From Candidatus Omnitrophota bacterium (GTDB taxonomy: Bacteria > Omnitrophota > Gorgyraeia > 2-01-FULL-45-10): DNA of 64,000 bases. The stretch lies in the NCBI GenBank assembly GCA_030695905.1, contig JAUYOL010000043.1, positions 194,561 to 258,560 of the forward strand, read 5' to 3'. The notes under the pieces were generated by a model. The model saw only the letters and a program-made list of their open reading frames with translations. It was not told the origin of the DNA and searched no databases. The position numbers were made by a program, and so were the translations under genes. Positions 1-64,000 of the stretch are shown here, piece by piece; position 1 is the first letter of the stretch; every line of letters starts with the position of its first letter.

Positions 1-585
1 AACGGTTCCCTTTAAATTTTTCTTTCTTGCCGCCTCTACCAACTCTTTCAGGCCGGTCTTCTGCATGCTCGCTTTTATATGGTTATCTTTTATCAACACC
101 TGGTCATATAGACCCATACGATGATTCGAGCCGCCCCCTACGGAAACAGCGTACTTTTCAAGATATCTCAGAAGCGGATAGGTTTTACGCGTATCCATCA
201 CTTTCACGCCATAAGGCTTGGTCTTGTCGGCAAATTCTTTCGTCTTTGTGGCGATGCCGCTTAGGAACTCGAGAAAATTGAGCATTGCCCGCTCCGCCCT
301 TAAGATAGAACTGGTGTGCCCCTCAATAAAAACCAGCTCTTTATCCCTGCCGATAAAATCGCCGTCGTTGCAATTGGGCTTAAAACGCACACTATAATCT
401 ATCTGCGCCATAAGCCATTCTGCGATCTGCAGGCCGCATACCACGCAATCTTCCCTTGTGATTATGGTCGCTCGAGAACTTAAGAATTTATCTACAAGGA
501 CACCGGTAGTGATATCGCCCTTGCCGATATCTTCTTTAAGCGCAGACTTTATTATGGGTAATACTCTCTCTTTATCCAGCCGCAT
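1..585 (-). CDS. nadC: nicotinate-nucleotide (quinolinate) phosphoribosyltransferase, partial. N-terminus at 585; C-terminus runs off the window start
   Basis: Hand translation of the minus strand from the ATG at 583-585 gives MRLDKERVLPIIKSALKEDIGKGDITTG... and later MDTRKTYPLLRYLEKYAVSVGGGSNHRMGLYDQVLIKDNHI. These match the NadC DxGxGDxT and RKTxPGLR / GG..NHR..L.D..LIKDNH motifs. Confidence 0.8.
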   Translation of the reverse strand, partial: MRLDKERVLPIIKSALKEDIGKGDITTGVLVDKFLSSRATIITREDCVVCGLQIAEWLMAQIDYSVRFKPNCNDGDFIGRDKELVFIEGHTSSILRAERAMLNFLEFLSGIATKTKEFADKTKPYGVKVMDTRKTYPLLRYLEKYAVSVGGGSNHRMGLYDQVLIKDNHIKASMQKTGLKELVEAARKKNLKGTV

Positions 586-594
586 GATACATAT

Positions 595-879
595 CTACCT
601 TAATTCAAACGCTTCATCGCTCGCAGTTACAATAGGCATGCCCGTATTTTCATCATAGGTTTCCCACTTATCTACAACCATGTCATTGTCTGTATCGTAA
701 CCTCTTTTTACGACTTTGTTATCAACATCATATATATCCACACCGTCTATTTTGGCATCACCGTTCCTGTCGACCATTATCTGTTTTGTTGACATCTGTT
801 CATGCTGCGGAACCGCGAAGGCTGATCCGGCTAAAATAACACACAATACCGCGGCTACCAATACGACAAACTTCTTCAT
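595..879 (-). CDS. small secreted protein with two EF-hand-like Ca-binding loops
   Basis: 94-aa ORF with an N-terminal signal peptide (MKKFVVLVAAVLCVILAGSAFA). Acidic loops DRNGDAKIDGVD and DTDNDMVVDKWE fit the 12-residue EF-hand loop pattern. Confidence 0.5.
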   Translation of the reverse strand: MKKFVVLVAAVLCVILAGSAFAVPQHEQMSTKQIMVDRNGDAKIDGVDIYDVDNKVVKRGYDTDNDMVVDKWETYDENTGMPIVTASDEAFELR

Positions 880-894
880 GCTTCCTCCTTGTTT

Positions 895-3534
895 TTATTC
901 TATATTCTTCAGGTTGTCTTTCAGTTTTTTGATCTGCAGTTCCAATTCCGTTTTTCTTGCCCTTTGTCTTTCAACGACTTCTTCCGGCGCCTTACCGGTA
1001 AAATTTTTATCTTTAAGGCGCGCGGATATCGATTTTATCTCGCAGGCTATCCTGTCCTCTTCTTTTTCAAGCCTCTGGGCCTCTTTATCGAAATCTATAA
1101 GGCCTTCCAGCGGAATATATATTTCGGATTTACCCACAATCGCCGCGGCGGAACTTTTCGGCTTCTGCACCCTGCCCACGGTAAGCTCCGAGAGCCTTGA
1201 AAGTCTTTTTATGAACTCTGTATTATCACATAAAAACTCATCTTCTTTCTTATCATGGATATTCACAAAAGCCTTCATTTCAAGCCTCGGCTCGATGTTC
1301 CATACGGACCTGATATTTCTTATCGCTGTAATCATGTCAATAAGGCGCTTCATTTCGGTTTCGCACTTCTCGGATATGATATCTTTCTGTATATGCGGCC
1401 ATGGCTGGATCATTATCGAATCACCCTTAGAATCTTTCGGCCGTGGTATCTGCTGCCATATCTCCTCTGTAATAAAAGGCATAAACGGGTGCAGCATTCT
1501 TAGCGATTTTTCCAGCACTTTATACAGCACTACTTGGGTCGTCTTTTCGGTAATCGCTGCCTTGGCTATCTCTATATACCAATCGCAGAACTCGTGCCAG
1601 ACAAAATCATAAATACTATTTGCCGCCTCATTGAACTTATATTCATCCAGGCACTTCTCCACATCCCTGATAGTAGAGTATAGACGTGAAAGGATCCACC
1701 TTTCCGGAAGAGGCAGGTTTTCTGCCTTAAAAAATACACACAGATCTACGTTAATATCATCTTCTTCAAGATTCATCATTATGAATCTTGACGCGTTCCA
1801 CAGTTTATTGGCAAAATTTCGGCCAAGCTCGAATTTGCTCTCTGATAAAAATACGTCCTGACCCTGGGCCGTTATCGATACTATACTGAAACGAAGCGCG
1901 TCGGTGCCATACTTGGCTATCATGTCCAATGGGTCTATGACATTACCCAGAGACTTGGACATCTTGGTTCCGGTTACGTCTCGCACAGTCCCATGTATAT
2001 AGACATCTTTAAAAGGTATACCACCCATAAACTCCATACCGGCCATTATCATGCGGGCTACCCAGAAAAATATTATCTCCTGCGCGGTAACTAACGAATT
2101 CGTCGGATAAAAATATCTTAAGTCCGGGGTTTCTTTAGGCCATCCGAATGTTGAAAAAGGCCACAGCCAGGAAGAGAACCATGTATCCAGAACGTCCGGG
2201 TCTTGTTCTATCCTCACAGAGCCGCATTTTACACATGTTTCGGGCCTGGCCTTCGCCACCATTATTTCGTTACAGTCACGGCAATAATATACCGGTATGC
2301 GGTGCCCCCACCAGATCTGTCTTGATATGCACCAGTCGCGTATGTTATTCATCCAGTCCAGATAAACCTTGGTCCATCGATCCGGATGAAATTTAATCTT
2401 ACCTTTTTTGACGGCTTCGATGGCAGGTTTTGCCAAGGGCTTCATCTTCACGAACCACTGCGGTGAGAGCCGCGGCTCAACCATCGTGTGGCAACGATAA
2501 CAGTGACCTACCGCGTGCCTGTGCGCCTCTGACTTTATAAAGAGCCCGCGATCCTTTAAGTCCTCTATTATGGCTTCACGCGCTTCCAGCCTATCCATGC
2601 CATGATAATCCGTATCCGGCAGGTTTATCGTCGCGTCTTCGTGCATCACGTTTATCTGCCCCAGGCCGTATTTCTGCCCTAATTCGAAGTCCACAGGGTC
2701 GTGCGCAGGCGTTACTTTAAGCGCCCCTGTGCCGAACTTCATATCGACCAAAGGATCGAATATCACCTTTAGCTCTCTATTCAGTATCGGCAATAAAATT
2801 GTTTTATCTTTTAATTCTTTATAACGCTTGTCTTTGGGGTTCACCGCTACAGCGACATCGCCCAGCATAGTCTCGGGCCTCGTCGTCGCTACCACAACAA
2901 ATTCTTTCGATCCCTTTATTGGATATTTTATGTGGTAAAGCATCCCTTCTATGTCTTTATGCTGCGACTCTTCGTCTGATAGAGCCGTCTGGCAGCGAGG
3001 GCACCAATTTATTATATAGTTGCCTCTATATATGAGCCCTTTTTCGTATAATTTTACGAATACTTCCAATACCGCTTCCGAAAGCCCTTCATCCATTGTA
3101 AAACGTGTTCGCTGCCAATCGCATGAACATCCGAGCTTCTTAAGCTGCCTTATTATGGTGGAGCCATACTCTTCGCGCCACTTCCATACCTCTTCTATAA
3201 ACTTATCCCGGCCGAGATCCTGGCGCTTCATGCCGCCTTTGGCAAGCTTCTTCTCAACAACATTCTGCGTGGCAATTCCGGCATGATCGGTTCCAGGCAT
3301 CCATTCAGCCTCAAAGCCCTGCATGCGTTTAAAGCGTATTAATATGTCCTGTATTGTATTATTTAGAGCGTGGCCCATATGAAGGATTCCGGTAATATTG
3401 GGAGGGGGTATGACTATCGAATATGGCTTCTTTTTGGGATCGGGTTTGCCAGAAAAAAAACCCTTCTCTTCCCACATCTTGTATATAGAGTCCTCGATGA
3501 CCTGAGGATTATATGCCTTTGGCAATTCTCTCAT
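895..3534 (-). CDS. valS: valine--tRNA ligase
   Basis: 879 aa. Class I HIGH-type motif (PPPNITGILHMGHALN), KMSKS motif (KMSKSLGN), and the C-terminal coiled coil typical of ValRS. Confidence 0.95.
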   Translation of the reverse strand: MRELPKAYNPQVIEDSIYKMWEEKGFFSGKPDPKKKPYSIVIPPPNITGILHMGHALNNTIQDILIRFKRMQGFEAEWMPGTDHAGIATQNVVEKKLAKGGMKRQDLGRDKFIEEVWKWREEYGSTIIRQLKKLGCSCDWQRTRFTMDEGLSEAVLEVFVKLYEKGLIYRGNYIINWCPRCQTALSDEESQHKDIEGMLYHIKYPIKGSKEFVVVATTRPETMLGDVAVAVNPKDKRYKELKDKTILLPILNRELKVIFDPLVDMKFGTGALKVTPAHDPVDFELGQKYGLGQINVMHEDATINLPDTDYHGMDRLEAREAIIEDLKDRGLFIKSEAHRHAVGHCYRCHTMVEPRLSPQWFVKMKPLAKPAIEAVKKGKIKFHPDRWTKVYLDWMNNIRDWCISRQIWWGHRIPVYYCRDCNEIMVAKARPETCVKCGSVRIEQDPDVLDTWFSSWLWPFSTFGWPKETPDLRYFYPTNSLVTAQEIIFFWVARMIMAGMEFMGGIPFKDVYIHGTVRDVTGTKMSKSLGNVIDPLDMIAKYGTDALRFSIVSITAQGQDVFLSESKFELGRNFANKLWNASRFIMMNLEEDDINVDLCVFFKAENLPLPERWILSRLYSTIRDVEKCLDEYKFNEAANSIYDFVWHEFCDWYIEIAKAAITEKTTQVVLYKVLEKSLRMLHPFMPFITEEIWQQIPRPKDSKGDSIMIQPWPHIQKDIISEKCETEMKRLIDMITAIRNIRSVWNIEPRLEMKAFVNIHDKKEDEFLCDNTEFIKRLSRLSELTVGRVQKPKSSAAAIVGKSEIYIPLEGLIDFDKEAQRLEKEEDRIACEIKSISARLKDKNFTGKAPEEVVERQRARKTELELQIKKLKDNLKNIE

Positions 3535-3539
3535 TATGG

Positions 3540-3965
3540 CTAACCGCTTATGTACTTGTTCAATAATGCCATCGCTTTTTCGTTGTCACTGGTCTGGAGC
3601 ACCATTCTTGAAGAGCCTTTGGTATCGCATGTGCACGGAGTTATATATGTATATTTTATATCTATGTTGTTCTCTTTCATCTCTGTGGCCACTACCTTAA
3701 ACGCGCCGGGTTTATTTTCCAGATCGACTAAAAGAACCTCTGTCTCTTTTACCATCTTATACTTCTTTTTCTTAAGCTCATTGATAATAACCAGATTTGC
3801 ATTCGTAATAAGAAAGACTTTGCCGGTGATGCCCGCTTCATAACCAAGGACGGCCTCGATATTTATACCTTTATTGGCGAGCATCATGGCGACGTCGGCC
3901 AATATACCGACCTTGTTCCTGGTCGTTATCGTTATCTCTTCACCTATCATGATGTTCTTTATCAT
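3540..3965 (-). CDS. ACT domain-containing protein (tandem ACT-like halves)
   Basis: 141 aa. The VGILADVAMMLANKGINIE pattern is typical of ACT regulatory folds. No catalytic domain. Confidence 0.55.
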   Translation of the reverse strand: MIKNIMIGEEITITTRNKVGILADVAMMLANKGINIEAVLGYEAGITGKVFLITNANLVIINELKKKKYKMVKETEVLLVDLENKPGAFKVVATEMKENNIDIKYTYITPCTCDTKGSSRMVLQTSDNEKAMALLNKYISG

Positions 3966-3975
3966 AATAGCTCCT

Positions 3976-4413
3976 TTACTTGATTGCCTGTTGTTCCTCT
4001 TTCAGGGCCTGGGACTGGTCCGGGCCCTTTAATTTTTCCGATATCTTCTTTGAAACAAACGCGGCGAGATCCGCGTTGCCGGAAGCGACATCTACCTGCG
4101 ACTTATCAGCCTCCCAGGCCGTAACCAGTATCCCGACCTGCGTCGTATCTATAGAAGAACGGAACGAGCCCTGCAGATTATCGGCTACTATAAATTTCTG
4201 CTTCGTATTTTCACGGACAATCGCCTTCATATCGGAAAGCATCTCTTTTATTTTGGCAACACACACATCGCTTGATATATCATATTGCTGCGTTTGCCTG
4301 GTCTTGGAATTTTTCACGTCGGCGATCGATATGCCCAATATCTCCTGCCTCAACTGCGCACCAGAACATCCGCACAATCCCAAAACCAGCAGTATCGCTA
4401 TTATTTTCTTCAT
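3976..4413 (-). CDS. lipoprotein. The ORF caller extends it to 4509, but the likely true start is MKKIIAILLVLGLCGCSG at about 4413
   Basis: Lipobox LGLCGC after a short positive n-region. The longer caller ORF overlaps the cimA 3' end out of frame. Confidence 0.55.
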   Translation of the reverse strand: MKKIIAILLVLGLCGCSGAQLRQEILGISIADVKNSKTRQTQQYDISSDVCVAKIKEMLSDMKAIVRENTKQKFIVADNLQGSFRSSIDTTQVGILVTAWEADKSQVDVASGNADLAAFVSKKISEKLKGPDQSQALKEEQQAIK

Positions 4414-5999
4414 TTTTTTGAATCCTTTAACAGTTTGTATTCTATAGAATCGACAAGGGCGAACCAGGATGCTTCGATAACGTTTTCTGACACTCCAATG
4501 GTCCACCATGAATCATCTTTATCCTGCGACTGAATGAGAACGCGCACGCGCGCGGCGGTGCCCTCTTTCTCGTCCAGGACCCTGACCTTATAATCGATGA
4601 GATGCATCTGGGCCAATCGAGGATAGAATTTTTTAAGTGCTTTACGCAAAGCGCTGTCAAGCGCGTTTACAGGCCCGTCGCCAAGCGATGCGGTGTGCTC
4701 GAGCTCCTTACCCACTTTAAGCTTAATTGTCGCCTCACTCAACATTTTGCCGCCTTTATTCTTCTCCATGATTACACGGAAACTCTCAAGCTCAAAAAAA
4801 TCCTTGAATGTCTTCATTACGCGCTTTATCAGAAGTTCGAGCGAGGCTTCGGCAGCTTCAAAATGATAGCCGCGGTTCTCCATCTCCTGCAGAACTTTTA
4901 AGATCGCCTTCGATTTTTCCGCGTCTTTGCCCAAGTCGAGATTAAGATCCTGCGCCTTCTTGATAATGGTAGACTTGCCGGATAGTTCGGATATCAAAAG
5001 CCGCCTATGGTTGCCCACTCTGGCGGGATCGACGTGTTCATAAGTCTTTGGATTTTTCAAAATGGCATTTACGTGGACACCGGCCTTATGGGCAAACGCG
5101 CTATTCCCCGCGAAAGGCTGGTTGTCCTGTAATTTCATATTGGAAATTTCAGCGACAAAGTGGGCTATTTCGGTTAACTCCCTTAACGCAAAATCGGATA
5201 CGCAATTAATGCCGAGTTTCAGTTTAAGGTTAGCGATGATCGAAACAAGGTTGGCGTTCCCGCACCTTTCGCCATAACCGTTGATGGTGCCGTGCGCCTG
5301 GACGCAGCCGGCCTGAATAGCGGCTACGGAATTCGCTACAGCCATTTCGATATCATTGTGCGCATGTATACCAAGAGGTGTTTTAATGACCAGCTTAACC
5401 TCTTTGACTATCTCAAATACCTGGCTCGTTATAGTGCCGCCATTTGTATCGCACAAAATGATCCTCGCCGCGCCCGCGTCTTGGGCGGCTTTTAACGTCT
5501 TTAAAGCGTATTCTTTATTACCCTTGTAACCGTCAAAAAAGTGTTCGGCATCATAAAACACGGTCTTACCTTTTGACTTCAAGAATTTAACGGAGTCCGA
5601 TATCATCTTAAGGTTTTCGCCCAGATCGACCTTAAAGACGTCCCTTACATGAAGATCCCATGATTTGCCGAAAATAGTTACATATTTAGTACCAGCTGAC
5701 AAAAGTCCTTTCAGAATCTTATCAGAGCCAGCCTTGGATTTTGCGTAACGCGTAGAGCCAAACGCGACAATATGCGAATTCTTCAGCTTAAGGCTCTTCG
5801 CCTTCTTAAAAAATTCCATATCTTTAGGATTAGCTCCGGGCCAGCCCCCTTCGATAAAATCCACGCCAAGCTCGTCGAGTTTTTCACAGATCTTTAGCTT
5901 GTCGGCGACAGAAAAGGAGATGCCTTCGGATTGAGCGCCATCCCTTAAAGTCGTATCATAAAGTTCTATCTTGGCCATCTGATCCTCTTTAAATTCCAA
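4410..5999 (-). CDS. cimA: (R)-citramalate synthase / LeuA-family alpha-isopropylmalate-synthase-like enzyme
   Basis: 529 aa. N-terminal LYDTTLRDGAQSEGISFS (HMGL-like TIM barrel, with DGAQ rather than the LeuA DGEQ) and a C-terminal LeuA-dimer regulatory domain. The length fits the CimA subfamily. Confidence 0.7.
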   Translation of the reverse strand: MEFKEDQMAKIELYDTTLRDGAQSEGISFSVADKLKICEKLDELGVDFIEGGWPGANPKDMEFFKKAKSLKLKNSHIVAFGSTRYAKSKAGSDKILKGLLSAGTKYVTIFGKSWDLHVRDVFKVDLGENLKMISDSVKFLKSKGKTVFYDAEHFFDGYKGNKEYALKTLKAAQDAGAARIILCDTNGGTITSQVFEIVKEVKLVIKTPLGIHAHNDIEMAVANSVAAIQAGCVQAHGTINGYGERCGNANLVSIIANLKLKLGINCVSDFALRELTEIAHFVAEISNMKLQDNQPFAGNSAFAHKAGVHVNAILKNPKTYEHVDPARVGNHRRLLISELSGKSTIIKKAQDLNLDLGKDAEKSKAILKVLQEMENRGYHFEAAEASLELLIKRVMKTFKDFFELESFRVIMEKNKGGKMLSEATIKLKVGKELEHTASLGDGPVNALDSALRKALKKFYPRLAQMHLIDYKVRVLDEKEGTAARVRVLIQSQDKDDSWWTIGVSENVIEASWFALVDSIEYKLLKDSKK

Positions 6000-6006
6000 A
6001 TCACAA

Positions 6007-7236
6007 TTATTTCTTCGCTTTATTTAACCTGAACTTTGCGTGAATTGCCCTTACGGCTGCTTCGCCCATATTCTTTTTTACAACGCATGATATCTTTATT
6101 TCGCTGGTAGATATCATCTCTATATTGATGCCTTCCGCGGCCAGGGCTTCGAACATATCTGCGGCAACACCGGAGTGGCTTCTCATTCCTATACCGACTA
6201 TAGAAACCTTAGCGATATCCTTATCCACGGTAACATCACCCGCGCCTACCTTCGCCGAAACTTCTTTCGCGCATTTTATCGTCTTATTGAGCTCGGTACC
6301 CATAACGGTAAAAGATAAGTCGGTCGCGCCCGTCCTCGAGACGTTCTGGATGATCATATCGACATTGATGTTATTTTTGGCTATATACTTGAATATTTTG
6401 GCCGCAATACCCGGCTTGTCCGGAACATCGCAGATAGTGACTTTTGCCTCGTCTTTATTTAACGCCACACCGGAAACCACCATATGCTCCATAGCCTTTA
6501 CCTCCCTGGAAATTATAGTACCTGTCTTTTCGGAAAAACTCGACCTTACGTGTATGGGGACGCCAAACTTCATCGCGAATTCTATTGAGCGCGGCTGCAG
6601 CACCTGGGCGCCCAATGAAGCGAGCTCAAACATCTCTTCATAACTTATCTTCTCTATCTTTCTTGCGTCTTTTGCAATTCTTGGATCCGTGGTAAATACA
6701 CCCTCGACATCGGTATACATCTCACACATCTTCGCGTTCAAAACTTTCGCAAGCGCGACAGCGGTAAGATTGGACCCTCCGCGGCCTAAAGTGGTTATAT
6801 CCTGGTTAACGTTCATGCCCTGGAAGCCGGCGACTATTACTATCCTGCCTCTTTTAAGCTCTTTCACTATTCGCTTGGCGTCAATATCGATTATGCGCGC
6901 CTTAGTATAGGAGTTATCGGTGATGATCCCTACCTGGGAGCCCGTAAAAGATATCGCGTCTTTACCCAGCTTATGGGTAGCCATGGCCAGAAGAGCGCAT
7001 GACACCTGCTCGCCGGTAGACAAAAGCATGTCGAGCTCTCTATCGGGCGGGTTCATAGAGATCTTCAGGGCCATATCCATCAGATTATCCGTGGTATCGC
7101 CCAATGCGGATACTATGACAACAACATCGTATCCGGCCTTAGCCGTCTTGACGACTCTTTTCGCGACATTCTGGATCCTTGAAATATCCGCGACGCTCGT
7201 CCCGCCGTACTTTTGAACAATAATGCCTTTAGACAT
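6007..7236 (-). CDS. lysC: aspartate kinase
   Basis: 409 aa. N-terminal KYGGTSVADISRIQNVAKRV kinase motif and two C-terminal ACT domains. Confidence 0.9.
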   Translation of the reverse strand: MSKGIIVQKYGGTSVADISRIQNVAKRVVKTAKAGYDVVVIVSALGDTTDNLMDMALKISMNPPDRELDMLLSTGEQVSCALLAMATHKLGKDAISFTGSQVGIITDNSYTKARIIDIDAKRIVKELKRGRIVIVAGFQGMNVNQDITTLGRGGSNLTAVALAKVLNAKMCEMYTDVEGVFTTDPRIAKDARKIEKISYEEMFELASLGAQVLQPRSIEFAMKFGVPIHVRSSFSEKTGTIISREVKAMEHMVVSGVALNKDEAKVTICDVPDKPGIAAKIFKYIAKNNINVDMIIQNVSRTGATDLSFTVMGTELNKTIKCAKEVSAKVGAGDVTVDKDIAKVSIVGIGMRSHSGVAADMFEALAAEGINIEMISTSEIKISCVVKKNMGEAAVRAIHAKFRLNKAKK

Positions 7237-7238
7237 AT

Positions 7239-8459
7239 CTATCCCGTAACCTCTTTAGTTTTAATCAGCGCGCTCGTCAATGCGGCGCCCGATTTAAATA
7301 TTATATTACTCAGCTTGGCATTCGCCTCACTGAAGGTTGCAAAGCCATTATGAGAAACGCCCTTGCCTGCCATAACAAAAGGCGCCGGATCCGAGACATG
7401 CGTCCTTACAGCCACCGGCGTGGCATGGTCCGACAAAACCATTATTCTGAAATCGTCCGTCTCCTTCAGGTAATTCCATACCGCACCCACAACATATCTA
7501 TCAAAATTTTCTATAGCGGTAATTTTTGCCCTCACATCCCCGTTGTGCCCTGCTTCATCAGGAGCTTCAACATGTACAAATATAAAATCTCTCTTCTTTA
7601 AGGAATTAACCGCGCACTCGCCCTTACCCTGATAGTTGGTGTCATAATATCCGGTAGCGCCCGGAACATCTATAAGCTCAAGGCCTGTGAGCCTGCCTAA
7701 ACCATTAACAAGATCTACGGCGGAAATGACAGACCCATCCATGCCAAACATGCCTTTGAAGCTGGGCATATTGGGATTTGTCCCCTGGCCCCACAACCAT
7801 ATCATATTCGCGGGATTCTCTTTAAGGTCGACCCTGACTCTGTTTATTTCATGTTTTTCCAAAAGAGATTTTGAATTTTCCATTAATTTCATAAGAATCC
7901 CTGCGCCCTTGCCCTTAGGAAGATGCTTACCTATGCCCTTGCCGGTTATATCGTGCGGCGGTGTGCAGGAAGTCTTCATAAGGTCATTTAGATCATCGCG
8001 CGATCTCGTCTTTATTACTACGAGATTTCTGTAGCTTTTACCATGATAAAATTTTATCTTATCGCTTCCTAATTTTTTATCCAGAAATTCCATCAGTATC
8101 TTTGACTCATTGTCCCTGATGTGCCCGGAACTATAATCGGCCATCGTATCATTGTTAGCCGTTATAAGATTGCACCTAAAAGCCACTTCGTTTTCGGCTA
8201 TCTCTACGCCTATATTTGCCGCTTCAAGAGGTCCGCGCCCCGTATAGTATGCCTTCGGGTCATATCCTAAAATTGAAAGATTCGCGACATCGCTCGCGGG
8301 CTTCATGCCGCGCGGCACGGTCTTCACAAGGCCTATCATGCCTTTTTTGGCGATCTGGTTCATGTTGGGGATCTTCGCTACATCAAGCGGGGTCTTCTTG
8401 CCCAACTCTTCTATCGGATAATCGCTCATCCCGTCGCCGACTAAAATAGCTACTTTCAA
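7239..8459 (-). CDS. cofactor-independent phosphoglycerate mutase (ApgM/iPGM-like) homolog. Probable non-orthologous homoserine kinase in the thr operon
   Basis: 406 aa, starting [25 protein letters not shown], typical of archaeal-type iPGM/ApgM. Sits between thrC and lysC with 1-4 nt junctions. Confidence 0.8.
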
Positions 8460-9514
8460 CCCTCTATCTCCTTCAGTATCTTGTCCAATTTTGGTTCCAG
8501 AACCTTCGGTTTCTCAACGCTTGCAATCGCCCTGTCCGGGTCTTTCAGTCCATGGCCGGTGAGCACACATACGATTTTTATTTTTCCGGCCCCTTTGAAA
8601 TATTCTTTTTTAGCAAGCTTCAAGATTCCCGCGACGCTTGCCGCGCTTGCGGGCTCGGCGAATACGCCTTCTTTTTCCGCGAGCAGCTTATACGCGGCGA
8701 GTATCTCATCATCAGTAACGCTGTCTATCAATCCGCCCGAAGCATCCCGCGCGGCCTCGGCTTGTTTCCAACTGGCGGGATTTCCTATCCTTATCGCCGT
8801 CGCTATCGTTTTCGGATCTTTTACCGGATGGCCCAGCACTATCGGAGCCGCGCCATGCGCCTGGAATCCAAGCATTTTGGGTAATTTCTTCGAAATACCG
8901 GCGTCTTTATATTCTCTGTAACCTTTCCAATAAGCGGTTATATTACCCGCGTTGCCGACCGGTATAGCGTGAAAATCCGGAGCGTCGCCCAAACAATCGC
9001 ATATCTCAAACGCGCCGCTCTTTTGCCCTTCTATCCTGTAAGGGTTTATAGAATTCACAAGAGTAATCGGATATTTAGCCGTAATATCACGTACCAAATT
9101 TAACGCATCATCAAAATTTCCTTTAATAGCCAGCACCTTCGCGCCATGTATAAGCGCCTGCGATAATTTCCCTAAAGCGATCGCGCCTTCGGGGATCAGG
9201 ACGATACATCTGATTCCCGCCCTGGCAGAATAGGCCGCCGCTGAGGCGGAAGTATTGCCGGTAGAAGCGCACATGACGGCTTTTGAGCCCTCTTCCATCG
9301 CTTTTGAAATGGCCATACACATACCGCGGTCCTTGAACGAGCCCGTCGGATTAAGGCCTTCGTATTTTAGGTGGACTTCCGCTCCTTCGCCGATAAGAGC
9401 GCTGATGTGAGATGCGTAAATAAGCGGCGTATTGCCTTCGTTCAAGCTTATTACCGGAGTCTTCGCGGATACCGGAAGAAATTTCCTATACTCTTCGATC
9501 ACGCCTTTCCACAT
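8456..9514 (-). CDS. thrC: threonine synthase
   Basis: 352 aa, PLP fold type II. Contains the FKDRGM PLP-lysine motif and [15 protein letters not shown]. Confidence 0.9.
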
Positions 9515-9515
9515 A

Positions 9516-10805
9516 TTATCCCTCTATTCTCACTCTGACAGTTTTTTTCTTTATCGCGCTTAGGGCGTCTATCTCTTTGAGCGCTCTTGCCATATCGCGC
9601 TCAAGCGCCTCGTGAGTAATCATTACTATAGGCACAACCTTTGAGGCCATCCTGGCCTTCTGTGTAACGGTCGCTATGCTTATATTATTTTTACCCAATA
9701 TGCCGGATATCCTCGCAAGCACGCCGGGCTTGTCTATCGCTGAGAATCTTACATAATATCTGGTCCTGACATCATATATCTTTTTTATACCTTCCACATC
9801 TTTTTTAAAACTTATCGGCGTGGCTATCTTACCGCAGCACGAAACCTGCTGGGCAATGTTTACAATATCGCCGACAACGGCGCTTGAGGTGGGTTTCGCG
9901 CCGGCGCCCTCGCCGTAGAATAGGTTTTCTCCGATGAGATCACCTTTCACGAATATAGCGTTATAAACACCGTTAACAGTCGCCAGCATATGTGATTTTG
10001 GTATCAGCGTCGGATGAACGCGTAATTCTAAAGCCGGGCCGGCCCTTTTGGCTATAGCCAACAGCTTAACCGCGTATCCAAATTCTTTGGCGTATCTGAT
10101 ATCACATGGCTCGATATCTGAAATCCCTTCAGTGTATATATCGCCCGGCTTTGCGGGAATACCAAACCCGAGCAGCGCAAGAATGGCGAGCTTGTGGTTT
10201 GAATCCATCCCGCTTATATCAAGATACGGATCTTTCTCCGCATAACCTTTTTGCTGCGCTATAGAGAGAGCATCCTTAAATTTTAATCCGTCTTCATCCA
10301 TCTTTGAAAGAATGAAGTTACTCGTTCCGTTTACTATGCCGTATATCATTTCAAATTTATTCGCGATAAATCCGTCTTTTAAGGACTTTATGATGGGGAT
10401 ACCTCCGCCCACACTTGCCTCGAAGCCGACAGTAAGCCCAAGCGTATTAGCCAGGCTGAATATTTCATATCCGCTGTCAGCAAGTAACGCTTTATTGGCA
10501 CTGACCACGCATTTACCACGCCTCAAGGATTCGAGTATTATATCTTTGGCCGGCCTTAATCCGCCCATAAGCTCGATGACAACATGAATACTGGGATCGT
10601 AAAGGACTTTTCCTAAAGATTTTGTAAGCACCGACTTTTTTACCTTTACGGGACGTTTGGATTTAATATCCTTGTCGCATATCCTGACTATGCGGATATC
10701 GACGCCGCCCTTGTCTTTCAATAGCTTGCTTCTCGACTGCAGCGCGCTTACCACGCCCGCGCCAATCTTGCCGAATCCTATTAATCCTACATTTATTTTT
10801 TTCAT
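9516..10805 (-). CDS. hom: homoserine dehydrogenase
   Basis: 429 aa. N-terminal NAD(P)-binding [11 protein letters not shown], a catalytic domain and a C-terminal ACT domain. Confidence 0.9.
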
Positions 10806-10837
10806 GCATTTCCCTCTATACGCTATATACTAAAATA

Positions 10838-10915
10838 TGGTCGGGACGGGCGGATTTGAACCGCCGACCCCTTGCACCCCAAGCAAGTGCTCTAGCCGGG
10901 CTGAGCCACGTCCCG
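10838..10915 (-). tRNA. tRNA-Pro (anticodon GGG), CCA encoded
   Basis: Cloverleaf folded by hand from the reverse complement. Acceptor CGGGACG/CGTCCCG, D-stem GCTC/GAGC, anticodon stem CTTGC/GCAAG with loop TTGGGGT (anticodon GGG), T-arm GGCGG-TTCAAAT-CCGCC, discriminator A, then CCA. Confidence 0.9.
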
Positions 10916-10980
10916 CCAAATAAGTTTAGCCTATATACTACAATAGACAGATATTATATCAAATTAGGCTATATATGCAA

Positions 10981-11026
10981 ATAAAAAGCCCTGCCTAAGC
11001 CGAAACGGGCCTGGGCAGGTCGAAAA
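10981..11026 (-). terminator. putative rho-independent terminator downstream of gpsA
   Basis: On the minus strand, a GC-rich hairpin (CCTGCC...GGCAGG with an inner GCCCG/CGGGC pair) is followed by a CUUUUUAUUU tract about 20 nt after the gpsA stop. Confidence 0.5.
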
Positions 11027-11042
11027 ATGGCGTATCTAAAAT

Positions 11043-12044
11043 CTATGCTTCTACTTTTGGAGGACGTGTCATAAGATCATACACGGCCTTCTTTGGGTCT
11101 TTGTCTTCGTAAATGACCTTGTATATTTCGGAGGTTATCGGCATATCTATATTATATTTTTTTGCGAGGTCATACGCGGACTGTGTTGTGGCAACTCCTT
11201 CTACCACCATCTCGCTCTCTTTTAATACATCGCTTGGCGTCTTCCCCTTGCCTATCGCTTCCCCAAAATGCCTGTTCCTGGAATGCGTGCTTATACATGT
11301 AGTGGCAAGGTCTCCCAATCCGCTCAAACCGTAGAATGTCTCTTTCTTGGCGCCCATCGCAACGCCGAGGCGCACCATCTCCACCAGGCCCCTGGTAAGA
11401 AGCGCTGCCTTCGCGTTCGTTCCAAAACCGAGCCCGTCCGAGATACCCGCGGCAATAGCCACGACATTCTTCAGCGATCCGCCAAGCTCCGCACCAAGCA
11501 CATCTGTGGAAGCGTATACCCTGAAAGTATCTGTCATAAATACATCCTGGACTTGCTTGGCTAACTCGATATCACTCGCGGATGAGACTATTGTCGTAGG
11601 AACTTTTAGCGCGACCTCGTGAGCTATCGTTGGACCGGAGAGCACAGCTAAGGGTATTTTCCCCAGCACTTCATAAATAACATCGGACATGCATTTCAAA
11701 GTTTTATTCTCTATACCTTTAGCGACACTGACAAATATCTTCCCTGACATTTTACAGGCACTTAGCCTTGTTAATACTCCTCTCGTATATTGTGAAGGTA
11801 CTGCCAGCACCACAAGATCATTCCCATCCATAGCCACATCGAGCGAGGACGTTATCTGGACTTGGTTCGGAATGCGTATGCCCGGCAAAAACTTTGTATT
11901 AACCCTTTTCGATTTGAGTAAATTTGCGTAATCGGCGAATGCGCTCCAAAGAGTTACTTCATATCCTTTTTCCGATAATAGTATCGCGAGCGTCGTGCCC
12001 CATCCGCCGTCACCTATAACAGATATATTTTTTATTTTGCTCAT
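11043..12044 (-). CDS. gpsA: NAD(P)H-dependent glycerol-3-phosphate dehydrogenase
   Basis: 333 aa. N-terminal ISVIGDGGWGTTLA Rossmann motif. Overall GpsA-like. Confidence 0.9.
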   Translation of the reverse strand: MSKIKNISVIGDGGWGTTLAILLSEKGYEVTLWSAFADYANLLKSKRVNTKFLPGIRIPNQVQITSSLDVAMDGNDLVVLAVPSQYTRGVLTRLSACKMSGKIFVSVAKGIENKTLKCMSDVIYEVLGKIPLAVLSGPTIAHEVALKVPTTIVSSASDIELAKQVQDVFMTDTFRVYASTDVLGAELGGSLKNVVAIAAGISDGLGFGTNAKAALLTRGLVEMVRLGVAMGAKKETFYGLSGLGDLATTCISTHSRNRHFGEAIGKGKTPSDVLKESEMVVEGVATTQSAYDLAKKYNIDMPITSEIYKVIYEDKDPKKAVYDLMTRPPKVEA

Positions 12045-12808
12045 TCTTCCTCCACAGAACCACTCTTTACCCAGCCAAGTTTACCGTCGATACGCTTTAT
12101 CCTTCTCCAACCGTTCCGCGTTTTCAATACAAGTACCTCCTGCCCCTCCCGGAGGGTAAAATACGTCGTCGACTTATCTATCGGTTCGTATTTACATTCA
12201 ACATCCTTAACCACCACTATACCGCGCGTCAATATCTCTTCCTCGTAGTATCTGACAGAGAATCCCGCCAGCGCCAGTATAAATAATAACAGTATTGGGT
12301 AAAATATAAATGTTGCCCTTCTTTTAAACAGAGGGCTTATTATACCGCCGGCTATCAGGCCTATAACAATGAGATAAAACGCTATCAATATCCTCGCGAC
12401 CCCATTTAAGGTAAACTCCCGGAATGGTATCTTCGCCAGCCACGCGAATTTATTGGGAGTTGTGGCCTGCAAGCCGGAATCTTCGGTTAGAGATTGCGCA
12501 TATGAAAGATTTGATTTTAAGTCGCTATCGGCCGGTATAAGCCTTATGGCTTTCTTGTAATAAAGTATCGCGTATCCGGTTTTACCTGTTTTAAAATAGG
12601 CGTTGCCCATATTGTAATATAAGGGCCCACTCTCAATCCCCCCATCAGCTATCTTCTGATATTCTTCTATAGCCTTATCATATTCTCTTTTTTCATAAAA
12701 AGAATTTCCGTTATAAAAAAGACGGGTTGGATCATTTGAGGCTTCCTGCCCAAATGCCACGCCAAAAGAAGACAGAAGTATCGCAAGCGCAAGTAAATGT
12801 TTTATCAT
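12041..12808 (-). CDS. batE: BatE-like TPR/SH3b membrane protein, last gene of the Bat operon
   Basis: 255 aa. Signal peptide, TPR repeats (YYNMGNAYFKTGK), two TM segments and a C-terminal SH3b-like GWVKSGS. Overlaps batD by 4 nt. Confidence 0.6.
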   Translation of the reverse strand: MIKHLLALAILLSSFGVAFGQEASNDPTRLFYNGNSFYEKREYDKAIEEYQKIADGGIESGPLYYNMGNAYFKTGKTGYAILYYKKAIRLIPADSDLKSNLSYAQSLTEDSGLQATTPNKFAWLAKIPFREFTLNGVARILIAFYLIVIGLIAGGIISPLFKRRATFIFYPILLLFILALAGFSVRYYEEEILTRGIVVVKDVECKYEPIDKSTTYFTLREGQEVLVLKTRNGWRRIKRIDGKLGWVKSGSVEEE

Positions 12809-14691
12809 AGCTTCACCCGTTCAAAATATCTTATTATCTCTTCAAGCTCTTTCATGTCATCTTTCATTTTGAACTCATCTATATTGGAAAGCGCGAATTT
12901 CGCGCGGTCACACATTTCAAATATGCCCCGTATCTTATTTACTATCTGCGTGTCGGCATCCTTCGATTTGAGTATCGGCTCCACCGTATCAAATGTAAGG
13001 CCGGCAACCGGCAGATAAAGCTTGCCCCCCAGATAGTTTTGCATAGTTTTAAATAGTGTCTCGTAGAAACCTTTTGCGTCGTTCGATTTAAGGTGGTGCT
13101 TTAGCTTAAAAAACTCATACCTCATATTTTTAAACGCTTGAGTGCGATGAGCGTACCGCGTATCCCGTATTAACCTGTTTCTTCTCGCGTAAACAATATA
13201 AAGAGCCGTCAAAAATACCATTGGCATCGCAAATACAAGAAGAAATACGATATTATTATATATTCGGTAATCTTTTGTACGGACACGGCCGATAGATTCT
13301 TTAATATAAAGGATATCGCCCTGTGGCTCTTCTTTCCTCTCTTCCGGCATGCCGAAATTAATAGGCGTTGCCGGTGAAGGCAAGCCTTGGGGGGCGCCTA
13401 TTACCTGGGCGGGCGCATCTTTGACTTTTTCCACTACAAGCGGTACCGGACCCTGCACTATTGACTTGTATTCCTTCTTATTCGGATCGAAATAGGTAAA
13501 TACAGCTTTGGGCGTCTGATACACCTTATCCGATTCCGGTATCAGTATCTGCTTAAATGTCTTTCTGCTCGCTTCAGTCTTGGCTTGAGGCTCATAGATC
13601 CTGAAACCTTCCGTATTGTCAAGCTTGGGTATTATGACTGTGTTAAAATTCCCTATGCCATTTATCTCCATCTTCAATGTTACGGGGTCGCCGACTTTGA
13701 CCTTTTTAGGCCCTGCCTGAAATATAAACTGATAATCGCCTATAGCGCCGGAAAAATCGCTCGGCATTCCCTCTGCGGGTAAGGGCGACAGGATGACCTG
13801 AACCTCGTCCGACTTTAGTTCTACAGGGTATCGCTCATACCGGGTGAAGAATTCATCGAAGTACTGCCCCTGGGGGCCAGGTTCATTAAGGAAATCGTCG
13901 TTTAGCGCAGATGCCTGCCTTGTCCTTTTCCTGACAACGAGGTTACACTTTAACTTTGCGGGCCCTATCTTGTAATCACCGGCCCTTGTTCCGAATATGG
14001 TGGTTTTAAATTCCAATACGTCGAAAAGCATTCCGCCCATGCGTTCCCGATACTGTTTTGGTTCTTCAAATTGGGCCTTTGAAAATCCTTCCTGGCTAAA
14101 TGTGGGAAGCTGTATATCGCTTATATTAAGATTATTGCCGTAGAATTTTATAGTTACGGGGATTATCTCGTTTACATACGCTCTGGTCTTTTCAGCTTTT
14201 AGCGTCAAAAACAGCCTATCCTTTAAATCCAATGAATCTACAACGTCCTCTCCGGAACCTGCACTCTTTGCCTCCTCTTTTAAATCTTGTCTGGGCTTTT
14301 CTTCCGAGACTGTAAGAAAAGCGGAATTAGAAGTATATGTATTGCCTTCATATTTAAAACTGAACGGCCCAAATTGGAACTTTCCCATCCTGAGAGGCTG
14401 GATTTTATACATATGCGTTATCGATGAGGATACGTTGCCATTTATCACGGTCATCATCGTGGACGGGCCAAGATAACGCACATCGCACCCCTCGATATTG
14501 CCTATATCCGGAGCTGGAACATTCTGCGTGCCGTAGAATGTCAGCCCAAGCTGCGCCGTTTCACCTATAGCTACGGCCTTCTTATCTATGCTCGCTTCAA
14601 ATTTAACATCCTCGGCATAAATAAGCCCTGCGGTAACACAAGCGAGAGTAAGTATCAAAATTATTATTTTCGAATATCTCATATTTACCAA
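12805..14691 (-). CDS. batD: BatD-like oxygen-tolerance protein
   Basis: 628 aa. Signal peptide, a long beta-rich extracytoplasmic region, a C-terminal TM helix (NIVFLLVFAMPMVFLTALYIV) and a cytoplasmic tail. Position in the Bat operon. Confidence 0.7.
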   Translation of the reverse strand: MVNMRYSKIIILILTLACVTAGLIYAEDVKFEASIDKKAVAIGETAQLGLTFYGTQNVPAPDIGNIEGCDVRYLGPSTMMTVINGNVSSSITHMYKIQPLRMGKFQFGPFSFKYEGNTYTSNSAFLTVSEEKPRQDLKEEAKSAGSGEDVVDSLDLKDRLFLTLKAEKTRAYVNEIIPVTIKFYGNNLNISDIQLPTFSQEGFSKAQFEEPKQYRERMGGMLFDVLEFKTTIFGTRAGDYKIGPAKLKCNLVVRKRTRQASALNDDFLNEPGPQGQYFDEFFTRYERYPVELKSDEVQVILSPLPAEGMPSDFSGAIGDYQFIFQAGPKKVKVGDPVTLKMEINGIGNFNTVIIPKLDNTEGFRIYEPQAKTEASRKTFKQILIPESDKVYQTPKAVFTYFDPNKKEYKSIVQGPVPLVVEKVKDAPAQVIGAPQGLPSPATPINFGMPEERKEEPQGDILYIKESIGRVRTKDYRIYNNIVFLLVFAMPMVFLTALYIVYARRNRLIRDTRYAHRTQAFKNMRYEFFKLKHHLKSNDAKGFYETLFKTMQNYLGGKLYLPVAGLTFDTVEPILKSKDADTQIVNKIRGIFEMCDRAKFALSNIDEFKMKDDMKELEEIIRYFERVKL

Positions 14692-15848
14692 TTCTTGTCC
14701 GGATCAGGCAAGGGAACCTGCTTTCTTCTCATGCGTATCGACTGGCCCGTTGCTTCTTCACCCTTGTACCCCTCGAGAAGCATCTTAGCTTCCTGTTCCG
14801 TCATCTCTTTGGACTCGCCTTCTGAAGCCTGGTAAAACTGCATATTTTGACCTTCTTCACTCTGACCCTGCTGTTCTTGCTCTTTTTTCTGCTCTTCCTC
14901 TTGTTTTCTTTGCTGATCCTGTTTTTTCTGTTCTTCTTGTCGCTGTTTTTGTTCCTCTTGCTGCTCCCGCTCTTCTTGCTTACGCTGTTCTTCTTCTTTC
15001 TTTTTTTGTTCCTCCTGCTCCTTCTTCTTCTCTTCCTCTTGTTGTTGCCTCTGATCCTGCTTTTGTTTTTCCTGTTGCTGCTTATCCTGCTCACCCTTAC
15101 CTTCAGATTTTTGCTGGTCCTGTTGCTTATCTTTTTCGCTTTCAGGCTTATCTTTATCCTGCTCTTTGCCGCCACCACCCTGACTCTGATCCTGCTTATC
15201 CTTCTTATCCTGGCCCTGTTTTTGCTGTTGGGGCTCTTGCTGCTGATCTTTCTGCTTATCCTTTTGTTTATCCTGCTGCTGTTTTTGGTCCTGCTGATTC
15301 TTGTCTTGCTGATTGGGCTGTTGCTGATCCTTCTTGTCCTCCTGCTTCTTATCCTTTTGGCTCTCCTGCTTCTTCTTTAACGCCATCAGCTTCTGATCTA
15401 CAAACTCATAATTATACTTGGCATCCCTATCATTAGGATTCAAGTCTATAGAACGCTTATAAAATTCCAGCGCTGTCTCATAGGATCCTTTGGCTTTCTC
15501 CATATCCGTTTTTGCTGCCGCGCTGCCAATCTTATATTGTGCGTTACCTATATTATAATCGGTGGGCGATAATATGCCCGATTCGCCCGCAGCCAGCGCT
15601 TTATTGTATGACTCTATAGCCGCGGTATAATTTTCCTTGCTATACAGCGCATCGCCCTTGTTAAAACGCAGCATAGCGCTATCCGATTTTTTTTCCAGCG
15701 CGGCGTCATATACCTTTATCGCTTCGTCATATTTTTTGTTATTATACAATAAATTACCTTTTTTTACATCAGCGGCGGTTGAGGCAAACAACGCCTGAGC
15801 GCTCAAAAAGAACGATAAAATTGTCAGAAAAACTACTCTACGCGTCAC
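14685..15848 (-). CDS. batC: BatC-like TPR protein with a long K/Q/E/D-rich low-complexity C-terminal region
   Basis: 387 aa. Signal peptide, TPR repeats (LYNNKKYDEAIKVYDAAL...) and a roughly 230-aa charged low-complexity tract. Confidence 0.65.
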   Translation of the reverse strand: MTRRVVFLTILSFFLSAQALFASTAADVKKGNLLYNNKKYDEAIKVYDAALEKKSDSAMLRFNKGDALYSKENYTAAIESYNKALAAGESGILSPTDYNIGNAQYKIGSAAAKTDMEKAKGSYETALEFYKRSIDLNPNDRDAKYNYEFVDQKLMALKKKQESQKDKKQEDKKDQQQPNQQDKNQQDQKQQQDKQKDKQKDQQQEPQQQKQGQDKKDKQDQSQGGGGKEQDKDKPESEKDKQQDQQKSEGKGEQDKQQQEKQKQDQRQQQEEEKKKEQEEQKKKEEEQRKQEEREQQEEQKQRQEEQKKQDQQRKQEEEQKKEQEQQGQSEEGQNMQFYQASEGESKEMTEQEAKMLLEGYKGEEATGQSIRMRRKQVPLPDPDKNW

Positions 15849-15850
15849 AG

Positions 15851-16852
15851 CTACCTTCTCCTCTCAGAAAAAAGCGACTCTATCAACAGGAGAGCTATCG
15901 CGAGGGCCAGAAATATCTGATATCTTTCCTTGTAGTGCTTCTTCATCTTCGTGTCCAGTTCCTGCTTTTCCAATTTAGAGATTACTTTATCATACAGTAA
16001 TATGAGCCCAAAATCGCTTTGTGTGGCATGAACATAGCTTCCGCCCGTAGCGACGGCTATTCTCTTTAACAGCTCTTCGTTTAATCTCGTCTTAACGGCC
16101 TGGCCGCGCTTATCGGCAAGGTATGCTCTCTCTCCGCGCTCATCTATGGTAGGAATAAGCTCTCCTTCCGGGGTTCCGACGCCGATGCAGTATATTCTTA
16201 TACCTGCCTGAGCGGCTTCGTTTGCTACGCTTATAGCATCGCCCTCGAGTTCTTCACCGTCGGTAATCAGCACCAGCACTTTAAATTTCTTCTCGGGCCC
16301 CTTAAACGCGTTCATCGCTTCTTTGATAGCGCCGGATACGGATGTTCCGGGCCTCGGTATCGTATCTGTATTCATATCGTCAAGCGCCAGAAGAAAACCA
16401 TTATAATCTATAGTCAAAGGGCATTGTAGAAACGCGGTTCCCGCAAATGCCACCAACCCCACCCTGTCTCCATTTAATTTTTTAACAAGATCCTTTATCG
16501 CAAGCTTCGATCTTTCGAGCCTATTGGGCCTGACATCGCGGGCAAGCATACTTTTCGAAACATCAACGGCTATCAGCATATCGAGGCCGATCCTTTTTAT
16601 CTCCTGCCACTCGAAGCCCCACTGCGGGCGGGCAAGTGAGAATATACACAAAAGAAGCGCGCTCGCTATCAGGACTATCTTCCAAATTTTGCGGGCAATA
16701 CTTACTGTGGGCGTTATCCCGCCCAACATATTCTTATCGGCGAATTTTTCCATCAGGCTCTCGCGCCGCCTCATCACCAGTATATAGAATATGATTATCA
16801 GGACCGCGGAAGAGATGAATATTGATATATATTTTATGTCGCCGTAATGCAT
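15851..16852 (-). CDS. batB: BatB-like vWA domain membrane protein
   Basis: 333 aa. N-terminal TMs, then a vWA MIDAS motif (LIAVDVSKSM). Bat operon context. Confidence 0.75.
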   Translation of the reverse strand: MHYGDIKYISIFISSAVLIIIFYILVMRRRESLMEKFADKNMLGGITPTVSIARKIWKIVLIASALLLCIFSLARPQWGFEWQEIKRIGLDMLIAVDVSKSMLARDVRPNRLERSKLAIKDLVKKLNGDRVGLVAFAGTAFLQCPLTIDYNGFLLALDDMNTDTIPRPGTSVSGAIKEAMNAFKGPEKKFKVLVLITDGEELEGDAISVANEAAQAGIRIYCIGVGTPEGELIPTIDERGERAYLADKRGQAVKTRLNEELLKRIAVATGGSYVHATQSDFGLILLYDKVISKLEKQELDTKMKKHYKERYQIFLALAIALLLIESLFSERRR

Positions 16853-16854
16853 AT

Positions 16855-17853
16855 TTAGGGCACCTTCAAAAATATTGTATTCGACAAAAATATCTCCAAT
16901 GCCAACAATATCAGCCCGGGAATAAGAAATATCGGGAATAGCTCTGTATATTCCCTGTATCCTAAATGCTCGATATTGGATTTTTCGAGCCTGTTTATTT
17001 CGTCATAAATACGCCTGAGCTTCTCGGAGTCCGATGCCAGGAAGTACTTGCCGCCGGTAAGGTCGGCTATCTTCTTCATCGACTCCTCGTCTATCTCTAT
17101 GGGTATGTTCCTGTAAACGGTCCTGCCGTAAAAATCTTTTAATGGATACGGTGAAAGGCCTTTGGTCCCTACAGCTATCGTGTATATCTTTATCTTCAAC
17201 GCCCTTGCCGCTTCCGCCGCAACAATAGGCGAAATATTTCCCGCGTTATTTACGCCGTCAGTAAGAAGTATTACGACCTTGCTCTTCGTCTTACTCGTCC
17301 TTAAGCGGTTTATCGAGCTCGCTATGGCCGAACCTATAGCGGTGGCGTCCTCTATCATGCCTATTCGCACCCTGTCCAGATTTTCCAATAACCAGCCGTA
17401 ATCCGACGTAAGCGGGCAAACTGTGTAGGCGCGAGCCGCAAACGCTACGAGGCCTATCCTGTCATCCTTCCTTTTCGCTATAAAGTCCTTTACTACTTCT
17501 CTTACAAGATCGTATCTATTTACCCTCTTGGAGCCGAGCATAAAATCTTCGGCTAACATACTGGTAGAAGTGTCGAGGGTCAGGACTATATCGACTCCTT
17601 CCGAAACCGTCTTTGAGCCTTCCAGCATAGCCTGCGGCCTTGCCAACGCTATTATCATCAATGCCAATGCGACTATCTTAAGAACTATCAGGGATTTCCC
17701 TAACCGCACGCGAGCGGTCTGCTTCAAATCCTTCAGGAGCTCTTCAGAAGAAAATACAAAGCTTGAGCCCGAACGCCTTCGCCTCTCGATGAATAATATA
17801 AGAGGCAGTAACAATAAAAGCCAAAAAACGGCCGGGTCTTTAAACAGGAACAT
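16855..17853 (-). CDS. batA: BatA-like vWA domain membrane protein
   Basis: 332 aa. TM segments, vWA MIDAS (VLTLDTSTSM) and a C-terminal TM. Confidence 0.75.
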   Translation of the reverse strand: MFLFKDPAVFWLLLLLPLILFIERRRRSGSSFVFSSEELLKDLKQTARVRLGKSLIVLKIVALALMIIALARPQAMLEGSKTVSEGVDIVLTLDTSTSMLAEDFMLGSKRVNRYDLVREVVKDFIAKRKDDRIGLVAFAARAYTVCPLTSDYGWLLENLDRVRIGMIEDATAIGSAIASSINRLRTSKTKSKVVILLTDGVNNAGNISPIVAAEAARALKIKIYTIAVGTKGLSPYPLKDFYGRTVYRNIPIEIDEESMKKIADLTGGKYFLASDSEKLRRIYDEINRLEKSNIEHLGYREYTELFPIFLIPGLILLALEIFLSNTIFLKVP

Positions 17854-18757
17854 ACTCTCCTTTCGTCTCCTCTATAAACTTTTTCGCTGTGGTGAATACC
17901 GACCCTATCTCGTCTTTTGAGGGCGCATGCTTGGCAAACTTCACCAGATCGCATGCCTCCATAAAAGTTTTTAGCAATTCCCTATATCCTGTCGATATCT
18001 TCAATGAATCACCCAGGCTCGCTAAAAACTCCTGTGTCGTCATCTCCGGAGCTCTTAATTTAAAGACTGTCTCTATATAGCGCCGGACTGCGTCGGAGAC
18101 GGTTACGTAATAATCCTTAACATTGCCTGTCTTCGCGAATTCCGCCTTAGCCGATTCCAGCGCGTCTATAGCGGCCTCGTAAGGAAGTTTTGGCGGCGGG
18201 CTTTTCTTGAATTTTTTGAATAATTTTATTATCAGCCATAATACAAGCAATGCCGCCGCTATCCATAAGGCAAGTTTAAGAAAACTGAATGGATATATCG
18301 GCCCCTTGATATCCTTTACATCATAGAGGGCGACGTTTCTTGGCAGAACGCTTTCGACTGTAAACTCAAATTCCGGGGTTTTTAGAGTCCTCCAGTTGCC
18401 CTCTCCCTTCTCGCGGTACTTTATCTCTATCCCGGGGATCTTCCGCTTGCCCACATAGTAACCGGTTATATCGAGCCAGTTTACATAATGATGACTGCCA
18501 AACAAGGACCTCTTAATCTCTTTCCCTGAATCTTTTATCTCGCACTCACCGATCTTGCTATCCTTAAACTTAGGAAATTCTATCTCAAGATCGAGTTTCG
18601 AAAATATTTCGGCCTTATAATGTATCCTATCGCCTATAAGGATCCTCTTCCTGTTGATAGTTGTCTTTATAGAAGATGTGTCTTCATCGGCTGCCAGCGC
18701 GATATTTGATATAAGCAGAACACCGGTAATGAATATCATTCTATTGAAAAACTTCAC
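17840..18757 (-). CDS. DUF4381-like membrane protein with an extra N-terminal periplasmic domain
   Basis: 305 aa. Signal peptide, a roughly 140-aa beta-rich region, a TM (LALWIAAALLVLWLIIKLF), then a cytoplasmic helical domain with ...QEFLASLGD...CDLVKFAKHAPSKDE. Conserved position between DUF58 and batA. Confidence 0.5.
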   Translation of the reverse strand: MKFFNRMIFITGVLLISNIALAADEDTSSIKTTINRKRILIGDRIHYKAEIFSKLDLEIEFPKFKDSKIGECEIKDSGKEIKRSLFGSHHYVNWLDITGYYVGKRKIPGIEIKYREKGEGNWRTLKTPEFEFTVESVLPRNVALYDVKDIKGPIYPFSFLKLALWIAAALLVLWLIIKLFKKFKKSPPPKLPYEAAIDALESAKAEFAKTGNVKDYYVTVSDAVRRYIETVFKLRAPEMTTQEFLASLGDSLKISTGYRELLKTFMEACDLVKFAKHAPSKDEIGSVFTTAKKFIEETKGEYVPV

Positions 18758-19632
18758 TACATGCGCCTCTTTCTCATCCGGAAAAATTTTATAAATTCTT
18801 CTATGTATGATTTATCGGTACTTATATCTATGTGGTCCACTCCGACGGATCCGAATAATCTCGTCCTCTCACTTTGCATCTGGCTCGCTTTTTTCGCGTA
18901 TTTTTCTCTGACTTTAGCGCTTGAGGTATCGATCACATAGGGTCTTCCGCTTTCGGCGTCTGCGAGTTCGATTATGCCCGCGTCCGGCAGATGGCCTTCC
19001 CTGGGATCGGTTATGGTAATGGCGACGACATCATGTTTTTTGTTAGCTATGGAGAGAGGTTTTTTGAAATCATCCGCGAAGAAATCCGAGATTACAAATG
19101 TGACGGCCCTGCGCCTTATAACATTATCCAAGTAGCGCAGCGCCCCGGCAAGATCGGTCCCTTTGCCTTTAGGGGTAAAATACAAAGCTTCCCTTACCAC
19201 CCTTAGAACGTGATGAAGGCCTTTTCTGGGCGGGACAAACTTCTCAATCCTGTCCGTAAATATTATCAAGCCCACGCGGTCGTTATTCTGTATGGCGGCA
19301 AATGCCAGGACCGCCGATACTTCAGCGGCGAGTTCTTTCTTGAATCTTTTGGTAGTTCCGAAGCTTGAGGAGCTTGAGGCGTCGAGCAGGATCATTACGG
19401 TAAGCTGACGCTCTTCGACGTACTTCTTTACAAAAGGTGAACCGATGCGCGCCGTAACGTTCCAGTCTATGGAGCGTATCTCATCGCCGGGCTGGTATTC
19501 CCTTACCTCGTCAAACTCCATGCCACGGCCTTTGAATACGCTTTCATACTGGCCGGCGAGAAAGTCCGTGACCAGCCTCGAGGTCGTTATTTCAATGCGC
19601 CGTATTTTGCGTAATACTTCCTTCGGCAGCAT
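18757..19632 (-). CDS. DUF58 domain protein (MoxR-partner, vWA-like)
   Basis: 291 aa. Contains GQYESVFKGRGMEFDEVREYQPGDEIRSIDWNVTAR, the hallmark DUF58 motif. Confidence 0.8.
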   Translation of the reverse strand: MLPKEVLRKIRRIEITTSRLVTDFLAGQYESVFKGRGMEFDEVREYQPGDEIRSIDWNVTARIGSPFVKKYVEERQLTVMILLDASSSSSFGTTKRFKKELAAEVSAVLAFAAIQNNDRVGLIIFTDRIEKFVPPRKGLHHVLRVVREALYFTPKGKGTDLAGALRYLDNVIRRRAVTFVISDFFADDFKKPLSIANKKHDVVAITITDPREGHLPDAGIIELADAESGRPYVIDTSSAKVREKYAKKASQMQSERTRLFGSVGVDHIDISTDKSYIEEFIKFFRMRKRRM

Positions 19633-19633
19633 C

Positions 19634-20629
19634 TTACGGTACTTTTACTTCCTCAAAAATCTTTTTTATAATATCTTCGGAGTTCTTGTCTTCCGCCTCC
19701 GCCTCATAGCTTGCGATTATGCGGTGCCTTAATACGTCCATGCCGATAGTCTTTATATCCTGCGGAACAACATAACCGCGTCCCTGTAAAAACGCGTAAG
19801 CCTTTGCGGCCATCGATAGGTATATGCTTGCGCGGGGGGACGCGCCATACTGGATAAGCCCAACCAGCTCTTTAAGCCTGTATGCGTTAGGATCTCTGGT
19901 GGCGAATACTATGTCGATAATATATTTCTCGATTCTTTCGTCTATATAAATTTCATCGACCACTTTACGCGCTTTTATTATCTCGTCCGGAGTAACCACC
20001 GCTGCCACAGTGAGTTTTTTATCCGTAACCGCCATACGCTTCATTATCTTGTGCTCTTCTTCCTTGTTCGGGTACTCTATCTTTAATTTCAACATGAAGC
20101 GGTCCACCTGGGCTTCAGGCAGCGGATATGTGCCTTCGTGTTCTATTGGGTTCTGCGTCGCCAGAACAAGAAACGGCTCATCGAGTTTATAAGTATTTTC
20201 GCCTATAGTCACCTGTCTTTCCTGCATGGCTTCGAGTAAAGCGCTCTGTACTTTCGCGGGGGCCCTGTTTATTTCATCGGCTAAAATTATATTGGCAAAT
20301 ATGGGGCCTTTCTTGGTCGTAAATAAACCGTCCTTCGGACTGTATATAAGAGTTCCTATTAGATCCGCAGGTAAAAGATCGGGTGTAAACTGTATTCTCT
20401 GAAATTTGGTCTTTATTGCCTGGGCAAGCACCTTGACCGACAATGTCTTGGCAAGTCCCGGTACTCCTTCTATCAGAATGTGGCCGTTTGCCAGAAGGCC
20501 CACGAGCAGCCTCTCCAATAAATATCTTTGGCCTACTATCACCTTCTCCATTTCGGCAAGAAGTTTATTTACAAAATCGCTCTCTTTCTTTACCTTCTCA
20601 TTTATCGCTTCTACTGACGTCCCCACCAT
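19634..20629 (-). CDS. moxR: MoxR-family AAA+ ATPase
   Basis: 331 aa. Walker A (EGVPGLAKT) and Walker B (ILADEINRA). MoxR architecture. First gene of the Bat operon. Confidence 0.9.
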   Translation of the reverse strand: MVGTSVEAINEKVKKESDFVNKLLAEMEKVIVGQRYLLERLLVGLLANGHILIEGVPGLAKTLSVKVLAQAIKTKFQRIQFTPDLLPADLIGTLIYSPKDGLFTTKKGPIFANIILADEINRAPAKVQSALLEAMQERQVTIGENTYKLDEPFLVLATQNPIEHEGTYPLPEAQVDRFMLKLKIEYPNKEEEHKIMKRMAVTDKKLTVAAVVTPDEIIKARKVVDEIYIDERIEKYIIDIVFATRDPNAYRLKELVGLIQYGASPRASIYLSMAAKAYAFLQGRGYVVPQDIKTIGMDVLRHRIIASYEAEAEDKNSEDIIKKIFEEVKVP

Positions 20630-20640
20630 ATTTTCCTCCT

Positions 20641-21063
20641 CTATTGAATATTCTCTAACTCTCTATTCAGGTCTTTTAACTGCAGATTCATGAACTTCAA
20701 CAAAACTACTTTGTCCAGATATTCGAGACTAAGAGGCTTGGTTATATAATCGTTTGCGCCTAATTCCATGGCCTTCTTCATCACATCATCGTCCTTAACG
20801 CCTGTAACCATAATAATGACGACATCCTTATCAATCTCTCTTATCTTCTCAAGTGTTTCGATGCCGTCCATGCCCCTCATGTTTATATCCAGCAGGATAA
20901 TCCGGGGCTTTTCCTTTGCCACGATCTTCAGGGCCTCTTTGCCGTTTAACGCGTTGAATACCTCATAATTACGCGCGGTAAAGAACTCATAAAAAAATGA
21001 GTCGATACCCATCTGGTCATCGACAGTCAATATTTTACAAATCGGCTTTTTGGTTTCCTTCAT
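20641..21063 (-). CDS. single-domain response regulator (CheY-like receiver)
   Basis: 140 aa. Acidic pocket DD, phospho-acceptor Asp in ILLDINM, conserved T in MVTG and K in YITKP. No output domain. Confidence 0.85.
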   Translation of the reverse strand: MKETKKPICKILTVDDQMGIDSFFYEFFTARNYEVFNALNGKEALKIVAKEKPRIILLDINMRGMDGIETLEKIREIDKDVVIIMVTGVKDDDVMKKAMELGANDYITKPLSLEYLDKVVLLKFMNLQLKDLNRELENIQ

Positions 21064-21090
21064 AATGGTATGATTATACCATAAGAAAGA

Positions 21091-24000
21091 TTATGCTGCA
21101 GTAAGTAGTTCGAGCAAGCGCTTATTTAGTTTAGGTATGTCGTTGACAGGCGCTGAAGCGGCTTTGGGCAGGTCAAAGATAAGTCTGCGGGCAAATTCTT
21201 TCGGATCATCCGATATTGCATCGGGCGGATTGTCAAATGGCTTGCCTGCCATGACGGAGTATATTCTCAAAAGTGCGGGCAGGCCGTTATCTGAATGCAA
21301 TGCTCTCAAAGCCGCCACAATGCCTTCCAATTGTATAAAGTCTTCTCCTTTAAATATAAGCATCTTTATATCTTTGTCTTCGGGAACCAATGCGAGATGT
21401 TCCTCGATAGAGAGGGCTATATCAACCATTGCGTTTGTATTTTCGGCGCGAATCTTTTTTATTGCTTCACTAATGGATGTTCCGCTCTCCAATATCCATA
21501 CTTTTTCAGACACATTCTTATTATCTCTAAAAGCCTTATTAACGCGCGTAATAAAACTGCCTTGCTGCTGCTCCAGCGGTATTACACCCTGTTCTATGAT
21601 GTGCCATAATACTTTATTTTCGGAAATAGCAGGCTGTATCTGCATGTTTATTTCATGCAAAATTGCCGCCCTAACCAACGCCCTGGAGATCTTTGCCTCA
21701 CGCTTTGCCAATTCGCAAGTAACAACATTTAATAATGTCCTCGTATAATCTACATCCTCGCCGATCATCATATCGGTAAACCTGTAATAATCAGGCTTAT
21801 TTTCAATCGGTTCAAGCACTCCAAGCGCAACGAGTCTTTTGGCTTCGGATTTATCGAGCGGGATGCCGCCATTTCTATTTAGCGCCGCTTTCATTAATTT
21901 GTCGTTATCTCTTATCGCTTTCATTACTTTTATCGACCAGCCTCTAACACGATTATAGACTTCACCCGATTCGCCTTCGCTCATTCTGCCCATGCTGACC
22001 AATAGTTTCAAAAGATATCTACCCTTGGCAGAACGCTGCAGTTTACGCCGAGCGCTGTCTAACAACTGCTGAATCCGCCTGCAGCTCACCTTGTATTTTC
22101 TACTCAATTCTTCTTGCGTGCTTGGCTCATTGCCAAAAAGTCCATAATACCCAATAGTCACTTCGCGCTGTCTATCAGTAAGGATTGACATCGCTGACTT
22201 TACAGCATCTCTCATTACAGATTCCTCTTCAGCAGCGGATGAAGGCTCTTCCGATGCCTCCACTTCCATTAAATTCATATCTTTTCTATTTAGGGGCATT
22301 TCTGTCACACGCCTATCACGGATTTCTGCCACATCAAGATAGTGGCCTAACGCGAGGCTGGAACTTCTTATTTCTTCTAAATCTGAGAATTTGTTGTTCA
22401 AAGTCCACACAAAACCCGGATAGCGTTTCTCTATATACTGCCTGAAGGTGAATATGCCGTCTTTTGTTAACAATTCCTTTTCTTCCATATATATTCCATA
22501 AAGATACTGCAACCTTTTTACTATACGCGCCTCGGTCCAGAATGGCTTGCCTCGACTATAATGAGTCGTATCCCAATTTTCTTCAGTGGCCTCCCCAGTA
22601 TCAACCGGAGCCTCCCCGTATCCAACATCAGCAACTCTTGTCAGCACCTCTTCCGCTTTGGCCCGCTCTATATCACTAAGATCGCTCCCATCCGGTTTCC
22701 CGGGCGTAAGACCACCTAAAAATTCATCAAGCTCATTGGGTCTATCTTGTAACAATTCGAATGCCGCAAACAGATCCAGCGCTTCCATTGCTTTTGATTT
22801 CGCTTCTTTGTATCTGCCATCATTGAATGCTCTAACCGCTTCACTTATCAAATCATTTACATATCCACCCGTCCATCCGTAAAGACTGTTCCTTTCTATG
22901 GGTCTTCCCACCAGCGAACCTTCGCCGCGAAGAGCAACTTCGCGTATTTCGGGAGAATCATCTTCTACCCCGAGTTCTCTCAATTTCTCACATATTAATC
23001 GCGGCGTTGCGTTTATATGATCTATATCCCAAAACCCCTTTCGTACGGTCGGGATCCAATGCTTTGCCGCTGAAATCACAACAGCTGGCACTCCTCGTAA
23101 CAGGGCCAAATGAAAAATAGCTGTATCAATAGTGACAACCCCTTCTGCCTGAGAAACAAAATCCAGCACTTTTCCCCTGTCCTTGAATTTTTTTACAATT
23201 AATTTCGGTGAGCCATGGATCCTACTTCTCACGGCATTTTCTATTTTTTGTGTTTCCCGCGCTTCATAAGAACTGGTACCGCTATTAAGCGCGACAACAA
23301 AACCTTTATCGATTAACTCCAGGATGGCCCCCACCCAGAGCTTCCTAAGCTGCCCGGATAGCTCTGCGTTAGTCCAGGAATGAGGATTAACAAAGATAAG
23401 GCCTTTCTGGTAATCTTGCCTGGGATAAACGATATTTACATCAGCTGAATTTAGACCAGCCAGGGATATATTATTTCTGGTAACCGAATAAATATCGCGC
23501 CTGTCCGGCTTATTAGATAACAATATCTGGCTAAATCCGAAAATAGACAATCGACTCACTGCTTTGAATTTTAAATTTTTCCCAAAATCAATAAAAACAT
23601 CGAATCTCTTATTTTTTAGAAACTGCTCTGATTCTTCATGAGATACATACCTGACCCTTGGGTCCATATTTTTAATTAATTCCGGCGCATAGGTAATAAC
23701 GGATATTTCTTCTACATCCGGCCAGGTATTTAGTATCGACGCTATGGTTAAAGGCAGCGAAACAATAGCCGAACCCCACGGTGAAAAATATTCATGCACT
23801 ATGGCAACGGATCTGACGCTTTTTATACCAGAAATAAGTTCTTTACATTGCGAGTAACTGTTAAACCCATCTAAATCTAAGGTTGTCGTCTTAACATTTT
23901 CATTGATAGTCTGTTCCTTTGGCGAATCCTTAACCGGCGGTGCGATACTCGGATTCGATTCGAGATGTCTGCGCGCGACATCCTGCACTTCCCCTGTCGT

Positions 24001-27000
24001 AGCATGGGCTTTTAATCTTGAAAGTTCTTCAGAAATTTCTGCTATTTGTGCACCATCCATATTATCAGCAGCATGATAATTATCGCCTTCTTGAACAATA
24101 AGACCGGCGCTGACAAGCTTACTTAAATCTTTTCGTGCCGTTGATACGGCGATTTGTCTCTTTCCGCCATTAGTTTCTATCATGACATCACCGCACAATC
24201 TATCGAACGGCACCCATCCTCTTTGGTAGTTATTTGTAAGCAGATCGAAGAACGTTGCGACATGTTCTGGAGCATGCGATGGCTTTACTGCTTCTTTAGC
24301 AGCCATCATTGCCCCCACAGCCTTCTTCAAGTTGATAAATTCACAACCCTTCGGCCCGACATGAATACTGAGTCCATATTTAAGCAAATCTTCTGCTCTT
24401 ATTATCCGCTTTTCAACAGGAATCCACTCTAAACCTTGTTCATCAAGTCTAAAACCTTCTTTTACATAATATGTGTTTCCCATATCAGCAGGTTCAACCT
24501 GTGAGTTAACTATCCTTTTCATATCAAATGTCGTCCACCCGTCCTCGAACGTAACATTAAGCGCGCCGATCACCATATCGTTGTCTCCGAAGCGCGCAAG
24601 TCCTATGGCATGCTCGGGCCTGTCTGTTTCAAGATAGTGATATGCTCCGTCGCTGAAGTTCGCATATAAAGCAGGGAGTGAGAATAGTTTTTTTCGGACA
24701 TCCCTTTTAGCAGGATCCGCATCCTCCATACGTGGGACGGGCGATGACTTCTCCTGAGCATTTCGATACTTGTGCTGGCTTCCATATATCTCTCCATTAA
24801 ATATTAAATTGAACCCAGGCATAAATGTATACATAAAATACAGCAGATTTCTATCCTGATAACTTAACATGGACCATGGGTCGCCGAAATCAAAGGCATC
24901 GTGTTCGGGCCCAAGATAGATAAAATTATCACGTATATCGGCAGGCATTGTCTCCGTGCTGCGCAAATACGAAATTAGTGCCTGGAGCCTGGAGGGGTCC
25001 AGTGGATCCATCAGGGCCTCTGTAGCATAATTCCTGCATTCCCATCCATAGAACGAAGCATCTCTTCCTTTTGCAACCGCCAGGAGATCTCTATATCTTT
25101 CAAATCCTTCAAACATAAAGAAAGCATAAGGATTTGTTTTACGGACTGCTTCAACAAATTGGGAAGAAAGATTATTGCTGACTTCTATATGCCAGTTATC
25201 TTTTATCCTGTCCGGGAACGTTGCAAGCGCGGTACCTACCCGCATTCCGTCCACACCTTTGCTAAGCCAAAACCTTCCTGTCTCTATCGCATCCCTGACA
25301 ACATCCGGATGCGAAAGATCCGGCTGGGCCAATGAACACCACCTACGGGGATAATCTGTTTTGAGGCTTACGAGGTCGGTCGCAGAAACTAAAAAAAGCG
25401 CTGACTCATCAGGGATGATTATGGCTGGGGCAACATAGCTCGCCCCCATCAGACCTTTTCGTATCTCATCGTCAGGCCGACGGTATGGTATTTCCCTGCC
25501 GTCCACATTTATCATTCCCTCGTGCTTCAATTCACGTGGGTCCATGTTTTTTAATTTGGCTGAAATCTTTTCACCTAATTCTATTTTTCGGCGAAGTTCA
25601 TTTGGCTGTATCGTTTGCCCGCGGAACAGCTTCGGATCCCTATCCAGCCCATAATTTCCATCACTGACATTGGTGTATAAATATCTTTCTGGATAGGACT
25701 TGCATAAAGGGCTGGACTTGGCGACATGCTGATTCGCTATCCAATCAACAATCACCATAAGCCCGACACTGTGCGCTTTTTTAATAAAATCTTCCAATTC
25801 TTTAAAAGAACCTGCCCGTTTATCTATATTTTTAGGATCGATAATTTCAAAAGGGCTGCCTGTATTTTCAATAAGCCCCAGCAGATACATGTATTTAACG
25901 CCAGAGTCCGCCAGGAATGATAATTCCTTGACTGCGGATTTCAAACCGGACATGCCTGTTGTTACATCATAATAGTCGCGAAGCACCATTTCATATATGG
26001 TCTTTGTATTTCTTTTCTTTCTTATTGCGGGCAGGTAGACGTCATGCGCATATCGCCTCTCCATCGCAACTGCGGTAACAAGCTCATTGGCCCTTAAATA
26101 TGAATTTCGCATCAGATGCTTCCACTTGCTTTTGCCCTCTTCATAAAAAAGCCTTGAAGATATCTCACACTTCGCAAATATATCCGCAGGGGCTTCGTGA
26201 TAAAATTTTTCGTTATCTGCCGCAAAACCGTCATCTGTTTCTTTTGTATAAGAACCAATAAAGAAACCGCTTCCCCCACCTGTCGTCTCATCGTAATCAA
26301 CTATCCATTCGACCGGGCCAGCGCCTTTAATGGCTATATTCACTCCGCCGTTTTCACCCGCACGTCCATCGGAAGTACCCGCAGCTTCTTCGAGAGGCCG
26401 GGGATTGGTTATACATAGATCGCAACCTATTGCCTGCATCTTAAGAAGCTTCGCGTCAGAGTTGGGCACATAGACAAATCTCCCATTGAATTCCGGTATA
26501 TCATTTGCCCAGTGCCGAAATTCCTGAACCCAGAATGGCATATATTCAGGACCGCCTACAACTAATTGCATGCCCAATCCATATACTTTTTTACGCCGGC
26601 CATTATCAAATATCTTGCTAAGATTGGATTCCACGATCCCTTTATTGTAGGATTGCGCTAAATCCGGTATGTCTCGGAACCACAGCGTTTTCAATTCGTC
26701 CATTGTGAAAGATTTATCTTTATCCGCGGTGAGAATATGGACCAAAAATCTTAGCATGGGATACTGACTTTTATAATCCACCAGTCTTCTCACTTCCCAC
26801 CCGGTAAGTTTATTTGGATCGAGCTTAACACCGGTCCTAATCTCGATCTCTGCAAAGGCTTCTTTTTTGCCATTTTCATGGATCTGCCACAGGTCTTCCT
26901 CACTGGGAACACCCTTCTTATCTTCAAATGCTTTCAGCTCGTCTGACTTCCATGTTTCGCCCGAACCATTCAGGACACCTACCACCGGCTTATCAAATTC

Positions 27001-28587
27001 GCTTCCGTACAGGTTCCTGAATAGCCTTTCGGTTGCTTTTGCATGCTCGTTGCTGACCGCATTTATAACATCGGCTAACTTCATCGCAGCATAACAGAAG
27101 TCAACAACGCCATTCGGCCTCAAAAATGCCGATCTTAGCTGAGCTGCTTTCTTTTTGGGCAGACCTATTACATACATCATCCGGTCCGCATTACTCTTGA
27201 CCGAAGCGGGCGAAAATGTCTCAAGGCCCGCCGGAACCAGCGTATGATTGGTATATACAATGGCGGTATTATTATATGATTCGTCTGCCCTCATCTGCGC
27301 CGCTGCTACAACTGTATGAGCTTCGTTAAGATGCAATATATCCGGTTTGATATGCATTTTTTTCATAAATGCATACACCGCCTTGCCGAATACTATCTCC
27401 TGGGTGAACCGGTGGGCCCTGTCATCTGGATACAATTCATCAAAAACCTTTGACATGAAAATGTAATCTGTTGCACCGCCCCTGCTTAACTTGTATACTT
27501 CTACCATAACTTTTGGATTATAGCGGTCCTCTTCGTCCTCTGTCCTGGCTTCAGGGTCTTCATCCCACGCACGGACCATGATTGCATCACCATTCACAGA
27601 AACCTTTTCCAGTATCCCTCTTTTTATCAGCTCCTCATAACTTACTTTTACCTTTTTACCATCCTTCCTTAGATGAGAGTAGCCTATCTGCGCGCCGAGA
27701 GCATTTATGCCTATTGCGGCCATGCCTTCGAGCTTGTCCCCGAAATATGCGCCAAGCCCGCCCTTAGTATTAGCATTCTGCGCTTCGTATCCTGCAAATT
27801 CCGGGATATTACCTTCCAGAGAAAGGGATAACACCGTCTTACCTTTTAACTCCGGAATATTTTGCGCTATCCAATTTTCTGTAAATTTACCTCCATTGCT
27901 CGCCGCAATATTAATATCATTATCATCTCTGTCTAATCCGTGTTCACTGTATAGTACATAGATATTGTCCAGATCTATAGAGCCTTTTACACTCTCGTAT
28001 ATCTTTTTGACTCGGGGGGTCGCTTCCCTGTCAACTTGGGCCGCAAACTTTCTCGCTTCGTCATGAGTGGCAGGATCTAAAATCCACCCCCTCATCTCGG
28101 CATATGTCTTCCCAAGCTCGAGGCGCTTGCTTTCCCATCTTGTTATTTTGTTCTTTTCATGGTTTCTTAGGGTGGCATTATTAAAATATCTTTTATCTAT
28201 ATAAATAATGGGCACGCCTGCCTGACGGCCCAATCCTATATGGGCGAGCTGGCCCGTATCTTTTGCCAAATTCTTAATAGCGACTAAAATGATTTTTTGA
28301 GTTTTATCAAGAACTCTTATGGTCTCGGCATCATCAACATCTTCCGGCTGGACCAATTTAAGCTGTGGGATTCCACCGGGCGGAAGCTTGGACTTGATAT
28401 TATTATTGAGGGCAGCATGGGATAGTTTTGTATATCCTGCTATATACTCGTCAGAGAATTGCTTCTGAGTTATTCGAAGCTGTGGGGCGAGTGCGAATGC
28501 TATATCATTACAAAAAAATAGACATACTATTGCCATTGTGATTACTCTTAGCAGCAATATATGCCTTACTTTGTATTGGATTAACAT
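21091..28587 (-). CDS. giant 2498-aa multidomain protein: N-terminal signal/anchor, GT35 alpha-glucan-phosphorylase-like, GH13 alpha-amylase-family-like, GT9 heptosyltransferase-like and sigma-70 region-4-like HTH modules
   Basis: One uninterrupted 7497-nt ORF. Ordered by-eye motif matches: KGGLGAYFGDKLEGMAAIG, HLNEAHT, YTNHTLVPAGLE and EEAAGTSDGRAGENGG (GT35); GVKYMYLLGL...AHSVGLMVIVDWIANQH, GVDGMRVGTA and GPEHD (GH13 regions I, II, IV); VVTIDTAIFHLALLRGVPAVVIS (GT9 C-terminal motif); LTDRQREVTIGYYGLFGNEPSTQEELSRKYKVSCRRIQQLLDSARRKLQ (sigma-70 region 4). Confidence 0.85.
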   Translation of the reverse strand: MLIQYKVRHILLLRVITMAIVCLFFCNDIAFALAPQLRITQKQFSDEYIAGYTKLSHAALNNNIKSKLPPGGIPQLKLVQPEDVDDAETIRVLDKTQKIILVAIKNLAKDTGQLAHIGLGRQAGVPIIYIDKRYFNNATLRNHEKNKITRWESKRLELGKTYAEMRGWILDPATHDEARKFAAQVDREATPRVKKIYESVKGSIDLDNIYVLYSEHGLDRDDNDINIAASNGGKFTENWIAQNIPELKGKTVLSLSLEGNIPEFAGYEAQNANTKGGLGAYFGDKLEGMAAIGINALGAQIGYSHLRKDGKKVKVSYEELIKRGILEKVSVNGDAIMVRAWDEDPEARTEDEEDRYNPKVMVEVYKLSRGGATDYIFMSKVFDELYPDDRAHRFTQEIVFGKAVYAFMKKMHIKPDILHLNEAHTVVAAAQMRADESYNNTAIVYTNHTLVPAGLETFSPASVKSNADRMMYVIGLPKKKAAQLRSAFLRPNGVVDFCYAAMKLADVINAVSNEHAKATERLFRNLYGSEFDKPVVGVLNGSGETWKSDELKAFEDKKGVPSEEDLWQIHENGKKEAFAEIEIRTGVKLDPNKLTGWEVRRLVDYKSQYPMLRFLVHILTADKDKSFTMDELKTLWFRDIPDLAQSYNKGIVESNLSKIFDNGRRKKVYGLGMQLVVGGPEYMPFWVQEFRHWANDIPEFNGRFVYVPNSDAKLLKMQAIGCDLCITNPRPLEEAAGTSDGRAGENGGVNIAIKGAGPVEWIVDYDETTGGGSGFFIGSYTKETDDGFAADNEKFYHEAPADIFAKCEISSRLFYEEGKSKWKHLMRNSYLRANELVTAVAMERRYAHDVYLPAIRKKRNTKTIYEMVLRDYYDVTTGMSGLKSAVKELSFLADSGVKYMYLLGLIENTGSPFEIIDPKNIDKRAGSFKELEDFIKKAHSVGLMVIVDWIANQHVAKSSPLCKSYPERYLYTNVSDGNYGLDRDPKLFRGQTIQPNELRRKIELGEKISAKLKNMDPRELKHEGMINVDGREIPYRRPDDEIRKGLMGASYVAPAIIIPDESALFLVSATDLVSLKTDYPRRWCSLAQPDLSHPDVVRDAIETGRFWLSKGVDGMRVGTALATFPDRIKDNWHIEVSNNLSSQFVEAVRKTNPYAFFMFEGFERYRDLLAVAKGRDASFYGWECRNYATEALMDPLDPSRLQALISYLRSTETMPADIRDNFIYLGPEHDAFDFGDPWSMLSYQDRNLLYFMYTFMPGFNLIFNGEIYGSQHKYRNAQEKSSPVPRMEDADPAKRDVRKKLFSLPALYANFSDGAYHYLETDRPEHAIGLARFGDNDMVIGALNVTFEDGWTTFDMKRIVNSQVEPADMGNTYYVKEGFRLDEQGLEWIPVEKRIIRAEDLLKYGLSIHVGPKGCEFINLKKAVGAMMAAKEAVKPSHAPEHVATFFDLLTNNYQRGWVPFDRLCGDVMIETNGGKRQIAVSTARKDLSKLVSAGLIVQEGDNYHAADNMDGAQIAEISEELSRLKAHATTGEVQDVARRHLESNPSIAPPVKDSPKEQTINENVKTTTLDLDGFNSYSQCKELISGIKSVRSVAIVHEYFSPWGSAIVSLPLTIASILNTWPDVEEISVITYAPELIKNMDPRVRYVSHEESEQFLKNKRFDVFIDFGKNLKFKAVSRLSIFGFSQILLSNKPDRRDIYSVTRNNISLAGLNSADVNIVYPRQDYQKGLIFVNPHSWTNAELSGQLRKLWVGAILELIDKGFVVALNSGTSSYEARETQKIENAVRSRIHGSPKLIVKKFKDRGKVLDFVSQAEGVVTIDTAIFHLALLRGVPAVVISAAKHWIPTVRKGFWDIDHINATPRLICEKLRELGVEDDSPEIREVALRGEGSLVGRPIERNSLYGWTGGYVNDLISEAVRAFNDGRYKEAKSKAMEALDLFAAFELLQDRPNELDEFLGGLTPGKPDGSDLSDIERAKAEEVLTRVADVGYGEAPVDTGEATEENWDTTHYSRGKPFWTEARIVKRLQYLYGIYMEEKELLTKDGIFTFRQYIEKRYPGFVWTLNNKFSDLEEIRSSSLALGHYLDVAEIRDRRVTEMPLNRKDMNLMEVEASEEPSSAAEEESVMRDAVKSAMSILTDRQREVTIGYYGLFGNEPSTQEELSRKYKVSCRRIQQLLDSARRKLQRSAKGRYLLKLLVSMGRMSEGESGEVYNRVRGWSIKVMKAIRDNDKLMKAALNRNGGIPLDKSEAKRLVALGVLEPIENKPDYYRFTDMMIGEDVDYTRTLLNVVTCELAKREAKISRALVRAAILHEINMQIQPAISENKVLWHIIEQGVIPLEQQQGSFITRVNKAFRDNKNVSEKVWILESGTSISEAIKKIRAENTNAMVDIALSIEEHLALVPEDKDIKMLIFKGEDFIQLEGIVAALRALHSDNGLPALLRIYSVMAGKPFDNPPDAISDDPKEFARRLIFDLPKAASAPVNDIPKLNKRLLELLTAA

Positions 28588-28644
28588 ATTTTACTTAAAT
28601 ATACCACTAAATCATAATAATACAAGGAAAGATAACCAAGTATT

Positions 28645-29259
28645 TTATTTTTTAACAGGTCTGAAGCTACGACGATGGATTGCGGATGGGCCATATTTTT
28701 CTAAAGCGGCCATATGAAATTTCGTACCATATCCTTTGTGCCTTGCGAACCCATATTGAGGATAAATACTATCATACTCCAGCATAATCCTATCCCTAGT
28801 CACCTTTGCTATTATCGATGCCGCGGCAATGGATAGGCTCTTTGAGTCTCCTCCCACTATACACTTAAGCGGGCACTTGGTATATATATTCATCTTACCA
28901 TCTACTATAACATATTCGGGTGGGACTTCAAGGCTGGATATGGCCATCTTCATGGCTCTTTTTGTGGCCTGATATATATTGATCTTATCTATTGTCTTCT
29001 CGTCAACTATACCAACGCCTACTATGGCCTTCTCTATTATCTCGTCGTACGCCATCTCTCTTCTTTTGGCGGATAATTTCTTAGAATCGTCTATTATTTC
29101 TCCAAAAACAAAAGTTTTCAGAATAACAGCCGCCGCAACAACAGGGCCCGCCAAGGGCCCCCTGCCCGCTTCATCTACACCTGCGATAAAACGATATCCG
29201 CAGTTATTTAGGCTCCTCTCGTGAACCAGCAGGGCCTTCGCGTTCGATCTTTTCTTCAA
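28645..29259 (-). CDS. rnhB: ribonuclease HII
   Basis: 204 aa. [21 protein letters not shown] catalytic motif. Its N-terminal 22-aa extension overlaps the rplS 3' end. Confidence 0.9.
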
Positions 29260-29608
29260 CTTTCGTCTCTTTGCCTATCTTTCTCTTAAGATAATAAAGT
29301 TTCGCTCTCTTCACGTCGCCCTTCTTCACTACTACTATCTTTTCAATCGAAGGCGTATGAAGCGGGAATACTCTCTCCACTCCCTCGCCGTAAGAGATCT
29401 TTCGCACGGTAAACGTTTCGCCTATCCCCGAGCCCTTCTTCGCTATAACTATACCTTCGAAAGTCTGGGCCCTGGCCTTTCCTTCTTCTATTATCTTAAC
29501 GAGAACATCGATGGTGTCTCCGACATTAAACTGCGGCAGATCCTTCCTTAAGCCTACAGCCTCAACCAACTTCAGATACTTATTCATCTTATCTTCCTTT
29601 CCTTTCAT
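29204..29608 (-). CDS. rplS: 50S ribosomal protein L19
   Basis: 134 aa. [28 protein letters not shown] is typical of L19. Has a C-terminal charged extension. Confidence 0.9.
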
Positions 29609-29639
29609 TCTTCGCTTCGCCCAGAATGGAACTCTATAT

Positions 29640-30323
29640 TTAAGCGAGCGGTTTCTTAATCAAATCCGGCCTTCTAACCTTTGTCCTTGCGAGCGCCTGG
29701 TCGCTGCGCCAACTCTCTATTTTTTTGTGGTCCCCGTTTAACAATACTTCCGGGACCTTCATTCCTCTGAATTCCGCGGGTCTTGTATACTGCGGATATT
29801 CCAATAAATTATTTTCAAATGACTCCGCTATAGTAGATTCGCTATGGCCCAAAACACCGGGTACCAGCCTCACAACAGAATCAACCAAAGCAAGCGCGGG
29901 AATCTCCCCGCAAGTAAGAATATAATCGCCTATAGAAATCTCTTCGTCGGCAAGCTCTCTTATTCTCTCATCGACGCCTTCATAGTGACCACAGATCAAA
30001 ACGAGCTGCTTATCCCTGGCCAGTCTCTTCGCAATCTTTTGATCAAGCTTCTTTCCCTGCGGCGTCAGGAGTATTACTTTTGCAACTTTTTTCTTTGACA
30101 CCAGCTCATCTACCGCCCGCCACACCGGCTCTACCTTCATTACCATGCCGGGCCCGCCGCCGAAAGGCTTATCATCAGCCGTCCTGTGAGAGTCGCTCGT
30201 CCAGTCCCTTAAATTATGAACCCTTATCCTGACGAGGCCTTTTTTCTGGGCTATCTTAAGCATCGACTCCCCTAAAATGTTTTCAAACATTTTAGGAAAG
30301 AGCGTAAGTATGTCGATTTTCAT
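29640..30323 (-). CDS. trmD: tRNA (guanine37-N1)-methyltransferase
   Basis: 227 aa. SPOUT fold motifs (ILTLFPKMF and [10 protein letters not shown]). Confidence 0.9.
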
Positions 30324-30356
30324 ATTTTCAGCTTTAGGCTTTAAGCTTAAAACTTG

Positions 30357-30376
30357 AAGCTTACGGCTTATAACTT
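30357..30376. repeat. copy 1 of a 20-nt imperfect palindrome, AAGCTTACGGCTTATAACTT (consensus AAGCTTACGRCYTAYARCTT), in the rpsP-trmD spacer
   Basis: Seen directly. Related copies at 37148..37167 and 59185..59204. Confidence 0.5.
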
Positions 30377-30620
30377 ATTTTTTAATTCCCTGTTTCTTAA
30401 AAAGTATCCTTACCGAATCCGACGGTATCGCGCCCACCCCGAGCCAATATTGTGCGCGCTCTTTATCTATCTTCACATTAGCCGGATTGGTCTTCGGATC
30501 GTAATAACCCAGTGTCTCTATAGGTCTACTGTCTCTTGCTCTACGCTTGTCTATAACAACAATGCGATGAGACGGCTTCTTCAGGGTTCCGAACCTCTTC
30601 AATCTGATAACTGCTGGCAT
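30375..30620 (-). CDS. rpsP: 30S ribosomal protein S16
   Basis: 81 aa, starting MPAVIRLKRFGTLKKPSHRIVVIDKRRARDSRPIETLGYYDP. Confidence 0.9.
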   Translation of the reverse strand: MPAVIRLKRFGTLKKPSHRIVVIDKRRARDSRPIETLGYYDPKTNPANVKIDKERAQYWLGVGAIPSDSVRILFKKQGIKK

Positions 30621-30630
30621 CTACTACCTC

Positions 30631-31896
30631 CTATTTCTCTTTTTCTCTCCACACTTTTGCTCCCAACTTCACGAGCTTATCTTCTAACATCTCATAGCCC
30701 CTGTCAAGATGATAGATCCTATGAACATCTGTCCTGCCTTTGGCTACGAGCCCCGCGAGGACAAGCGCGGCTGACGCTCTTAAATCCGACGCCATGACAG
30801 GCGCGCCGCTTAAATTTTTTACTCCCTTTATTATCGCACATGGGCCTTCCAATAAAATATTCGCGCCCATCCTATTGAGCTCGCTTATATGTATAAATCT
30901 TTCCGGATAAATCTTTTCCGTTATTACGCTTATGCCTTCGGTAACAGCCATAAGGCTCATGAACTGCGCCTGCATATCTGTGGCAAACCCGGGATACGGC
31001 AACGTAGTCACGTCGGTGGGCTTGAGCCTGCGGACATATTTTACCCTAAGCCCATTCGGCACTTTCTTTATCGAAACTCCTGATTCCGCCAGTTTATCTG
31101 CCAAAGCTATCAAGTGTTCCAACCTCGCGTTCTTTAATATAATATCGCCTTTTGTTATGGCCGCCGCAAGCATATACGTCCCCGTTTCAATTCTGTCCGG
31201 AATTACCGAATGTTCCGCGCCGTGCAGCTTTTTTACCCCTTCGATTATAACTCTTGGAGTGCCGGCCCCTTTTATCTTAGCGCCCATCTTCACCAAAAAC
31301 GCGGCAAGATCCGCGACTTCCGGCTCACAGGCTGCGTTCTCTATTATAGTGACACCTTGTGTAAGCGTCGCCGCCATCATTACATTGTCTGTGGCAAGAA
31401 CGCTCGAACCAAAATGTCCGCCAAGATATATGTGCGTGCCTTTTAACCTGCTGCCATCCGCTATTATATACCCTTTTTCTACCTTTATCTTGGCGCCAAG
31501 CGCCCTCAGGCCTTTCAAGTGAATATCTATTGGACGAGGGCCTATTACACATCCGCCGGGAAATGAGACTTCCGCTCTCTTTTGTTTGGCAAGCAACGGG
31601 CCTAAAACACAGATAGACGCGCGCATAGTGCTCACCAATTCATACGGCGCCACATATTTTGAATACCCTTTTGGCTCAATGGTAATGCAATCGCCTTCCT
31701 GCTTAACACTTGCGCCGAAGTTCTTCAATATCTTCAGCATCGTCGACATATCGCGCAGCGCGGGAATATTCCTTATGACGGATTTGGCGTCCGAAAGGAG
31801 TGTCGCCGCGAGTATCGGAAGGCACGCGTTCTTAGCGCCACTTATCGATACCGTGCCTTCTAACCGCCTACCGCCTTCTATTACTAATTTATCCAT
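30631..31896 (-). CDS. murA: UDP-N-acetylglucosamine 1-carboxyvinyltransferase
   Basis: 421 aa, starting MDKLVIEGGRRLEGTVSISGAKNA. Active-site Cys in RASICVLGPL. Confidence 0.95.
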   Translation of the reverse strand: MDKLVIEGGRRLEGTVSISGAKNACLPILAATLLSDAKSVIRNIPALRDMSTMLKILKNFGASVKQEGDCITIEPKGYSKYVAPYELVSTMRASICVLGPLLAKQKRAEVSFPGGCVIGPRPIDIHLKGLRALGAKIKVEKGYIIADGSRLKGTHIYLGGHFGSSVLATDNVMMAATLTQGVTIIENAACEPEVADLAAFLVKMGAKIKGAGTPRVIIEGVKKLHGAEHSVIPDRIETGTYMLAAAITKGDIILKNARLEHLIALADKLAESGVSIKKVPNGLRVKYVRRLKPTDVTTLPYPGFATDMQAQFMSLMAVTEGISVITEKIYPERFIHISELNRMGANILLEGPCAIIKGVKNLSGAPVMASDLRASAALVLAGLVAKGRTDVHRIYHLDRGYEMLEDKLVKLGAKVWREKEK

Positions 31897-32564
31897 TTTA
31901 CTTTAACTACCCTGTCTATATTGTACTGGTCTTCTTTAACATCTATGAGTTCAAACCCATCGTGCTTATTAATTATGACTTTGATCGCCTCGCGCTGTCC
32001 ATAGCCTATCTCCATAATGCAATATCCGCCTGTCTTCAAATATTTGGGCGCTTCATTAAATATTTTTCTGTAAAAGTCCAACCCGTCTTCGCCGCCGTCC
32101 AATGCCACTACAGGCTCTTTCAGGACCTCTTTTTGCAGAGTCTTGAATTCATGGCGAGCTATATAGGGCGGATTCGTTACAATTACGTCGAATTTACCGT
32201 CGATGCTTTCAAAGAGATCGCTTTTTAAAAATACGACATTGTCGGATACTCCGTTGATAGCCGCGTTGGCTTTGGCTATTTCCAGGGCTTTATCCGATAT
32301 ATCGGAAGCGAGTATTTTACAATTTGTGACATTTTTAGTCAATGAGATTGCTATGCAGCCCGACCCGGTGCACAGATCCAGTATCCGCAGGCCGGTAACC
32401 TGGGGCCGGTATTCGTTAATTGTGTCCAGTACGGTATTGACCAAAATCTCCGTTTCCGGACGAGGGATGAATACGTCTTCATTTACTATGAAGTCCAGTC
32501 CGAAAAATTTTTCCTTACCTATAATGTACTGAAGCGGCGTAAATGGCTTTATCGGGTTAATCAT
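31884..32564 (-). CDS. prmC: release-factor glutamine methyltransferase (HemK/PrmC)
   Basis: 226 aa. NPPY motif (VTNPPYI) and SAM-binding DLCTGSGCIA. Lies adjacent to prfA. Confidence 0.85.
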   Translation of the reverse strand: MINPIKPFTPLQYIIGKEKFFGLDFIVNEDVFIPRPETEILVNTVLDTINEYRPQVTGLRILDLCTGSGCIAISLTKNVTNCKILASDISDKALEIAKANAAINGVSDNVVFLKSDLFESIDGKFDVIVTNPPYIARHEFKTLQKEVLKEPVVALDGGEDGLDFYRKIFNEAPKYLKTGGYCIMEIGYGQREAIKVIINKHDGFELIDVKEDQYNIDRVVKVKWIN

Positions 32565-33634
32565 TTTGTCGTCTGAAGCCTCAATTTTTTGTCTTCGGCT
32601 CTTAGCGCGTCTATTATTTCGTCAAGCTCGCCTTCCAGCATCTCTTCCAGATTGTGCGCGGTAAAACCTATCCTGTGATCGGTTACACGCCTGTCAGGAA
32701 AATTATATGTGCGTATCTTCTCGGAACGGTCACCTGTTCCTACCTGCGCCTTACGCGACTGGGATATCTTCCTGTCGTGTTCGGTCTTCCTCATATCGAA
32801 TAGCCGCGCTCTTAATACCTTTAGAGCCTTCGCCTTGTTCTTAAGCTGTGAGCGCTCGTCCTGGCACGTAACTACCATACCCGTAGGGATATGCGTCATG
32901 CGCACCGCGGAATCTGTCCTGTTAACACCCTGCCCGCCCGCGCCTCCAGACCTGAATACATCTATCCTCAAATCCTCGGGCCTGACTTCTACATCGACAT
33001 CTTCCGCTTCCGGCAATACCGCCACGGTCGCCGCCGAAGTATGTATCCTGCCGCTTGCTTCCGTATCCGGAACGCGTTGGACACGGTGAGTGCCGCTTTC
33101 AAATTTCATTCTGCTATACACACCCGATCCGGATATTGAGAATATTACTTCTTTAAAACCGCCCTTTTCTGTAGTGCTTGCGTCTATCGGCTCCAGCTTC
33201 CACCCTTTTTTCGCGGCATATTTCGAGTACATTCTCAATAGATCCGCGGCAAAAAGGCCCGCTTCAACGCCTCCGGTGCCCGCGCGTATTTCTACGATTA
33301 TGTTCCTATCGCCGCCGGATTCTTTCTCCAGCACCAGGTCCTCGAGCCGCGTCTCTGACGCTTTAAGCGCGTCTTTAAGCTTAAGATACTCTTCTTCCGC
33401 CAAGACGATAAAATCCTTATCGTGCCCCTTTTCTTTGAGCACTTTCTCTATCTCGGACAGATCGTTGGCGATCCTTTGATATTTATTGTATTCATTTATC
33501 AAGGGAGTCAAGCCCGACACCTCTTTGGCGTAATTCTGATAGAGAGCCTTATTCGCTATGACTTCCGCGTTAGCCAAAAGATCGTGCAGTTCGCTGTAGC
33601 GCTTCTTTTTTTCTGTGACTATCTTTAAAACCAT
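32561..33634 (-). CDS. prfA: peptide chain release factor 1
   Basis: 357 aa. GGQ motif (SGGAGGQGVNRTDSAVR) and a PxT-type decoding region. Confidence 0.95.
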   Translation of the reverse strand: MVLKIVTEKKKRYSELHDLLANAEVIANKALYQNYAKEVSGLTPLINEYNKYQRIANDLSEIEKVLKEKGHDKDFIVLAEEEYLKLKDALKASETRLEDLVLEKESGGDRNIIVEIRAGTGGVEAGLFAADLLRMYSKYAAKKGWKLEPIDASTTEKGGFKEVIFSISGSGVYSRMKFESGTHRVQRVPDTEASGRIHTSAATVAVLPEAEDVDVEVRPEDLRIDVFRSGGAGGQGVNRTDSAVRMTHIPTGMVVTCQDERSQLKNKAKALKVLRARLFDMRKTEHDRKISQSRKAQVGTGDRSEKIRTYNFPDRRVTDHRIGFTAHNLEEMLEGELDEIIDALRAEDKKLRLQTTK

Positions 33635-33644
33635 ATTTTAACTA

Positions 33645-33875
33645 TCAGCCTTTGGCTTCCGGCGTTTTTTCTTTCTTCTTTCCCGCGTAACGCTTGGTAA
33701 ACTTCTCTACCCTGCCCGCCGAGTCAACCAGCTTCTGCTTACCGGTAAAGAACGGATGGCACTTTGAGCAGATATCAACGTGTATGACCGGCTTCGTCGA
33801 TCTGGTATGGATCGTCTCGCCGCAGACACAGCTGATTGTCGCCTCTTTGTATTGTGGATGTATCTTGTCTTTCAC
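33645..33875 (-). CDS. rpmE: 50S ribosomal protein L31
   Basis: 76 aa, starting [20 protein letters not shown]. Zinc-ribbon Cys pairs. Confidence 0.9.
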
Positions 33876-33891
33876 TTTTTTTCCTCCATGT

Positions 33892-35172
33892 TTATTTTTG
33901 GTTTAACGTCATTAAGAATTCGGCGTTGGTCTTTGTCTTCGACAATTTTTCTATCAGAAGCTGCATTGCCTCGTCGGAATTCAGCTCCTGCAGCACTTTT
34001 CTCATGAGCCATATCCTTTTCAGCTCATCATCCCGCACCAATAGTTCCTCGCGCCTCGTATTCGAGCGCTTTATGTCTATGGCAGGATATATCCTCTTCT
34101 GGAACAGGTTTCTGTCGAGCTGCAACTCCATATTGCCGGTTCCCTTAAATTCTTCGAATATGACTTCATCCATTCGCGAGCCTGTATCCACAAGCGCCGT
34201 CGCGATAATGGTAAGTGAGCCACCCTCTTCTATCTTTCTCGCGGCTCCGAAGAATCTCTTCGGTTTCTGCAGCGCGTTCGAATCTACGCCGCCGGAGAGT
34301 ATCTTCCCCGAATGCGGTACGCAGGTATTATACGCCCTGGCAAGCCTCGTGATCGAATCGAGAAGCACCACAACGTCCTTACCGCTCTCAACGAGACGCT
34401 TCGCCTTTTCCAGTACTATCTCGGCGACTTGAATATGACGCTCCGCCGGCTCATCGAATGTAGAACTTATGACCTCGCCTTTGACCAGCCGCTGCATATC
34501 CGTAACTTCTTCCGGCCGCTCGTCTATCAAAAGCACTATAAGAACCGCTTCCGGATAGTTGGTCGTAATAGAGTTGGCGAATTTCTGCAGAAGTACCGTC
34601 TTGCCGCTATACGGAGGCGCCACTATCATGCCGCGCTGTCCCTTTCCTATAGGAGTGAACAGGTCCATTATACGCGTCGATACTTCCTGAGGTTTTGTCT
34701 CGAGCATAAAGCGCTCATTCGGATATATCGGCGTCAGGTTGTCAAAGAGCGTCTTGTCTTTGGTCTCTTCCGGATTACCGAAATTCACGGCCTCAACTTT
34801 TAATAAAGCGAAGTACCTCTCTCCCTCTTTCGGAGGACGTATCTGTCCGCTTACGGTATCGCCCGTCCTTAAGTTAAATCTTCGTATCTGTGACGGCGAT
34901 ATGTAAATATCGTCCGGCCCCGGAAGATAATTGTAATCCGGGCTTCTTAAAAATCCGAATCCGTCGGGCAGGATCTCAAGCACGCCCTCGCCAAAGATAA
35001 GGCCCTCCTTTTCTGTCTTTGCCTGCAGAATCCTGAATATGAGGTCCTGCTTCTTGAGGCCGCTTATCCCGTTAACATTGAGATCTTTGGCCAACTTTGT
35101 CAATTCAGAGATACTTTTTCCTTTTAACTCGGCTATCTCCATACCCTTGCTCCCTTCTTTAAGTCTTGCCAT
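33892..35172 (-). CDS. rho: transcription termination factor Rho. The biological start is probably MEIAELK at about 35142, which reduces the overlap with coaE
   Basis: N-terminal RNA-binding domain, Walker [13 protein letters not shown]- and R-loops. No large N-terminal insertion. Confidence 0.95.
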
Positions 35173-35735
35173 ATTTTTACCACCTGCTTTTTCGTTTCCT
35201 TTCTGGTACCGTTGTTATCTACCACATAATCCGCTTTACCTATCTTTGCCTTAAGCGGCATCTGGCACTCCATCCTCTTATAAATATCCTCTTTTTTTAA
35301 ATTAAACTTCTTTACGCACCTGTCTACCTGCTTTTCTCTCGAGGACTTCACAACCACAAGCACGTTCACTAATCCCAAGAGGCTCGTTTCGCAAATTAGC
35401 GGAGCGTCCACTACCAATACCTCATTTTTCGACGACCTTATCTCATCTTTTATCTTTTTTATCACAACGGGATGAATTATGCTATTCAGCCTGGCGATTT
35501 TTCTCTTATCACTAAAGGCAATTTTACCGAGGGACTTTCTGTCTATCAGGCCCTTAGTATCCAATATAGATCTGCCGAAAACAGAAACTATATTTTTATA
35601 TGTGGACGAACCCTTTTTAAGCGTATTATGCGCGAGCTTATCGGCATCGACAATCCTTGCCCCAAGCTTCTTAAAAATCTTGGCTACAAAGCTCTTTCCT
35701 GTGCCAAAACCGCCGGTAAGCCCCACTATAGCCAT
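35133..35735 (-). CDS. coaE: dephospho-CoA kinase
   Basis: 200 aa, starting [16 protein letters not shown] (P-loop). Confidence 0.85.
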
Positions 35736-37124
35736 CTATTTATTCAACACCTTATTGTAGACGTTCATATACTCTTTTGCGGAAGCCTCCCATGAATAGT
35801 CCAGGCTCATCACGTATTTTACAAGGCTCATCCACAGCGGCTTATCTTTATAAACCGTGAGCGCCTTCTTAACTGCCGCAAAAAGATCTTCCGACTTAGG
35901 TTCTATAAACGTAAATCCGGTGCCCTTTCCCGTTCTTGGGTTAAATTCTTCTACCGTATCTTTCAACCCGCCTGTCTGCCTTACAATAGGGATCGTCCCA
36001 TACTTAAAACTTATCATCTGGCTCAATCCACAAGGCTCATATCTCGAAGGTATAAAAAACATATCCGATGACGCATATATCTTTTGAGCTAACACCGCGT
36101 CAAATTTCAGGCTTATCGAAGCGCTGGACGGATATTTTTTCGCAATCTTTTCGAATATAATGTGGTATTTGTTGTCGCCCGTACCGAGCAGAACGAACTG
36201 CGCCTTCATATTAAGGACCTTATCTATTATGTCAGCTACAAAATCCGCGCCTTTCTGTTCCGCAAGGCGGGATATCATGCCAAACATCGGTATATTCCTA
36301 TCGACTTTGAGCCCCATCTCCTTCTGGAACATCTCTTTATTCAGATATTTATCCTGCAATGAGTCGACAGAATACTTTTTAAATATTTTGGGATCTTTCT
36401 CGGGGCTCCAGAGGTTATAGTCTATACCGTTTAATATTCCATACAGCGCATTTTCGCGGTTCTTCAGCACGCCCTCCAGCCCGCAACCAAATTCGCGCGT
36501 AAGTATCTCTTCGGCATAAGTCTTACTCACTGTGCTTATAGCGTCCGAATATACCATACCGGCTTTCATCAGATTTACTTTGTCATAAAATTCAAAATAA
36601 TCTATGTTAAATAGCGCCCAGTCAAGCCCCAGCTTTGGATATTCCTCCTTCGGAAATACCCCCTGATAAGCGAGGTTGTGTATAGTGTACAAAATTTTCG
36701 TATTTGCGAAAAAGGAATCGTACTTATATATCGTATTTAAATATACCGGGACCAGCGCGGTCTGCCAGTCATTACAATGAATAACATCGGGAGCGAATTT
36801 TTCCTTCTTACACCTTTCTAATATTTCGCGTGAGAAGAATACAAACCTGTCGAGGTTATCTTTATAATCGCCGAATTTGTCGCCGTATAATTCTTTCCTG
36901 TTAAAATAATCATCATTCTCTACAAAATATACCTTAACATTTTTTCCTATCGTCGCTGAATCCCCGACAACCTTCACAGACGCGTATTTAGGCATGATAA
37001 CCCTGACATCAACACCGCATTCCTCCAAAGCAAGCGGCAGACTGCCGGCGACATCAGCAAGCCCTCCCGTCTTGGCAAACGGCACCACTTCGCTTGAGGC
37101 CACCAATACTTTTAATTTTGCCAT
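35736..37124 (-). CDS. glgA: glycogen synthase (ADP-glucose type, GT5)
   Basis: 462 aa. MAKLKVLVASSEVVPFAKTGGLADVAGSLP (KTGGL motif) and a GT-B C-terminal half. Confidence 0.9.
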   Translation of the reverse strand: MAKLKVLVASSEVVPFAKTGGLADVAGSLPLALEECGVDVRVIMPKYASVKVVGDSATIGKNVKVYFVENDDYFNRKELYGDKFGDYKDNLDRFVFFSREILERCKKEKFAPDVIHCNDWQTALVPVYLNTIYKYDSFFANTKILYTIHNLAYQGVFPKEEYPKLGLDWALFNIDYFEFYDKVNLMKAGMVYSDAISTVSKTYAEEILTREFGCGLEGVLKNRENALYGILNGIDYNLWSPEKDPKIFKKYSVDSLQDKYLNKEMFQKEMGLKVDRNIPMFGMISRLAEQKGADFVADIIDKVLNMKAQFVLLGTGDNKYHIIFEKIAKKYPSSASISLKFDAVLAQKIYASSDMFFIPSRYEPCGLSQMISFKYGTIPIVRQTGGLKDTVEEFNPRTGKGTGFTFIEPKSEDLFAAVKKALTVYKDKPLWMSLVKYVMSLDYSWEASAKEYMNVYNKVLNK

Positions 37125-37147
37125 TACCCCTCCATTTTTTCAGCTTT

Positions 37148-37167
37148 AAGCTTACGACTTATAGCTT
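37148..37167. repeat. copy 2, AAGCTTACGACTTATAGCTT, overlapping the polA stop and last codons, 25 nt before the glgA start
   Basis: Seen directly. Confidence 0.5.
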
Positions 37168-39827
37168 TCTTGCTCTAACCAATTCTTGCCCACCTCTATA
37201 TGGGCCTCTACAGGCACTTTCAACTTTATTATATTCTCCATGCCGTCCTTCACTATTTCATATACTTCCTTAAGCTCATCTTTATTCACATCAAAGACAA
37301 GTTCGTCGTGAACCTGCATGATCATCTTAGAGGACAGATTCTTTTTCATTAGTCTTTCCTGTATCGCTATCATGGCTACTTTTATTATATCGGCTGCCGA
37401 CCCCTGTATCGGCGTGTTTATGGCTGCTCTCTCGGCAAACTGACGGATGCGCATATCCTGGCTGTTTATTTCTGAAATATAACGTCTTCTGCCCAGGATT
37501 GTCGTAACATAACCCTTTTCCCTGGCCTCTTCCAGCAAGTCTTCGATAAATTGCCGGACATTAGGATACCTTTCAAAATAAGCGTCTATGAATTCTTTGG
37601 CTTTGTCGACTTCTATGCTAAGGCTTTGCGATAGGCCATACGGGCTCATGCCGTATACTATGCCGAAATTTACGGTCTTCGCCATGTTTCTCATGTCGGG
37701 CGCCACATCTTTTTCTTCCACGCCAAATACCAGACTTGCCGTAAAAGAATGGATGTCGAGACCGTCTTTAAACGCTTTTGTAAGGTTCTTATCATCGGAA
37801 AAATGGGCCAGCACCCTCAGCTCTATCTGCGAATAATCGGCAGACAGCAATACATTGTCCTTGCCCGAAGGCACAAAGGCCTTCCTGATCTTCTTGCCTT
37901 CCTCAGTCTTTATCGGTATATTTTGCAAATTGGGCGTACTGGACGAAAGCCTGCCCGTAGCGGTAACGGTCTGGTTAAACGACGTATGAACCCTGCCGGT
38001 TTCCGGATTGATCAAAGCGGGTAAATTATCGACATAGGTGGATTTTAGCTTGGATAATTCCCTATATTCCAATAGTTTTTCAGGTAAGCCATGTTTAGCC
38101 GCAAGCTTCTTAAGAACGTCTTCATCCGTAGATATACCCGTCTTTGTGCGTCTTATAATGGGAAGTTTCAGCTTTTCGAATAATACCGATGACAGCTGCT
38201 TGGGCGAATTTATATTAAATTCCTCTCCTGCAAGTTCATAAATTTTTTTCGTCAGCTTATCGAGCTTCTTCTCCATCTCGCCTGAAAGCTCTTTTAGATA
38301 ATCGCCGTCTATAGATACTCCGTTCATCTCCATGCGCGCCAATACTTCTATAAGCGGAATTTCAACATCATAAAACAATTGGTCCAGGTCCTTTTTTGTA
38401 AGCTCTTTTTCCAGTATCTTCTTAAGACGAAACGTGACGTCGCTGTCCTCGCACGAGTAAGAGCACACCTTATCGACATCAACTTTATCCATCGTTATGG
38501 CGTTCTTGCCCTTACCGAGTAATTCCTGTATGGGCGTGGTCATCTTGTGCCCCAAATATTCTATGGATATATCATCAAGATTATGGTTAAACTTTGAGGG
38601 ATTGAGCAAATATGACGCTACCATTGTATCAAACACAATTCCTTTTACGCGAATCCCGTAATTTGCCAAAACTATATAGTCGTACTTTATATTCTGGCCT
38701 ATCTTCTTTATCTGGCTATCTTCAAAAACATTCTTTAATTTACTGATAACTAAATTAATATCGAGCTTCTTCTTCTCGGGGCCATCACATACGCCTACAT
38801 AATAGGCAATCCCTTCCTTCCAGGAAAAAGATATGCCCGCTAATTTTGCAAGCACAGGATCTTCGCTCGTAGTCTCGGTATCAAATACAAACTCCTTTGA
38901 ATTATAAAGTTCTTTTAGAAGGTCGTCGAGATCCTTTTCGTTATCAATAAGAATATATTCCGATTCCAGTTTCTCGCTGGGTATCGCGTCTTTCAATAGG
39001 GCCTTGAATTCGAACTCCCTGAATAATTCTGCAAGCTTTGCCTGGTCCGGCTCTTTTAAGGACAACTCTTTGAAATTTATGTCTATAGGAGCATTCATAT
39101 CAAGAACGGCCAATTCTTTACTCAAGAAAGCGTTCTTTTCGTTATCGGCCAGCATCTTCTTTCTCGCCGCGCTCTTTACCTTATCGATATTCTTATACAG
39201 CCCTTCAAGGCTGCCAAATTCACTTATAAGCTCCATCGCGGTCTTCTCGCCTATGCCTTTTACACCCGGGATATTATCGGTCGCGTCACCCATTAGTGCC
39301 ATCAGGTCTGTGATTCTGTCCGGCCCAACACCATACGCCTCTTTTACTTTAGCGGCATCATATATCAAGCCCTCTTTGTGCGTGCTGTAAACCTTGATAT
39401 GAGAATCAACAAGCTGGAGAGCGTCCTTATCTCCCGTAACTATAAAAGTATCTATACCCTTTTCTTCGGCCCTCTTAGCCAGCGTCGCAAGCACATCATC
39501 AGCTTCATATCCTTCTAATTCGTAGATAGGTATATTGTACGCCTGAACCACCTGTTTAATATACGGCATCTGGCTTACAAGGTCGTCAGGCATCGGCTTT
39601 CTATGGCTTTTGTATTCTTCATACTTTTTATGCCTAAAGGTGGGCCCTTTAAGATCAAATGCGACTGCCAGCATATCAGGCGCCTCATCCTTGACTATCT
39701 TGTTTAACATGGTCGTAAAGCCGTAAATGGCATTGGTGGGCTGGCCCTTTGAGTTAGAAAGGTTGCGTATGGCATAATACGCTCTGTAGCAAAATGAATT
39801 GCCATCAATTAGAAAAAGCCGTTTCAT
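37152..39827 (-). CDS. polA: DNA polymerase I
   Basis: 891 aa. 5' nuclease domain, 3'-5' exonuclease-like domain, and polymerase motifs A (DYSQIELR) and B (RRxAKxxNFGxxYG). Confidence 0.95.
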   Translation of the reverse strand: MKRLFLIDGNSFCYRAYYAIRNLSNSKGQPTNAIYGFTTMLNKIVKDEAPDMLAVAFDLKGPTFRHKKYEEYKSHRKPMPDDLVSQMPYIKQVVQAYNIPIYELEGYEADDVLATLAKRAEEKGIDTFIVTGDKDALQLVDSHIKVYSTHKEGLIYDAAKVKEAYGVGPDRITDLMALMGDATDNIPGVKGIGEKTAMELISEFGSLEGLYKNIDKVKSAARKKMLADNEKNAFLSKELAVLDMNAPIDINFKELSLKEPDQAKLAELFREFEFKALLKDAIPSEKLESEYILIDNEKDLDDLLKELYNSKEFVFDTETTSEDPVLAKLAGISFSWKEGIAYYVGVCDGPEKKKLDINLVISKLKNVFEDSQIKKIGQNIKYDYIVLANYGIRVKGIVFDTMVASYLLNPSKFNHNLDDISIEYLGHKMTTPIQELLGKGKNAITMDKVDVDKVCSYSCEDSDVTFRLKKILEKELTKKDLDQLFYDVEIPLIEVLARMEMNGVSIDGDYLKELSGEMEKKLDKLTKKIYELAGEEFNINSPKQLSSVLFEKLKLPIIRRTKTGISTDEDVLKKLAAKHGLPEKLLEYRELSKLKSTYVDNLPALINPETGRVHTSFNQTVTATGRLSSSTPNLQNIPIKTEEGKKIRKAFVPSGKDNVLLSADYSQIELRVLAHFSDDKNLTKAFKDGLDIHSFTASLVFGVEEKDVAPDMRNMAKTVNFGIVYGMSPYGLSQSLSIEVDKAKEFIDAYFERYPNVRQFIEDLLEEAREKGYVTTILGRRRYISEINSQDMRIRQFAERAAINTPIQGSAADIIKVAMIAIQERLMKKNLSSKMIMQVHDELVFDVNKDELKEVYEIVKDGMENIIKLKVPVEAHIEVGKNWLEQESYKS

Positions 39828-39909
39828 CCTATCATCTTATTTTTTGGGAGTTAACTTTAAAAGAAATGTGTTTAAGAGGCACTATCTCTTGATATAATTT
39901 TCAGTCGTA

Positions 39910-39939
39910 ATTATATAGCATATACCTAAAAATTGTCAA
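39910..39939 (-). promoter_or_regulatory. near-consensus sigma-70 promoter (TTGACA-18-TATAAT) about 75 nt upstream of polA
   Basis: The minus-strand sequence reads ttgacaatttttaggtatatgctatataat. The -35 element overlaps the stop codon of the upstream BNR gene. Confidence 0.4.
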
Positions 39940-41630
39940 GAAGATTTTTTGCTGGATTTGCTGGATTTTCTTATATGATCCGAAAGGTAGTTTCCTGTAA
40001 GATCGTCTATAGAATGGGTCAATTCCTGCAATCTCAGCTCCTTTTCAAACCTTATATTCATATCTTTATAGGGATTGGCCATCAGCTCAAGCTGAAGGCG
40101 TTTACGCTCATAATAAGCGCGCCTCAGGTCGTCCAATATATCGTTTCTCAGCTGCACCATAAGCCGCGAGCGCACATCTATATTGGTCTGGTCGTCACTC
40201 CAGATGAGGTCGCCGAGTTCCCACGATACCGAAACACTCCACCCGTCAGATGTATCATCGGGCCCTGACACGACATAGTCTTTCGTGGCGCTTGTATATA
40301 TATCGTACGTATCGGAACGGCTGTTGTCGGCCCCCAAAGAGACCTTTGGCAATAAGGCCCTTGCCTTTGCTTCAGACCGCCACTTCTTTATCTTTTCGGG
40401 ACTCACTTCGGCATACTTTATCGCTGCTTGCTGCAATTCCTTATATGTGGGCTCGCCGTCAAATATCACCTTAAGGGTATTTAAGCTCTTATCTATATCC
40501 GGATAATCATCCATAATGTAATCACCGCGCTGAATACTGTATAGGCCATTATCAGTGACCGCAAATATGGTATTTTCGTCGTCACTTCCGAATATCAGCC
40601 GGCTCACACTCGTGCTCTTCGCGATACCTTTGTATAATTCAAGCCAGCGTGACTTTTCCGCGTCAAATTCAAACACACCCTTATATGTAGCGCAATAGAT
40701 TCTTTTGTTTTTCGCCGAAATGAGTATATGGTTTATTCCCCCTACTAACCCTTCGCGCGAAAGATCCTTCCATGCCTTGCCCTGGTCATCACTATACTTT
40801 ATCTCTTTAGAATAGCCTATATATACCCTGCTTCCGTCGATAGCGATAGTTTTTATCGAAGCATCTGTCTCGTATTCATCTTCTGTTGTATCCTGCGGCT
40901 CATCCGTTTCGATTCTTTCAGAGGCGCTTCTTACAAAAATTCTCTCCCAGTTCCCGCCATCCGCTTTCCTTATATGCAGGCCCGATTCCGTCCCTGCATA
41001 CATATACTCTTTGTTCAAAGCCAGGCAGCTTACTGACATATTCTTAAGAGCGCCGCTTATATCCTGCCAGCGCATTCCAAGATCCTCGCTGGCAAATACG
41101 CCTTTTTCAGTGGCTATGATAATCCGGCTGCGATTATGCCTCGAAAGCTCGATGCAGGTTATATTATTCTTATCCGGCATAATTGTCCTAAAAATATTTA
41201 TCCATCGCTGGCCGTCATCATCGGATCTGAATAGCCCTCTTCTTGTACCTAAAAACATGGCCCTGCTTCTTCCCGCAACACAGGTAATCTGGTTATTTCC
41301 GCTTTGAGGCAGTGAAAAAACAGGCTCCCACTTCTGCTTCACATCTTTTGTCCTGTATAGCGCGCTCTTGGTCGCTATATATAGGGATTCCTTATTAAAA
41401 ACAGCGTCTTTTATTTCCGAATTTTTAACGGCTCCTTCCCTGGCCACCCAGGCATCCTGGGCGTTTATAGCGCCAAAATTCAGAAAAGAAATAGTAATAA
41501 CTACAACGGATAACATAATAATCTTCTTCACGATATCTTCCTCCTTGCCTGCCGGAAGGCAGGCCTTTCGTGGAGCTTCACAATACCATTTATTTGATGT
41601 TTTGTCAATATTTATTTTAATATTTATCAA
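39936..41630 (-). CDS. secreted BNR/Asp-box repeat (beta-propeller, sialidase/Ycf48-like) protein. The caller start at 41630 is a TTG. The likely real start is MLSVVVITISFLNFGAINA at about 41519
   Basis: Repeated SxDxGxxW Asp-box motifs (SDDDGQRW, SEDLGMRW, SDDQGKAW, TKDVKQKW, RKADGGNW). A signal peptide begins at residue 38 of the caller ORF. Confidence 0.6.
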   Translation of the reverse strand: MINIKINIDKTSNKWYCEAPRKACLPAGKEEDIVKKIIMLSVVVITISFLNFGAINAQDAWVAREGAVKNSEIKDAVFNKESLYIATKSALYRTKDVKQKWEPVFSLPQSGNNQITCVAGRSRAMFLGTRRGLFRSDDDGQRWINIFRTIMPDKNNITCIELSRHNRSRIIIATEKGVFASEDLGMRWQDISGALKNMSVSCLALNKEYMYAGTESGLHIRKADGGNWERIFVRSASERIETDEPQDTTEDEYETDASIKTIAIDGSRVYIGYSKEIKYSDDQGKAWKDLSREGLVGGINHILISAKNKRIYCATYKGVFEFDAEKSRWLELYKGIAKSTSVSRLIFGSDDENTIFAVTDNGLYSIQRGDYIMDDYPDIDKSLNTLKVIFDGEPTYKELQQAAIKYAEVSPEKIKKWRSEAKARALLPKVSLGADNSRSDTYDIYTSATKDYVVSGPDDTSDGWSVSVSWELGDLIWSDDQTNIDVRSRLMVQLRNDILDDLRRAYYERKRLQLELMANPYKDMNIRFEKELRLQELTHSIDDLTGNYLSDHIRKSSKSSKKSS

Positions 41631-41644
41631 TAATATATATCGCC

Positions 41645-41672
41645 TTGCCTTTAAGCGTCCATATGCTATAAT
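41645..41672 (+). promoter_or_regulatory. putative sigma-70 promoter (TTGCCT-16-TATAAT) ending 6 nt before the ATG of the CHASE2-GGDEF gene
   Basis: Sequence ttgcctttaagcgtccatatgctataat is followed by tgttgcATG. No SD is visible, so a leaderless transcript is possible. Confidence 0.35.
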
Positions 41673-41678
41673 TGTTGC

Positions 41679-43331
41679 ATGTTTAAGGACAAAAGAATAC
41701 AGGCACTGGCTATATCGCTTATCCTATGCATATCCTATTTCTTATGGATTGCGCCATTAAAACCTATCCGTATAGCCAATCTAAAGATCATAGACACATA
41801 CTTTGCGCTTAGCTCTAAAGTGACCTCTTCCCCAAAAGCCTTTGAAGATATAGTGCTCGTTACTATCGACGATGAATCGCTGCGGCGGATAAATATCCAG
41901 TGGCCGTGGCCCAGAAGCGTCATAGCGGGTATCATAAGCAAAATTTCACAGCAGGGCCCGCGGCTGATCTTGGCCGATCTTGTATTTGCCGGAAAGAGCG
42001 TTAACCCGGAAGAAGACCTGGCGCTTATAAACACGCTAAAAGATTCTAAGAACGTTATAGGCGCGGCATACTTCGGTAATGACGGCAGATACGTTATCCC
42101 CGATGAGCCGATAGCTCTTAGTCTGGCGGATTTTGGGTTTGTGAATAAACCAAGAGACGCGGACAATTCTGTCAGAAGGACAAGGCCTTACTTCCTGTCG
42201 CCTTCAGGAGAAGTCATAGATTATTCCCTTTCTCTAAAGGCGGCCGGGCGTATCCTAAATATGCCGACAGCCGGCCTTGCGGCTACACTGCCCTTATCAA
42301 AAGACGGTACCGCATATATTAAATTTTTCGGCAGGACGGAAAAATTTAATATTGTCCCCGTATGGAAAATTATGGATAGCAGTATTAACACCATTCCCTT
42401 AAAAAACAAGACAGTACTATTGGGCGTAACCAGCGAATCTTTCCATGATGCATACAGTACACCACTGGGAATAATGCCCGGGCTGACCATAGACCTAAAT
42501 GAAATGCTTACATACACGAATAAAAAATTCTTTCGTTACGCGGCTGGCAATATGAACTCAGTCATCATATTCCTCTTTCTCCTGATGGCCGTGATGGGGG
42601 CATTAAGGCTTCATGTCATCACAGGCACCGTCTTTGGCATAGCGTTAATTGCGGCATCTTTCTTCCTGGGGTTATTTTTATTCACAAAATATATAATAAC
42701 AGATACTTTCGGCGCGATATTTCTTATAGCCGCATCCACCATATTATTGCACGGAGCCAGGTCCGTACTTTTGGCACTGGAAAATATAGTACTAAAGAAA
42801 GAGGCTATTACAGACGGTCTTACAGGCTTATTTTTATACAGATACTTTGAGCTACAGCTTAAGAGGGAATTAAAAAACGCGTCTTCAGGCAGTAAAAATC
42901 TTGCGCTGGTACTATATGATATCGACCACTTTAAGAAGATAAATGACACATTTGGTCATGAATTCGGCAACACTGTACTAAGGGCGATAGCAAGGAGCCT
43001 TAAGAACCACACCAGGAAAAATAACGTAATAGCCCGCTATGGCGGAGAAGAGTTCTGTATTATAGTTACAGGAATGGGCCGTGACCACGCTATAAAATAT
43101 GCTGATAGGCTGCGGAATCTGGTTGGCAGCCTGGAATTTAAAACCGATAAGGGCGAAATAATCAGGGTCGCCATGAGCGCCGGCATAGCAATGATAGGAG
43201 ATGTCCCTTCGGATAATCCCAGCGAATTTGTAAAAGCGGCTGACTGCGCGCTCTATAGGTCTAAAAACAGCGGACGCAACAGAATTAGTGTTTTTGATAA
43301 GAATTTGGATGATATAAATAGATGCGGATAA
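41679..43331 (+). CDS. CHASE2 sensor domain-containing diguanylate cyclase (GGEEF)
   Basis: 550 aa. N-terminal TM, a roughly 270-aa extracytoplasmic domain, three TMs, then a GGDEF domain with ARYGGEEFCIIV. The I-site is degenerate (RKNN). Confidence 0.8.
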   Translation: MFKDKRIQALAISLILCISYFLWIAPLKPIRIANLKIIDTYFALSSKVTSSPKAFEDIVLVTIDDESLRRINIQWPWPRSVIAGIISKISQQGPRLILADLVFAGKSVNPEEDLALINTLKDSKNVIGAAYFGNDGRYVIPDEPIALSLADFGFVNKPRDADNSVRRTRPYFLSPSGEVIDYSLSLKAAGRILNMPTAGLAATLPLSKDGTAYIKFFGRTEKFNIVPVWKIMDSSINTIPLKNKTVLLGVTSESFHDAYSTPLGIMPGLTIDLNEMLTYTNKKFFRYAAGNMNSVIIFLFLLMAVMGALRLHVITGTVFGIALIAASFFLGLFLFTKYIITDTFGAIFLIAASTILLHGARSVLLALENIVLKKEAITDGLTGLFLYRYFELQLKRELKNASSGSKNLALVLYDIDHFKKINDTFGHEFGNTVLRAIARSLKNHTRKNNVIARYGGEEFCIIVTGMGRDHAIKYADRLRNLVGSLEFKTDKGEIIRVAMSAGIAMIGDVPSDNPSEFVKAADCALYRSKNSGRNRISVFDKNLDDINRCG

Positions 43332-45497
43332 TTATTTCTGTGATGATTTTACGGTTTCCAACACCTTCGACAATCTCTTCGTAAATGAGCCCATCATAGC
43401 CTTCATCTTCTCTTCAAGTAGTTTCTTATTCGGATCTATGTATTGTTTGCGGTACTTGGCTTCCTGCTGAAGTATATACTCTTCCTCGAAGCCCTTCTTC
43501 TCCATCCTTCTTATCTTATCGAGTATCTTATCCACTTCATTGGGTTCGAGCTTAGACAACTCCTGTTCCATCATATTCTTGGAGAGAATGTTGTTGAGCT
43601 GAAGCAAAGCAATATTCTTTGAGATTATCTTCTTCATATCATCATAATACGGCTTTACCGACTCCTGATACTCGAGAATTATCTTGCCCTTCGATGTATT
43701 GAGTTCGGAGAATATGTTCTTCACATTGGATACATCGCCATCCTTCAATAGATCGGGAATGGCTTGTGCTATTAATATGGCTGCCACAGCTTGAAGCAGA
43801 TCGTCTGATGCTTTCTTTAGTTCGGGTGAGCCGGATTCCTGCTCCTGTCTTTTTACTTCATTCAGCAATGCCGTCATCACATCGAGCATAAGCCTCTGGT
43901 CCTGGGTAGGATTTTTGAGTATATTGGCAAGTTTTGCGGCGATATCCATCTCCTGAGCGCTTACCCCGGCCTGAGGGACAGCTAAAGCTGATCTACCCAG
44001 CGCATCATCCACTATTCCCGCAAGTAACTTAGGGTCAACTGCACCCTGAGACCCTCTTTGTAATGCTCCCTTATTAGCCAAAAGACCCTTAAATATTGAG
44101 GCGAGACCGTTAGCTCCTAATGCTTTCCCTGAGTCGATACTTCCAGGATATAAAACCGACTCCAAAAACAACTTGTTGTCATCGAGCCTATCATTATTGA
44201 GAAATAACGTATTGGAAGTAGATACTGATGAAGTATTGGCTAATAAGCTGCTGGAGCCGGTCTCAAGGTTCGGCGCCGTCTTGGTACTTGCCATGGATAT
44301 GGCGGGGGTATAGCTGCCGTAAGAATAAGACAAAAGCCTGCTGTCTGCTTCGCTGGCGAAATAATCTCCGCTGGATGACAAAGACAGCCCGCCATTCAGG
44401 GAAATGCCATAAACGCTATTATAATTATTATCCGTAGAAATTACGGTTGACATCGCTCCGGACGTATTCACCGTCATAGATGATCCGGGAATAGACAGGA
44501 ACATGTATTGCTGATATATGCCGGTTACACTCACCCCTATCCCCGTATTAAAATCATTATCCTCAAGCGTGATAGATGAACCATTGACACGTATTCCCGA
44601 ATCAGCGGAAAGGCCATAATATCCCGTAAAGTCTCCAGCATTGAATGTATTATTGCTTATAACCAGATCTGAGGATCTGTCAATGTGTATTCCTGCATAA
44701 CCATCTTCCCCATACACTGAAGTACTGGAAACATTGAATGTGAATCCGTCAATCTCTGTGAGGTTATCGATATTCTCCGCATACATGAAACCGTTTATAA
44801 TAGTCGGGGTATTTTCAAGATCTCTTTCTCCGCTTTCGCTATATCCGCCGTAAAGACTCACGCCGTTTTTAATAACCAGCGGATCAGCGACATTGCCCCA
44901 TTCATACATGTAATATGCTGGATCGTATATGCCTCCTTTTACGATTACTCTGTCTCCCTCACCGGCTATATCTATAGCCTCTTGTATCGCGCCTTTGCCT
45001 ACATCATCAAATCCCGCGTATACATACTTTTGCCCATCAATGACTTCGGATATTAACCGGCCATCCTCATATACCTGGTCTGTGCCCGAGCCTATATCCA
45101 CATCATAGCTTACCGCCGCTTCGGCAACCTCGGTTGAAGTTGATGCTGTTTCCGCATCTCCGTCACTATCCCCCCTGGCACCGGTCTTCTTCTTTAGCTC
45201 GAGCGTAGGCTTATCCATAGCGTCTTCTTTGACCTTGTCAGATAGGTTGGTATCCATATATTCGGCTGAAGTATTGGGCAAATTCTTCTTACTGCTTATC
45301 TGGCTGATTATAGCGTCTGTCTTCTGTTTGGAGGCATTAATATATCCCGGAGAGAATACACTAGACTGGCCATTGGACAGACGATCGCTGTTGTCGTCCG
45401 CGGCGGAATACGAGCCCTGGACAAAAATTATAGATATGGCTAAAATAATAGATATTATTAACATTTTTTTCATGACTACGCCCCTTAAGTTGTACAT
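43332..45497 (-). CDS. secreted parallel beta-helix (PbH1) repeat protein, paralog 1
   Basis: 721 aa. Signal peptide; central repeats with ISNNTF/LEDNDF-type PbH1 motifs; conserved helical C-terminal domain shared with the neighbouring gene. Confidence 0.6.
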   Translation of the reverse strand: MYNLRGVVMKKMLIISIILAISIIFVQGSYSAADDNSDRLSNGQSSVFSPGYINASKQKTDAIISQISSKKNLPNTSAEYMDTNLSDKVKEDAMDKPTLELKKKTGARGDSDGDAETASTSTEVAEAAVSYDVDIGSGTDQVYEDGRLISEVIDGQKYVYAGFDDVGKGAIQEAIDIAGEGDRVIVKGGIYDPAYYMYEWGNVADPLVIKNGVSLYGGYSESGERDLENTPTIINGFMYAENIDNLTEIDGFTFNVSSTSVYGEDGYAGIHIDRSSDLVISNNTFNAGDFTGYYGLSADSGIRVNGSSITLEDNDFNTGIGVSVTGIYQQYMFLSIPGSSMTVNTSGAMSTVISTDNNYNSVYGISLNGGLSLSSSGDYFASEADSRLLSYSYGSYTPAISMASTKTAPNLETGSSSLLANTSSVSTSNTLFLNNDRLDDNKLFLESVLYPGSIDSGKALGANGLASIFKGLLANKGALQRGSQGAVDPKLLAGIVDDALGRSALAVPQAGVSAQEMDIAAKLANILKNPTQDQRLMLDVMTALLNEVKRQEQESGSPELKKASDDLLQAVAAILIAQAIPDLLKDGDVSNVKNIFSELNTSKGKIILEYQESVKPYYDDMKKIISKNIALLQLNNILSKNMMEQELSKLEPNEVDKILDKIRRMEKKGFEEEYILQQEAKYRKQYIDPNKKLLEEKMKAMMGSFTKRLSKVLETVKSSQK
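43340..43850. repeat. about 500-bp direct repeat, near-identical to 45512..46010 (the 3' coding ends of the two beta-helix paralogs)
   Basis: Direct comparison of the two DNA stretches shows only scattered mismatches over about 490 bp. Identity drops abruptly further into the genes. Confidence 0.8.
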
Positions 45498-47557
45498 TAC
45501 TTTTTAGCCGTATTTACAGCCTCCAATACCTTCGACAATCTCTTCGTAAATGAGCCCATCATAGCCTTCATCTTCTCTTTAAGCAGTTTCTTGTTCGGAT
45601 CTATATATTGTTTGCGGTACTTGGCTTCCTGCTGAAGTATATACTCTTCCTCGAAGCCCTTCTTCTCCATCTTTCTTATCTTATCGAGTATCTTATCCAC
45701 TTCATTGGGTTCGAGCTTAGACAACTCCTGTTCCATCATATTCTTGGAGAGAATGTTGTTGAGCTGAAGCAAAGCAATATTCTTTGATAGCAATTTCTTT
45801 GTCTCGTCATAATATGGCTTTACCGACTCCTGATACTCGAGAATTATCTTGCCCTTCGATGTATTGAGTTCGGAGAATATGTTCTTCACATTGGACACAT
45901 CGCCCTCCTTCAATAGATCGGGAATGGCTTGTGCTATTAATATGGCTGCCACAGCTTGAAGCAGATCGTCTGATGCTTTCTTTAGTTCGGGTGAGCCGGA
46001 TTGACCTTCTATATTATTGACCATATTCAACAGGCTCTCCACAACACTAAGAACCTCTTTCTGATCCTGGGTTGGATTTTTGAGTATATTAGCCAATGCA
46101 AGAGCTAATTCCATTTGAGGACCGTTTATTCCAGTCATAGGAATCGATAATGCCGATCTTTCTAACGAATCACCCACCAGCTTTATCAGAAGCGCTGGAT
46201 CTACTTGCCCTGTCGCGCTAACCATCAAAGCGTCTTTGCTTCCAAGCAAGCTTTTAAATATAGAAGAAATAGCTCCGGCATCCGAAGGACTTAGGGTCTT
46301 AACCGCCAATAGTGAGCTTTGGTAAATATCGCTATTATCGCGCTTATTATAAGAAAGATCGTTGGTGGTATAATTAGACAGTCCAGCGTTAATAGACTGT
46401 GCGGTATCCACTTGCACAGTCGGACGCAACGACGAACCTACTATTGATACATCAGCAGTATAAGCCGATCCCGGACGGTCAATAAACTGACCTCCGCTGA
46501 AATAGTCATTGACAGATTTAATTATTGAGTGGCCGCCTGAGGATATTCCAATGGAGCCATTGAAATCGTTATTTTTTGTCTGAATATAAGAAGAAGATCC
46601 GGAATATTGAAGAATAGGCGATGGGGCATTTTTACCGTATACGTATATGGCTGTTTCCACATTAAAAATATTATTCCGAATATCCAGGAAGGCGGAATTT
46701 GCCACTATCCCGAGACTCCTACTATCGCTACTGACAAAAATATTGTTGCTGATAGTAAGATTTTGTGAGTACGATGCCGATACCCCAGAGCCGGATTTAG
46801 CGATATCCAGCGTAAACCCGTCGATCTCTGTAGGTTTAGTTATAAACGAGGCGGTCAAGTAACCATTAATAAGGGTGGTAGTATTATTTACAACATCCCT
46901 ACTGCCAGCTTCATTATATCCACCGTAGAGGCTGATACCATTTCGTACTTGTAATAAGGACACTATTCTGCCATCCGGCCTTTCCAAGCTAAGGCTATAC
47001 GTCCCTGCCTTTACCAATATATTGTCTCCTGCAGTTGCGGACCTCACAGCATCGATTATGCTGCTCTTCCCGATATTGTCGAAGCCAACGTACATAAATC
47101 TTTGACCGTCTATTACCTCAGATATCATGCGGCCGCTACTGTCATACGTTTTATTTGTCCCGCTGCCTATACCTATATTATTGTACTTCGATGAATCACG
47201 CATATCGGTCTTGGCAGCTGCCGTTAAATCTTTAGCCTCTCCACTTGCGGCCACGGCTTGGCTCGTCTTCTTCTTTAGTTCGAGTGTAGGCTTATTCATA
47301 GCATCTTCCTTGACCTTATCGGATAGGTTAGTATCCATATATTCGGCCGAAGTATTGGACAGGTTGTTTTTCTTGCCATTTATCTGATTTATAATAGCAT
47401 CTGTCTTCTGCTTAGTTGCGTTGATATACCCGGGAGAGAATATGCCGGTCTGCTCATTGGACAAAAGATCACTCTTGTCGTCCATAGCGGAATATGAGCC
47501 CTGGGCGAACACCGCTGATATTGCCAGAATAGTGAAAACTACCGCTAATCTTTTCAT
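45497..47557 (-). CDS. secreted parallel beta-helix (PbH1) repeat protein, paralog 2
   Basis: 686 aa. N-terminal 100 aa and C-terminal 165 aa are nearly identical to paralog 1; the middle is divergent with IRNNIF/TKNNDF repeats. Its stop overlaps the paralog 1 start. Confidence 0.6.
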   Translation of the reverse strand: MKRLAVVFTILAISAVFAQGSYSAMDDKSDLLSNEQTGIFSPGYINATKQKTDAIINQINGKKNNLSNTSAEYMDTNLSDKVKEDAMNKPTLELKKKTSQAVAASGEAKDLTAAAKTDMRDSSKYNNIGIGSGTNKTYDSSGRMISEVIDGQRFMYVGFDNIGKSSIIDAVRSATAGDNILVKAGTYSLSLERPDGRIVSLLQVRNGISLYGGYNEAGSRDVVNNTTTLINGYLTASFITKPTEIDGFTLDIAKSGSGVSASYSQNLTISNNIFVSSDSRSLGIVANSAFLDIRNNIFNVETAIYVYGKNAPSPILQYSGSSSYIQTKNNDFNGSIGISSGGHSIIKSVNDYFSGGQFIDRPGSAYTADVSIVGSSLRPTVQVDTAQSINAGLSNYTTNDLSYNKRDNSDIYQSSLLAVKTLSPSDAGAISSIFKSLLGSKDALMVSATGQVDPALLIKLVGDSLERSALSIPMTGINGPQMELALALANILKNPTQDQKEVLSVVESLLNMVNNIEGQSGSPELKKASDDLLQAVAAILIAQAIPDLLKEGDVSNVKNIFSELNTSKGKIILEYQESVKPYYDETKKLLSKNIALLQLNNILSKNMMEQELSKLEPNEVDKILDKIRKMEKKGFEEEYILQQEAKYRKQYIDPNKKLLKEKMKAMMGSFTKRLSKVLEAVNTAKK

Positions 47558-47607
47558 GGCTATGCCTCTTTCGTAAAAAACTTTTAAAAAGATTTGTATA
47601 AAAACCC

Positions 47608-47636
47608 ATAAAAAAACACACTCGCCGTGTGTTTTA
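47608..47636 (-). terminator. rho-independent terminator downstream of the HAMP-GGDEF gene
   Basis: The plus strand reads aaaaaacacac-tcgcc-gtgtgtttt, a perfect 8-bp stem with a 5-nt loop flanked by A and T tracts (so bidirectional in form). It lies about 100 nt after the stop at 47738. Confidence 0.55.
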
Positions 47637-47737
47637 TCGGCTGTTTATACATCTAACTTTCTCTTCCCTTCACTATATAATATACCATATATATACAGCC
47701 AATACAATGGAGCAAAATATAACTTTTTTCTATTTAA

Positions 47738-49102
47738 CTAAACCGTCCTCCTATCAAGTATGAAGTTACTTTTCTTTACCTGTTTGGCCTTCACTTTTAT
47801 GCTAACGGCTATATTTGTCAATTCTCCATAACTCGATATCGGCCTTACCTGATTAGTGACACCTGCCATGGATATACTCATTATAGGAAATTTGACAATC
47901 TCTCCCTTCCTGTCCTTCTCCATAATAAAACCCGTCTTTAGGTCTTCTTCTGAATAAAAGGTTCTCACCTTAGAGTCAAATTCGGATATTATTTCCCCAG
48001 TTACTAAATCGACTTTATCCGGCGTTGTTATAATAAAAAAGTCATCGCCACCCTCATGGCCCAGAAAGTCTCCCGTGTTCCCTTTAGATCTTATTGCGCC
48101 TTCCAATACTTTGCTCGTAAATTTAATTACCTCGTCGCCCTTCGCTATACCGTATCTGTCATTGTATGCTTTAAAATTATCCAGATCCACATGTACCGCC
48201 ACAAACTTACTTCCCCTGGCTATCCTGCTTTCCACCTCATCCCGTATAACATTGTTCCCGGGCAATTTTGTAAGCGGATTGGCGTTTTCAGCCTTCTCCT
48301 TCATTTTCTTTAAGGCAATCGTCATCTCGTTGAATGTTTCTCCAAGTTCCTGTATTTCATCATTTGTGTTAATAGAGACCTTCATATCCAGATTGCCGCT
48401 GGCTATTTCCTTGGTCGCGCTATTAAGAACCTCTATGGGCCATACCACCGTTTTCAATAGAATAAACCCGAGCACCAAATTGCCCAGTATAACGGCTATT
48501 GAAGTAAGGACTATGGGCACCATCGTATCCACAATTGCCTGGCTTATATTCCCTATGGAAAAAGATAGTTTTGCTATATATTTTTTTACCGCTCCTGTGG
48601 CAAGGGGTATATAAATATCTATTATCTTGGTGTTCTCATTAATTGACGAATAGAACCAGGATTCCTGCCCGGTTGCGCGGGAAAGATTGCTGTATGTCTC
48701 TATATCCTGCGCGGCCTCGCCAAACTCTCTCACTATAGGATCGTTTGTAGTTACTACTTTTCCGTCCATGGATAGAACCGATATCTTTTCCACTACACCT
48801 TCACTGGAAAAAGAATCTATGGCTGCGCCGAATATGCCGGACAATTCATCTTCGCCCTGCATATCCTTGGCGAGCATCTCCAAAGTGGTCTTGACTATTA
48901 TTGTGCTAAGACGGGCGCGGTATTTATTGTAAGCGTTGAGCCTCTCGAGATGATTATTAAGCTGTATTGAAGTGAAGGTAAAAATAAAAAGAAGCGACAA
49001 GGCGCTTATGACAATACCGACTCTTACATGTAGCTTAAATTTGGGCATGGATTTTACTTTATATCCTTTAGTTCCAGCTGTATCGACTGCACCCCCTGCC
49101 AA
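47738..49102 (-). CDS. membrane sensor with HAMP domain and a GGDEF-family domain carrying a GGDDF motif
   Basis: 454 aa. N-terminal TM, a periplasmic region, a second TM, HAMP (GNLDMKVSINTNDEIQELGETFNEM), then a GGDEF fold (LDNFKAYNDRYG...GHEGGDDFFII). No RxxD I-site. Confidence 0.8.
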   Translation of the reverse strand: MAGGAVDTAGTKGYKVKSMPKFKLHVRVGIVISALSLLFIFTFTSIQLNNHLERLNAYNKYRARLSTIIVKTTLEMLAKDMQGEDELSGIFGAAIDSFSSEGVVEKISVLSMDGKVVTTNDPIVREFGEAAQDIETYSNLSRATGQESWFYSSINENTKIIDIYIPLATGAVKKYIAKLSFSIGNISQAIVDTMVPIVLTSIAVILGNLVLGFILLKTVVWPIEVLNSATKEIASGNLDMKVSINTNDEIQELGETFNEMTIALKKMKEKAENANPLTKLPGNNVIRDEVESRIARGSKFVAVHVDLDNFKAYNDRYGIAKGDEVIKFTSKVLEGAIRSKGNTGDFLGHEGGDDFFIITTPDKVDLVTGEIISEFDSKVRTFYSEEDLKTGFIMEKDRKGEIVKFPIMSISMAGVTNQVRPISSYGELTNIAVSIKVKAKQVKKSNFILDRRTV

Positions 49103-50736
49103 TCATTTATCGAGGGCATGTATGCGAGATCTACGCCGGAACCTGTTTTTGGTATCAGGATCTCATTCCTGCCGAAGTTCACGGCCTCGCAGGTAACATT
49201 GTTGTCGGTAACCCACATCTTAAAACCTTTCTTACCTATCTGTCTTGGGCCGTCCTTTACGACAAGGTTGCGCGAAGAAAATACCGGCCGAGGATTCTCT
49301 TCGCCAAATGGCGCCAGGCTCTCGATCTCGTTTATAACGTTCTCGGTAAGCATATTAAGGGGTATCTCCATATCGATATCCAGCTGCTGGCTAAATGTAT
49401 CTTCATGGGTACATTTTTCCGCTTCGATATTTATCTTGTCCCTAAACTCATCCAGGCGGTCCTTATCTATCGTCAGTCCGCAGGCCCCTTCATGGCCGCC
49501 GAAGCCTATCAGCAGATCCTTACACTGGAGCATAACATTAAAGAGATTGAACTTCTCTACGCTCCTACCGGATCCTTTGCCGTGTTTTCCATCCAGCGAA
49601 ATCAATATAGTGGGCCTATAAAACCTGTCTGCGATCCTCGACGCCACTATCCCTATAACTCCGGCATGCCACCCAACGCTGCCTAAGACAATCACCTTGT
49701 GATGTTTAAAATTAACTTCCCTTTCCAGCTTGGAGAGCGCTTCGTCCAGTACGCGCGATTCTATCTTTTGCCTGTTCTTGTTTTCGGTATCCAGCACTTT
49801 GGCCAGAATGGCGGCTTCATCCTTATTATCCGTAAGTAAAAGGTCTATAGCCTTTTGAGGAGAGCCTACGCGGCCCATAGCATTTATTCTGGGCCCTAAC
49901 ATAAAGCCAATGTGCCCGCTTGAAATATCCTTACCGCTCAATCCGGAAATTTCGGTAAGGGCATTGATGCCCATTCTATTTCTCTTGTTTATTTCATCCA
50001 GACCGTGCTTGGCCAGGATCCTGTTCTCTCCTATCAATGGAACTATGTCCGCTATAGTGCCAAGGCTTACAAGATCGAGAAAATCTTCCGCAAAAAACGA
50101 AGTCCCTTCATAAAGAGCTTTGACTAATTTATAAGCAAGTCCTACGCCGGCAAGATGCTTGAATGGGTAGTTGCAGGATTCCTGCAGCGGATTTATAATA
50201 GCGTAAGCCTGCGGTAAGCGGGAATTTACTATTTCATGATGATCTGTCACAATTACATCTATTCTTAACGCTTTGGCATACTCAATTTCCTTAAAAGAAC
50301 TTATGCCGCAATCTACGGTAATTATCAGCGACACTCCGTCATTAACGGCTTTTTTTATAGCATTGGTATTAAGGCCATACCCTTCTTCAAGCCTATTTGG
50401 TATGTACGTCTCGACCGTCGCGCCCAAATTCAAAAGCGCCTGCTTTAGCATGGCAACGCTGGTCATGCCGTCTACATCATAATCGCCATAAACCAGAATT
50501 CTTTCCTTATCGCATACCGCCTTTTTTATTCGGGTAACGGCCTTGTCCATATCTTTTAGCAGGAATGGGTCGTGGCAGGACGACAAAGAACAGGCAAGAA
50601 ATTCGCCGGCATCTTTTACATTGTCTATGCCTCTATTTGATAAAAGCTGGGCCGTTATCTTCGAGATATTCAATTCAGAATAAAAACTATTCTGCATCGC
50701 GGCATTTTGATCTTTTATTTTCCAAATTCTTCGCAT
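49054..50736 (-). CDS. recJ: single-stranded-DNA-specific exonuclease RecJ
   Basis: 560 aa. DHH motifs (ILVYGDYDVDGMTS, DHH), a DHHA1 domain and a C-terminal OB-like domain. The start is possibly at the internal MQNSFY. Confidence 0.9.
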   Translation of the reverse strand: MRRIWKIKDQNAAMQNSFYSELNISKITAQLLSNRGIDNVKDAGEFLACSLSSCHDPFLLKDMDKAVTRIKKAVCDKERILVYGDYDVDGMTSVAMLKQALLNLGATVETYIPNRLEEGYGLNTNAIKKAVNDGVSLIITVDCGISSFKEIEYAKALRIDVIVTDHHEIVNSRLPQAYAIINPLQESCNYPFKHLAGVGLAYKLVKALYEGTSFFAEDFLDLVSLGTIADIVPLIGENRILAKHGLDEINKRNRMGINALTEISGLSGKDISSGHIGFMLGPRINAMGRVGSPQKAIDLLLTDNKDEAAILAKVLDTENKNRQKIESRVLDEALSKLEREVNFKHHKVIVLGSVGWHAGVIGIVASRIADRFYRPTILISLDGKHGKGSGRSVEKFNLFNVMLQCKDLLIGFGGHEGACGLTIDKDRLDEFRDKINIEAEKCTHEDTFSQQLDIDMEIPLNMLTENVINEIESLAPFGEENPRPVFSSRNLVVKDGPRQIGKKGFKMWVTDNNVTCEAVNFGRNEILIPKTGSGVDLAYMPSINDWQGVQSIQLELKDIK

Positions 50737-50755
50737 CGTCTTATGGCCTTAAAGC

Positions 50756-51628
50756 TTATTTTTTGGGCTCTACATGGACAACAACATCCGTCACGCCGGG
50801 TATGCTTGCCTTTATGGTGCCTTCTATCTCGTAACATATCTTATGCGCTTTATCTACATGCATATCCGGATTAACCTGCACATGAAGATCGACATATATA
50901 TCGTCTTCCCTGCCCCGCGTCCTTATCTTATGGCAGGCCCTCACACCCTTTATGGATAAAACTATATTTTCTATCTTTTTGCCGTCCAAGATTATCGCAT
51001 CACATAAAACACCGGAGCTGCGTCTTGCTATCGAAAAAGCCGCATACGCTACAAATAACGCTATCATGACGGTAACTATAGGATCGAGGATGGGATAGCC
51101 AATTCTGATTACTATTATAGCAACGATAACGGATAGCGAAGTAAAGATATCTGCCTTGGTATGTATTGAATCGGATATGAGTATATCGCTTTTAAGAAGC
51201 TTGCCCTGCTTATTCTCATAGCCCATCACAAGTATATTCACTACCATCGTGACGAGCATCACTATAAGACTGCCCGCGTTAATTTCAGGGTTTATAGGGT
51301 GGTGAAACCTCTCTATGGCCTTTGATAAAAGTTCGAAGCAGACAAAAAACAAGAGCGCCGCTATTCCCAGAGAAAAAAGCGTCTCATACTTCCTGTGCCC
51401 GTATGGATGGTCCTTATCCGCGGGTCTACAGGCGAGCGTAATACCTACTATGCCTATTATGTTGGAAGCGCCATCGGACAGGGAGTGGAAACCATCCGCT
51501 GTCATACTGGTAAAACGTGTGGCAAGGCCGAATGCTATCTTGGCTATCGCTACGGCCCAATTTAAGGCCAATACGACTATCAGGACATTTTTTATCTTAC
51601 CAAATCTTGCCGCCTGATCACTCGTCAT
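50756..51628 (-). CDS. cation diffusion facilitator (CDF) family metal efflux transporter
   Basis: 290 aa. Six TMs with HSLSDGASN and ADxFTS-type motifs, and a C-terminal cytoplasmic domain. Confidence 0.85.
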   Translation of the reverse strand: MTSDQAARFGKIKNVLIVVLALNWAVAIAKIAFGLATRFTSMTADGFHSLSDGASNIIGIVGITLACRPADKDHPYGHRKYETLFSLGIAALLFFVCFELLSKAIERFHHPINPEINAGSLIVMLVTMVVNILVMGYENKQGKLLKSDILISDSIHTKADIFTSLSVIVAIIVIRIGYPILDPIVTVMIALFVAYAAFSIARRSSGVLCDAIILDGKKIENIVLSIKGVRACHKIRTRGREDDIYVDLHVQVNPDMHVDKAHKICYEIEGTIKASIPGVTDVVVHVEPKK

Positions 51629-51645
51629 AAATTTAAGTTTGTCTG

Positions 51646-53874
51646 CTATCTTTTACCAACAAGCTTTGAGTGCCATGATATTACCATTGGGCTTGCGATA
51701 TATACGGTAGAGTAGACTCCGGTCAGAAACCCTACAAATATACACAAGGAAAAGTTACTCAATACCTCACCGCCTAAAACGAGTAATGCTATGACCGCAA
51801 GCATAGTGACACCGGTGGTAAGGATAGTCCTTCCAAGCATCTGGTTCACGCTTAAATTCACAACATCGCTGAAACTGCCCTTCCTTACAGTGCGCAGATT
51901 TTCCCTTATCCTGTCATATATGACAACCGTGTCGTTGATAGAATATCCGGCTATAGTAAGAAGCGCGGCGACTATCGTCAGGTCAAACTGTCTTTGCATA
52001 AGCGCCAGAGCGCCTGCCGCGACGACAACGTCATGCAGAAGCGCTATGATGCCGGCCAATCCGTACTTCAGGTCAAACCTTATCATTACATAAAGCATTA
52101 TACCAATAAGGCCCAAGGCAAGACTCGTCAAGGCATTCTTTCTTAAGTCCTTTCCGACTGCCGGCCCGACCGTCTCAACGCGCAATATCTGGAACGGATT
52201 TTCGGCCATATTTTTTCTAAACTCTCCGGTAAGTTTGGTTGTAATATCGTCCTGCGTCCTTACAATCAGTTCCTTCGGGTCTCCATACTGCTGAATGGCC
52301 GCGCTTCCATACCCTATATCTTTAAGGATCGTCCTTACCTTATCAAGCTTTACCGGCTCATTAAACACAAATTGCTGTAATGTCCCTCCGGAAAAATCTA
52401 CTCCATAATTTTTGTCACCGCGTATCGCGAATATCGCGATGCCGGCTATTATGACTATGGTGCTGATGATGTAACATATTTTTCTCTTTCCTATAAAATC
52501 GAAATTGGTGGTCTTCTTAAATATGTGCATGAAATTCAATTTTGACAGTCCGAACTGGTCACACATCAGCTCCATGACAACCCTGGTACATGCGACAGCC
52601 GTAAATAAGTTTGCTAATAGCCCTATCGTAAGCGTGACCGCAAAACCTCGAATTGGCCCTGTGCCGAATTGGAATATAAGAGCTGCCGCCACTATCGTTG
52701 TTATGTTAGAGTCTACGATCGCGGAGAGCGCTCTGTGGTAACCGGCCGCTATTGCCGCTCTAAGCGATTTGCCAAGAGCCAGTTCTTCTCTTATCCTCTC
52801 ATAAATAAGCACGTTCGCGTCTACAGCCATACCTATGGTCAATATCAAACCTGCTATGCCCGGCAAAGTAAGGGTTCCCTTAAATAACGAGAGGGCCGCC
52901 AGTATAAGAAGAACGTTTAGTACAAGCGCGAAATTTGCTACTAATCCTGCCAGGCGGTAATATAAGATCATGAATCCGACTACGAGAAGAGTGCCCACTA
53001 TGGCCGCGTTGAGGCCGCTTCTTATCGAATCCGCTCCCAAAAGCGGCCCGACGGTCCTCTCTTCTTCTACCAAAACAGGGGCGGGTAACGCGCCGGCCCT
53101 TAACACTATCGAAAGGTCATTTGCTTCCTCAACCGTAAAATTGCCGCTTATCTGAGCTTGACCTGACGGTATCGGCTCGCGAATTACCGGAGCGGACTGA
53201 ACCTTTCCATCCAACACTATGGCTAATCTCTTACCAACGTTGGCTTGAGTAATAGCATAAAATAGCTCGGACCCTTTTGGATTAAGCGCCAACGAGACAT
53301 AAGGCTCTCCAAAACCTCTTGAGCTAAAATCTGTCTTTGCGTTGACAATGCAATCGCCGGCTAAAGAGGCTTCAGTTGCTATTAGGAGCGGCTCACGGCC
53401 GCCGCTTTCTCTCTCCTGATATTTTAATTCATATCCCTCTACAGGCTCATTATTAATAGCTTTCTTTATATCCTCAGCATTATCCGAGACCAATTTAAAT
53501 TCCAAATGCGCAGTCTTGCCTATAATTTCAAGAGCTCGATCTCTATCTGTAATGCCCGGAAGCTGGACTATTATATTCTCTTTGCCCTGCCTCTGTATCG
53601 ACATTTCACCTACGCCAAACTGGTCTACCCTGTTCCTGATAATTTCTATTACGCGCTCTACGGCATCTTTTCTTGCTTCAACCGGCAGTTTAGAGATGTC
53701 TACCTTAAGCACAACGTGCATGCCGCCCTGCAAGTCTAAGCCGAGATTTATCTTTCCCTTCTGGATTATTTTACCGTCTTTGTCCTTGGTTGTAAAAGGC
53801 GGCAAAATCATCAAAACGCATACTACGATAATGGCTATTATCCCGATAAATTTCCACTGCAAACCCTTATTCAT
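51646..53874 (-). CDS. secDF: protein translocase subunit SecDF (fused)
   Basis: 742 aa. SecD N-terminal TM plus periplasmic domain plus 6 TM, followed by SecF-like TMs in one ORF. Confidence 0.9.
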   Translation of the reverse strand: MNKGLQWKFIGIIAIIVVCVLMILPPFTTKDKDGKIIQKGKINLGLDLQGGMHVVLKVDISKLPVEARKDAVERVIEIIRNRVDQFGVGEMSIQRQGKENIIVQLPGITDRDRALEIIGKTAHLEFKLVSDNAEDIKKAINNEPVEGYELKYQERESGGREPLLIATEASLAGDCIVNAKTDFSSRGFGEPYVSLALNPKGSELFYAITQANVGKRLAIVLDGKVQSAPVIREPIPSGQAQISGNFTVEEANDLSIVLRAGALPAPVLVEEERTVGPLLGADSIRSGLNAAIVGTLLVVGFMILYYRLAGLVANFALVLNVLLILAALSLFKGTLTLPGIAGLILTIGMAVDANVLIYERIREELALGKSLRAAIAAGYHRALSAIVDSNITTIVAAALIFQFGTGPIRGFAVTLTIGLLANLFTAVACTRVVMELMCDQFGLSKLNFMHIFKKTTNFDFIGKRKICYIISTIVIIAGIAIFAIRGDKNYGVDFSGGTLQQFVFNEPVKLDKVRTILKDIGYGSAAIQQYGDPKELIVRTQDDITTKLTGEFRKNMAENPFQILRVETVGPAVGKDLRKNALTSLALGLIGIMLYVMIRFDLKYGLAGIIALLHDVVVAAGALALMQRQFDLTIVAALLTIAGYSINDTVVIYDRIRENLRTVRKGSFSDVVNLSVNQMLGRTILTTGVTMLAVIALLVLGGEVLSNFSLCIFVGFLTGVYSTVYIASPMVISWHSKLVGKR

Positions 53875-53898
53875 TATAAAAACCTCCGATTTACTTTC

Positions 53899-55388
<1,490 letters not shown>

Positions 55389-55391
<3 letters not shown>

Positions 55392-56387
55392 CAATATCAA
55401 CATCGCGTCGCCATAACTAAAAAACCTGTAACGTTTTTCAATTGCCTGCCTGTATGCCTCGAATATAAAATCCTTTCCCGCAAACGCACTCACAAGCAAC
55501 ATGAGCGTCGATTTTGGGAGATGAAAATTAGTAATAAGATGATCGACGATATTAAACTTGAAGCCTGGATAGATGAATAGATCATTATCCCCTTCAGCCT
55601 TACCTTCCTTAGCCCAATATTCGAGACTTCTCGCGGATGTTGTACCGACAGCAAAAACTTTTCCGCCAATTTTTTTCGCAGCTCTGACCGCTTCTATAGC
55701 ACATGATGGTATACTAAAATATTCCCTATGCATCTTATGACTCTCCACATCTTCTGTCTTGACCGGAGCAAAGGTGCCATAATTTGTATGTAAGGTTACA
55801 TACGACAATCGCACTCCGCTGGCCGCCAACTGATCTAATACCTCTTTCGTGAAGTGGAGCCCCGCTGTTGGACTTGCCGTAGCGCCCTCTTTGGCGGCAT
55901 ATATAGTCTGATACGAACCCCTATCGTCCGGACCGTCAATCCTATCTATGTACGGAGGCAGCGGCATATGGCCCGACTCCAGTATCTCATCAATAGGCCG
56001 ATTAAACTTAACAAGCCTGCCCACTTCTGTCCTGTTTAAAATTTCGGCTTCGGCGCCCGATTCCAGAGTTACCTTTTCGCCTTCCTTAAGCCTCCCTGAA
56101 GGCCTCAACAGCACCCTGCATACCGGGTTCTTCTTTTCCAGCAGGAACAGCTCGACCTTACCGCCTGTCTTACGCCTGCCAAATAGTCGCGCAGGTATGA
56201 CCTTGGTATCATTAAGCGTTAGAAGATCTCCGCTATTAAAGTAGCCGGCAATATCTTCGAATTTTTTATGCTCGATGGATTTTTTAGCTCTGTCCAACAC
56301 CATTAGCCTGCACTTCGCCCGTTCTTTGAGGGGATGCTGCGCGATCAGTTCTTTTGGCAGGATATAATCAAATTCGGATAATTTCAT
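55389..56387 (-). CDS. queA: S-adenosylmethionine:tRNA ribosyltransferase-isomerase
   Basis: 332 aa, starting MKLSEFDYILPKELIAQHP, the canonical QueA N-terminus. Confidence 0.9.
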
Positions 56388-56393
56388 GAAATT

Positions 56394-57560
56394 CTACAAC
56401 TTACCGGAGATTTTGTCTATGGTCGTAATCTGGGCGCCGGGATAATATAATTCCAGGATCTGCTCGCACTTCTTTTTCTTATCAGATTGCCCCTTGGCTC
56501 CCCATTGACACATCCCGACACCGTGGCCCCAGCCTATGCCCTTCAAGACAAGTTTGTCGCCGTTTATAGAGACCTCGAAATTTGTGCTTCGCACGTCATT
56601 GGGCCCCAACATATGTCTAAAATCTTTCGCTGTCAATATACAGGATACATCGGCTTCATCCTTTATTTCCACCTTATCCGCCCTGCCGGAATTGTCTCTT
56701 GATAAAACCTCAATCTTTTTTATACTCCCCACTTTATACCCGCCGCCGCTCAACTTTTTCTCCAGGTCTTTCAGCAGGACTATTTTTGTCCACTTGTAAT
56801 GAGGGGACTCTTTGCAATAACTACACTCAACGCTCTTCAGGCATGGCAAGTCTATGTTCCACAAACTCGACGCATCCTCTGTTCGGCCGCCGCATGTTGC
56901 GTGGTAATAGGCCGGAAATATATCGCCGTTGTAAGCCAGAACTTTCCCAGCGGTAAGCTTTACCGCCCTGGTTGTGGCCCATCTCTCGGATGTCGCGCCG
57001 CTATACACCTGAGAGTATATATCATTTGTTAAATCATAGTCCTGCAGCTTATTCTGCCTTGCCTGATAGAGAGCAAACGTACGCGCGGTAACAGCTTGAG
57101 CTTTTATGGATTCTATAGGCCAGCGGTGCGACACTTCATTATACAGAACACCATACAGGTATTCTTCGAGAGGCACCCTGTTTATCACCATAAGTTTTGC
57201 GTTGTCCTTACGTACAATATCAACGCTGCCTCTAAAAGCCCTTCCGTCGATATATATGTACGCGCTTTCGGGCACAACAATTCTGATCTTTGAAAATTTC
57301 AGATCGCGCTGGCCAAACATAATACCCTGGTCGCTGGCGCTAACAACAGTGTGAAGTATGTACCCCCCCGTCAAGAGCTTATCTGAAGGAATAGAATATA
57401 TCCTATAGCCCCCCTTTATTACCATTAAAACATTGTCTTTGTTCTCAATTACAAGAACACGCAAAATGGGGTTTATATTTTTTTTATTCGCTTGACTATC
57501 CGCGCCCATAACCGACAAGGATAATAAAATTATTAAAAATAAAGCTGATATTTTCTTCAC
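56394..57560 (-). CDS. SpoIID/LytB domain protein (peptidoglycan lytic transglycosylase-like)
   Basis: 388 aa. Signal peptide and SpoIID-like motifs (ATCGGRTEDASSLW). Confidence 0.7.
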   Translation of the reverse strand: MKKISALFLIILLSLSVMGADSQANKKNINPILRVLVIENKDNVLMVIKGGYRIYSIPSDKLLTGGYILHTVVSASDQGIMFGQRDLKFSKIRIVVPESAYIYIDGRAFRGSVDIVRKDNAKLMVINRVPLEEYLYGVLYNEVSHRWPIESIKAQAVTARTFALYQARQNKLQDYDLTNDIYSQVYSGATSERWATTRAVKLTAGKVLAYNGDIFPAYYHATCGGRTEDASSLWNIDLPCLKSVECSYCKESPHYKWTKIVLLKDLEKKLSGGGYKVGSIKKIEVLSRDNSGRADKVEIKDEADVSCILTAKDFRHMLGPNDVRSTNFEVSINGDKLVLKGIGWGHGVGMCQWGAKGQSDKKKKCEQILELYYPGAQITTIDKISGKL

Positions 57561-58099
57561 TTACTTCCCTTCTTCTCTATTCTCTCTTTCTCCGAGAATA
57601 TACAACCGCAGTAATTCTGGCAATAGATGCCTTTCGACTTGGCCTTATTATGCGCAGCCTTAAAACCTGTCCTAAAATCTTCATAATAGAACTTTAAGCC
57701 GGCTTCCTTTGCGACCTCTTCGCCTATGTTCTTTACGACTTCTTGATCCTGATATGGACTACCCAACAAAGTCGTGGTAAACGCTTCGAAGCCATTCTCT
57801 TTCGAGAGCTGGGCAACCCTTCTCATTCTATACCACCAGCAGATAGGACATCTACTCTTCGTAGACTCGCTATCGATAATATATTCGAGGTATCCCTCGA
57901 GATCATATTCCGCATAAATAACATTTAGCGATACCTCTTTGGAATATTTCTCGACCTCTTTTTTCCTCTTAAGATATTCCGAGTAAGGATGTATGTTAGG
58001 GTTGTAGAAGAGCCCTGCTATCTTGTGGCCGCTTTTTCTTAAGGCTTCCACCGGATAAATCTCACAGGGCGCGCAACAGATGTGCAAAAGAATGTTCAA
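57557..58099 (-). CDS. queH: epoxyqueuosine reductase QueH (DUF208)
   Basis: 180 aa, starting MNILLHICCAPCEIYPVEALR, with Cys ligand pairs CPICWWY and CGC. Confidence 0.85.
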   Translation of the reverse strand: MNILLHICCAPCEIYPVEALRKSGHKIAGLFYNPNIHPYSEYLKRKKEVEKYSKEVSLNVIYAEYDLEGYLEYIIDSESTKSRCPICWWYRMRRVAQLSKENGFEAFTTTLLGSPYQDQEVVKNIGEEVAKEAGLKFYYEDFRTGFKAAHNKAKSKGIYCQNYCGCIFSEKERIEKKGSK

Positions 58100-59160
58100 A
58101 ACATCTCCTTTTGAACTTCTTTAGCCTTTTTTTGCGCGAAACCCATATGGTCATAAGCCAGCTTCGTGAGCTCTCTGCCTCGTGGTGTGCGTTTTAAAAA
58201 TCCTATTTTGAGCAGAAACGGCTCAACCATATCGGATATAGTGTCGCTTTCCTCGTTTAGTGATGCCGCTATGGCCTCTATCCCGGCAGGGCCGCCGCCG
58301 AATGATTCATATATTATGCTCAAGACTTTTCTGTCTATATTATCAAGGCCCACCTTATCTATATTATGGCTCTTCAGCGCCTCCTGGGTAGCGTCTTGGG
58401 TTATTTTACCGTCGCGCTTTACCTGCACCCAGTCCCTCACGCGCCGAAGCAGCCTATTGGCGACTCTGGGGGAGCCCCTCGAGCGCCTGGCTATTTCATA
58501 CGCCGCGTTTTCGTCTATAGGTATATCCAATATCTTTGCCGAACGGGTTATAATCTTTACCAGATCATCGGTTTCATAAAAATCGAGATGGTGGAATATT
58601 CCAAACCTTGACCTTAAAGGCGCCGTAAGCAATCCCGCGCGCGTCGTTGCGCCTATCAAAGTAAAACGCTTGAGTTTAAACTTATAGGTCCTCGCATACG
58701 CGCCCTTATCCATAACAACATCTACTTCAAAATTTTCCATGGCAGGATATATATATTCCTCAACGGTCTTGGAAAGCCTGTGTATCTCATCGATAAAAAG
58801 GATGTCCCCTTCTTCCAGATTCGTCAGAACCCCGACCAAGTCTCCGGCGCGCTGTATGGCGGGGCCACTTGTAGAAGTGATCTTTGTGCCCATCTCATGC
58901 GCGATAATATGCGCTAAGGATGTCTTGCCAAGCCCCGGGGGGCCGGACAAAAGAGTGTGCTCTAAAGGCTCCTTCCTCTTCTTAGCGGCCTCTAAAGAGA
59001 CTTTGAGATTATCTATTACACTGCCCTGCCCTACGAAATCGCTTAGCTTGGAAGGCCGCAACGACAGGATCAGTATCTGATCCTCGTCAGTCTCCTGATT
59101 AGTGATAAGCTTTTCTCTCCCTTCAGGCGCTATTTTTTTATTTATTTCTTTTTTATTCAT
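58096..59160 (-). CDS. ruvB: Holliday junction branch migration ATPase RuvB
   Basis: 354 aa. Walker A GPPGLGKTSLA and Walker B ILFIDEIHRL. Confidence 0.95.
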   Translation of the reverse strand: MNKKEINKKIAPEGREKLITNQETDEDQILILSLRPSKLSDFVGQGSVIDNLKVSLEAAKKRKEPLEHTLLSGPPGLGKTSLAHIIAHEMGTKITSTSGPAIQRAGDLVGVLTNLEEGDILFIDEIHRLSKTVEEYIYPAMENFEVDVVMDKGAYARTYKFKLKRFTLIGATTRAGLLTAPLRSRFGIFHHLDFYETDDLVKIITRSAKILDIPIDENAAYEIARRSRGSPRVANRLLRRVRDWVQVKRDGKITQDATQEALKSHNIDKVGLDNIDRKVLSIIYESFGGGPAGIEAIAASLNEESDTISDMVEPFLLKIGFLKRTPRGRELTKLAYDHMGFAQKKAKEVQKEMF

Positions 59161-59184
59161 CTTCTGTCTTTGCTTACAGTTTAA

Positions 59185-59204
59185 AGCTTACGGCCTACAG
59201 CTTT
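59185..59204. repeat. copy 3, AAGCTTACGGCCTACAGCTT, overlapping the ruvA stop and last codons, about 25 nt before the ruvB start
   Basis: Seen directly. Confidence 0.5.
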
Positions 59205-59820
59205 TACTTCCCTTATAGACCTCATTCAATATCTCTTCACATGAAGATATGCCGGTGTTGCGCTTGACAGCATTCTCTATCATATCCCTTGCTTCGTTCT
59301 TCTTATACTGAAGCTGAAGCAAGACATTTAGCGCCTCTTCTTTTATATTCTCTTTTACCTTTGGTAAGTCTTTCGCGGATCCGTCCTGTATAAGGCAGAA
59401 TTTTCCGACCTTGCCCTGCAATTTCGCTATAATTTCACGGGCTTTCTGCTCGCCTATGCCGGGAAGCGTCTTCAGCAGTGGCATATCGCCATTGTCTATT
59501 GCGTCAGCTATTGTGGAGAATGACAGACTAAGAGCTTTGCAGGCTGCCTTCGGCCCGACCCCCGACACCTTTATGAACTGCTCAAAAAATTCTTTTTCTA
59601 CTTCATTAAGAAAGCCTATCAATACCGGCATCGCCCTCGACGGATCCATCTGATAGTAGTGATAAGTTATAAAATTTATATTCCCATCGGGAGACTTCGC
59701 GCTGTCTATAGATTTCATTATTGCAGGCGGCACCAGGACTTCATAAGATATCCCATTACAGTCTAGTATAACACTGAACTCTTTTTTCCTTTTTATCTTT
59801 CCGCTTATTTCCGAAATCAT
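59188..59820 (-). CDS. ruvA: Holliday junction DNA helicase RuvA
   Basis: 210 aa. OB domain, HhH motifs (LKTLPGIGEQKAREII) and a C-terminal domain III. Confidence 0.9.
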   Translation of the reverse strand: MISEISGKIKRKKEFSVILDCNGISYEVLVPPAIMKSIDSAKSPDGNINFITYHYYQMDPSRAMPVLIGFLNEVEKEFFEQFIKVSGVGPKAACKALSLSFSTIADAIDNGDMPLLKTLPGIGEQKAREIIAKLQGKVGKFCLIQDGSAKDLPKVKENIKEEALNVLLQLQYKKNEARDMIENAVKRNTGISSCEEILNEVYKGSKSCRP

Positions 59821-59824
59821 ATAT

Positions 59825-60370
59825 TTAGCCCTTGCATTTAAAGCCCCGGATTCCGGCTCCCGGTCCTTTGTTGATATAACAATACGCTATCGCCATGGCG
59901 AGCGCATCGCTTACATCTACCGGCTCCGGAGGATTCTTTAGTTTAAACGTATTCTGAACCATCCTCTGCACCTGTTGTTTTGAAGCATGCCCGTTACCGG
60001 TCACGATCTTTTTTATCTTAGTGGAAGGATAATTTATTAAGTTCACGCCATTTATACCGCAAGCAAGACATACGACTGAGCGGGCATGGCCCATAAGTAT
60101 CGCTGTGGCAGGATGCTTGTAATGAGAATATATCTTTTCCAGTACTAATACAGAAGGCTTGTGTTCTCTGATTATTTCCGAGACCTCTTCGAATATCTTT
60201 TTTAACCTGGCCTGTATCGGTGTATTCGCCGCGGTCTTGATAATCCCGGCCTCGACAATTTTAAAATTGCCATTCGCTCCTGGTAGGCAATTCCGCGAAG
60301 CGAAATTATTGTCCTCGATTATACCATAACCTGTGGTCCCGAGGCCCGGGTCAATGCCGAGTATCCGCAT
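59825..60370 (-). CDS. ruvC: crossover junction endodeoxyribonuclease RuvC
   Basis: 181 aa, starting MRILGIDPGLGTTGYGIIE (RNase H-like fold). Contains catalytic acidic residues. Confidence 0.9.
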   Translation of the reverse strand: MRILGIDPGLGTTGYGIIEDNNFASRNCLPGANGNFKIVEAGIIKTAANTPIQARLKKIFEEVSEIIREHKPSVLVLEKIYSHYKHPATAILMGHARSVVCLACGINGVNLINYPSTKIKKIVTGNGHASKQQVQRMVQNTFKLKNPPEPVDVSDALAMAIAYCYINKGPGAGIRGFKCKG

Positions 60371-61107
60371 TATTCCTTTATCAGCTCATCCGGTATGTCA
60401 AAATTGGCGTACACGTGCTGAATATCCTCATGTTCCTCGATCGAGTCGACAAGATCCAGTATTTTTTTAGCTTCATCGCCCGCCACCTTTACCGTACTCT
60501 TGGGAAGAAGAGTTATTTCGGCGTCTTCGGTCTTTATACCGGCGTCGTCTATAGCCTTCTTCACTTTAAAATAGTCTTGAGGGCTCGTCTTTATAGCGTA
60601 GTTTTCATCTTCTACTATCAGGTCCTCCGCTCCCGCGTCAAGAGCTATGCCCATTAACTTGTCTTCGTCTATTACATTCTTGCTTACAACTATATATCCC
60701 TTCTTTTCAAACATCCAGGCCACTGAACCCGCGCCTGCCATGTTGCCGCCCTTTTTTGTAAATATCGTCCTGACTTCGGCGGTGGTCCTATTCTTGTTGT
60801 CCGATACGCCTTCGACATATATTGCGACTCCGCCCGGCCCATAGCCCTCCAAAGTTATATCCTCATATGTCACGCCTTCGAGCTGTCCGGTGCCTTTTTT
60901 TATAGCGCGATCTATGTTATCCGCCGGCATACTCGACTCCTTGGCTCTCTCTATCGCCACTCTAAGCCTTGGGTTAGTATCGGGGTTACCGCCATTCCTG
61001 GCGGCTACCGTGATTTCTTTTATAAGCTTCGTAAATAGATTGCCGCGCTTCGCGTCTGTCGCAGCTTTTTTGTGTTTAATCGTTGCCCACTTTGAATGAC
61101 CGCTCAT
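60370..61107 (-). CDS. yebC: YebC/PmpR family DNA-binding transcriptional regulator
   Basis: 245 aa, starting MSGHSKWATIKHKKAATDAKRG, the canonical YebC N-terminus. Confidence 0.9.
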   Translation of the reverse strand: MSGHSKWATIKHKKAATDAKRGNLFTKLIKEITVAARNGGNPDTNPRLRVAIERAKESSMPADNIDRAIKKGTGQLEGVTYEDITLEGYGPGGVAIYVEGVSDNKNRTTAEVRTIFTKKGGNMAGAGSVAWMFEKKGYIVVSKNVIDEDKLMGIALDAGAEDLIVEDENYAIKTSPQDYFKVKKAIDDAGIKTEDAEITLLPKSTVKVAGDEAKKILDLVDSIEEHEDIQHVYANFDIPDELIKE

Positions 61108-63167
61108 TAATCCTCCGCTTCCTCTTTTTTGGTTAATTTTGCCTTGTCTATTATGGCCTGCGCCTGGTTAGACGGCACTACTTCGTAATGCGAGAAACTC
61201 ATCGCGTAAGTTCCTCGTCCTCCTGTAATCGATTTTAATTCATTTACATACTTATACATCTCCTCCAGTGGAACCTTCGCCTTAATGGTTTGCGATCCAT
61301 CCCCCGGATCCATCCCCATGATCCTGCCGCGCCTTGAATTTAGACTGCCTGTAATATCACCCATAAACTCGTCCGGTATTACAACATCTACGTCCATTAT
61401 TGGCTCTAAAAGCACCGGCTTTGCTTTTTGCATAGACTCTTTAAATGCCTTACGCGCAGCCGTCTGGAATGCTATATCTTTTGAATCTACCGGATGGGTC
61501 TTCCCGTCATAAACTATCGCCTTCACATCGACAACCGGAAATCCCGCCAATATTCCGGACTGCAACCCCATCCTTATACCTTTTTCACAACTTACGACAA
61601 ACTGTCTCGGTATCGCACCGCCGACAACCTCATCAACAAATTGGAATCCCTCGCCCCGCGTAAGCGGCTCTATGCGCATCCACACTTCAGCAAATTGCCC
61701 TGCGCCGCCGGACTGTTTTTTATGTCGATACTGAGCGTCTCCTTTGCCCAGAATCGTTTCCTTATACGCTACCTTGGGAGTACCCATATCAACCTGCACG
61801 CCATAGCGCATCTTCATCCTGTTGATCATCATATTGATGTGCATATCGCCCATGCCGGACACTATCATCTCTTTGGTCTGTTCGTCCCTAGTAACTTTAA
61901 ATGTCGGGTCTTCCGCCATCAACTTATGAACAGCTCCGGATATTTTATCTTCATCCGACCGCGTTTTAGGCTTTAGGGAAAAAGATACCGCCGGCTCGGG
62001 AAACTTTATCTCATTAAATTTTACAGGATTTTTTTCATCTGTAATAGAATCGCCTGTATGCGTCTCTTTAAGTTTAGCTACGCATGCTATATCGCCCGCC
62101 TGCGCGGAATCCATTGAGCTCTGCGTTTTCCCCATCAGGCTGAAGATCTGACCTATCTTTTCGCGCGCGTTTCTATTGACATTGTAAAAGCCATTGTTTG
62201 ACTGAAGCTTCCCGGAAAAGACCTTAAATATTGATATCTGCCCGAGAAAAGGGTCCGACAATGTTTTAAAGACAAGCGCTGAAAACGGCCCGTTAGGATT
62301 CATCCCGATATCTACTTTATCGCCTGAATCCGGCTTAGTGGCTTCCTCTTTTGGCCTATCCAGAGGAGACGGAAAATATTCCACTATAAAATCAAGGAGT
62401 TCTTTGATGCCTATGTTACGCGTCGCGGATCCACAGAGTATAGGCGAAACATCGTCAGTATTTACGGCTTTACGCAGCGCTTTTGTAAGCTCATCGGCAG
62501 TAAGTTCGCCCTTATCGAGATACTTTTCCAGCAGCGCATCATCTGTTTCAGCTACTGTCTCGGCAAGAACATCTCCAAGCGCCTTAAAATGGGCCTTCTC
62601 CGCGTCTTCAAGCGATTCCGAACCCTTGCCTGTTATTACGCTTGCCACTGACTTAAAATCATCCTCTTTGCCTATGGGGTAATCGACGGGTATGCAGTGC
62701 TTGCGAAATTTATTCTGTATGCTGTCATAACATTTGTCATAATCTGAATGCTCTCTATCCAGCATATTTATGAAGAAGAAACACGGAACACCCTTCTCCT
62801 TCGCCATCCTGAATGCGCGCTCGGTACCTATCTCTATGCCGGCGGCGGCATTCACGACTACTATGCACGCGTCAGCTGCCCTCAAGCCCCCTATCATCTC
62901 TCCCGCGAAATCTATATATCCCGGAACATCCAGAATATTTATCTTCTTCGATTTATATAAAAAACTTATCAATGACGTGCTTGCGGAATGCTTTTTGTCT
63001 TTTTCGTCTTCGTTGTAATCAGATACCGTAGTACCGTCCTCTATCCTGCCCATTCTGGCTATAGAGCCGCCATTTAAAGCTAAGGCTTCGGCCAATAACG
63101 TCTTGCCACATCCTGAATGGCCAAGCAGAATAATATTTCTTATATCCTGACCAAAAAAGTTCGCCAT
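61107..63167 (-). CDS. elongation factor G-like translational GTPase (divergent paralog)
   Basis: 686 aa. G1 GHSGCGKT, G3 DVPGYIDF and a G4-position NMLD. EF-G domains II-V are present (C-terminal GGRGTYAMSFSHYEVVP). Confidence 0.8.
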   Translation of the reverse strand: MANFFGQDIRNIILLGHSGCGKTLLAEALALNGGSIARMGRIEDGTTVSDYNEDEKDKKHSASTSLISFLYKSKKINILDVPGYIDFAGEMIGGLRAADACIVVVNAAAGIEIGTERAFRMAKEKGVPCFFFINMLDREHSDYDKCYDSIQNKFRKHCIPVDYPIGKEDDFKSVASVITGKGSESLEDAEKAHFKALGDVLAETVAETDDALLEKYLDKGELTADELTKALRKAVNTDDVSPILCGSATRNIGIKELLDFIVEYFPSPLDRPKEEATKPDSGDKVDIGMNPNGPFSALVFKTLSDPFLGQISIFKVFSGKLQSNNGFYNVNRNAREKIGQIFSLMGKTQSSMDSAQAGDIACVAKLKETHTGDSITDEKNPVKFNEIKFPEPAVSFSLKPKTRSDEDKISGAVHKLMAEDPTFKVTRDEQTKEMIVSGMGDMHINMMINRMKMRYGVQVDMGTPKVAYKETILGKGDAQYRHKKQSGGAGQFAEVWMRIEPLTRGEGFQFVDEVVGGAIPRQFVVSCEKGIRMGLQSGILAGFPVVDVKAIVYDGKTHPVDSKDIAFQTAARKAFKESMQKAKPVLLEPIMDVDVVIPDEFMGDITGSLNSRRGRIMGMDPGDGSQTIKAKVPLEEMYKYVNELKSITGGRGTYAMSFSHYEVVPSNQAQAIIDKAKLTKKEEAED

Positions 63168-63211
63168 TTAGTCCCTCCGTGATCTGTTTTGGCTCTTGTG
63201 GTAATTATATT

Positions 63212-63239
63212 ATTATATAGAAGCACAACCATATGTCAA
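63212..63239 (-). promoter_or_regulatory. consensus sigma-70 promoter (TTGACA-16-TATAAT) about 45 nt upstream of the EF-G-like gene
   Basis: The minus strand reads ttgacatatggttgtgcttctatataat. An SD sequence ggaggg lies 8 nt before the ATG at 63167. Confidence 0.45.
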
Positions 63240-63348
63240 GGGAATTAGCCCTACTTCACCCTTCAATATACAAACAATGGTAGAGTTTCGTAGAGGCTAT
63301 TCCTGCGAAGCCCCACCTCATACTTACGAGTTGAAGGGCGAAGCAGAA

Positions 63349-64000
63349 TTAGGCCGCGAATAGCCTTTTTAGATCCTCCCTATTTAATATCTTAAGCGCC
63401 TTCCTGACATATTCCCTATTCTGTGGATTCTTATACTGCATTAAAGCCCTCTGCATCATCCTTTCGCTCGGTTTTTTAGCCACATAAACGGCTCTACCGG
63501 TAGATGGATCCATTTGCGTATGATACATAGCCCCCGATACGGTCATGGGTAACGGTATAAAATCCTGCACCTGCTCAGGATGGATATGCTTTTTCGCCAA
63601 ATATACCGCCAGCACAAGCGCGTCCTTCAAGTCCGCCCCTGGATGGCCCACAATAAAATAATTTACCAGATACTGTTTTTTACCCAGGCGCTTATTTATA
63701 TTCTCAAATTTGTCCATGAATTTTTCATAAATATCGAATTTTGGCTTATTCATCAGTTCCAAAACGGAATCGGCGCAATGTTCGGGAGCGACCTTCAATT
63801 GGCCGCTAATATGGTCGGCGCATAGTTCGCTCAGGTACTCGTCCGCATACGAGTCCGTCAAAAGGTCGAATCTGACGCCGCTGCCAACAAACACATGCTT
63901 AACTCCGGGTATCTTTTTCAACTCTTTCCACAGACGTATAGAATAATCATACCCTAACTTCAAATTTTTACATTTCTGCGGCACCATGCATTTTTTGTCG
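63349..64000 (-). CDS. C-terminal fragment of a YgiQ-like (UPF0313) radical SAM protein. The ORF continues beyond the window end
   Basis: Open frame to position 64000. The sequence ...YFIVGHPGADLKDALVLAVYLAKKHIHPEQVQDFIPLP... resembles the YgiQ C-terminal DUF3362 region. The first Met in the window is internal. Confidence 0.5.
   Translation of the reverse strand, partial: DKKCMVPQKCKNLKLGYDYSIRLWKELKKIPGVKHVFVGSGVRFDLLTDSYADEYLSELCADHISGQLKVAPEHCADSVLELMNKPKFDIYEKFMDKFENINKRLGKKQYLVNYFIVGHPGADLKDALVLAVYLAKKHIHPEQVQDFIPLPMTVSGAMYHTQMDPSTGRAVYVAKKPSERMMQRALMQYKNPQNREYVRKALKILNREDLKRLFAA

Follow-up and report, generated by a model that had tools for sequence, protein, structure and literature searches.

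What does a 7.5-kb reading frame encode when it joins GT35-like, GH13 and GT9-like modules to a helix–turn–helix (HTH) of sigma-70 region-4 type, and on which side of the membrane would such a product act? The question is raised by a locus in a 64,000-nucleotide stretch of Candidatus Omnitrophota DNA, referred to here as the window. Long proteins of Omnitrophota are a recognized puzzle, most of them being unique in architecture and without an assigned function. The present one, at 2.5 kaa, is small enough for expression. The features of the locus are listed in Table 1.

The gene and its neighbours

The open reading frame (ORF) is a single frame with an ATG start, and a second, independent Logan contig contains an identical 2,498-aa product with the same neighbours. 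The gene is real, undivided and of Candidatus Omnitrophota origin, and the identical ORF of the independent assembly bears out the view of one uninterrupted gene taken in a previous interpretation made from the letters alone (the sequence-only reading). An assembly or sequencing artefact fusing separate glgP-like, amylase, waaF-like and sigma genes is extremely unlikely. Besides the unusual architecture itself nothing was found in its favour, whereas the identical second ORF speaks against it, as do an ortholog from another sample with the same N-GT35-GH13-winged-HTH ... C frame, the presence of family-specific N and C modules at opposite ends of one frame, and the modest differences in GC content and GC3 between modules. 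The NCBI entry for the product (MDP3792060.1, from a Candidatus Omnitrophota MAG) has 2,481 aa and is named "glycogen/starch synthase". Homologues keep the N-terminus MLIQYKVRH..., so that the long start (2,498 aa) is right and the NCBI start is short; the analysis corrects this start codon and, as discussed below, the database name.

The neighbours are those given by the sequence-only reading: rnhB, a receiver-only response regulator 27 bp downstream, MoxR/DUF58/Bat genes and, at a distance of about 7 kb, a canonical glgA. The latter scores 288 bits across the whole profile and also carries PF00534. The context is of a housekeeping, operon-like type and is conserved between relatives. No secretion genes were found near the gene, and neither a secretion system nor a further copy of the N or C module was found within the window. 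A scan for promoters and terminators in the surroundings of the gene returned no signal above shuffled expectation.

Table 1. Features of the 2,498-aa protein and their positions in the window
Feature	Residues (aa)	Positions	Strand	Basis
Whole ORF	2,498 aa + stop	21091..28587	minus	ORF call and identical Logan ORF
Sec signal-peptide-like leader	1-33	28489..28587	minus	n-region K6/R8/H9, hydrophobic core, AFA then LAP; heuristic only
Conserved N module	34-238	27874..28488	minus	motifs LAP..., TGQLAHIGLG, IIYID, HEKNKITRWE
GT35-like (alpha-glucan-phosphorylase-like) GT-B module	239-860	26008..27873	minus	motifs, profiles and structures
GH13 module including C-domain	861-1430	24298..26007	minus	profiles, structures, region motifs
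Winged-HTH-like connector (STARKDLSKLVSAGLIV)	1431-1584	23836..24297	minus	sub-threshold matches to several winged-HTH families only
GT9-like module	1585-1880	22948..23835	minus	C-terminal nucleotide-sugar half recognizable, VVTIDTAIFH at 1817
Two segments	1881-2106	22270..22947	minus	each 35-53% identical with other found proteins (P0139, P0158, P0147)
Sigma-70 region 3.2/4.1-4.2-like HTH	2107-2193	22009..22269	minus	LTDRQREV at 2136
C module, first part	2201-2300	21688..21987	minus	winged-HTH-like unit
C module, core	2301-2498	21094..21687	minus	Rossmann-like alpha/beta domain and terminal helix ...IPKLNKRLLELLTAA

The GT35-like and GH13 modules

The GT35-like module carries the active-site motifs of the alpha-glucan family phosphorylases (TIGR02094; PDB 9l6i) and of MalP/GlgP (GGLG, HLNxxH, TNHT and EAxGTS) in the same order, here as KGGLGAY (275), HLNEAHT (419), YTNHT (445) and EAAGTSDGR (734), and its best solved structures are the alpha-glucan family phosphorylases and MalP. 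By profile comparison, the homology to GT35 is significant but the curated membership thresholds are missed: TIGR02094 gives 120.9 bits (E=7e-35) against a cut-off of 191.7, and PF00343 gives 17.9 bits (1e-3) against a gathering score of 27. The four ordered motifs and the phosphorylase-like fold proposed earlier are thus recovered, though below both curated cut-offs. The lysine that forms the Schiff base with PLP in MalP/GlgP (EASGTxxMK) is replaced by an arginine (Arg742). This arginine is found throughout the GT35-like clade, whose consensus EACGTSDQR is further altered here by C736A and Q741G, the sole departures among 86 near-invariant columns (84/86 kept).

An active GT35-type enzyme without this lysine has a precedent in the glycogen phosphorylase of Methanococcus maripaludis, in which the motif lysine is replaced by Thr and which acts on glycogen without PLP (10.1101/2024.09.29.615707). 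Since a lysine-less GT35 enzyme can be active, the GT35-like module, and the Arg clade in general, may be catalytic. However, the archaeal enzyme has another substitution, belongs to another lineage and is a monomeric 60-kDa cytoplasmic protein, not a module of a larger one.

The name given by NCBI, which implies a GT5 glycogen/starch synthase, was rejected. PF08323 (9e-12) matches over profile positions 69-222 alone (45.6 bits) and TIGR02095 reaches 30.5 bits where 328 are required, whereas GlgA has a full-length PF08323 and a GT1 C-terminal domain. At least here, the 'starch synthase' (PF08323) matches in Omnitrophota long proteins represent a lysine-less GT35-like clade, which is shared with uncharacterized 1,540-aa GT35-like/GDE/GH13 proteins of other bacteria.

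The GH13 module proposed by the sequence-only reading is confirmed by PF00128, with 39.5 bits (5e-10) against a gathering score of 22, and by PDB matches that include many GH13 structures. Regions I-IV are present as DWIANQH (948), GVDGMRVGTA (1111), FEGFE (1159) and GPEHD (1226), and 114/127 highly conserved columns are kept. Judged from the alignment, the nucleophile Asp of region II (GxDGxRxD) is lost through D1118G, the family consensus GLDGFRIDAA being changed to GVDGMRVGTA. This position is Asp in 29 of 32 relatives and Asn in the closest ortholog, which is predicted to be dead at this site as well.

The loss of the GH13 nucleophile (D1118G), the absence of the PLP lysine and the two changes at invariant residues of the GT35-like motif weaken the 'metabolizing' part of the earlier proposal of a 'glucan-metabolizing or glucan-binding' protein, and catalytically dead modules argue for binding or scaffold roles. 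The same lesions are compatible with a largely non-functional mosaic, in which pervasive shuffling of domains among the long genes of Omnitrophota would have created a tolerated fusion with decaying enzyme modules and no integrated function; the cassette combination unique to one cluster points the same way, as does the 80% share of singletons among Omnitrophota long-protein clusters in the part of a preprint survey drawn upon here. Such decay is nevertheless quite improbable, given a frame intact across 7.5 kb, the retention of nearly all conserved columns in both modules and an orthologous locus conserved at 68% identity.

The cassette with GT9-like and sigma-70 region-4 units

Taken alone, the GT9-like module matches PF01075 with 13.4 bits (E=0.05), under the gathering score of 22, but 7 of 11 GT9-like homologues match this profile (best E=2.5e-5). 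A profile built from the 11 homologues recovers WaaF (1psw) with E=1.1e-5, and hhalign assigns E. coli WaaC and WaaF a probability of 92-95%. Both the hhalign and the hmmsearch alignments cover the C-terminal Rossmann half alone, including the nucleotide-sugar motif T-x-D-S/T-x-x-x-H. Of the earlier GT9 assignment, the C-terminal half is therefore supported, whereas the 'matching N-terminal half' is not: the N-terminal acceptor half has no detectable homology with that of WaaC/WaaF, and the locus has no LPS-core gene context. By eye, a Ser follows a conserved Gly (WGS, 1604-1606) and is a possible counterpart of D13 in WaaC, an equivalence that is not established.

The sigma-70 region-4 HTH announced by the sequence-only reading is well founded, PF04545 giving 29.1 bits with the whole protein and 35.1 bits with the segment alone, above the gathering score of 24.1. 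The match to region 4 of Thermotoga maritima sigmaA (1tty) has E=2e-6. The unit can be aligned with RpoD and RpoS across regions 4.1-4.2 and the 3.2 linker, and is closest to such group-1/group-2 sigma factors. Its identity as a sigma factor, already denied by the same reading, is ruled out by the absence of region 2: no match to PF04542 was found in the Pfam/NCBIfam searches, and none of the sigma models aligns before about aa 2090. With neither region 2 nor region 1, a region-4 protein is unable to form a holoenzyme or to melt a promoter. In addition, unlike in the sigma-70 family, region 4 here lies inside a protein predicted to be exported.

A syntenic ortholog (68% identical) has a different cassette instead of the GT9-like and region-4 units, and lacks the response regulator. 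This part is therefore an exchangeable cassette and not a core function of the locus. Other proteins recovered in the search (P0118, P0147, P0192) also contain region-4-like units, alone or in tandem, which points to a generic building block.

These observations bear on the idea of a membrane-tethered protein on the cytoplasmic side whose enzyme-like modules would sense or bind glycogen-like glucan and whose region-4 HTH would pass the signal on to transcription. The HTH might, for instance, compete for the beta-flap or the -35 element, or it might sequester an anti-sigma partner. The likeness to RpoD/RpoS across regions 3.2-4.2, the two further winged-HTH-like units of the protein, the ancestrally cytoplasmic nature of the enzyme families, the canonical glgA and the response regulator just downstream would all suit this idea. 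It is nevertheless fairly unlikely, in view of the missing sigma region 2, the absence of cassette and response regulator from the syntenic ortholog, the recurrence of the region-4-like units elsewhere, and a family-wide leader (positive n-region, short core, AxA) that predicts either export or an N-in/C-out orientation. Moreover, three of the four positions that contact bases in sigma/-35 structures differ by eye (RERIRQ versus CRRIQQ).

End modules, proposed export and relation to known proteins

The two ends of the protein define a family, named here 'Omnitrophota N/C-bookended modular proteins', whose members have a leader with the N module and a C module whose last residues, at the very C-terminus, read [LFIM][LIM]x[AS]A; both ends are present in the 2,498-aa protein. 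The N profile matches aa 2-233 (E=1e-83) and the C profile aa 2199-2498 (E=2e-132), in the same frame, and neither profile has a match among PDB sequences. The C module also contains invariant K/H/E/Q/N/E/D/R residues. Homologues were surveyed by an exhaustive HMMER search. The C module was matched in 137 proteins of 95-4,873 aa, at the exact C-terminus in 130 and within 2 residues of it in 136; the N module is also present in 35 of the 137. Among the proteins found, the C module occurs in Omnitrophota MAGs only, so that the family is seen so far in Omnitrophota alone. A separate C-module profile search returned 8 short proteins and no others. Cargoes between the two modules include PGM, PFK, GNAT, His-phosphatase, HATPase and GT4 domains, among others. 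Family genes also occur in tandem arrays. Metagenome loci contain N cores within long ORFs that have no C module upstream. In P0003, a C-tail-like stretch (...LQKLQQAA, then LSPELRLTQ) directly precedes the N module; the C profile matches it weakly, over the last 33 residues only, and a polyprotein or concatenation origin of this junction is suggestive only.

Across 41 family N-termini, the leader has an n-region with a net charge of +2.5, a hydrophobic core of about 13-16 residues and then AxA, so that these N-termini look like cleavable Sec signal peptides. The hydrophobic N-terminus recognized by the sequence-only reading is the sole hydrophobic segment of the protein. A Sec-type leader with no further transmembrane segment places the HTH outside the cytoplasm, which disfavours the earlier suggestion of a built-in DNA/RNA-polymerase-interacting module within the cytoplasm of the cell itself. 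The cytoplasm is, however, where domains of the glucan phosphorylase, GT9 and HTH types normally work. Three further observations stand against export, namely that the related 1,540-aa proteins lack an N-terminal leader, that the genome has its own cytoplasmic glgA and that secretion genes are absent nearby.

On balance, the protein is probably a modular Omnitrophota bookended protein that is exported and serves as a periplasmic or surface glycan-binding, perhaps glycan-modifying, scaffold. In the layout of the family, a Sec-type leader and an N module of about 200 aa are followed by a variable string of cargo. A C module of some 300 aa, made up of a winged helix, a Rossmann-like domain and an invariant ...LLxAA tail, closes the chain. 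The cargo here comprises the GT35-like and GH13 pair, also found in the 1,540-aa proteins, a winged-helix connector, and the exchangeable cassette with the GT9-like module, the two segments and the region-4 HTH. Sequence heuristics suggest that the protein crosses the inner membrane; it would then act on alpha-glucans or other glycans in the periplasm or at the cell surface, a scaffold role of the kind put forward for Omnitrophota multi-enzyme proteins of far greater length. Its HTH units would be connector or interaction modules, not a transcription factor.

Alternatively, the protein could be an effector secreted by an Omnitrophota cell that lives as an episymbiont or predator, acting in or on a host cell, with the glucan modules directed to host glycogen or glycans, the region-4 and winged-helix units to host RNA polymerase or nucleic acids, and the N and C modules as delivery or processing handles of a polymorphic effector repertoire. 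The signal-peptide-like leader is consistent with this, and polymorphic effector systems likewise combine conserved ends with strongly varying cargo and exchange cassettes between close orthologs; the tandem arrays also fit, and a host-dependent or predatory life has been proposed for Omnitrophota in the passages drawn upon here. This role is judged unlikely, because there is no direct evidence for a host or for secretion past the inner membrane, the window holds no secretion system, the context is conserved and of housekeeping type, and the enzyme modules are partly inactivated. A more speculative version is a long shot: the two conserved ends, leader and N module on one side and C module with invariant LLxAA tail on the other, would be Omnitrophota-specific handles for export, processing or delivery of polymorphic cargo, here a pseudo-enzymatic glucan-binding pair and a region-4 decoy against host glycogen and RNA polymerase, and N-cargo-C units might even be the building blocks of giant proteins. 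The family-specific end modules and the cassette exchange at the syntenic locus provide handles (HMMs, junctions) on the building, targeting and diversification of Omnitrophota long proteins.

The glucan modules are related to those of the 1,540-aa GT35-like/PF06202 (amylo-alpha-1,6-glucosidase)/GH13 proteins. The GT35-like and GH13 modules of these proteins are 37-45% identical to those of the query, with the motifs EACGTSDQR and DWxANQH / GLDGFRIDAA / FEGFE / GPEHD. They differ in that the GT35-like module stands at the very start, a GDE domain lies between the modules and the GH13 nucleophile is kept; the leader is absent, and so are the N, C, GT9-like and region-4 modules. Their sources are metagenomes and MAGs, one of them named Planctomycetes bacterium by NCBI, and the proteins appear to be uncharacterized; their JGI names include 'glycogen debranching enzyme/glucan phosphorylase/glycosidase'.

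The architecture as a whole had been put forward as undescribed. Its exact domain order is indeed found in one 50%-identity cluster only, among 1.84 billion representatives, but the protein was already catalogued (MDP3792060.1), and it belongs to a kind reported before, the long 'multi-enzyme' proteins/Archaeovorins of Omnitrophota (West-Roberts et al. 2023, 10.1101/2023.11.21.568195; Nielsen & Lui 2026, 10.64898/2026.06.07.730766). In the passages of these preprints drawn upon here, PF08323-type and glycolytic or sugar-enzyme domains recur in giant proteins, most of which are predicted to bear a signal peptide or transmembrane segment. The word 'sigma' is absent from the main text of both; in the same passages, a non-systematic comparison found no description of the N and C end modules, of the catalytic lesions or of PF08323 matches as a lysine-less GT35-like type. 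In these accounts, the likeness lies in the phylum, in a PF08323-marked sugar module combined with other enzymes or regulatory domains, in the predominance of signal-peptide or membrane targeting and in mostly unique architectures. The difference lies in length: the giants start at 10,000 aa in the survey of Nielsen & Lui and at 30,000 aa in that of West-Roberts, whereas the present protein has 2,498 aa and a single N-terminal hydrophobic segment. As far as these passages go, the protein thus resembles the Omnitrophota giants in domain content and targeting and differs from them in size class. Within this multi-enzyme class, which has been reported before, it is an odd and small member; a novel sort of regulator linked to sigma is an unlikely reading.

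The reading frame and its leader

The sequence-only reading had described one unbroken frame encoding a giant multi-module protein (the query), and this is borne out by an independently assembled Logan contig (SRR13727529), in which an identical 2,498-aa product is called amid the same neighbours. From module to module, the query shows modest differences at most in GC content and third-position GC, which, together with the second assembly, makes an artefact fusing separate genes barely credible. The NCBI record MDP3792060.1 (2,481 aa, from a 268 kb contig, titled 'MAG: glycogen/starch synthase [Candidatus Omnitrophota bacterium]') starts at Met18 and lacks 17 N-terminal residues. The longer start is the better one because homologues share its N-terminal sequence, beginning ML(I/V)(K/Q)(Y/H)K.R.., and with it a positively charged n-region is regained.

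Across 41 family N-termini, an n-region of net +2.5 is followed by a short hydrophobic core (mean Kyte-Doolittle 2.2 across 15 residues), an AxA-type end (AFA, AWA, SWA, GFA and others) and a conserved LAP motif. By these simple sequence criteria, the leader is a putative cleavable Sec signal peptide, and no further hydrophobic segment was found along the whole query protein. The leader would match the 'SP-only' class, put at ~9-13% of Omnitrophota long proteins in the relevant passages of Nielsen & Lui (bioRxiv 10.64898/2026.06.07.730766).

Features of the window and of related loci (window positions unless a locus is named)
Feature	Position	Strand	Remarks
Giant ORF	21091-28587	-	2,498 aa, no interruption
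N-terminal extension absent from MDP3792060.1	28537-28587	-	MLIQYKVRH..., conserved in homologues
Rossmann-like C domain	~21298-21615 (aa 2325-2430)		Invariant (n=13): K2325, H2329, E2332, Q2341, N2350, E2361, D2389, E2421, R2428
Receiver-only response regulator	20641-21063	-	140 aa; starts 27 bp past giant-ORF stop
True glgA	35736-37124		PF08323 288 bits, whole profile covered
Sortilin/Vps10-type (BNR-like) ORF	39936-41630	-	564 aa; only match, sub-threshold (32.2 bits vs gathering score 33)
Adjacent ORF pair	43332-45497; 45497-47557	-	721 and 686 aa; no Pfam match at E<=1e-5
Tandem bookended genes	L008 3001-3822 / 3940-6801		Also L003, L021, L027, L048
Internal N-module cores	L032, L036, L037/L038, L041, L046, L050

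Glucan-enzyme-like modules

Residues 239-860 match TIGR02094, 'alpha-glucan family phosphorylase' (E=7e-35), and a Thermococcales maltodextrin phosphorylase model (7e-28), with alpha-glucan family phosphorylases and MalP as the top-matching solved structures. The phosphorylase module proposed earlier therefore stands as homology; curated GT35 membership does not, every threshold lying above the query's score (PF00343 17.9 < 27; TIGR02094 120.9 < 191.7). The passing Pfam match, PF08323, is only partial and accounts for the NCBI name 'starch synthase'. A GlgA-like (glycogen/starch synthase) identity was rejected for this segment: the true glgA of the window matches the full profile and the query only part of it, so the module is GT35-like.

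In phosphorylases, the motif EASGTxxMK holds the PLP lysine. At this position 40 homologous GT35-like modules carry EACGTSDQR, with Arg for Lys clade-wide, and the query has EAAGTSDGR; C736A and Q741G, both within the sugar and phosphate pocket, are its sole departures over 86 near-invariant columns. The lysine-less clade may nevertheless be catalytic, by analogy with a Methanococcus phosphorylase that lacks the motif lysine and is active without PLP (bioRxiv 10.1101/2024.09.29.615707).

The GH13 module of the sequence-only reading was confirmed: PF00128 is above threshold for aa 861-1430, GH13 structures are numerous among the matches, and regions I-IV can be recognised. Relatives carry DWxANQH, GLDGFRIDAA, FEGFE and GPEHD; region II of the query reads GVDGMRVGTA, the nucleophile Asp being replaced by Gly1118. 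In P0002, the nearest ortholog, Asn stands at this position and HY replaces HD; two more Omnitrophota paralogues have Val or Ala. As GH13 enzymes work by an established double displacement and the nucleophile is lost, the module should not, judging from its residues, catalyze hydrolysis or transglycosylation; it may retain glucan binding. The query is a GH13-family member without nucleophile and, by curated or defining criteria, lies outside the GT35, GT5, GT9 and sigma-70 families.

Shared ends and an exchangeable cassette

BLAST and HMMER comparisons revealed two family-specific modules bracketing the query: an N module (aa 34-238) and a C module (aa 2201-2498). An exhaustive HMMER search of aa 1431-2498 against 1.84 billion representatives gave 381 matches, and in nearly all of the 150 listed the last 190-300 residues were the sole matched part. 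A word-indexed search overlooked C-terminal matches in long proteins, even the identical protein, and its negatives are untrustworthy for such regions. Among the matches listed, the C module is the exact C-terminus of 130 of 137 proteins (95 to 4,873 aa), ending in [LFIM][LIM]x[AS]A, most commonly LLTAA, and 35 of the 137 start with the N module. The cargo between comprises GT35-like modules alone or with GH13, GDE, GT4, phosphoglucomutase, phosphofructokinase, transaldolase, GNAT, histidine phosphatase, HATPase and response-regulator domains. C modules are found in 17 GTDB species genomes, of which 12 are records labelled Omnitrophota/Omnitrophica and five are 'uncultured Planctomycetia' bins, taken to be mislabelled Omnitrophota. 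The many invariant polar residues of the module's Rossmann-like domain would fit a putative site of catalysis or ligand binding better than a solely structural role.

In several Omnitrophota contigs, a C-module gene is followed directly by a leader plus N-module gene, in tandem arrays. The core of the N module (HMM positions ~61-240, lacking leader/LAP) also lies within long ORFs, hundreds to thousands of residues in, and is therefore a mobile domain, not strictly N-terminal. In P0003 (4,322 aa), a C-module-tail-like sequence is fused straight to a second N module without hydrophobic leader at residues ~3390-3440 (...IEHNNRLILQKLQQAA followed by LSPELRLTQKEFEEEY); the C HMM matches weakly there, over the final 33 residues only, and the junction suggests in-frame joining of two bookended genes.

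Within the query, the GT9-like module (aa 1585-1880) is marginal from its sequence alone (E=0.05), but an 11-homologue profile reaches WaaF (1psw) at 1e-5, 7 of the 11 homologues match PF01075, and the hhalign probabilities for E. coli WaaC and WaaF are 92-95%. The alignment is confined to the C-terminal nucleotide-sugar half; the 'matching N-terminal half' claimed earlier stayed unaligned and unconfirmed. The sigma-70 region 4 claimed there is upheld for aa 2107-2193 (PF04545 29-35 bits vs gathering score 24.1; T. maritima sigmaA r4, E=2e-6; RpoS and RpoD structures aligning across regions 3.2-4.2), and domain-profile and structure-sequence searches of the protein found no region 2. Aa 1431-1584 and the C-module start give consistent sub-threshold matches to DeoR, GntR, MarR, HTH_11 and PaaX-type winged helices, with agreeing predicted helix-strand topology for the latter, making three HTH-type units in total. 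Other proteins from the same search carry region-4-like units too, up to three in tandem.

The neighbourhood is as first described: trmD-rplS-rnhB lie upstream of the gene, a receiver-only response regulator and the MoxR, DUF58 and Bat genes lie downstream of it, and glgA is ~7 kb off. P0002 occupies the same context (rpsP-trmD-rplS-rnhB-[gene]-moxR-DUF58-batA) without the response regulator, and shares 68% identity with the query across aa 1-1565 and 37% in the C module; an unrelated ~290-aa helical stretch replaces query aa 1566-2215, the cassette of GT9-like module, segments of unassigned fold and region 4. Each cassette module occurs singly in other recovered proteins (30-53% identity); among the matches listed from the 1.84 billion representatives, no other 50%-identity cluster has the full combination. 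The sequence-only reading, taken as a protein that couples glucan to transcription via region 4, is unlikely: it requires a cytoplasmic location, with which the signal-peptide-like leader conflicts, and the cassette is dispensable in P0002.

Receiver domains are fused to modules of the family in P0038 and P0194, and GGDEF/CHASE2 and GGDEF/HAMP signalling genes flank the adjacent ORF pair of the window.

Place among Omnitrophota long proteins

The best-supported view places the query, as a small member, among the modular and targeted 'multi-enzyme' proteins that form a class in Omnitrophota. Most likely, we infer, it would act as an extracytoplasmic glycan-binding scaffold, binding and possibly modifying alpha-glucan-like glycans, with the HTH-type units as connectors or interaction surfaces. 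A host-directed effector would accord with the leader, with the polymorphic cargo and with lifestyles proposed for Omnitrophota, but is about as improbable as the transcription-coupled reading; a decaying mosaic is less likely than either, as is the fusion artefact. The query is mainly useful as a tractable model for the building and targeting of such proteins.

The earlier claim of an undescribed architecture holds for the query itself, which is unstudied and unique in its exact domain architecture. Possibly new are the end modules, the lysine-less GT35-like clade, to which 1,540-aa GT35-like/GDE/GH13 proteins belong as well, the lesions at catalytic sites, the exchange of cassettes and the sigma region-4 units: the relevant passages of West-Roberts et al. 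2023 (bioRxiv 10.1101/2023.11.21.568195) and Nielsen & Lui 2026 describe none of the first four, and the word 'sigma' is absent from both main texts. The claim fails for the kind of protein, since these preprints, in the passages concerned, already report Omnitrophota long proteins (at least 10-30 kaa), mostly with signal peptides or membrane-bound, in which a PF08323 sugar-metabolism module co-occurs with GT1, PGM, ROK and receiver domains.

Follow-up and report, generated by a model that had tools for sequence, protein, structure and literature searches.

A sigma-70 region 4 domain inside a signal-peptide-bearing Omnitrophota megaprotein looks like an interchangeable accessory module

Region 4 of sigma factors is usually a single domain at the end of the protein, where it reads the −35 element and serves as a landing pad for activators and anti-sigma factors. 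What, then, might such a domain be doing near the C-terminus of a 2498-residue, carbohydrate-enzyme-like protein? The question is raised by a 64-kb stretch of DNA from a Candidatus Omnitrophota bacterium (contig JAUYOL010000043.1; hereafter the window), in which a first-pass annotation had picked out a sigma-70 region-4-like helix-turn-helix (HTH) and suggested −35-like DNA binding, anti-sigma or adaptor-like contacts, or direct coupling of a metabolic protein to transcription. The peptide quoted there is the exact minus-strand translation of 22002–22215 and lies inside a single uninterrupted open reading frame (ORF), identical to the NCBI entry ‘MAG: glycogen/starch synthase [Candidatus Omnitrophota bacterium]’, of which the NCBI annotation is 17 aa shorter. 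The ORF, its parts and the adjacent gene are as follows.

21091..28587, minus strand: giant ORF, 2498 aa, an uninterrupted 7.5-kb frame
28486..28587, minus strand: Sec-type signal-peptide-like segment, aa 1–34 (hydropathy scan and conserved pattern)
27883..28485, minus strand: conserved head ‘module A’, aa 35–235, without a Pfam match, recurring internally in paralogues
25948..27882, minus strand: alpha-glucan phosphorylase/starch-synthase-like domain, approximate limits (PF08323, E = 9e-12)
24328..25947, minus strand: GH13 alpha-amylase-like domain, approximate limits (PF00128, E = 5e-10)
21943..23892, minus strand: variable cargo block, aa 1566–2215, 650 aa, unmatched in the syntenic orthologue P0002 (blastp)
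22306..22554, minus strand: pre-r4 helical domain, aa 2012–2094, ‘FWTEARIVKRLQYLYGIY...’, conserved with region 4 in protein P0058 (pLDDT 55–78)
22222..22305, minus strand: acidic linker, aa 2095–2122, computed net charge −7
21991..22221, minus strand: sigma-70 region 4, aa 2123–2199, comprising 4.1, HTH 4.2 and an RpoD-type tail (Pfam core 22036–22194)
21094..21942, minus strand: conserved family tail, aa 2216–2498 (pLDDT 80–90)
20641..21063, minus strand: stand-alone receiver-domain gene, 140 aa (Response_reg, 95.7 bits), 27 nt downstream of the giant ORF

For the phosphorylase/starch-synthase-like domain, TIGR02094 scored 120.9 bits, under its cut-off of 191.7. The cargo block holds a weak GT9-like region (weak PF01075), a helical region, the pre-r4 domain and the sigma-4 domain, downstream of which ~300 residues of the ORF follow. 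Further copies of region 4, head or tail were absent from the rest of the 64-kb window. Sub-threshold Pfam hints in unannotated segments comprised HTH_DeoR at aa ~1478–1498 and Glyco_transf_9 at aa ~1757–1834.

Residues 2123–2199 are a bona fide sigma-70 region 4 of the RpoD (group 1/2) type. Pfam model PF04545 (Sigma70_r4) matched aa 2132–2184 of the whole protein over profile positions 1–49 of 50, scoring 29.1 bits (E = 7e-7) against a curated cut-off (gathering threshold) of 24.1 bits, and reached 34.8 bits (E = 1.2e-8) on a 115-aa excerpt. PF08281, the ECF-type r4_2 model that had been put forward alongside it, was not reported in the Pfam search. Comparison with all PDB sequences using phmmer yielded 69 matches, every one a sigma factor (69/69); the top match was region 4 of T. 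maritima sigma-A (1TTY; E = 5e-7), in an alignment that spans aa 2123–2199 and takes in the RpoD-type C-terminal tail. A profile of RpoD-like C-termini aligned by hhalign with aa 2103–2195 at 99.5% probability (E = 1e-22), a result that is not independent because the profile was built from matches to the same query. Among 1.84 billion representative proteins scanned there were 460 matches at E ≤ 1e-3, and the single-domain matches inspected among them were the C-terminal region 4 of RpoD-like sigmas. A word-index homologue search returned no match with the region 4 peptide as sole query, and tail fragments only with a C-terminal 399-aa query.

In an alignment with region 4 of group 1/2 sigma factors (1TTY; E. 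coli sigma-70 residues ~541–613), the domain is covered from 4.1 through the 4.2 HTH to the ‘RKLRHPSRS..L..L’ tail. Its net charge is +9, the same as for 1TTY, and its pI is 10.3. The recognition helix, however, reads SCRRIQQLL rather than the TRERIRQIE of group 1/2 sigma factors. At the five positions that we take to contact −35 bases in E. coli sigma-70 (R584, E585, R586, R588 and Q589), the aligned residues are C, R, R, Q and Q, two of the five being identical.

AlphaFold2 gave a pLDDT of 88–98 for aa 2120–2179 and of 83 for aa 2180–2189, from an input alignment of sigma region-4 sequences that biases the model towards the sigma-4 fold. All of the Foldseek top-50 PDB matches were primary sigma chains (50/50, prob 1.00), and isolated region 4 structures superpose on the model at 1.4–2.2 Å; the short length of the domain keeps the E-values modest (1.5e-3 and up). 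In the model, every helix and the hydrophobic core are intact, the four-to-five-helix fold resembles that of 1TTY-type region 4, and the domain is predicted to be still folded, as a four-helix fold with an HTH. The first-pass assignment of this segment to region 4, recognition helix included, is borne out by the Pfam score and the uniformly sigma-factor PDB matches, and the structural check it had proposed for the area around aa 2100–2200 points the same way.

Region 2 is the main contact of a sigma factor with core RNA polymerase, and is responsible for −10 recognition and for promoter opening and melting. Pfam models for sigma regions 2 and 3 (PF04542 and PF04539) had no match at E ≤ 1 across the whole ORF, and full-length NCBIfam sigma models aligned only through their C-terminal ~85 positions, with scores far under the cut-offs; the first-pass annotation was right that the ORF has neither region. 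Compared with group 1/2 sigma factors, the window protein lacks regions 1.2–3 and has the domain at residue ~2150 of 2498. Because region 2 is absent, established knowledge says that the giant protein cannot act as a sigma factor, and promoter-specific initiation with core RNA polymerase is unlikely from its domain content. We also considered whether the pre-r4 helical domain is region 3, a possibility hinted at in a small number of phmmer matches and in certain long alignments from Foldseek. This is unsupported: hhalign covers only aa 2103–2195, and the PDB sequence search aligns region 4 alone.

Sequence comparison places the host protein in a family of long mosaic proteins that is specific to Omnitrophota. 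Its members combine a signal peptide, a head that is conserved and has a glycogen-phosphorylase/synthase-like domain, cargo that varies, and a conserved ~280-aa tail ending LLTAA; the LLTAA-tail sub-family is a grouping defined in the present analysis. The tail opens with a winged-helix-like element, continues with an alpha/beta domain and closes with an amphipathic helix whose last residues are ...LLELLTAA; it was without a significant match among PDB folds. The closest homologues (>~45% identity) are Omnitrophota-labelled or unnamed, while weaker matches include proteins from Planctomycetes and Deltaproteobacteria. The syntenic orthologue P0002 is 68% identical over the N-terminal 1565 aa and 37% identical in the tail, and blastp left aa 1566–2215 unmatched. 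The tail is 36–61% identical to the tails of P0002, P0003 and P0047–49, and tail-carrying loci L001–L006 and L008–L015 show 31–58% identity in their best segments. Other cargo found ahead of the same tail includes HAD, aldo-keto reductase, methyltransferase, carbamoyltransferase and ROK domains.

Sigma pieces recur in one other branch of the family. P0003 and L001/L008 have Sigma70_r2 immediately before this tail, and their 4.2 is no more than vestigial. The layout of P0003/L001 (Omnitrophica RIFCSPHIGHO2_02_FULL_46_20) is signal peptide, module A, three repeats, sigma region 2 and tail; like the window protein, it combines the family head and tail with a sigma fragment directly upstream of the tail, but the fragment is a FliA/WhiG-like region 2 plus the vestigial 4.2, whereas in the window protein region 4 is complete and RpoD-like and region 2 is missing. 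The idea that the tail is a sigma-specific partner was rejected, as among ~12 distinct tail loci sigma pieces occur only in the L001/P0003 lineage and the window protein. On these alignments sigma pieces are only occasional cargo, and region 4 is most likely an accessory, lineage-specific element, rather than a conserved feature of the enzyme or its core regulatory device.

Two published studies of Omnitrophota long proteins (10.1101/2023.11.21.568195, 10.64898/2026.06.07.730766) describe proteins in which PF08323 and sugar-metabolism domains abound and which are for the most part predicted to be secreted or membrane-bound. The ‘Archaeovorins’ (10.1101/2023.11.21.568195) and ‘Module 2’ long proteins (10.64898/2026.06.07.730766) have in common with the window protein the phylum, a PF08323-type head, an enzyme/regulatory mosaic and an N-terminal signal peptide; the window protein differs in being only 2.5 kaa long and in having no internal membrane helices. 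The term searches made found neither ‘sigma’ nor ‘Sigma70’ in either paper, the LLTAA tail was not met in the passages considered, and a literature search beyond these two papers found no other relevant paper.

Within the cargo block, the helical pre-domain, acidic linker and sigma-4 domain make up a cassette of ~190 aa. The only protein found with the whole cassette is P0058 (GAF85200.1, marine sediment metagenome, partial), which matches the pre-domain and region 4 at 34% identity over 174 aa and has the recognition helix variant S-x-R-R-[IV]-x-Q-[IL]-L in common. Unlike in the window protein, the cassette of P0058 follows two or three membrane helices and not carbohydrate enzymes, and the family head and tail are missing; by positive-inside reasoning, its orientation is predicted to place the cassette in the cytoplasm. 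P0058 gives no gene context because its contig is only 1.3 kb long.

The location next to an orphan receiver gene had been called suggestive. It is a stand-alone receiver gene, as described, but the adjacency is not conserved. At the locus of orthologue P0002 (L007) the order is trmD-rplS-rnhB-[giant]-moxR-DUF58-...-batA-batB; moxR directly follows the giant gene, and both the receiver gene and the sigma-4 block are missing. The neighbours of the giant gene are housekeeping genes and the bat/moxR operon. Promoter and terminator scans of the 3′ part of the gene, the gap between giant gene and receiver gene, and the start of the giant gene gave counts near those of shuffled sequence. The start-region scan had one exception, two plus-strand terminator-like matches.

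Where the domain resides bears on all of its possible roles. The putative signal peptide, called from sequence features (hydropathy and n/h/c pattern), has a K/R n-region, the hydrophobic core VITMAIVCLFFC and then NDIAFA|LAP. The n/h/c pattern with an AxA-like site is kept in more than 20 family members and is absent in non-Omnitrophota homologues, and other exported proteins of the window and genome have signal peptides of the same style. A hydropathy scan of the giant protein found no membrane helix beyond the signal peptide, so an extracytoplasmic location is predicted. On the other hand, family cargo includes kinases, methyltransferases, nucleotide-sugar transferases, and sigma and winged-helix domains, all of a cytoplasmic type; such cargo needs ATP, SAM or DNA and is hard to reconcile with export, which means that the predicted topology may be wrong. 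The same puzzle of export against cytoplasmic cargo is raised in both long-protein studies (10.1101/2023.11.21.568195, 10.64898/2026.06.07.730766). The first-pass annotation had itself set an extracytoplasmic location against a role in transcription, and its proposal loses ground here: −35-like binding, anti-sigma contact or metabolism–transcription coupling would be possible only if the signal peptide is unused or a C-terminal fragment is made separately.

Starting from the observed identity, architecture, cargo variability and lack of conserved synteny, we infer a binding role and a location. The account we prefer, tentatively and with a little less than even confidence, is that the domain is an HTH docking module, strongly basic, still folded and acquired by shuffling, which is unable to act as a sigma factor and likely to lie outside the producer's cytoplasm. 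The cassette most likely arrived in the variable cargo region by domain shuffling, and there the basic (+9) HTH could hold the whole megaprotein or one of its fragments on a partner, either a polyanion or a protein; DNA would be the most probable partner, and the RNA polymerase flap or another partner are further candidates. Docking would most likely occur outside the producer's cytoplasm because of the Sec-type signal peptide and lack of any other membrane helix.

A regulatory role in the cytoplasm is the first of the alternatives. Sigma-4 could dock on the RNA polymerase beta-flap, an anti-sigma-like partner or −35-like DNA if the hydrophobic N-terminal segment serves purely as an anchor, or if a C-terminal fragment of sigma-4 plus tail is made or released on its own. 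Transcription would then be tied to glycogen metabolism, and perhaps also to the product of the neighbouring receiver gene. In favour, the domain has all of 4.1, 4.2 and the tail and is modelled with high confidence, a winged-helix-like element follows it in the family tail, and the homologous cassette of P0058 has a predicted place in the cytoplasm, tethered to the membrane. Receiver domains are also frequent fused cargo in the family (P0038; Module 2 in 10.64898/2026.06.07.730766), which makes a functional link between receiver domains and this protein family plausible. We nonetheless think this reading unlikely given the family's Sec-type signal peptide with no other membrane helix, a syntenic orthologue locus without sigma-4 and receiver gene, internal promoter-like sites not above chance, and changes at 3/5 of the putative −35 contact positions.

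Those same three diverged positions would also suit an evolutionary relic, a linker-like segment with no binding of its own, left over from a once-complete fused sigma factor or captured at random. So would the absence of sigma-4 from the closest orthologue and the different sigma pieces kept by different members, region 2 with vestigial 4.2 in P0003/L001 and region 4 only in the window protein. But a relic sits poorly with an intact hydrophobic core and helices, very high pLDDT, a retained basic surface and a cassette held at 34% identity in the unrelated P0058, which argues for selection on the unit, and we regard it as rather improbable.

Far less likely is that the megaprotein is a secreted effector delivered into prey or host, where sigma-4 (sigma-2 in paralogues) would engage RNA polymerase or promoters of the recipient cell and the enzyme domains would draw on that cell's glycogen and sugar phosphates. 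This would account for a signal peptide together with cargo needing cytoplasmic cofactors, and Omnitrophota have been proposed to be predators or parasites with long proteins as extracellular effectors (10.1101/2023.11.21.568195, 10.64898/2026.06.07.730766). Against it, there is no sign of a delivery system linked to the gene, which stands among housekeeping genes and the bat/moxR operon, the mechanism has no known precedent and the reading is entirely inferential. There is equally little prospect that the sigma fragments (region 4; region 2 in paralogues) are functional effector cargo acting on RNA polymerase or promoter DNA of prey or host, or of the producer after proteolysis; were the effector reading true, it would parallel, in a cellular organism, the appropriation of sigma by phages, with glycogen-mobilising enzymes physically attached. 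Finally, an artefact, whether a chance match to an HTH or a sigma gene fragment joined to an enzyme gene in assembly or annotation, is scarcely credible, although only one MAG contig is known to have this exact architecture. Several independent sigma-specific matches are significant, and the domain is internal and in frame between family-typical modules, tail included, in an uninterrupted 7.5-kb ORF.

Returning to the docking module, a complete, folded region 4 found apart from region 2, inside an enzyme megaprotein with a signal peptide, shows that the domain can be put to use again as a module in its own right. Here it has the look of an accessory part that can be swapped in and out, and not of a demonstrated link between metabolism and transcription. 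Regulatory-type domains are thereby added to the puzzling set of domains known from Omnitrophota long proteins, for which both location and purpose are still debated. If sigma-4 binds RNA polymerase or DNA, it would offer a testable handle on where these proteins work, be it the cytoplasm of the producer, the producer's surface or the inside of a victim cell; if inert, it would be a record of free domain shuffling in the family.

The sigma-4 HTH is also found outside its one-per-sigma setting in the uncharacterized proteins P0050–P0057, which carry 3–11 tandem sigma-4-like repeats and share the ‘YYGL.G....TQ.EL’ signature with the window protein. They differ from it in their tandem arrays, low-GC genomes and lack of enzyme domains; P0050 lies in a Bacillota-type ylbD/E/F locus, and some of these proteins retain region 2.

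The sigma-70 region-4-like helix-turn-helix proposed in the first-pass annotation was quoted as a peptide that is an exact translation of minus strand 22002-22215, and it falls within a single unbroken ORF (giant ORF). This ORF is identical to an NCBI entry named 'MAG: glycogen/starch synthase [Candidatus Omnitrophota bacterium]'. A Pfam search and comparison with homologues gave the following features:

21091-28587, minus strand: giant ORF, 2498 aa
27883-28485, minus strand: module A, consensus 'QLAHIGLGR..G.P.IYID..YFNN....HE...I..WE...DINIAA', no Pfam match
aa 360-517: Glyco_transf_5 (Pfam)
aa 1086-1322: Alpha-amylase (Pfam)
within the giant ORF: Phosphorylase, weak Pfam match
aa 2132-2184: Sigma70_r4 (PF04545), profile positions 1-49 of 50, 29.1 bits, E=7e-7
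21094-21942, minus strand: conserved tail, ~280-aa C-terminal module ending '...IPKLN.RLL.LLTAA'

The PF04545 score exceeds the curated cut-off of 24.1 bits and reaches 34.8 bits with a 115-aa excerpt as query, while the ECF-type PF08281, named alongside it in the annotation, was not reported in the same search. All 69 sequence matches among PDB chains were sigma factors, led by 1TTY, the isolated region 4 of T. maritima sigma-A (E=5e-7), whose alignment spans aa 2123-2199 with the RpoD-type tail included ('RKLQRSAKGRYLLKLL' versus 'RKLRHPSRSKYLKSLL'). Comparison with a profile of RpoD-like C-termini using hhalign yielded 99.5% probability (E=1e-22) restricted to aa 2103-2195; that profile was made from matches to the same query and is thus not independent evidence. 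We conclude that aa 2123-2199 are a sigma-70 region 4 (sigma-4), as annotated. The call is solid and mildly surprising; taken alone, the domain is an ordinary PF04545 member.

AlphaFold2 modelled aa 2120-2179 as four to five helices (pLDDT 88-98, and 83 at aa 2180-2189) from an alignment of region-4 relatives, which biases the model towards the region-4 fold. The 50 top Foldseek PDB matches were all primary sigma chains, and the model overlays structures of region 4 alone at 1.4-2.2 Å; E-values were only about 1e-3, modest because the domain is short. In this model sigma-4 is complete and apparently well folded. It is strongly basic (net +9, pI 10.3) and preceded by an acidic linker (net -7). 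The residues aligned to R584, E585, R586, R588 and Q589 of E. coli sigma-70, which we take, in that numbering, to be the -35 base contacts, are C, R, R, Q and Q, so any DNA specificity would probably differ from TTGACA.

The annotation was also right that the ORF lacks sigma regions 2 and 3: Pfam detected neither, and for the NCBIfam RpoD, RpoS, RpoH and other sigma models the alignment is limited to the final ~85 positions, against aa 2103-2198, with no full-length cut-off approached. The helical domain preceding sigma-4 was considered as a region 3, which was not detectable, the hhalign match being limited to aa 2103-2195. A sigma factor needs region 2 to bind the core stably and to melt the promoter; without it the giant protein fails the defining test and cannot be a sigma factor.

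Relatives of the giant ORF are Omnitrophota proteins of 1,700-4,300 aa that have their first ~600-1,500 residues in common, after which they split into very different domains (phosphofructokinase, phosphoglucomutase, GNAT, ROK, transaldolase, debranching enzyme, receiver). They match the published Omnitrophota long proteins; the family is known in outline. According to two reports, starch-synthase-like PF08323 is their most frequent sugar-metabolism domain and accompanies GT1, phosphoglucomutase, receiver or ROK domains, mostly in proteins predicted to be secreted or membrane-bound; term searches of both texts returned neither 'sigma' nor 'Sigma70' (10.1101/2023.11.21.568195; 10.64898/2026.06.07.730766).

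The sub-family architecture emerged from aligning C-terminal regions and from searches for loci. At the N-terminus of members, a K/R-rich segment precedes a hydrophobic core of 12-20 residues, which leads to an AxA-like site (FALA|P, AWA|S, SWA|D). This pattern is kept across diverged Omnitrophota members and missing in 1,540-aa non-Omnitrophota homologues; it resembles the signal peptides on other exported proteins of the window and gives the giant protein a predicted Sec-type signal peptide. The ~200-aa module A follows. It also occurs internally in paralogues (P0003, aa ~3430-3640; L002 ORF, aa ~640-800), as if whole members had fused head to tail. The tail ends many of these proteins regardless of cargo (P0002, P0003, P0047-49, L001-L006, L008-L015); it has no Pfam family and a confident model (pLDDT 80-90), with no significant PDB fold match. 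Speculatively, its -LTAA end is reminiscent of the -LAA end of ssrA-type degradation tags. Some cargos carry HExxH or HExxxH motifs (L002 'AHELDH', L004 'IHELVH', P0037 'HEFISH'), which hint at protease-like modules. A second winged-helix-like element ('...AVSTARKDLSKLVSAGLIVQEGDNYH', 24058-24270, minus strand, aa ~1440-1510) lies between the amylase-like domain and the variable block, with weak HTH_DeoR/HTH_20 matches (E 0.04-0.2); P0003 has a clearer HTH at the equivalent position.

The closest homologue, P0002, lies in a syntenic locus (trmD-rplS-rnhB-[giant]-moxR-DUF58-...-batA-batB). It is 68% identical over aa 1-1565 and 37% over the tail (aa 2216-2498), but has no counterpart of aa 1566-2215, which contain a weak GT9-like region, a helical stretch, the pre-r4 domain and sigma-4. 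Sigma-4 is therefore lineage-specific, variable cargo rather than a conserved part of the enzyme. The giant protein's tail is nearer to paralogue tails (57-61%) than to that of P0002, which suggests recombination among family members. In one paralogue lineage the position directly upstream of the tail is occupied by a FliA/WhiG-like region 2 with only a vestigial 4.2 helix:

L001 7775-10840, plus strand: ~1,020-aa family member; also in L008 and as P0003 aa 3430-4322

In the L001 member, a signal peptide and module A are followed by three ~95-aa repeats ('YKNFEEALEVFKAG..SWDRATIEIRKEF...'), region 2 (27.8 bits), the vestigial helix and the tail; in essence this is a sigma-like protein that bears a signal peptide. 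Elsewhere among the tail-bearing loci this position is taken by HAD, aldo-keto reductase, methyltransferase or phosphorylase-like domains, so sigma pieces are recurrent but occasional cargo.

With aa 2020-2215 as query, HMMER was run exhaustively over 1.84 billion representatives and returned 460 matches at E<=1e-3. Among them, only P0058 (GAF85200.1), a partial marine-sediment metagenome protein, has the whole cassette of pre-r4 domain and sigma-4 (34% identity over 174 aa), including the variant recognition helix S-x-R-R-[IV]-x-Q-[IL]-L. In P0058 the cassette comes after membrane helices whose orientation would make it cytoplasmic. Single-domain matches were ordinary RpoD-like C-termini, and second-best scores went to uncharacterized repeat proteins:

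P0050-P0057, and L016 425-4798: proteins of 589-1,722 aa with 3-11 tandem sigma-region-4-like HTH repeats

P0050 adjoins ylbD/ylbE/ylbF homologues and a second r4-containing gene in a Bacillota-type locus.

New here are the sigma-4-only cargo in an Omnitrophota mosaic protein, the complementary sigma-2 cargo, the conserved head and LLTAA tail enclosing variable cargo, and a portable cassette of pre-domain and sigma-4 that also occurs in an unrelated membrane protein. Tentatively, we favour sigma-4 as an autonomous HTH docking module, accessory cargo of the megaprotein, for which DNA would be the most probable ligand and which would most likely sit outside the producer's cytoplasm. This predicted topology, which the first-pass annotation had named as a refuting result, counts against the most attractive interpretation, a role in transcription. 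A regulatory role in the cytoplasm, exerted via the RNA polymerase flap, -35-like DNA or the receiver, is unlikely: the signal peptide would have to be a mere anchor, or a C-terminal fragment be made separately. A scan inside the giant gene found no internal promoter signal above chance. It is likewise doubtful that sigma-4 is an inert relic, given its intact predicted fold and the conservation of the cassette in P0058. It is very unlikely that the protein is a secreted effector directed at the transcription machinery of a victim, and an artefact is hardly credible.

The receiver gene does lie 27 nt downstream of the giant gene and encodes a true stand-alone receiver (95.7 bits), but the link that the annotation found suggestive weakens with its absence from the syntenic P0002 locus. 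Since receiver domains are frequent fused cargo (e.g. P0038), a loose functional association with the family is plausible; nothing ties it to sigma-4. By eye, 'TGGTATAAT' (21064-21090, minus strand), 9 nt upstream of the receiver ATG, and 'TGGTATATT' (28588-28625, minus strand), 12 nt upstream of the giant gene's ATG, are extended -10 look-alikes that the consensus scan did not list; the leaders are very short and show no obvious Shine-Dalgarno sequence. After the receiver gene comes a complete aerotolerance-type operon (12041-20629, minus strand; moxR-DUF58-(unknown)-batA-batB-TPR(batC-like)-batD-TPR/SH3); the 14-kb P0002 contig (L007) has the same genes, moxR to batB, as far as it extends. 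At a distance of 7 kb from the giant gene is a canonical 462-aa glycogen synthase GlgA (35736-37124, minus strand; PF08323, 288 bits, plus Glycos_transf_1), so alongside the signal-peptide-bearing phosphorylase/synthase-like megaprotein the genome encodes an ordinary cytoplasmic enzyme. Two adjacent ~700-aa paralogues (43332-45497 and 45497-47557, minus strand) have near-identical signal peptides ('...FVQGSYSAADD' and '...FAQGSYSAMDD').

What the first reader, a model, noticed from the sequence alone, without database searches (positions are those of the whole stretch)
25228..26370. Both enzyme-like modules of the giant protein appear to lack their key catalytic residue (GT35 PLP-lysine to Arg; GH13 nucleophile Asp to Gly)
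In the GT35 signature, EASGTGNMKFMLNG aligns as EEAAGTSDGRAGENG. This puts Arg (codon near 26365-26367) where the PLP Schiff-base Lys is invariant. In GH13 region II, GxDGFRxDxxxH aligns as GVDGMRVGTALA. This puts Gly (near 25234-25236) at the nucleophile Asp and leaves no trailing His, while the region IV HD is retained. If the by-eye alignments are right, these modules would be non-catalytic binding or scaffold domains (pseudoenzymes). Alternatively they may use non-canonical chemistry.
Basis: inference. Interest (0 to 1): 0.6.

Follow-up and report, generated by a model that had tools for sequence, protein, structure and literature searches.

The report
Cofactor-less phosphorylase-like module plus dead amylase module
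A 2,498-residue Omnitrophota protein has a glycogen-phosphorylase-like module from a large, unstudied clade that replaced the vitamin-B6-anchoring lysine with arginine yet kept the rest of the active site, next to an amylase-like module that lost its catalytic aspartate, so only the amylase module looks like a dead enzyme.

Summary
Both substitutions are real. R742 (CGT, 26362-26364) aligns with the PLP lysine of solved phosphorylases: Segatella copri GP K609 and E. coli MalP K646. G1118 (GGT, 25234-25236) sits at the GH13 nucleophile position at the end of strand beta4. The two cases differ.

**GT35-like module.** The Arg is not a local decay.
- 138 of 167 related sequences carry it, in one large clade (Omnitrophota, Planctomycetota, Elusimicrobiota, CPR).
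- The sugar- and phosphate-binding residues shared by phosphorylases and glycogen synthases are almost invariant in that clade.
- The Tyr that stacks on PLP is lost together with the Lys, and a basic residue appears in the Gly loop.
- The module is intermediate between GT35 and GT5 in sequence and in fold.
- I read it as a PLP-independent, probably still active, alpha-glucan GT-B. Its donor is unresolved (NDP-glucose, or Pi/G1P).

**GH13 module.** Its family normally keeps the full catalytic set.
- The nucleophile is missing in 4 of 36 modules, including the window protein (Gly) and its syntenic orthologue (Asn).
- All 4 are long Omnitrophota-type proteins.
- It is most likely a non-hydrolytic glucan-binding module.

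"Both are pseudoenzymes" is therefore only partly supported.

The parts
21091..28587 (-). Giant ORF, 2498 aa (stop codon included). NCBI's identical protein P0001 starts at M17.
28483..28569 (-). The only strongly hydrophobic segment outside the folded modules (aa ~7-35): a signal peptide or N-terminal membrane anchor.
   Evidence: Kyte-Doolittle scan. The one other window above threshold (aa ~1820-1841) lies inside the GT9-like region. Consistent with the topology survey in bioRxiv 10.64898/2026.06.07.730766.
27808..28494 (-). N-terminal conserved domain (aa 32-260) with no Pfam hit. Shared with other long proteins that carry different cargo.
26038..27807 (-). GT35-like / GT5-like GT-B module (aa 261-850), a member of the Arg-variant clade.
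27763..27765 (-). K275, the basic residue directly before the GGLG glycine loop (TKGGLG).
   Evidence: K/R in 78 of 106 Arg-state sequences, against 1 of 7 Lys-state sequences.
26770..26790 (-). R600-R601...Y605-K606 (VRRLVDYK), equivalents of GP K568/R569/Y573/K574 (phosphate site).
   Evidence: Aligned to IKRIHEYKRQ of E. coli GlgP/MalP. About 127 of 130 conserved in the Arg clade.
26458..26460 (-). S710, at the position of the Tyr that stacks on PLP (GP Y648; LENYRV / LEDYDM).
   Evidence: Y in 10 of 11 Lys-state sequences but only 13 of 138 Arg-state sequences.
26347..26391 (-). Motif EEAAGTSDGRAGENG (aa 733-747), equivalent to EASGTxxMKxxxNG of GT35.
26362..26364 (-). R742 (CGT) at the PLP Schiff-base lysine position.
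   Evidence: Aligned to ScGP K609 and EcMalP K646.
24328..26037 (-). GH13 (alpha-amylase family) module, aa 851-1420.
   Evidence: PF00128 5e-10. Profile vs PDB 4e-20. AF2 pLDDT 89.2. Foldseek vs PDB 3e-22.
25726..25746 (-). GH13 region I, DWIANQH (D948, N952, H954), retained.
25234..25236 (-). G1118 (GGT) at the catalytic nucleophile Asp position (region II, end of beta4).
25108..25110 (-). E1160, the region III general acid/base, retained (FFMFEGF, after beta5).
24898..24903 (-). H1229-D1230, the region IV His-Asp, retained (GPEHD, after beta7).
23086..23319 (-). Weak GT9 (heptosyltransferase)-like stretch, aa 1757-1834. Possibly a third GT-B-like module.
   Evidence: PF01075 E 0.062, below cutoff. 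No PDB sequence hit.
22036..22194 (-). Sigma-70 region 4 helix-turn-helix domain, aa 2132-2184.
   Evidence: PF04545 7e-7, above cutoff. 1tty RpoD region 4, 1.5e-6.
21094..21987 (-). C-terminal conserved domain (aa 2201-2498), shared with other long proteins (P0002, P0003, P0014, P0042, P0043).

Best explanation
The protein is an N-terminally anchored or secreted multi-module protein of a Candidatus Omnitrophota bacterium. Its two glucan-enzyme modules have different status.

(1) GT35-like module. It belongs to a large, uncharacterised sister clade of the TIGR02094-type alpha-glucan phosphorylases. In this clade the PLP-anchoring Lys is Arg, the PLP-stacking Tyr is small or polar, and a Lys/Arg has appeared in the glycine loop. 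The residues that GT35 and GT5 enzymes both use to hold the glucosyl unit and a phosphate (equivalents of H377, N484, R569, Y573, K574, E672, T676) remain nearly invariant. The module therefore cannot use covalently bound PLP. It most likely still binds alpha-glucan and a phosphate-bearing co-substrate, and it probably catalyses retaining glucosyl transfer without PLP. The donor could be an NDP-glucose, as in glycogen synthase, whose diphosphate would fill the vacated PLP-phosphate site next to the two extra basic residues. Alternatively it could be Pi/G1P, as in PLP-free GT4 phosphorylases. The loss of the PLP residues and the conservation of the core are shown here. Catalysis and donor identity are inferred.

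(2) GH13 module. It comes from a partner family that normally has the complete GH13 catalytic set. In this orthologous group the nucleophile Asp has been lost (Gly here, Asn in the orthologue), while the fold, R1116, E1160 and H1229/D1230 are kept. It can no longer form the covalent glucosyl-enzyme intermediate and most likely acts as a glucan-binding or positioning module (inferred).
For: Register of both substitutions.

Arg state:
- About 40 close homologues share EACGTSDQR.
- 138 R, 11 K and 18 other among 167 family sequences. E672eq is 138/138, T676eq 136/138, and RRxxxYK about 127/130.
- Y648eq is Y in only 13/138 Arg-state sequences, against 10/11 in the Lys state.
- A basic residue precedes GGLG in 78/106 Arg-state against 1/7 Lys-state sequences.
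- A neighbour-joining tree puts the Arg state in one clade of 116 leaves, separate from the Lys cluster.
- The window protein keeps every clade invariant.

Intermediate character:
- A diverse Arg-clade profile scores 113.7 bits to EcGlgP and 71.2 to the window's own GT5 GlgA. The Lys-clade profile scores 163.9 and 27.2.
- The review PMC11046441 states the hypothesis that PLP replaced a nucleoside monophosphate in an NDP-sugar-dependent proto-GT35.

GH13:
- The nucleophile is D in 32 of 36 modules. It is G, N, A or V only in long Omnitrophota-type proteins.
- Five more such proteins have lost another catalytic residue. None of about 20 tri-domain GT35like-GDE_C-GH13 proteins has.
- P0002 is the syntenic orthologue (rpsP-trmD-rplS-rnhB-giant-moxR-DUF58-batA). 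It keeps Arg and has Asn at the nucleophile and Tyr at the region IV Asp.
- The GH13 module is still 67% identical between the two orthologues, so it is maintained.
Against: No biochemical data exist for any member of the Arg clade, so strong conservation could reflect ligand binding without turnover. The correlated changes were counted on related sequences and are not phylogenetically independent events. Fusion partners point both ways (GDE_C and GH13 are catabolic, UDPGP is anabolic, PGM is either), so they do not fix the donor. If the N-terminal segment is a cleaved signal peptide, the protein would be outside the cytoplasm, where NDP-sugars are not expected. Curated thresholds of both GT35 and GT5 full-length models are missed.
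Confidence: 0.55

Rival explanations
1. Both modules are pseudoenzymes. The GT35-like module is also catalytically dead and serves only to bind glycogen or another protein. The giant protein is then a scaffold that tethers glucan or partner enzymes at the membrane.
For: The PLP lysine is essential in every characterised GT35 enzyme. The neighbouring GH13 module is demonstrably degenerate. The protein also contains non-enzymatic modules, such as sigma region 4 and shared N- and C-terminal domains. Omnitrophota long proteins are described as largely membrane-anchored multi-domain assemblies.
Against: Catalytic-core residues are almost invariant across a clade whose representatives are clustered at 50% identity and which spans several phyla, including standalone proteins of 500-650 aa. 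Pure binding modules usually lose such residues, as the GH13 module does. The changes are concerted (Lys to Arg, Tyr to Ser/Thr/Ala, a gained Gly-loop Lys/Arg) rather than random.
Confidence: 0.2
2. The GT35-like module still uses PLP (or pyridoxal plus phosphate). The cofactor is held non-covalently, or through another lysine such as K275, and the module is an ordinary glucan phosphorylase.
For: On my own knowledge, the Schiff base itself is not catalytic in phosphorylase: the reduced enzyme is active. The phosphate-site residues are conserved. IMG annotates clade members as glucan or starch phosphorylase.
Against: The aromatic residue that stacks on the pyridine ring is lost together with the Lys (13/138 against 10/11). 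Two extra positive charges appear where the PLP phosphate would sit. No curated phosphorylase model reaches threshold.
Confidence: 0.07
3. The GH13 module remains catalytic by non-canonical chemistry. Examples are another carboxylate acting as nucleophile, or a nucleophile-less 'glycosynthase/phosphorylase-like' reaction that uses an external anion.
For: R1116, E1160, H1229 and D1230 are kept in the window protein and the module is well conserved. Engineered nucleophile-to-Gly GH13 mutants can work as glycosynthases with activated donors (my own knowledge).
Against: Four different residues (G, N, A, V) occupy the position in relatives. The orthologue has also lost the region IV Asp and P0006 the region III Glu, which is what relaxed selection on catalysis predicts. 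No conserved replacement carboxylate is visible in the alignment.
Confidence: 0.07
4. G1118 is a sequencing or assembly error of a GAT Asp codon (a single A-to-G change).
For: GGT differs from GAT by one transition. The source is a metagenome-assembled genome.
Against: Flanking residues are also diverged from consensus (GMRVGTALA against GFRIDAALS). The syntenic orthologue from an independent sample also lacks the Asp. The NCBI protein is 100% identical, although it probably derives from the same assembly.
Confidence: 0.03

Closest known systems
TIGR02094-type ('clade 2') alpha-glucan phosphorylases, GT35, e.g. Segatella copri GP (PDB 9l6i/20yr)
GT5 glycogen/starch synthases (E. coli GlgA 2qzs, SS4 6gne, GBSS 6gnf)
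   Different: Sequence similarity is much weaker than to GT35 (TIGR02095 30.5 bits against a cutoff of 328). No Glycos_transf_1 C-domain hit. The Lys is shifted by one position (TKGGLG against KTGGL). The position 8 residues after the catalytic Glu is Arg rather than Tyr/Ile. The window already encodes a canonical GlgA at 35736-37124.
GH13 alpha-amylase family enzymes nearest in sequence (Thermotoga AmyB 4gkl, alpha-glucosidases 3wy1/6y9t, TreS)
   Same: (beta/alpha)8 fold with regions I-IV alignable. D948, H954, R1116, E1160, H1229 and D1230 are present.
   Different: The nucleophile Asp is replaced by Gly. A large insertion (about aa 975-1075) is specific to the long-protein versions.
GH13-fold pseudoenzymes such as the heavy chains of heteromeric amino-acid transporters (rBAT/SLC3A1, 4F2hc)
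   Same: A GH13 fold used for a non-hydrolytic role. rBAT chains appear among the sequence hits. That these are non-enzymatic is my own knowledge.
   Different: They are eukaryotic membrane glycoproteins with an unrelated function, and there is no specific relationship. Here the family is otherwise catalytically intact and the loss is recent and lineage-specific.
Tri-domain GT35like-GDE_C(GH133)-GH13 proteins of about 1540 aa (Planctomycetota and others; P0017-P0034)
   Same: The same Arg-variant GT-B module (36-39% identity) and the same GH13 family (41-45% identity), in the same order.
   Different: They have an amylo-alpha-1,6-glucosidase domain between the two modules and a complete GH13 catalytic set. 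They lack the N- and C-terminal 'chassis' domains and the sigma region 4.

Membership tests
GT35 glycogen/alpha-glucan phosphorylase | Homologous GT-B fold with phosphorylase-type active-site motifs | tested here: met
GT35 glycogen/alpha-glucan phosphorylase | Lysine in E-A-S-G-T-x-x-M-K that forms the Schiff base with PLP | tested here: not met
   R742 aligns with ScGP K609 and EcMalP K646.
GT35 glycogen/alpha-glucan phosphorylase | Aromatic residue stacking on the PLP ring (GP Y648) | tested here: not met
   S710 in the window protein. Y in only 13/138 Arg-state sequences.
GT35 glycogen/alpha-glucan phosphorylase | Phosphate-site Arg/Lys (GP R569, K574) and the Glu of the EASG motif (E672) | tested here: met
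   R601, K606 and E734.
GT35 glycogen/alpha-glucan phosphorylase | Reaches curated family score (PF00343, TIGR02093/TIGR02094) | tested here: not met
   PF00343 17.9 against 27. TIGR02094 120.9 against 191.7. TIGR02093 19.2 against 552.9.
GT35 glycogen/alpha-glucan phosphorylase | Phosphorolysis of alpha-1,4-glucan to G1P | not testable with these tools
   Needs an enzyme assay.
GT5 glycogen/starch synthase | Glyco_transf_5 N-terminal domain above threshold | tested here: met
GT5 glycogen/starch synthase | Full-length GlgA model (TIGR02095) and a Glycos_transf_1 C-domain | tested here: not met
   TIGR02095 30.5 against 328. No PF00534 hit.
GT5 glycogen/starch synthase | KTGGL motif lysine | tested here: inconclusive
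   TKGGLG: a Lys is present but shifted by one residue.
GT5 glycogen/starch synthase | ADP-/UDP-glucose-dependent chain elongation | not testable with these tools
   Needs an enzyme assay.
GH13 alpha-amylase family | (beta/alpha)8 catalytic domain with conserved regions I-IV; Pfam PF00128 above threshold | tested here: met
   39.5 bits against 22. Profile 4e-20. Model and Foldseek 3e-22.
GH13 alpha-amylase family | Catalytic nucleophile Asp at the end of beta4 (region II) | tested here: not met
   G1118.
GH13 alpha-amylase family | General acid/base Glu (region III) and transition-state Asp (region IV) | tested here: met
   E1160 and D1230. The region III register rests on the pairwise alignment and on strand position in the model. 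One profile alignment (6y9t) placed it differently.
Pseudoenzyme (GH13 module) | Homologue of an active enzyme family lacking an indispensable catalytic residue, with the loss conserved in orthologues | tested here: met
   Window G, syntenic orthologue N. The family is otherwise D in 32/36 modules.
Pseudoenzyme (GH13 module) | Demonstrated absence of catalytic activity | not testable with these tools
   Needs an enzyme assay.

The most novel reading that the evidence does not exclude
The Arg clade is a surviving PLP-independent lineage of phosphorylase-like GT-B enzymes that uses a nucleotide-sugar (or another diphosphate-bearing donor). It would be a living representative of, or a reversion to, the hypothesised NDP-sugar-dependent 'proto-GT35' that links glycogen synthases and glycogen phosphorylases. 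It would also be the commonest sugar-metabolism domain ('starch synthase catalytic', PF08323) listed in the survey of Omnitrophota long proteins.
Probability: 0.2. Interest if true: 0.8.

Novelty: new variant of a known kind. Interest (0 to 1): 0.55.

Why it matters
Every characterised GT35 enzyme depends on covalently bound PLP. How a GT-B glycosyltransferase came to use a vitamin-B6 phosphate in place of a nucleotide is an old open question, and the hypothesis is restated in PMC11046441.

This Arg clade offers a direct way to test that idea. It has at least about 100 clusters at 50% identity among the best hits. It occurs in Omnitrophota, Planctomycetota, Elusimicrobiota and CPR bacteria. 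It has lost the PLP lysine and the stacking Tyr but kept the shared catalytic core, and it sits between GT5 and GT35 in sequence and in fold. Small standalone members exist for expression.

It also affects annotation. These proteins are currently called either 'glycogen/starch synthase' (PGAP) or 'glucan phosphorylase' (IMG). The PF08323 domain is the most frequent sugar-metabolism domain listed for Omnitrophota long proteins, so metabolic readings of those proteins depend on what it does.

The repeated loss of GH13 catalytic residues in the long-protein versions suggests that some 'multi-enzyme' giants are partly built from binding modules rather than from enzymes.

Tried and rejected
- Fusion-partner ('Rosetta stone') inference of the donor. 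Precomputed Pfam lists and a scan of 24 further multi-domain Arg-clade proteins gave a mixed bag: GDE_C, GH13, PGM, ROK, PFK, transaldolase, UDPGP, GT4/GT1, alanine dehydrogenase. Inconclusive.
- Gene neighbourhoods of a standalone member (P0059) and of two tri-domain proteins (P0022, P0034). No consistent glycogen operon.
- Global hmmalign of E. coli MalP/GlgP/GlgA to the module profile broke in the C-terminal half because of large insertions. I used the local domain alignments instead.
- Look-up of the exact window protein in the contig index: not on record.
- No Pfam hit for the N-terminal domain. Only sub-threshold GT9 and HTH hints for aa 1400-1960, and no PDB sequence hit there.
- Literature searches for a described GT35-like family without the PLP lysine, or for the phosphorylase-GDE fusion, found nothing specific.
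- 'No trailing His in region II' was rejected as evidence of inactivity, because it is family-wide and shared with active GH13 relatives.
- Model coordinates are not exposed, so no pocket or distance analysis around R742 was possible.
Full report
**What is there.** The finding lies inside a single ORF, 21091..28587 on the minus strand, of 2498 aa. Its neighbours are ordinary bacterial chromosome genes. Upstream are trmD, rplS and rnhB. Downstream are a response regulator, moxR, DUF58 and batA. An identical protein (from M17) is deposited as 'MAG: glycogen/starch synthase [Candidatus Omnitrophota bacterium]'.

Domain scans and local BLAST give the following layout:
- an N-terminal hydrophobic segment, aa ~7-35;
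- a conserved N-terminal domain without a Pfam hit, aa 32-260;
- a phosphorylase/synthase-like GT-B module, aa 261-850;
- a GH13 module, aa 851-1420;
- a poorly defined middle part with a sub-threshold GT9-like stretch;
- a clear sigma-70 region 4 domain, aa 2132-2184;
- a conserved C-terminal domain, aa 2201-2498.

**Checking the observation.** The motif EEAAGTSDGRAGENG is aa 733-747, and R742 is codon CGT at 26362-26364. The motif GVDGMRVGTALA is aa 1111-1122, and G1118 is codon GGT at 25234-25236.

For R742:
- Pairwise phmmer against all PDB sequences aligns E734...R742 without internal gaps to EASGTSGEK of the Segatella copri phosphorylase (9l6i), ending on K609. The structure paper identifies that residue as the one carrying PLP (PMC12912991).
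- A profile built from 15 family members gives the same register against 9l6i (E 6e-26) and E. coli GlgP.
- The same register holds against E. coli MalP, whose EASGTGNMK ends at K646, the PLP lysine named in the review PMC11046441.

For G1118:
- Pairwise and profile alignments place it under the nucleophile Asp of several solved GH13 enzymes: 5m99, 4gkl, 3wy1 and 6y9t.
- In the AlphaFold model of the module (pLDDT 89.2), G1118 is the last residue of strand beta4, E1160 follows beta5 and H1229-D1230 follow beta7. These are the canonical positions of the GH13 triad.
- Foldseek confirms the GH13 fold, at 3e-22.

The only corrections are a one-codon offset for the Arg, and that the missing His after the nucleophile is a family-wide trait. 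The nearest active GH13 enzymes share that trait.

**The GT35-like module is not a local decay product.** In about 40 homologues found by the first database search, the motif reads EACGTSDQR(T/S)xxNGG with the Arg invariant. The only Lys was in a genuine phosphorylase at the bottom of the list.

A profile search of 1.84 billion cluster representatives found 1966 relatives at E <= 1e-3, of which 139 at E <= 1e-30. At the PLP-lysine column, the 167 sequences in hand that have a residue there divide into 138 Arg, 11 Lys and 18 others.

Within the Arg state:
- the equivalent of GP E672 is 138/138;
- T676 is 136/138;
- the phosphate-site RRxxxYK (GP K568/R569/Y573/K574) is about 127/130;
- NG...W (N484/W491) is 126-127.

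The window protein has all of these.

Two further positions change together with the Lys:
- The Tyr that stacks on the PLP ring (GP Y648) is Tyr in 10/11 Lys-state sequences but in only 13/138 Arg-state sequences. It is S710 here.
- A Lys/Arg directly precedes the GGLG loop in 78/106 Arg-state sequences against 1/7 Lys-state sequences. It is K275 here.

These counts come from related sequences and are not independent events. A neighbour-joining tree places the Arg state in one clade of 116 leaves, with sporadic V/D/A/K exceptions. The Lys sequences form a separate cluster.

Named members come from Sedimentisphaerales (Planctomycetota), Elusimicrobiota, Candidatus Falkowbacteria and Omnitrophota. 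They include standalone proteins of 500-650 aa. Pipelines call them 'glycogen/starch synthase' or 'glucan phosphorylase'.

**Position between GT35 and GT5.** By sequence, the nearest characterised family is the TIGR02094-type alpha-glucan phosphorylase (6.9e-35, but below its cutoff). Pfam sees only the GT5 N-domain, PF08323.

A diverse Arg-clade profile scores 113.7 bits against E. coli GlgP and 71.2 against the window's own canonical GlgA. A Lys-clade profile of similar depth scores 163.9 and 27.2. The Arg clade is thus less phosphorylase-like and more synthase-like than its Lys sister.

This bears on the hypothesis, restated in PMC11046441, that PLP took over the place of a nucleoside monophosphate in an NDP-sugar-dependent proto-GT35. 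On my own knowledge, the residue eight positions after the catalytic Glu is the second Glu of the EX7E motif, which contacts the nucleotide ribose in many retaining GT-B enzymes. It is the PLP lysine in GT35, and it is Arg here.

**How the module most likely works.**
- Shown: the PLP-specific residues are gone, and the glucosyl- and phosphate-binding core common to GT5 and GT35 is under strong conservation.
- Inferred: the module still binds alpha-glucan and a phosphate-bearing co-substrate, and probably catalyses retaining glucosyl transfer without PLP.
- In favour of a diphosphate donor such as an NDP-glucose: removing the PLP phosphate and adding two basic residues leaves a strongly positive pocket.
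- Also possible: a PLP-free Pi/G1P reaction, as in GT4 trehalose phosphorylase (my own knowledge).
- Not decisive: fusion partners. GDE_C plus GH13 suggests degradation, UDPGP suggests synthesis, and PGM fits both. Gene neighbourhoods did not help either.

**The GH13 module is a lineage-specific pseudoenzyme candidate.** Across 36 modules of this GH13 family, regions I-IV read D...N.H / R.D / E / HD.
- The nucleophile is Asp in 32. It is Gly (window), Asn (P0002), Ala (P0010) or Val (P0006) in the other four.
- P0002 has also lost the region IV Asp, and P0006 the region III Glu.
- P0008 and P0011 (Glu to Gly), P0013 (His to Tyr), P0009 and P0056 carry other catalytic losses.
- All of these are long proteins of the Omnitrophota type. 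None of the roughly 20 tri-domain GT35like-GDE_C-GH13 proteins has any loss.

P0002 is the syntenic orthologue of the window gene, with the order rpsP-trmD-rplS-rnhB-[gene]-moxR-DUF58-...-batA. The orthologue therefore conserves the Arg, and it also lacks the nucleophile, with a different residue.

The module is still 67% identical between the two orthologues, so it is maintained. The most likely role is glucan binding or positioning.

**Comparison with the known, and novelty.** Dead GH13 folds are known, for example the transporter heavy chains that appear among the hits. That half of the finding is a new member of a known kind.

For the other half, I found no description of a phosphorylase-like clade lacking the PLP lysine. 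West-Roberts et al. and a 2026 preprint note 'GT5/starch synthase' domains as among the most frequent domains in Omnitrophota giant proteins. Neither comments on their active site.

I rate the whole as a new variant of a known kind, with interest 0.55. It is not categorically new, and no function is demonstrated. It does make an old question about the origin of PLP use in phosphorylases experimentally approachable.

Noticed in passing
window 22036-22194 (-), aa 2132-2184 of the giant protein: A clear sigma-70 region 4 (-35 element / beta-flap binding) helix-turn-helix domain sits inside a protein otherwise made of carbohydrate-enzyme-like modules (PF04545 above cutoff; Thermotoga RpoD region 4, 1tty, 1.5e-6). 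The relative P0003 carries a sigma-70 region 2 Pfam hit.
   Followed up: partly
window 27808-28494 and 21094-21987 (-): The N-terminal (aa 32-260) and C-terminal (aa 2201-2498) domains have no Pfam family. They recur at the ends of other long proteins with different cargo (P0042 with HATPase_c, P0043, P0044, P0014), and the N-domain recurs internally in P0003. They look like a shared 'chassis' for variable modules.
   Followed up: partly
window 23086-23319 (-), aa 1757-1834: A sub-threshold GT9 (heptosyltransferase)-like stretch (TIDTAIFHLALLRGVP resembles the GT9 DSGxxHLA motif). It may be a third, degenerate GT-B-like module. There is no PDB sequence hit.
   Followed up: partly
window 35736-37124 (-): A canonical GT5 glycogen synthase GlgA (462 aa; KTGGL; PF08323 7e-86 plus Glycos_transf_1). 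The organism therefore has ordinary ADP-glucose-type glycogen synthesis in addition to the Arg-variant module.
   Followed up: partly
L005 (orthologous locus of P0002) compared with window 20641-23790: The syntenic orthologue is 2151 aa. By BLAST it shows no match to roughly aa 1590-2215, the stretch with the GT9-like and sigma region 4 parts, although it has about 280 unmatched residues of its own there. The small response-regulator gene at window 20641-21063 is absent between the giant gene and moxR in that locus.
   Followed up: no
P0017-P0034 (about 1540 aa; Planctomycetota and unnamed metagenomes): A conserved tri-domain architecture: Arg-variant GT35-like, amylo-alpha-1,6-glucosidase (GDE_C/GH133) and GH13, with a full GH13 catalytic set. 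Formally it is a phosphorylase-like module fused to a eukaryote-style indirect debranching enzyme.
   Followed up: partly
L002 614-3349 (+): About 4.6 kb from a standalone Arg-variant gene in a Sedimentisphaerales contig lies a 911-aa gene combining GH57 and Glyco_transf_5 domains, another unusual glucan-enzyme fusion.
   Followed up: no
P0080 (916 aa): A single Lys-state sequence (EGTSNMK) nested inside the Arg clade in the NJ tree. It could be a reversion or a misplacement. It has Phe at the Y648 position.
   Followed up: no
window 12805-20629 (-): A complete Bat/MoxR-type cluster directly downstream of the giant gene: moxR AAA+, DUF58, an unknown ORF, batA/VWA, TPR proteins and batD. It is conserved in the orthologous locus.
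   Followed up: no
window 1-64000: Nearly all long ORFs lie on the minus strand and GC skew is negative in every 2-kb bin, as expected for one replichore with strong gene-strand bias. The only clear plus-strand gene is a CHASE2-GGDEF protein at 41679-43331. tRNA-Pro(GGG) is at 10838-10915.
   Followed up: no

Follow-up and report, generated by a model that had tools for sequence, protein, structure and literature searches.

Two membrane sensors of the cyclic-di-GMP family bracket two secreted beta-helix paralogs in an uncultured Omnitrophota bacterium

The window analysed here is a stretch of 64,000 nucleotides from an uncultured Omnitrophota bacterium (contig JAUYOL010000043.1). In this window, two membrane sensors of the cyclic-di-GMP (c-di-GMP) family bracket two secreted beta-helix paralogs, ParA and ParB. 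The genes described in an earlier sequence-only reading of this DNA were all found, at or near the positions assigned to them. A CHASE2-GGEEF gene had been taken as the only plus-strand gene, and it is the sole credible one: every other plus-strand ORF of at least 150 aa in the window's ORF list lies within a longer minus-strand ORF, and the scanned minus-strand ORFs gave strong Pfam matches. The gene at 39936..41630 (minus strand) codes for a putative BNR/Sortilin-like secreted protein, which probably starts at Met38. Its earlier label as a BNR/Asp-box beta-propeller protein agrees with several profile matches, but all of them fall below the curated thresholds (Sortilin-Vps10, 32.2 bits with the cutoff at 33, and PSII_BNR, 18.7 against 27, in Pfam; F510_1955, 78.8 against 175, in NCBIfam). 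The gene belongs to a synteny block that contains the CHASE2 gene, and it is the same neighbour in loci L079, L082 and L108.

The CHASE2 gene (41679..43331, plus strand) is convergent with parA and abuts it. Based on Pfam and NCBIfam matches, its product is a CHASE2-3TM-GGEEF protein, predicted to be a sensor of the diguanylate cyclase type. The Pfam scan returned CHASE2 at 1.9e-43 and GGDEF at 7.3e-42, the latter with 143 bits over model positions 1-161 of 161. The GGDEF domain could be aligned over its whole length to PleD and DgcR; the alignment takes in the segment SKNSGRNR, which holds the K442 and R446 equivalents. The active site had been called canonical. This is correct for the GGEEF motif (43041..43055, plus strand) and for the metal and phosphate residues, but not for two other positions: Asn431 (GHEFGN; 42969..42971, plus strand) stands at the position of PleD D344, and RKNN (43014..43025, plus strand) replaces the RxxD inhibitory site. 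Both Asn431 and RKNN are invariant in four CHASE2-GGEEF orthologs.

ParB is a secreted beta-helix protein of 686 aa (45497..47557, minus strand). Its paralog ParA (43332..45473, minus strand) has the same architecture and, with the start given by NCBI, is 713 aa long. The two proteins are 54% identical overall and only about 30% in the middle region, and a signal-like helix is present at the N-terminus of each. Behind its signal peptide, ParB has a conserved N-terminal module (FSPGYINA), then a beta-helix that is variable and, at the C-terminus, a helical domain that is again conserved. In the case of ParA, the right-handed beta-helix covers residues ~130-405 and the helical domain residues ~435-720 of the model, which is numbered from the 721-aa ORF starting at ATG 45497 (8 is subtracted for the 713-aa protein). 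The paralogs have a parallel beta-helix fold of the pectin-lyase type. Their identity to RbmB, pectate and alginate lyases, phage capsule depolymerases and PfbA is 10-16%. Unlike these pectin-lyase-fold enzymes and adhesins, the paralog family carries the extra and unique FSPGYINA N-terminal and C-terminal helical modules; neither the N-terminal module nor the C-terminal one of ~290 aa had a match in Pfam or NCBIfam.

On the other side of the pair lies the gene of a TM-sensor-TM-HAMP-GGDDF protein (47738..49048, minus strand), recognized from its Pfam HAMP match, a partial GGDEF match and its orthologs. The ORF covers 47738..49102, with a TTG at 49102 as its upstream end. Because more than 100 orthologs have 436 aa and start at Met19 of the window's ORF, the true start was placed at 49048, which gives a protein of 436 aa. 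The orthologs, more than 100 in Omnitrophota, are 63-86% identical, and nearly all have a length of 435-438 aa. Hydrophobic segments were found at residues about 4-31 and 168-209. The Pfam values were 2.1e-10 for HAMP and 2.4e-13 for GGDEF; the match to the GGDEF profile (PF00990) is significant (50.6 bits, cutoff 23.8) and covers model positions 5-90 of 161 only. The NCBIfam profile TIGR00254 gave a score of 48.6 at a threshold of 37.4.

The sequence-only reading had proposed that the motif of this protein has Asp at its fourth position and that an RxxD site is missing. Alignment to the GGDEF domains of solved cyclases revealed that both features are real. The active-site hairpin GHEGGDDF (48038..48061, minus strand; GGDDF itself at 48038..48052) aligned to RYGGDEF of 4urs and 8c05. 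The fourth-position Glu, the proposed general base (PMC6456294, PMC8835794), is not intact and is replaced by Asp, with the carboxylate retained. At the place of the RxxD inhibitory site stands NTGD (48068..48079, minus strand), which has no Arg, and therefore the protein has no canonical I-site. The segment DLDNFKAYND...AKGDEV (48128..48187, minus strand) contains the first metal-binding Asp, together with the guanine-contacting residues Asn and Asp (PleD N335 and D344). The equivalents of PleD D327, N335 and D344 are all present in the alignment, and these residues (D306, N314 and D323) and GGDDF are invariant in the orthologs, the motif in both a set of 15 and a set of 31.

Sequence profiles align just the N-terminal two thirds of the GGDDF domain to solved structures. 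The AlphaFold model of the domain (pLDDT 93.7) showed a complete palm-type GGDEF fold, arranged as beta-alpha-alpha-beta-beta-alpha-beta-alpha-beta. A fold search with this model returned 158 PDB matches at E<=1e-3. The best 50 of the 158 were all GGDEF-domain proteins, mostly diguanylate cyclases (SiaD, WspR, DosC, PleD), at a TM of ~0.65-0.70 and with 176-192 alignment columns for 187 query residues. A kinship with the 'GGDD' palm domains of Cas10 and mCpol was rejected, as only GGDEF cyclases stood at the top of this search. With PleD, WspR and DgcR (PF00990) the domain has in common its predicted fold, the GG[DE] hairpin and the DxD..FK..ND..GD residues for substrate and metal. In contrast to these enzymes, to which it is 17-24% identical, the HAMP-GGDDF protein has Asp for the fourth-position Glu, no RxxD, GH for R-Y/F before GG and LPGN for L(P)NRR, and it lacks the phosphate-binding Arg of helix 4. 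The subfamily has no equivalent of PleD R366, where this protein has His, or of R446, with the K442 and R446 positions judged from the topology of the model alone.

The GGDDF domain belongs to a very large subfamily, comprising 740 clusters (defined at 50% identity) at E<=1e-30. Its signature is GH[IEV]GGDDF, without RxxD. GGDDF was read in 143 of the best 150 family representatives, and RxxD occurred at the I-site position in two of 149. The specificity position reads 'GD' in 126 of the best 150, with Ser of the Hypr type in 6 and Asn in 6. Like true cyclases, GGDDF domains occur fused to REC, HAMP, EAL and HD-GYP; in most members the domain serves as the output of a REC or HAMP input, and no other catalytic domain is present. 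On the basis of these sequences, GGDDF is a conserved subfamily signature and not a product of decay. Known degenerate GGDEF receptors use the RxxD site. To our knowledge, the one published activity test in this subfamily is that of GSU1937 of Geobacter sulfurreducens, which is not of the Asp ('GD') type. GSU1937 resembles the protein studied here: it is a membrane HAMP protein with GGDDF for GGDEF and no EAL or HD-GYP partner, in a dinucleotide pathway read by riboswitches (PMC8835794). It was assigned to the same subfamily by way of HAMP-GGDDF representatives with 'GS' (e.g., P0280), and not by its own sequence. Its GGDDF domain made cGAMP and c-di-GMP in vivo, although of four artificial fusions only one was active, and mutation to GADDF abolished the activity (PMC8835794).

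The order of genes in related Omnitrophota was then compared. In 17 of 20 loci with enough downstream sequence, one to four paralog-family genes come immediately after the HAMP-GGDDF gene, irrespective of the flanking genes. The paralogs are missing at three orthologous HAMP-GGDDF loci (L009, L012 and L085). The upstream contexts vary and include RecJ-CDF-SecDF, PHO4-PhoU-Ysc84, tRNAs and other genes. In the case of the distant HAMP-GGDDF paralogs (L014-L025, 40-57% identity), neither paralog-family genes nor riboswitches adjoin. Loci L027-L078 were left out, because the contig scan was keyed on HAMP peptides and these loci represent unrelated HAMP proteins. The proximity of the HAMP-GGDDF gene to the beta-helix genes, pointed out in the sequence-only reading, is thus conserved and survives differing flanks. 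The bracketing by two cyclases that the same reading described is true of the window but does not hold in general: CHASE2-GGEEF is kept as a neighbour only where the whole downstream block (BNR-like gene, PolA, GlgA) is also kept, and the gene is absent at the related loci L081, L011, L013 and L019. The arrangement is best explained if the conserved functional unit consists of the HAMP-GGDDF gene and the downstream array of secreted beta-helix genes, and not of the cyclase pair.

Most related loci with this gene order have a c-di-GMP-I riboswitch in front of a paralog gene. Nine aptamers scored 42-74 bits, above the gathering threshold of RF01051, in L001, L002, L005, L010, L013, L081, L082 and L084 (twice), each just upstream of a paralog gene; the leader RNAs lie at 3784-3873 and 6508-6596 in L084 and at 11384-11475 in L013. 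In many relatives, the first hairpin is separated from the GCAAAGC junction by structured insertions of 50-110 nt, and these bring the score below the Rfam threshold; L003 (from about 11423) has such a variant. The riboswitches have a downstream intrinsic terminator, and the segment just 5' of the 3' strand of the terminator and overlapping it is complementary to the first aptamer helix; both co-vary in L013. These leaders resemble the c-di-GMP-I (GEMM-I) riboswitches Vc2 of V. cholerae and Cd1 of C. difficile in having the full RF01051 model and an intrinsic terminator, and, as do many known c-di-GMP-I examples, they control secreted or surface proteins; the insertions distinguish them from Vc2 and Cd1. 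The bases equivalent to G20 and C92 are kept, which points to the c-di-GMP type by the A20G rule for riboswitch ligands (PMC6456294). The alternative of a cGAMP (GEMM-Ib) riboswitch with a Hypr cyclase was rejected, since position 20 is still G in the aptamers and the specificity Asp is retained in the enzyme. The riboswitch provides independent evidence for c-di-GMP control in this lineage. It also precedes paralogs without an upstream HAMP-GGDDF gene (L111 and L089); it tracks the paralog genes and not the cyclase, and so it does not identify the cyclase that supplies the ligand.

The window's own paralog operon has a leader at 47558..47737 (minus strand), defined by sequence and by alignment with the relatives' leaders. 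It contains a conserved 19-nt box (47720..47738), a promoter-like element TTGTAT..TGGTATATT (47679..47707) and a hairpin with a U7 tract (47610..47634; -15.3 kcal/mol, z = -3.8), all on the minus strand. No RF01051 match was found in the window: a scan of all 64 kb at the gathering score, one of 12 kb at E<=5 and one of 221 nt at E<=10 were all negative. Weak matches to other RNAs (SpF03, Phe leader, microRNAs) were rejected as chance matches to the terminator hairpin. Otherwise the leader is conserved, and only the hairpin and the U7 tract are left of the riboswitch part. The aptamer was also lost in L086 (84% identity). The c-di-GMP link is thus real in the lineage, and the riboswitch was lost in this genome, from which the RNA route is therefore absent. 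The local c-di-GMP control of the beta-helix genes, as suggested earlier, agrees with the riboswitches of the relatives but not with the leader of the window.

The explanation that we prefer combines an active HAMP-GGDDF cyclase with a lineage-wide riboswitch control of the beta-helix genes, whose aptamer was deleted here. Taken as a whole, we consider it somewhat more probable than improbable. Activity as a membrane-bound cyclase is what we consider most likely for the HAMP-GGDDF protein. It would make c-di-GMP free of product inhibition, under the control of a signal from outside the cytoplasm that acts via its WalK-like sensor loop and its HAMP domain. The beta-helix genes of the lineage, singly or in pairs, would each have their own promoter, with transcription passing a c-di-GMP-I riboswitch and its intrinsic terminator. 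Binding of the ligand probably promotes termination (an OFF switch), as judged from folding and complementarity only. Under such control the messenger level would set the amount of surface beta-helix protein, and these proteins may bind or cleave carbohydrates. In this genome the aptamer appears to have been deleted, with the promoter, the early leader, the hairpin and the U7 tract staying in place. By its deletion, ParB and ParA would have escaped direct RNA-level control by c-di-GMP, and their expression may be attenuated constitutively or be under a different kind of regulation. The CHASE2-GGEEF protein would be a second, independent input of the c-di-GMP type, placed here through inherited synteny.

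It is possible, but not probable, that the genes are neighbours by descent only, that nothing here couples the GGDEF-family sensors to ParA and ParB, and that the cyclases feed a global pool. The window's leader without an aptamer is consistent with this, as are the conservation of the CHASE2 gene solely along with the BNR-PolA-GlgA block, the riboswitch-paralog units that have no adjoining cyclase (L111, L089) and the origin of all loci from one Omnitrophota clade. On the other hand, the order from HAMP-GGDDF gene to paralogs is kept across at least four upstream and several downstream contexts, and the ancestral leader clearly sensed c-di-GMP.

The other two alternatives concern the GGDDF domain itself. 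The sequence-only reading regarded it as a weak or inactive cyclase or a c-di-GMP receptor, and the domain could be catalytically dead and serve as a nucleotide-binding or protein-interaction module. This fits the loss of the proposed general base (PMC6456294, PMC8835794), the Pfam match to only the first half of the domain, and P. aeruginosa PA3258 (GGDDF-EAL), for which a lack of cyclase phenotype is cited in PMC8835794. Nevertheless, the metal- and base-contact residues are strictly kept over more than 740 clusters, the RxxD of degenerate receptors is absent in 147 of 149 representatives, most members are REC- or HAMP-driven outputs with no other catalytic domain, and the GGDDF domain of GSU1937 is active (PMC8835794). 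A dead domain is thus quite improbable, a weak cyclase or a receptor is unlikely, and cyclase activity is the likelier reading. It is highly improbable that the domain is active with a product other than c-di-GMP (cGAMP, a linear pppGpG-type molecule or another) and that the riboswitch is served by, e.g., the CHASE2-GGEEF protein. The altered motif and phosphate-contact residues (His for R366, no R446 equivalent), the cGAMP made by GSU1937 (PMC8835794) and the few representatives with Ser or Asn at the specificity position would be compatible with such a product. GSU1937 has Ser at this position, whereas the Omnitrophota protein studied here has the Asp kept by most representatives, which drives GTP selectivity in GacA S348D (PMC6456294); use of GTP only is therefore predicted, and the adjoining aptamers are of the G20 (c-di-GMP) type.

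A literature search on Omnitrophota and c-di-GMP gave nothing relevant. If the preferred explanation, an active cyclase with riboswitch control lost here, is true, an uncultured phylum gives genomic support for Asp-type GGDDF domains as working c-di-GMP synthases, and Omnitrophota have a compact unit of sensor, riboswitch and secreted enzyme, which it should be possible to reconstruct in a model host. Such a result would also mean that annotation by neighbourhood can mislead for one genome, as the linking RNA of the relatives was deleted here. A wider reading, which we consider rather unlikely, is that GH[IEV]GGDDF marks a distinct, ancient and cross-phylum class of cyclases, almost unstudied, which lacks product inhibition and whose phosphate site is re-wired. 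One clade of Omnitrophota would then have a HAMP-gated member of this class hard-wired to riboswitch-gated beta-helix enzymes. These enzymes, in one to four copies, would be tailspike-like and rapidly diversifying, with conserved ends and a variable middle, and could serve for attaching to or digesting polysaccharides of a host or prey. The repeated loss of the aptamer (in the window, L086 and L019) would then mark lineages with this programme locked on or off.

The genes named in the sequence-only reading were all found in the window, where the module is set within a minus-strand run of housekeeping genes, with those for SecDF, a CDF transporter and RecJ on its upstream side and those for PolA, GlgA, CoaE, Rho and RF1 on its downstream side. 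The CHASE2-GGEEF sensor gene (41679..43331) was confirmed as the only credible gene on the plus strand. The beta-helix paralogs ParA (43332..45473) and ParB (45497..47557), on the minus strand, matched no family in Pfam or NCBIfam. The HAMP sensor with a partial GGDEF domain occupies a minus-strand ORF at 47738..49102; its more than 100 orthologs (63-86% identity, almost all 436 aa) begin at the window's Met19, and the gene was therefore placed at 47738..49048. The minus-strand gene labelled as a BNR protein (39936..41630) is present, but its likeness to BNR/Sortilin is weak. Elsewhere in the window, a 2498-aa ORF (21091..28587, minus strand) encodes an unusual giant multidomain protein, pieces of which match Glyco_transf_5 (starch-synthase), alpha-amylase and sigma-70 region 4 profiles.

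Related loci were gathered by a genome scan, exact-protein look-ups and a metagenome DNA-pattern scan, and the window's proteins were mapped onto them. Twenty distinct loci had a HAMP-GGDDF ortholog of at least 64% identity and sufficient downstream sequence. In 17 of them (the window, L002, L003, L004, L005, L006, L007, L010, L011, L013, L019, L081, L084, L086, L091, L092 and L108), the ortholog is directly followed on the same strand by one to four paralog-family genes. The paralogs are missing downstream in L009, L012 and L085, and in L085 (85% identity) an rve-family transposase gene (5771..6772) stands directly after HAMP-GGDDF in their place. The genes upstream differ: some loci have RecJ-CDF-SecDF, L081 has PHO4-PhoU-Ysc84, L011 and L019 have tRNA genes, and further loci have others; the pairing therefore outlasts rearrangement. 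This part of the proposed neighbourhood is conserved, but the CHASE2 "bracket" is not general. Only in the window, L005, L079/L080, L082 and L108 does the CHASE2-GGEEF gene converge on the last paralog; it is not present after the arrays of L081, L011, L013 and L019. Wherever the contig extends past it (L079/L080, L082, L108), the same BNR-like gene comes next, and PolA and GlgA lie further on in contigs that are long enough (L079/L080, L082). Its position looks like inherited synteny, not a designed bracket.

Alignment to solved cyclases placed HEGGDDF of the HAMP protein at the position of RYGGDEF and NTGD at the inhibitory RxxD position, as read earlier. From these residues the protein had been read as possibly a weak or inactive cyclase, or a c-di-GMP-binding receptor. 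GGDDF is not a decayed GGDEF, however: a search of 1.84 billion cluster representatives with the 187-residue domain returned 20,976 matches, 740 at E<=1e-30, and the best 150 span the whole domain at 35-61% identity. Among these 150, the motif is preceded by GH[I/E/V] and reads GGDDF in 143 and GGDDY in 3. The specificity position is "GD" in 126, Hypr-type Ser in 6 and Asn in 6, and RxxD occurs in only 2 of 149. As in working cyclases, its fusion partners are REC, HAMP, EAL-CBS, HD-GYP and kinase modules. The AlphaFold model of the window's domain is confident (pLDDT 93.7), and each of the best PDB matches, at TM about 0.65-0.70, is a GGDEF-domain protein, in most cases a diguanylate cyclase (SiaD, WspR, DosC, DgcB, PleD and 6d9m, a Hypr enzyme from Geobacter, among them); no Cas10-type palm domain was present among the 50 structure matches listed. 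The one functional test of the motif in the literature concerns Geobacter GSU1937, whose GGDDF domain, as a fusion, produced cGAMP and c-di-GMP, the GADDF mutant being inactive; its authors described it as the first active GGDDF enzyme (PMC8835794). GSU1937 resembles the window's protein in being transmembrane with HAMP and GGDDF, and may belong to the same subfamily. GacA with Asp at the specificity position is a pure diguanylate cyclase (PMC6456294). Together, subfamily conservation, the fold model and these two enzymes indicate that the HAMP-GGDDF protein is probably an active, GTP-specific cyclase without product inhibition, from a large, strongly conserved and essentially uncharacterised Asp-type subfamily.

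The CHASE2-GGEEF protein aligned with PleD and DgcR over its full length, but its active site is less canonical than first described: Asn (42969..42971) takes the position of Asp344, the guanine-contact residue of PleD, and RKNN (43014..43025) replaces RxxD. Both features are invariant across four orthologs.

ParA and ParB share 54% identity overall, about 95% over the last ~170 residues, about 75% over the first ~110 and about 30% in the middle, a pattern that points to gene conversion at both ends and to a beta-helix middle that diversifies. All 33 homologs found come from Omnitrophota or metagenome sources, with 1 to 4 copies per relative and lengths of 596 to 1171 aa; a few matched Beta_helix, NosD or DUF1565 weakly. 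In the ParA model, a signal-like helix and a disordered linker are followed by a beta-rich domain predicted with confidence (residues ~130-405) and a ~290-residue helical domain. Directly past the signal peptide, FSPGYINA.KQKT (approximately 45362..45346 in ParA, residues F48-N54, and 47416..47400 in ParB) is invariant in all 33 members and may direct sorting or anchoring.

The proposed c-di-GMP control of these genes found support in the relatives. Sequence of the c-di-GMP-I (GEMM-I) riboswitch is evident in the intergenic regions that separate the HAMP-GGDDF gene from the paralog next to it, and Rfam RF01051 scored above the gathering score nine times: L013 (71.6 bits), L005 (63.4), L002 (61.7), L010 (42.1), L082 (74.1), L081 (61.7), L001 (61.7) and L084 (67.6 and 74.3), where each of two paralog genes has its own aptamer. 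Aptamers also precede internal paralog copies (L081, L082, L084) and paralogs away from the cyclase (L089, and L111 in the interval from the BNR-like gene to PolA); the RNA thus goes with the paralog genes. In an alignment to Vc2, the counterparts of its G20 and C92 are presumably kept. Because of these bases and the A20/G20 selectivity rule of GEMM-I (PMC6456294), the predicted ligand is c-di-GMP, not cGAMP. Downstream of each aptamer lies a terminator, CCTATTnnCC...GGnnAATAGG with a U-run. Just 5' of the terminator's 3' strand, and overlapping it, is CAGATGGT, a segment complementary to ACCATCTG, which is the 5' strand of the aptamer's first helix; L013 shows a joint change of the two segments (CCATT with AATGG). 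Minimum-free-energy folds gave either aptamer plus terminator or a long-range alternative. Ligand binding would free the terminator, which fits an OFF switch, as we infer from sequence and folding.

In the window itself, Rfam gave no c-di-GMP-I match at any threshold used, the leader included. This 180-nt region (47558..47737) keeps a conserved 19-nt box, GTTAAATAGAAAAAAGTTA (47720..47738, minus strand), a promoter-like TTGTAT...TGGTATATT (47679..47707, minus strand) and its early part as far as GCCGATAAA, after which the aptamer is missing. In its place is ACACAC-GGCGA-GTGTG plus U7 (47610..47634), a stable hairpin (-15.3 kcal/mol, z = -3.8). Judged from the leader sequence, the RNA-level link is gone in this genome. 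L086 (84% identity) likewise has no aptamer while L084 (86%) has two, so the loss appears recent and recurrent. The box, with consensus GTTAA(A/C)TAnAAAAAG(T/C)(T/C)AG, overlaps the upstream gene's stop codon and is followed by promoter-like TTGTAT-N-TGGTATAnT. It precedes every paralog gene, internal copies included, and occurs also at ~6395-6460 in L084 and ~9735-9800 in L081; it may be a regulator binding site.

In L003 (~11423-11591), L004 (~1627-1799), L011 (~11392-11543), L091 and L108, both aptamer halves are kept with structured insertions of 50-110 nt between them. In many c-di-GMP-I aptamers, including those of unrelated contexts (L087, L098, L106), the insertion is bordered exactly by GGGTC and GCAAAGC. 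One or two hairpins form within it, with compensatory changes between loci, e.g., CCCCGACTTCG..CTTCGTCGGG vs CCCCTACTTCG..CTTCGTAGGG. These aptamers score under Rfam's gathering score and may represent an undescribed structural variant of GEMM-I. Every component is of a known kind (GGDEF-family sensor cyclase, CHASE2 cyclase, GEMM-I riboswitch, pectin-lyase-fold proteins), as is GEMM-I control of secreted proteins. Less ordinary, besides the GGDDF subfamily, are these insertions and the stable unit of cyclase, riboswitch and diversifying beta-helix array in an uncultured phylum. A few genes past the four-paralog array of L081 lies a 120-aa gene (15761..16123) with a PilZ domain, a c-di-GMP receptor family.
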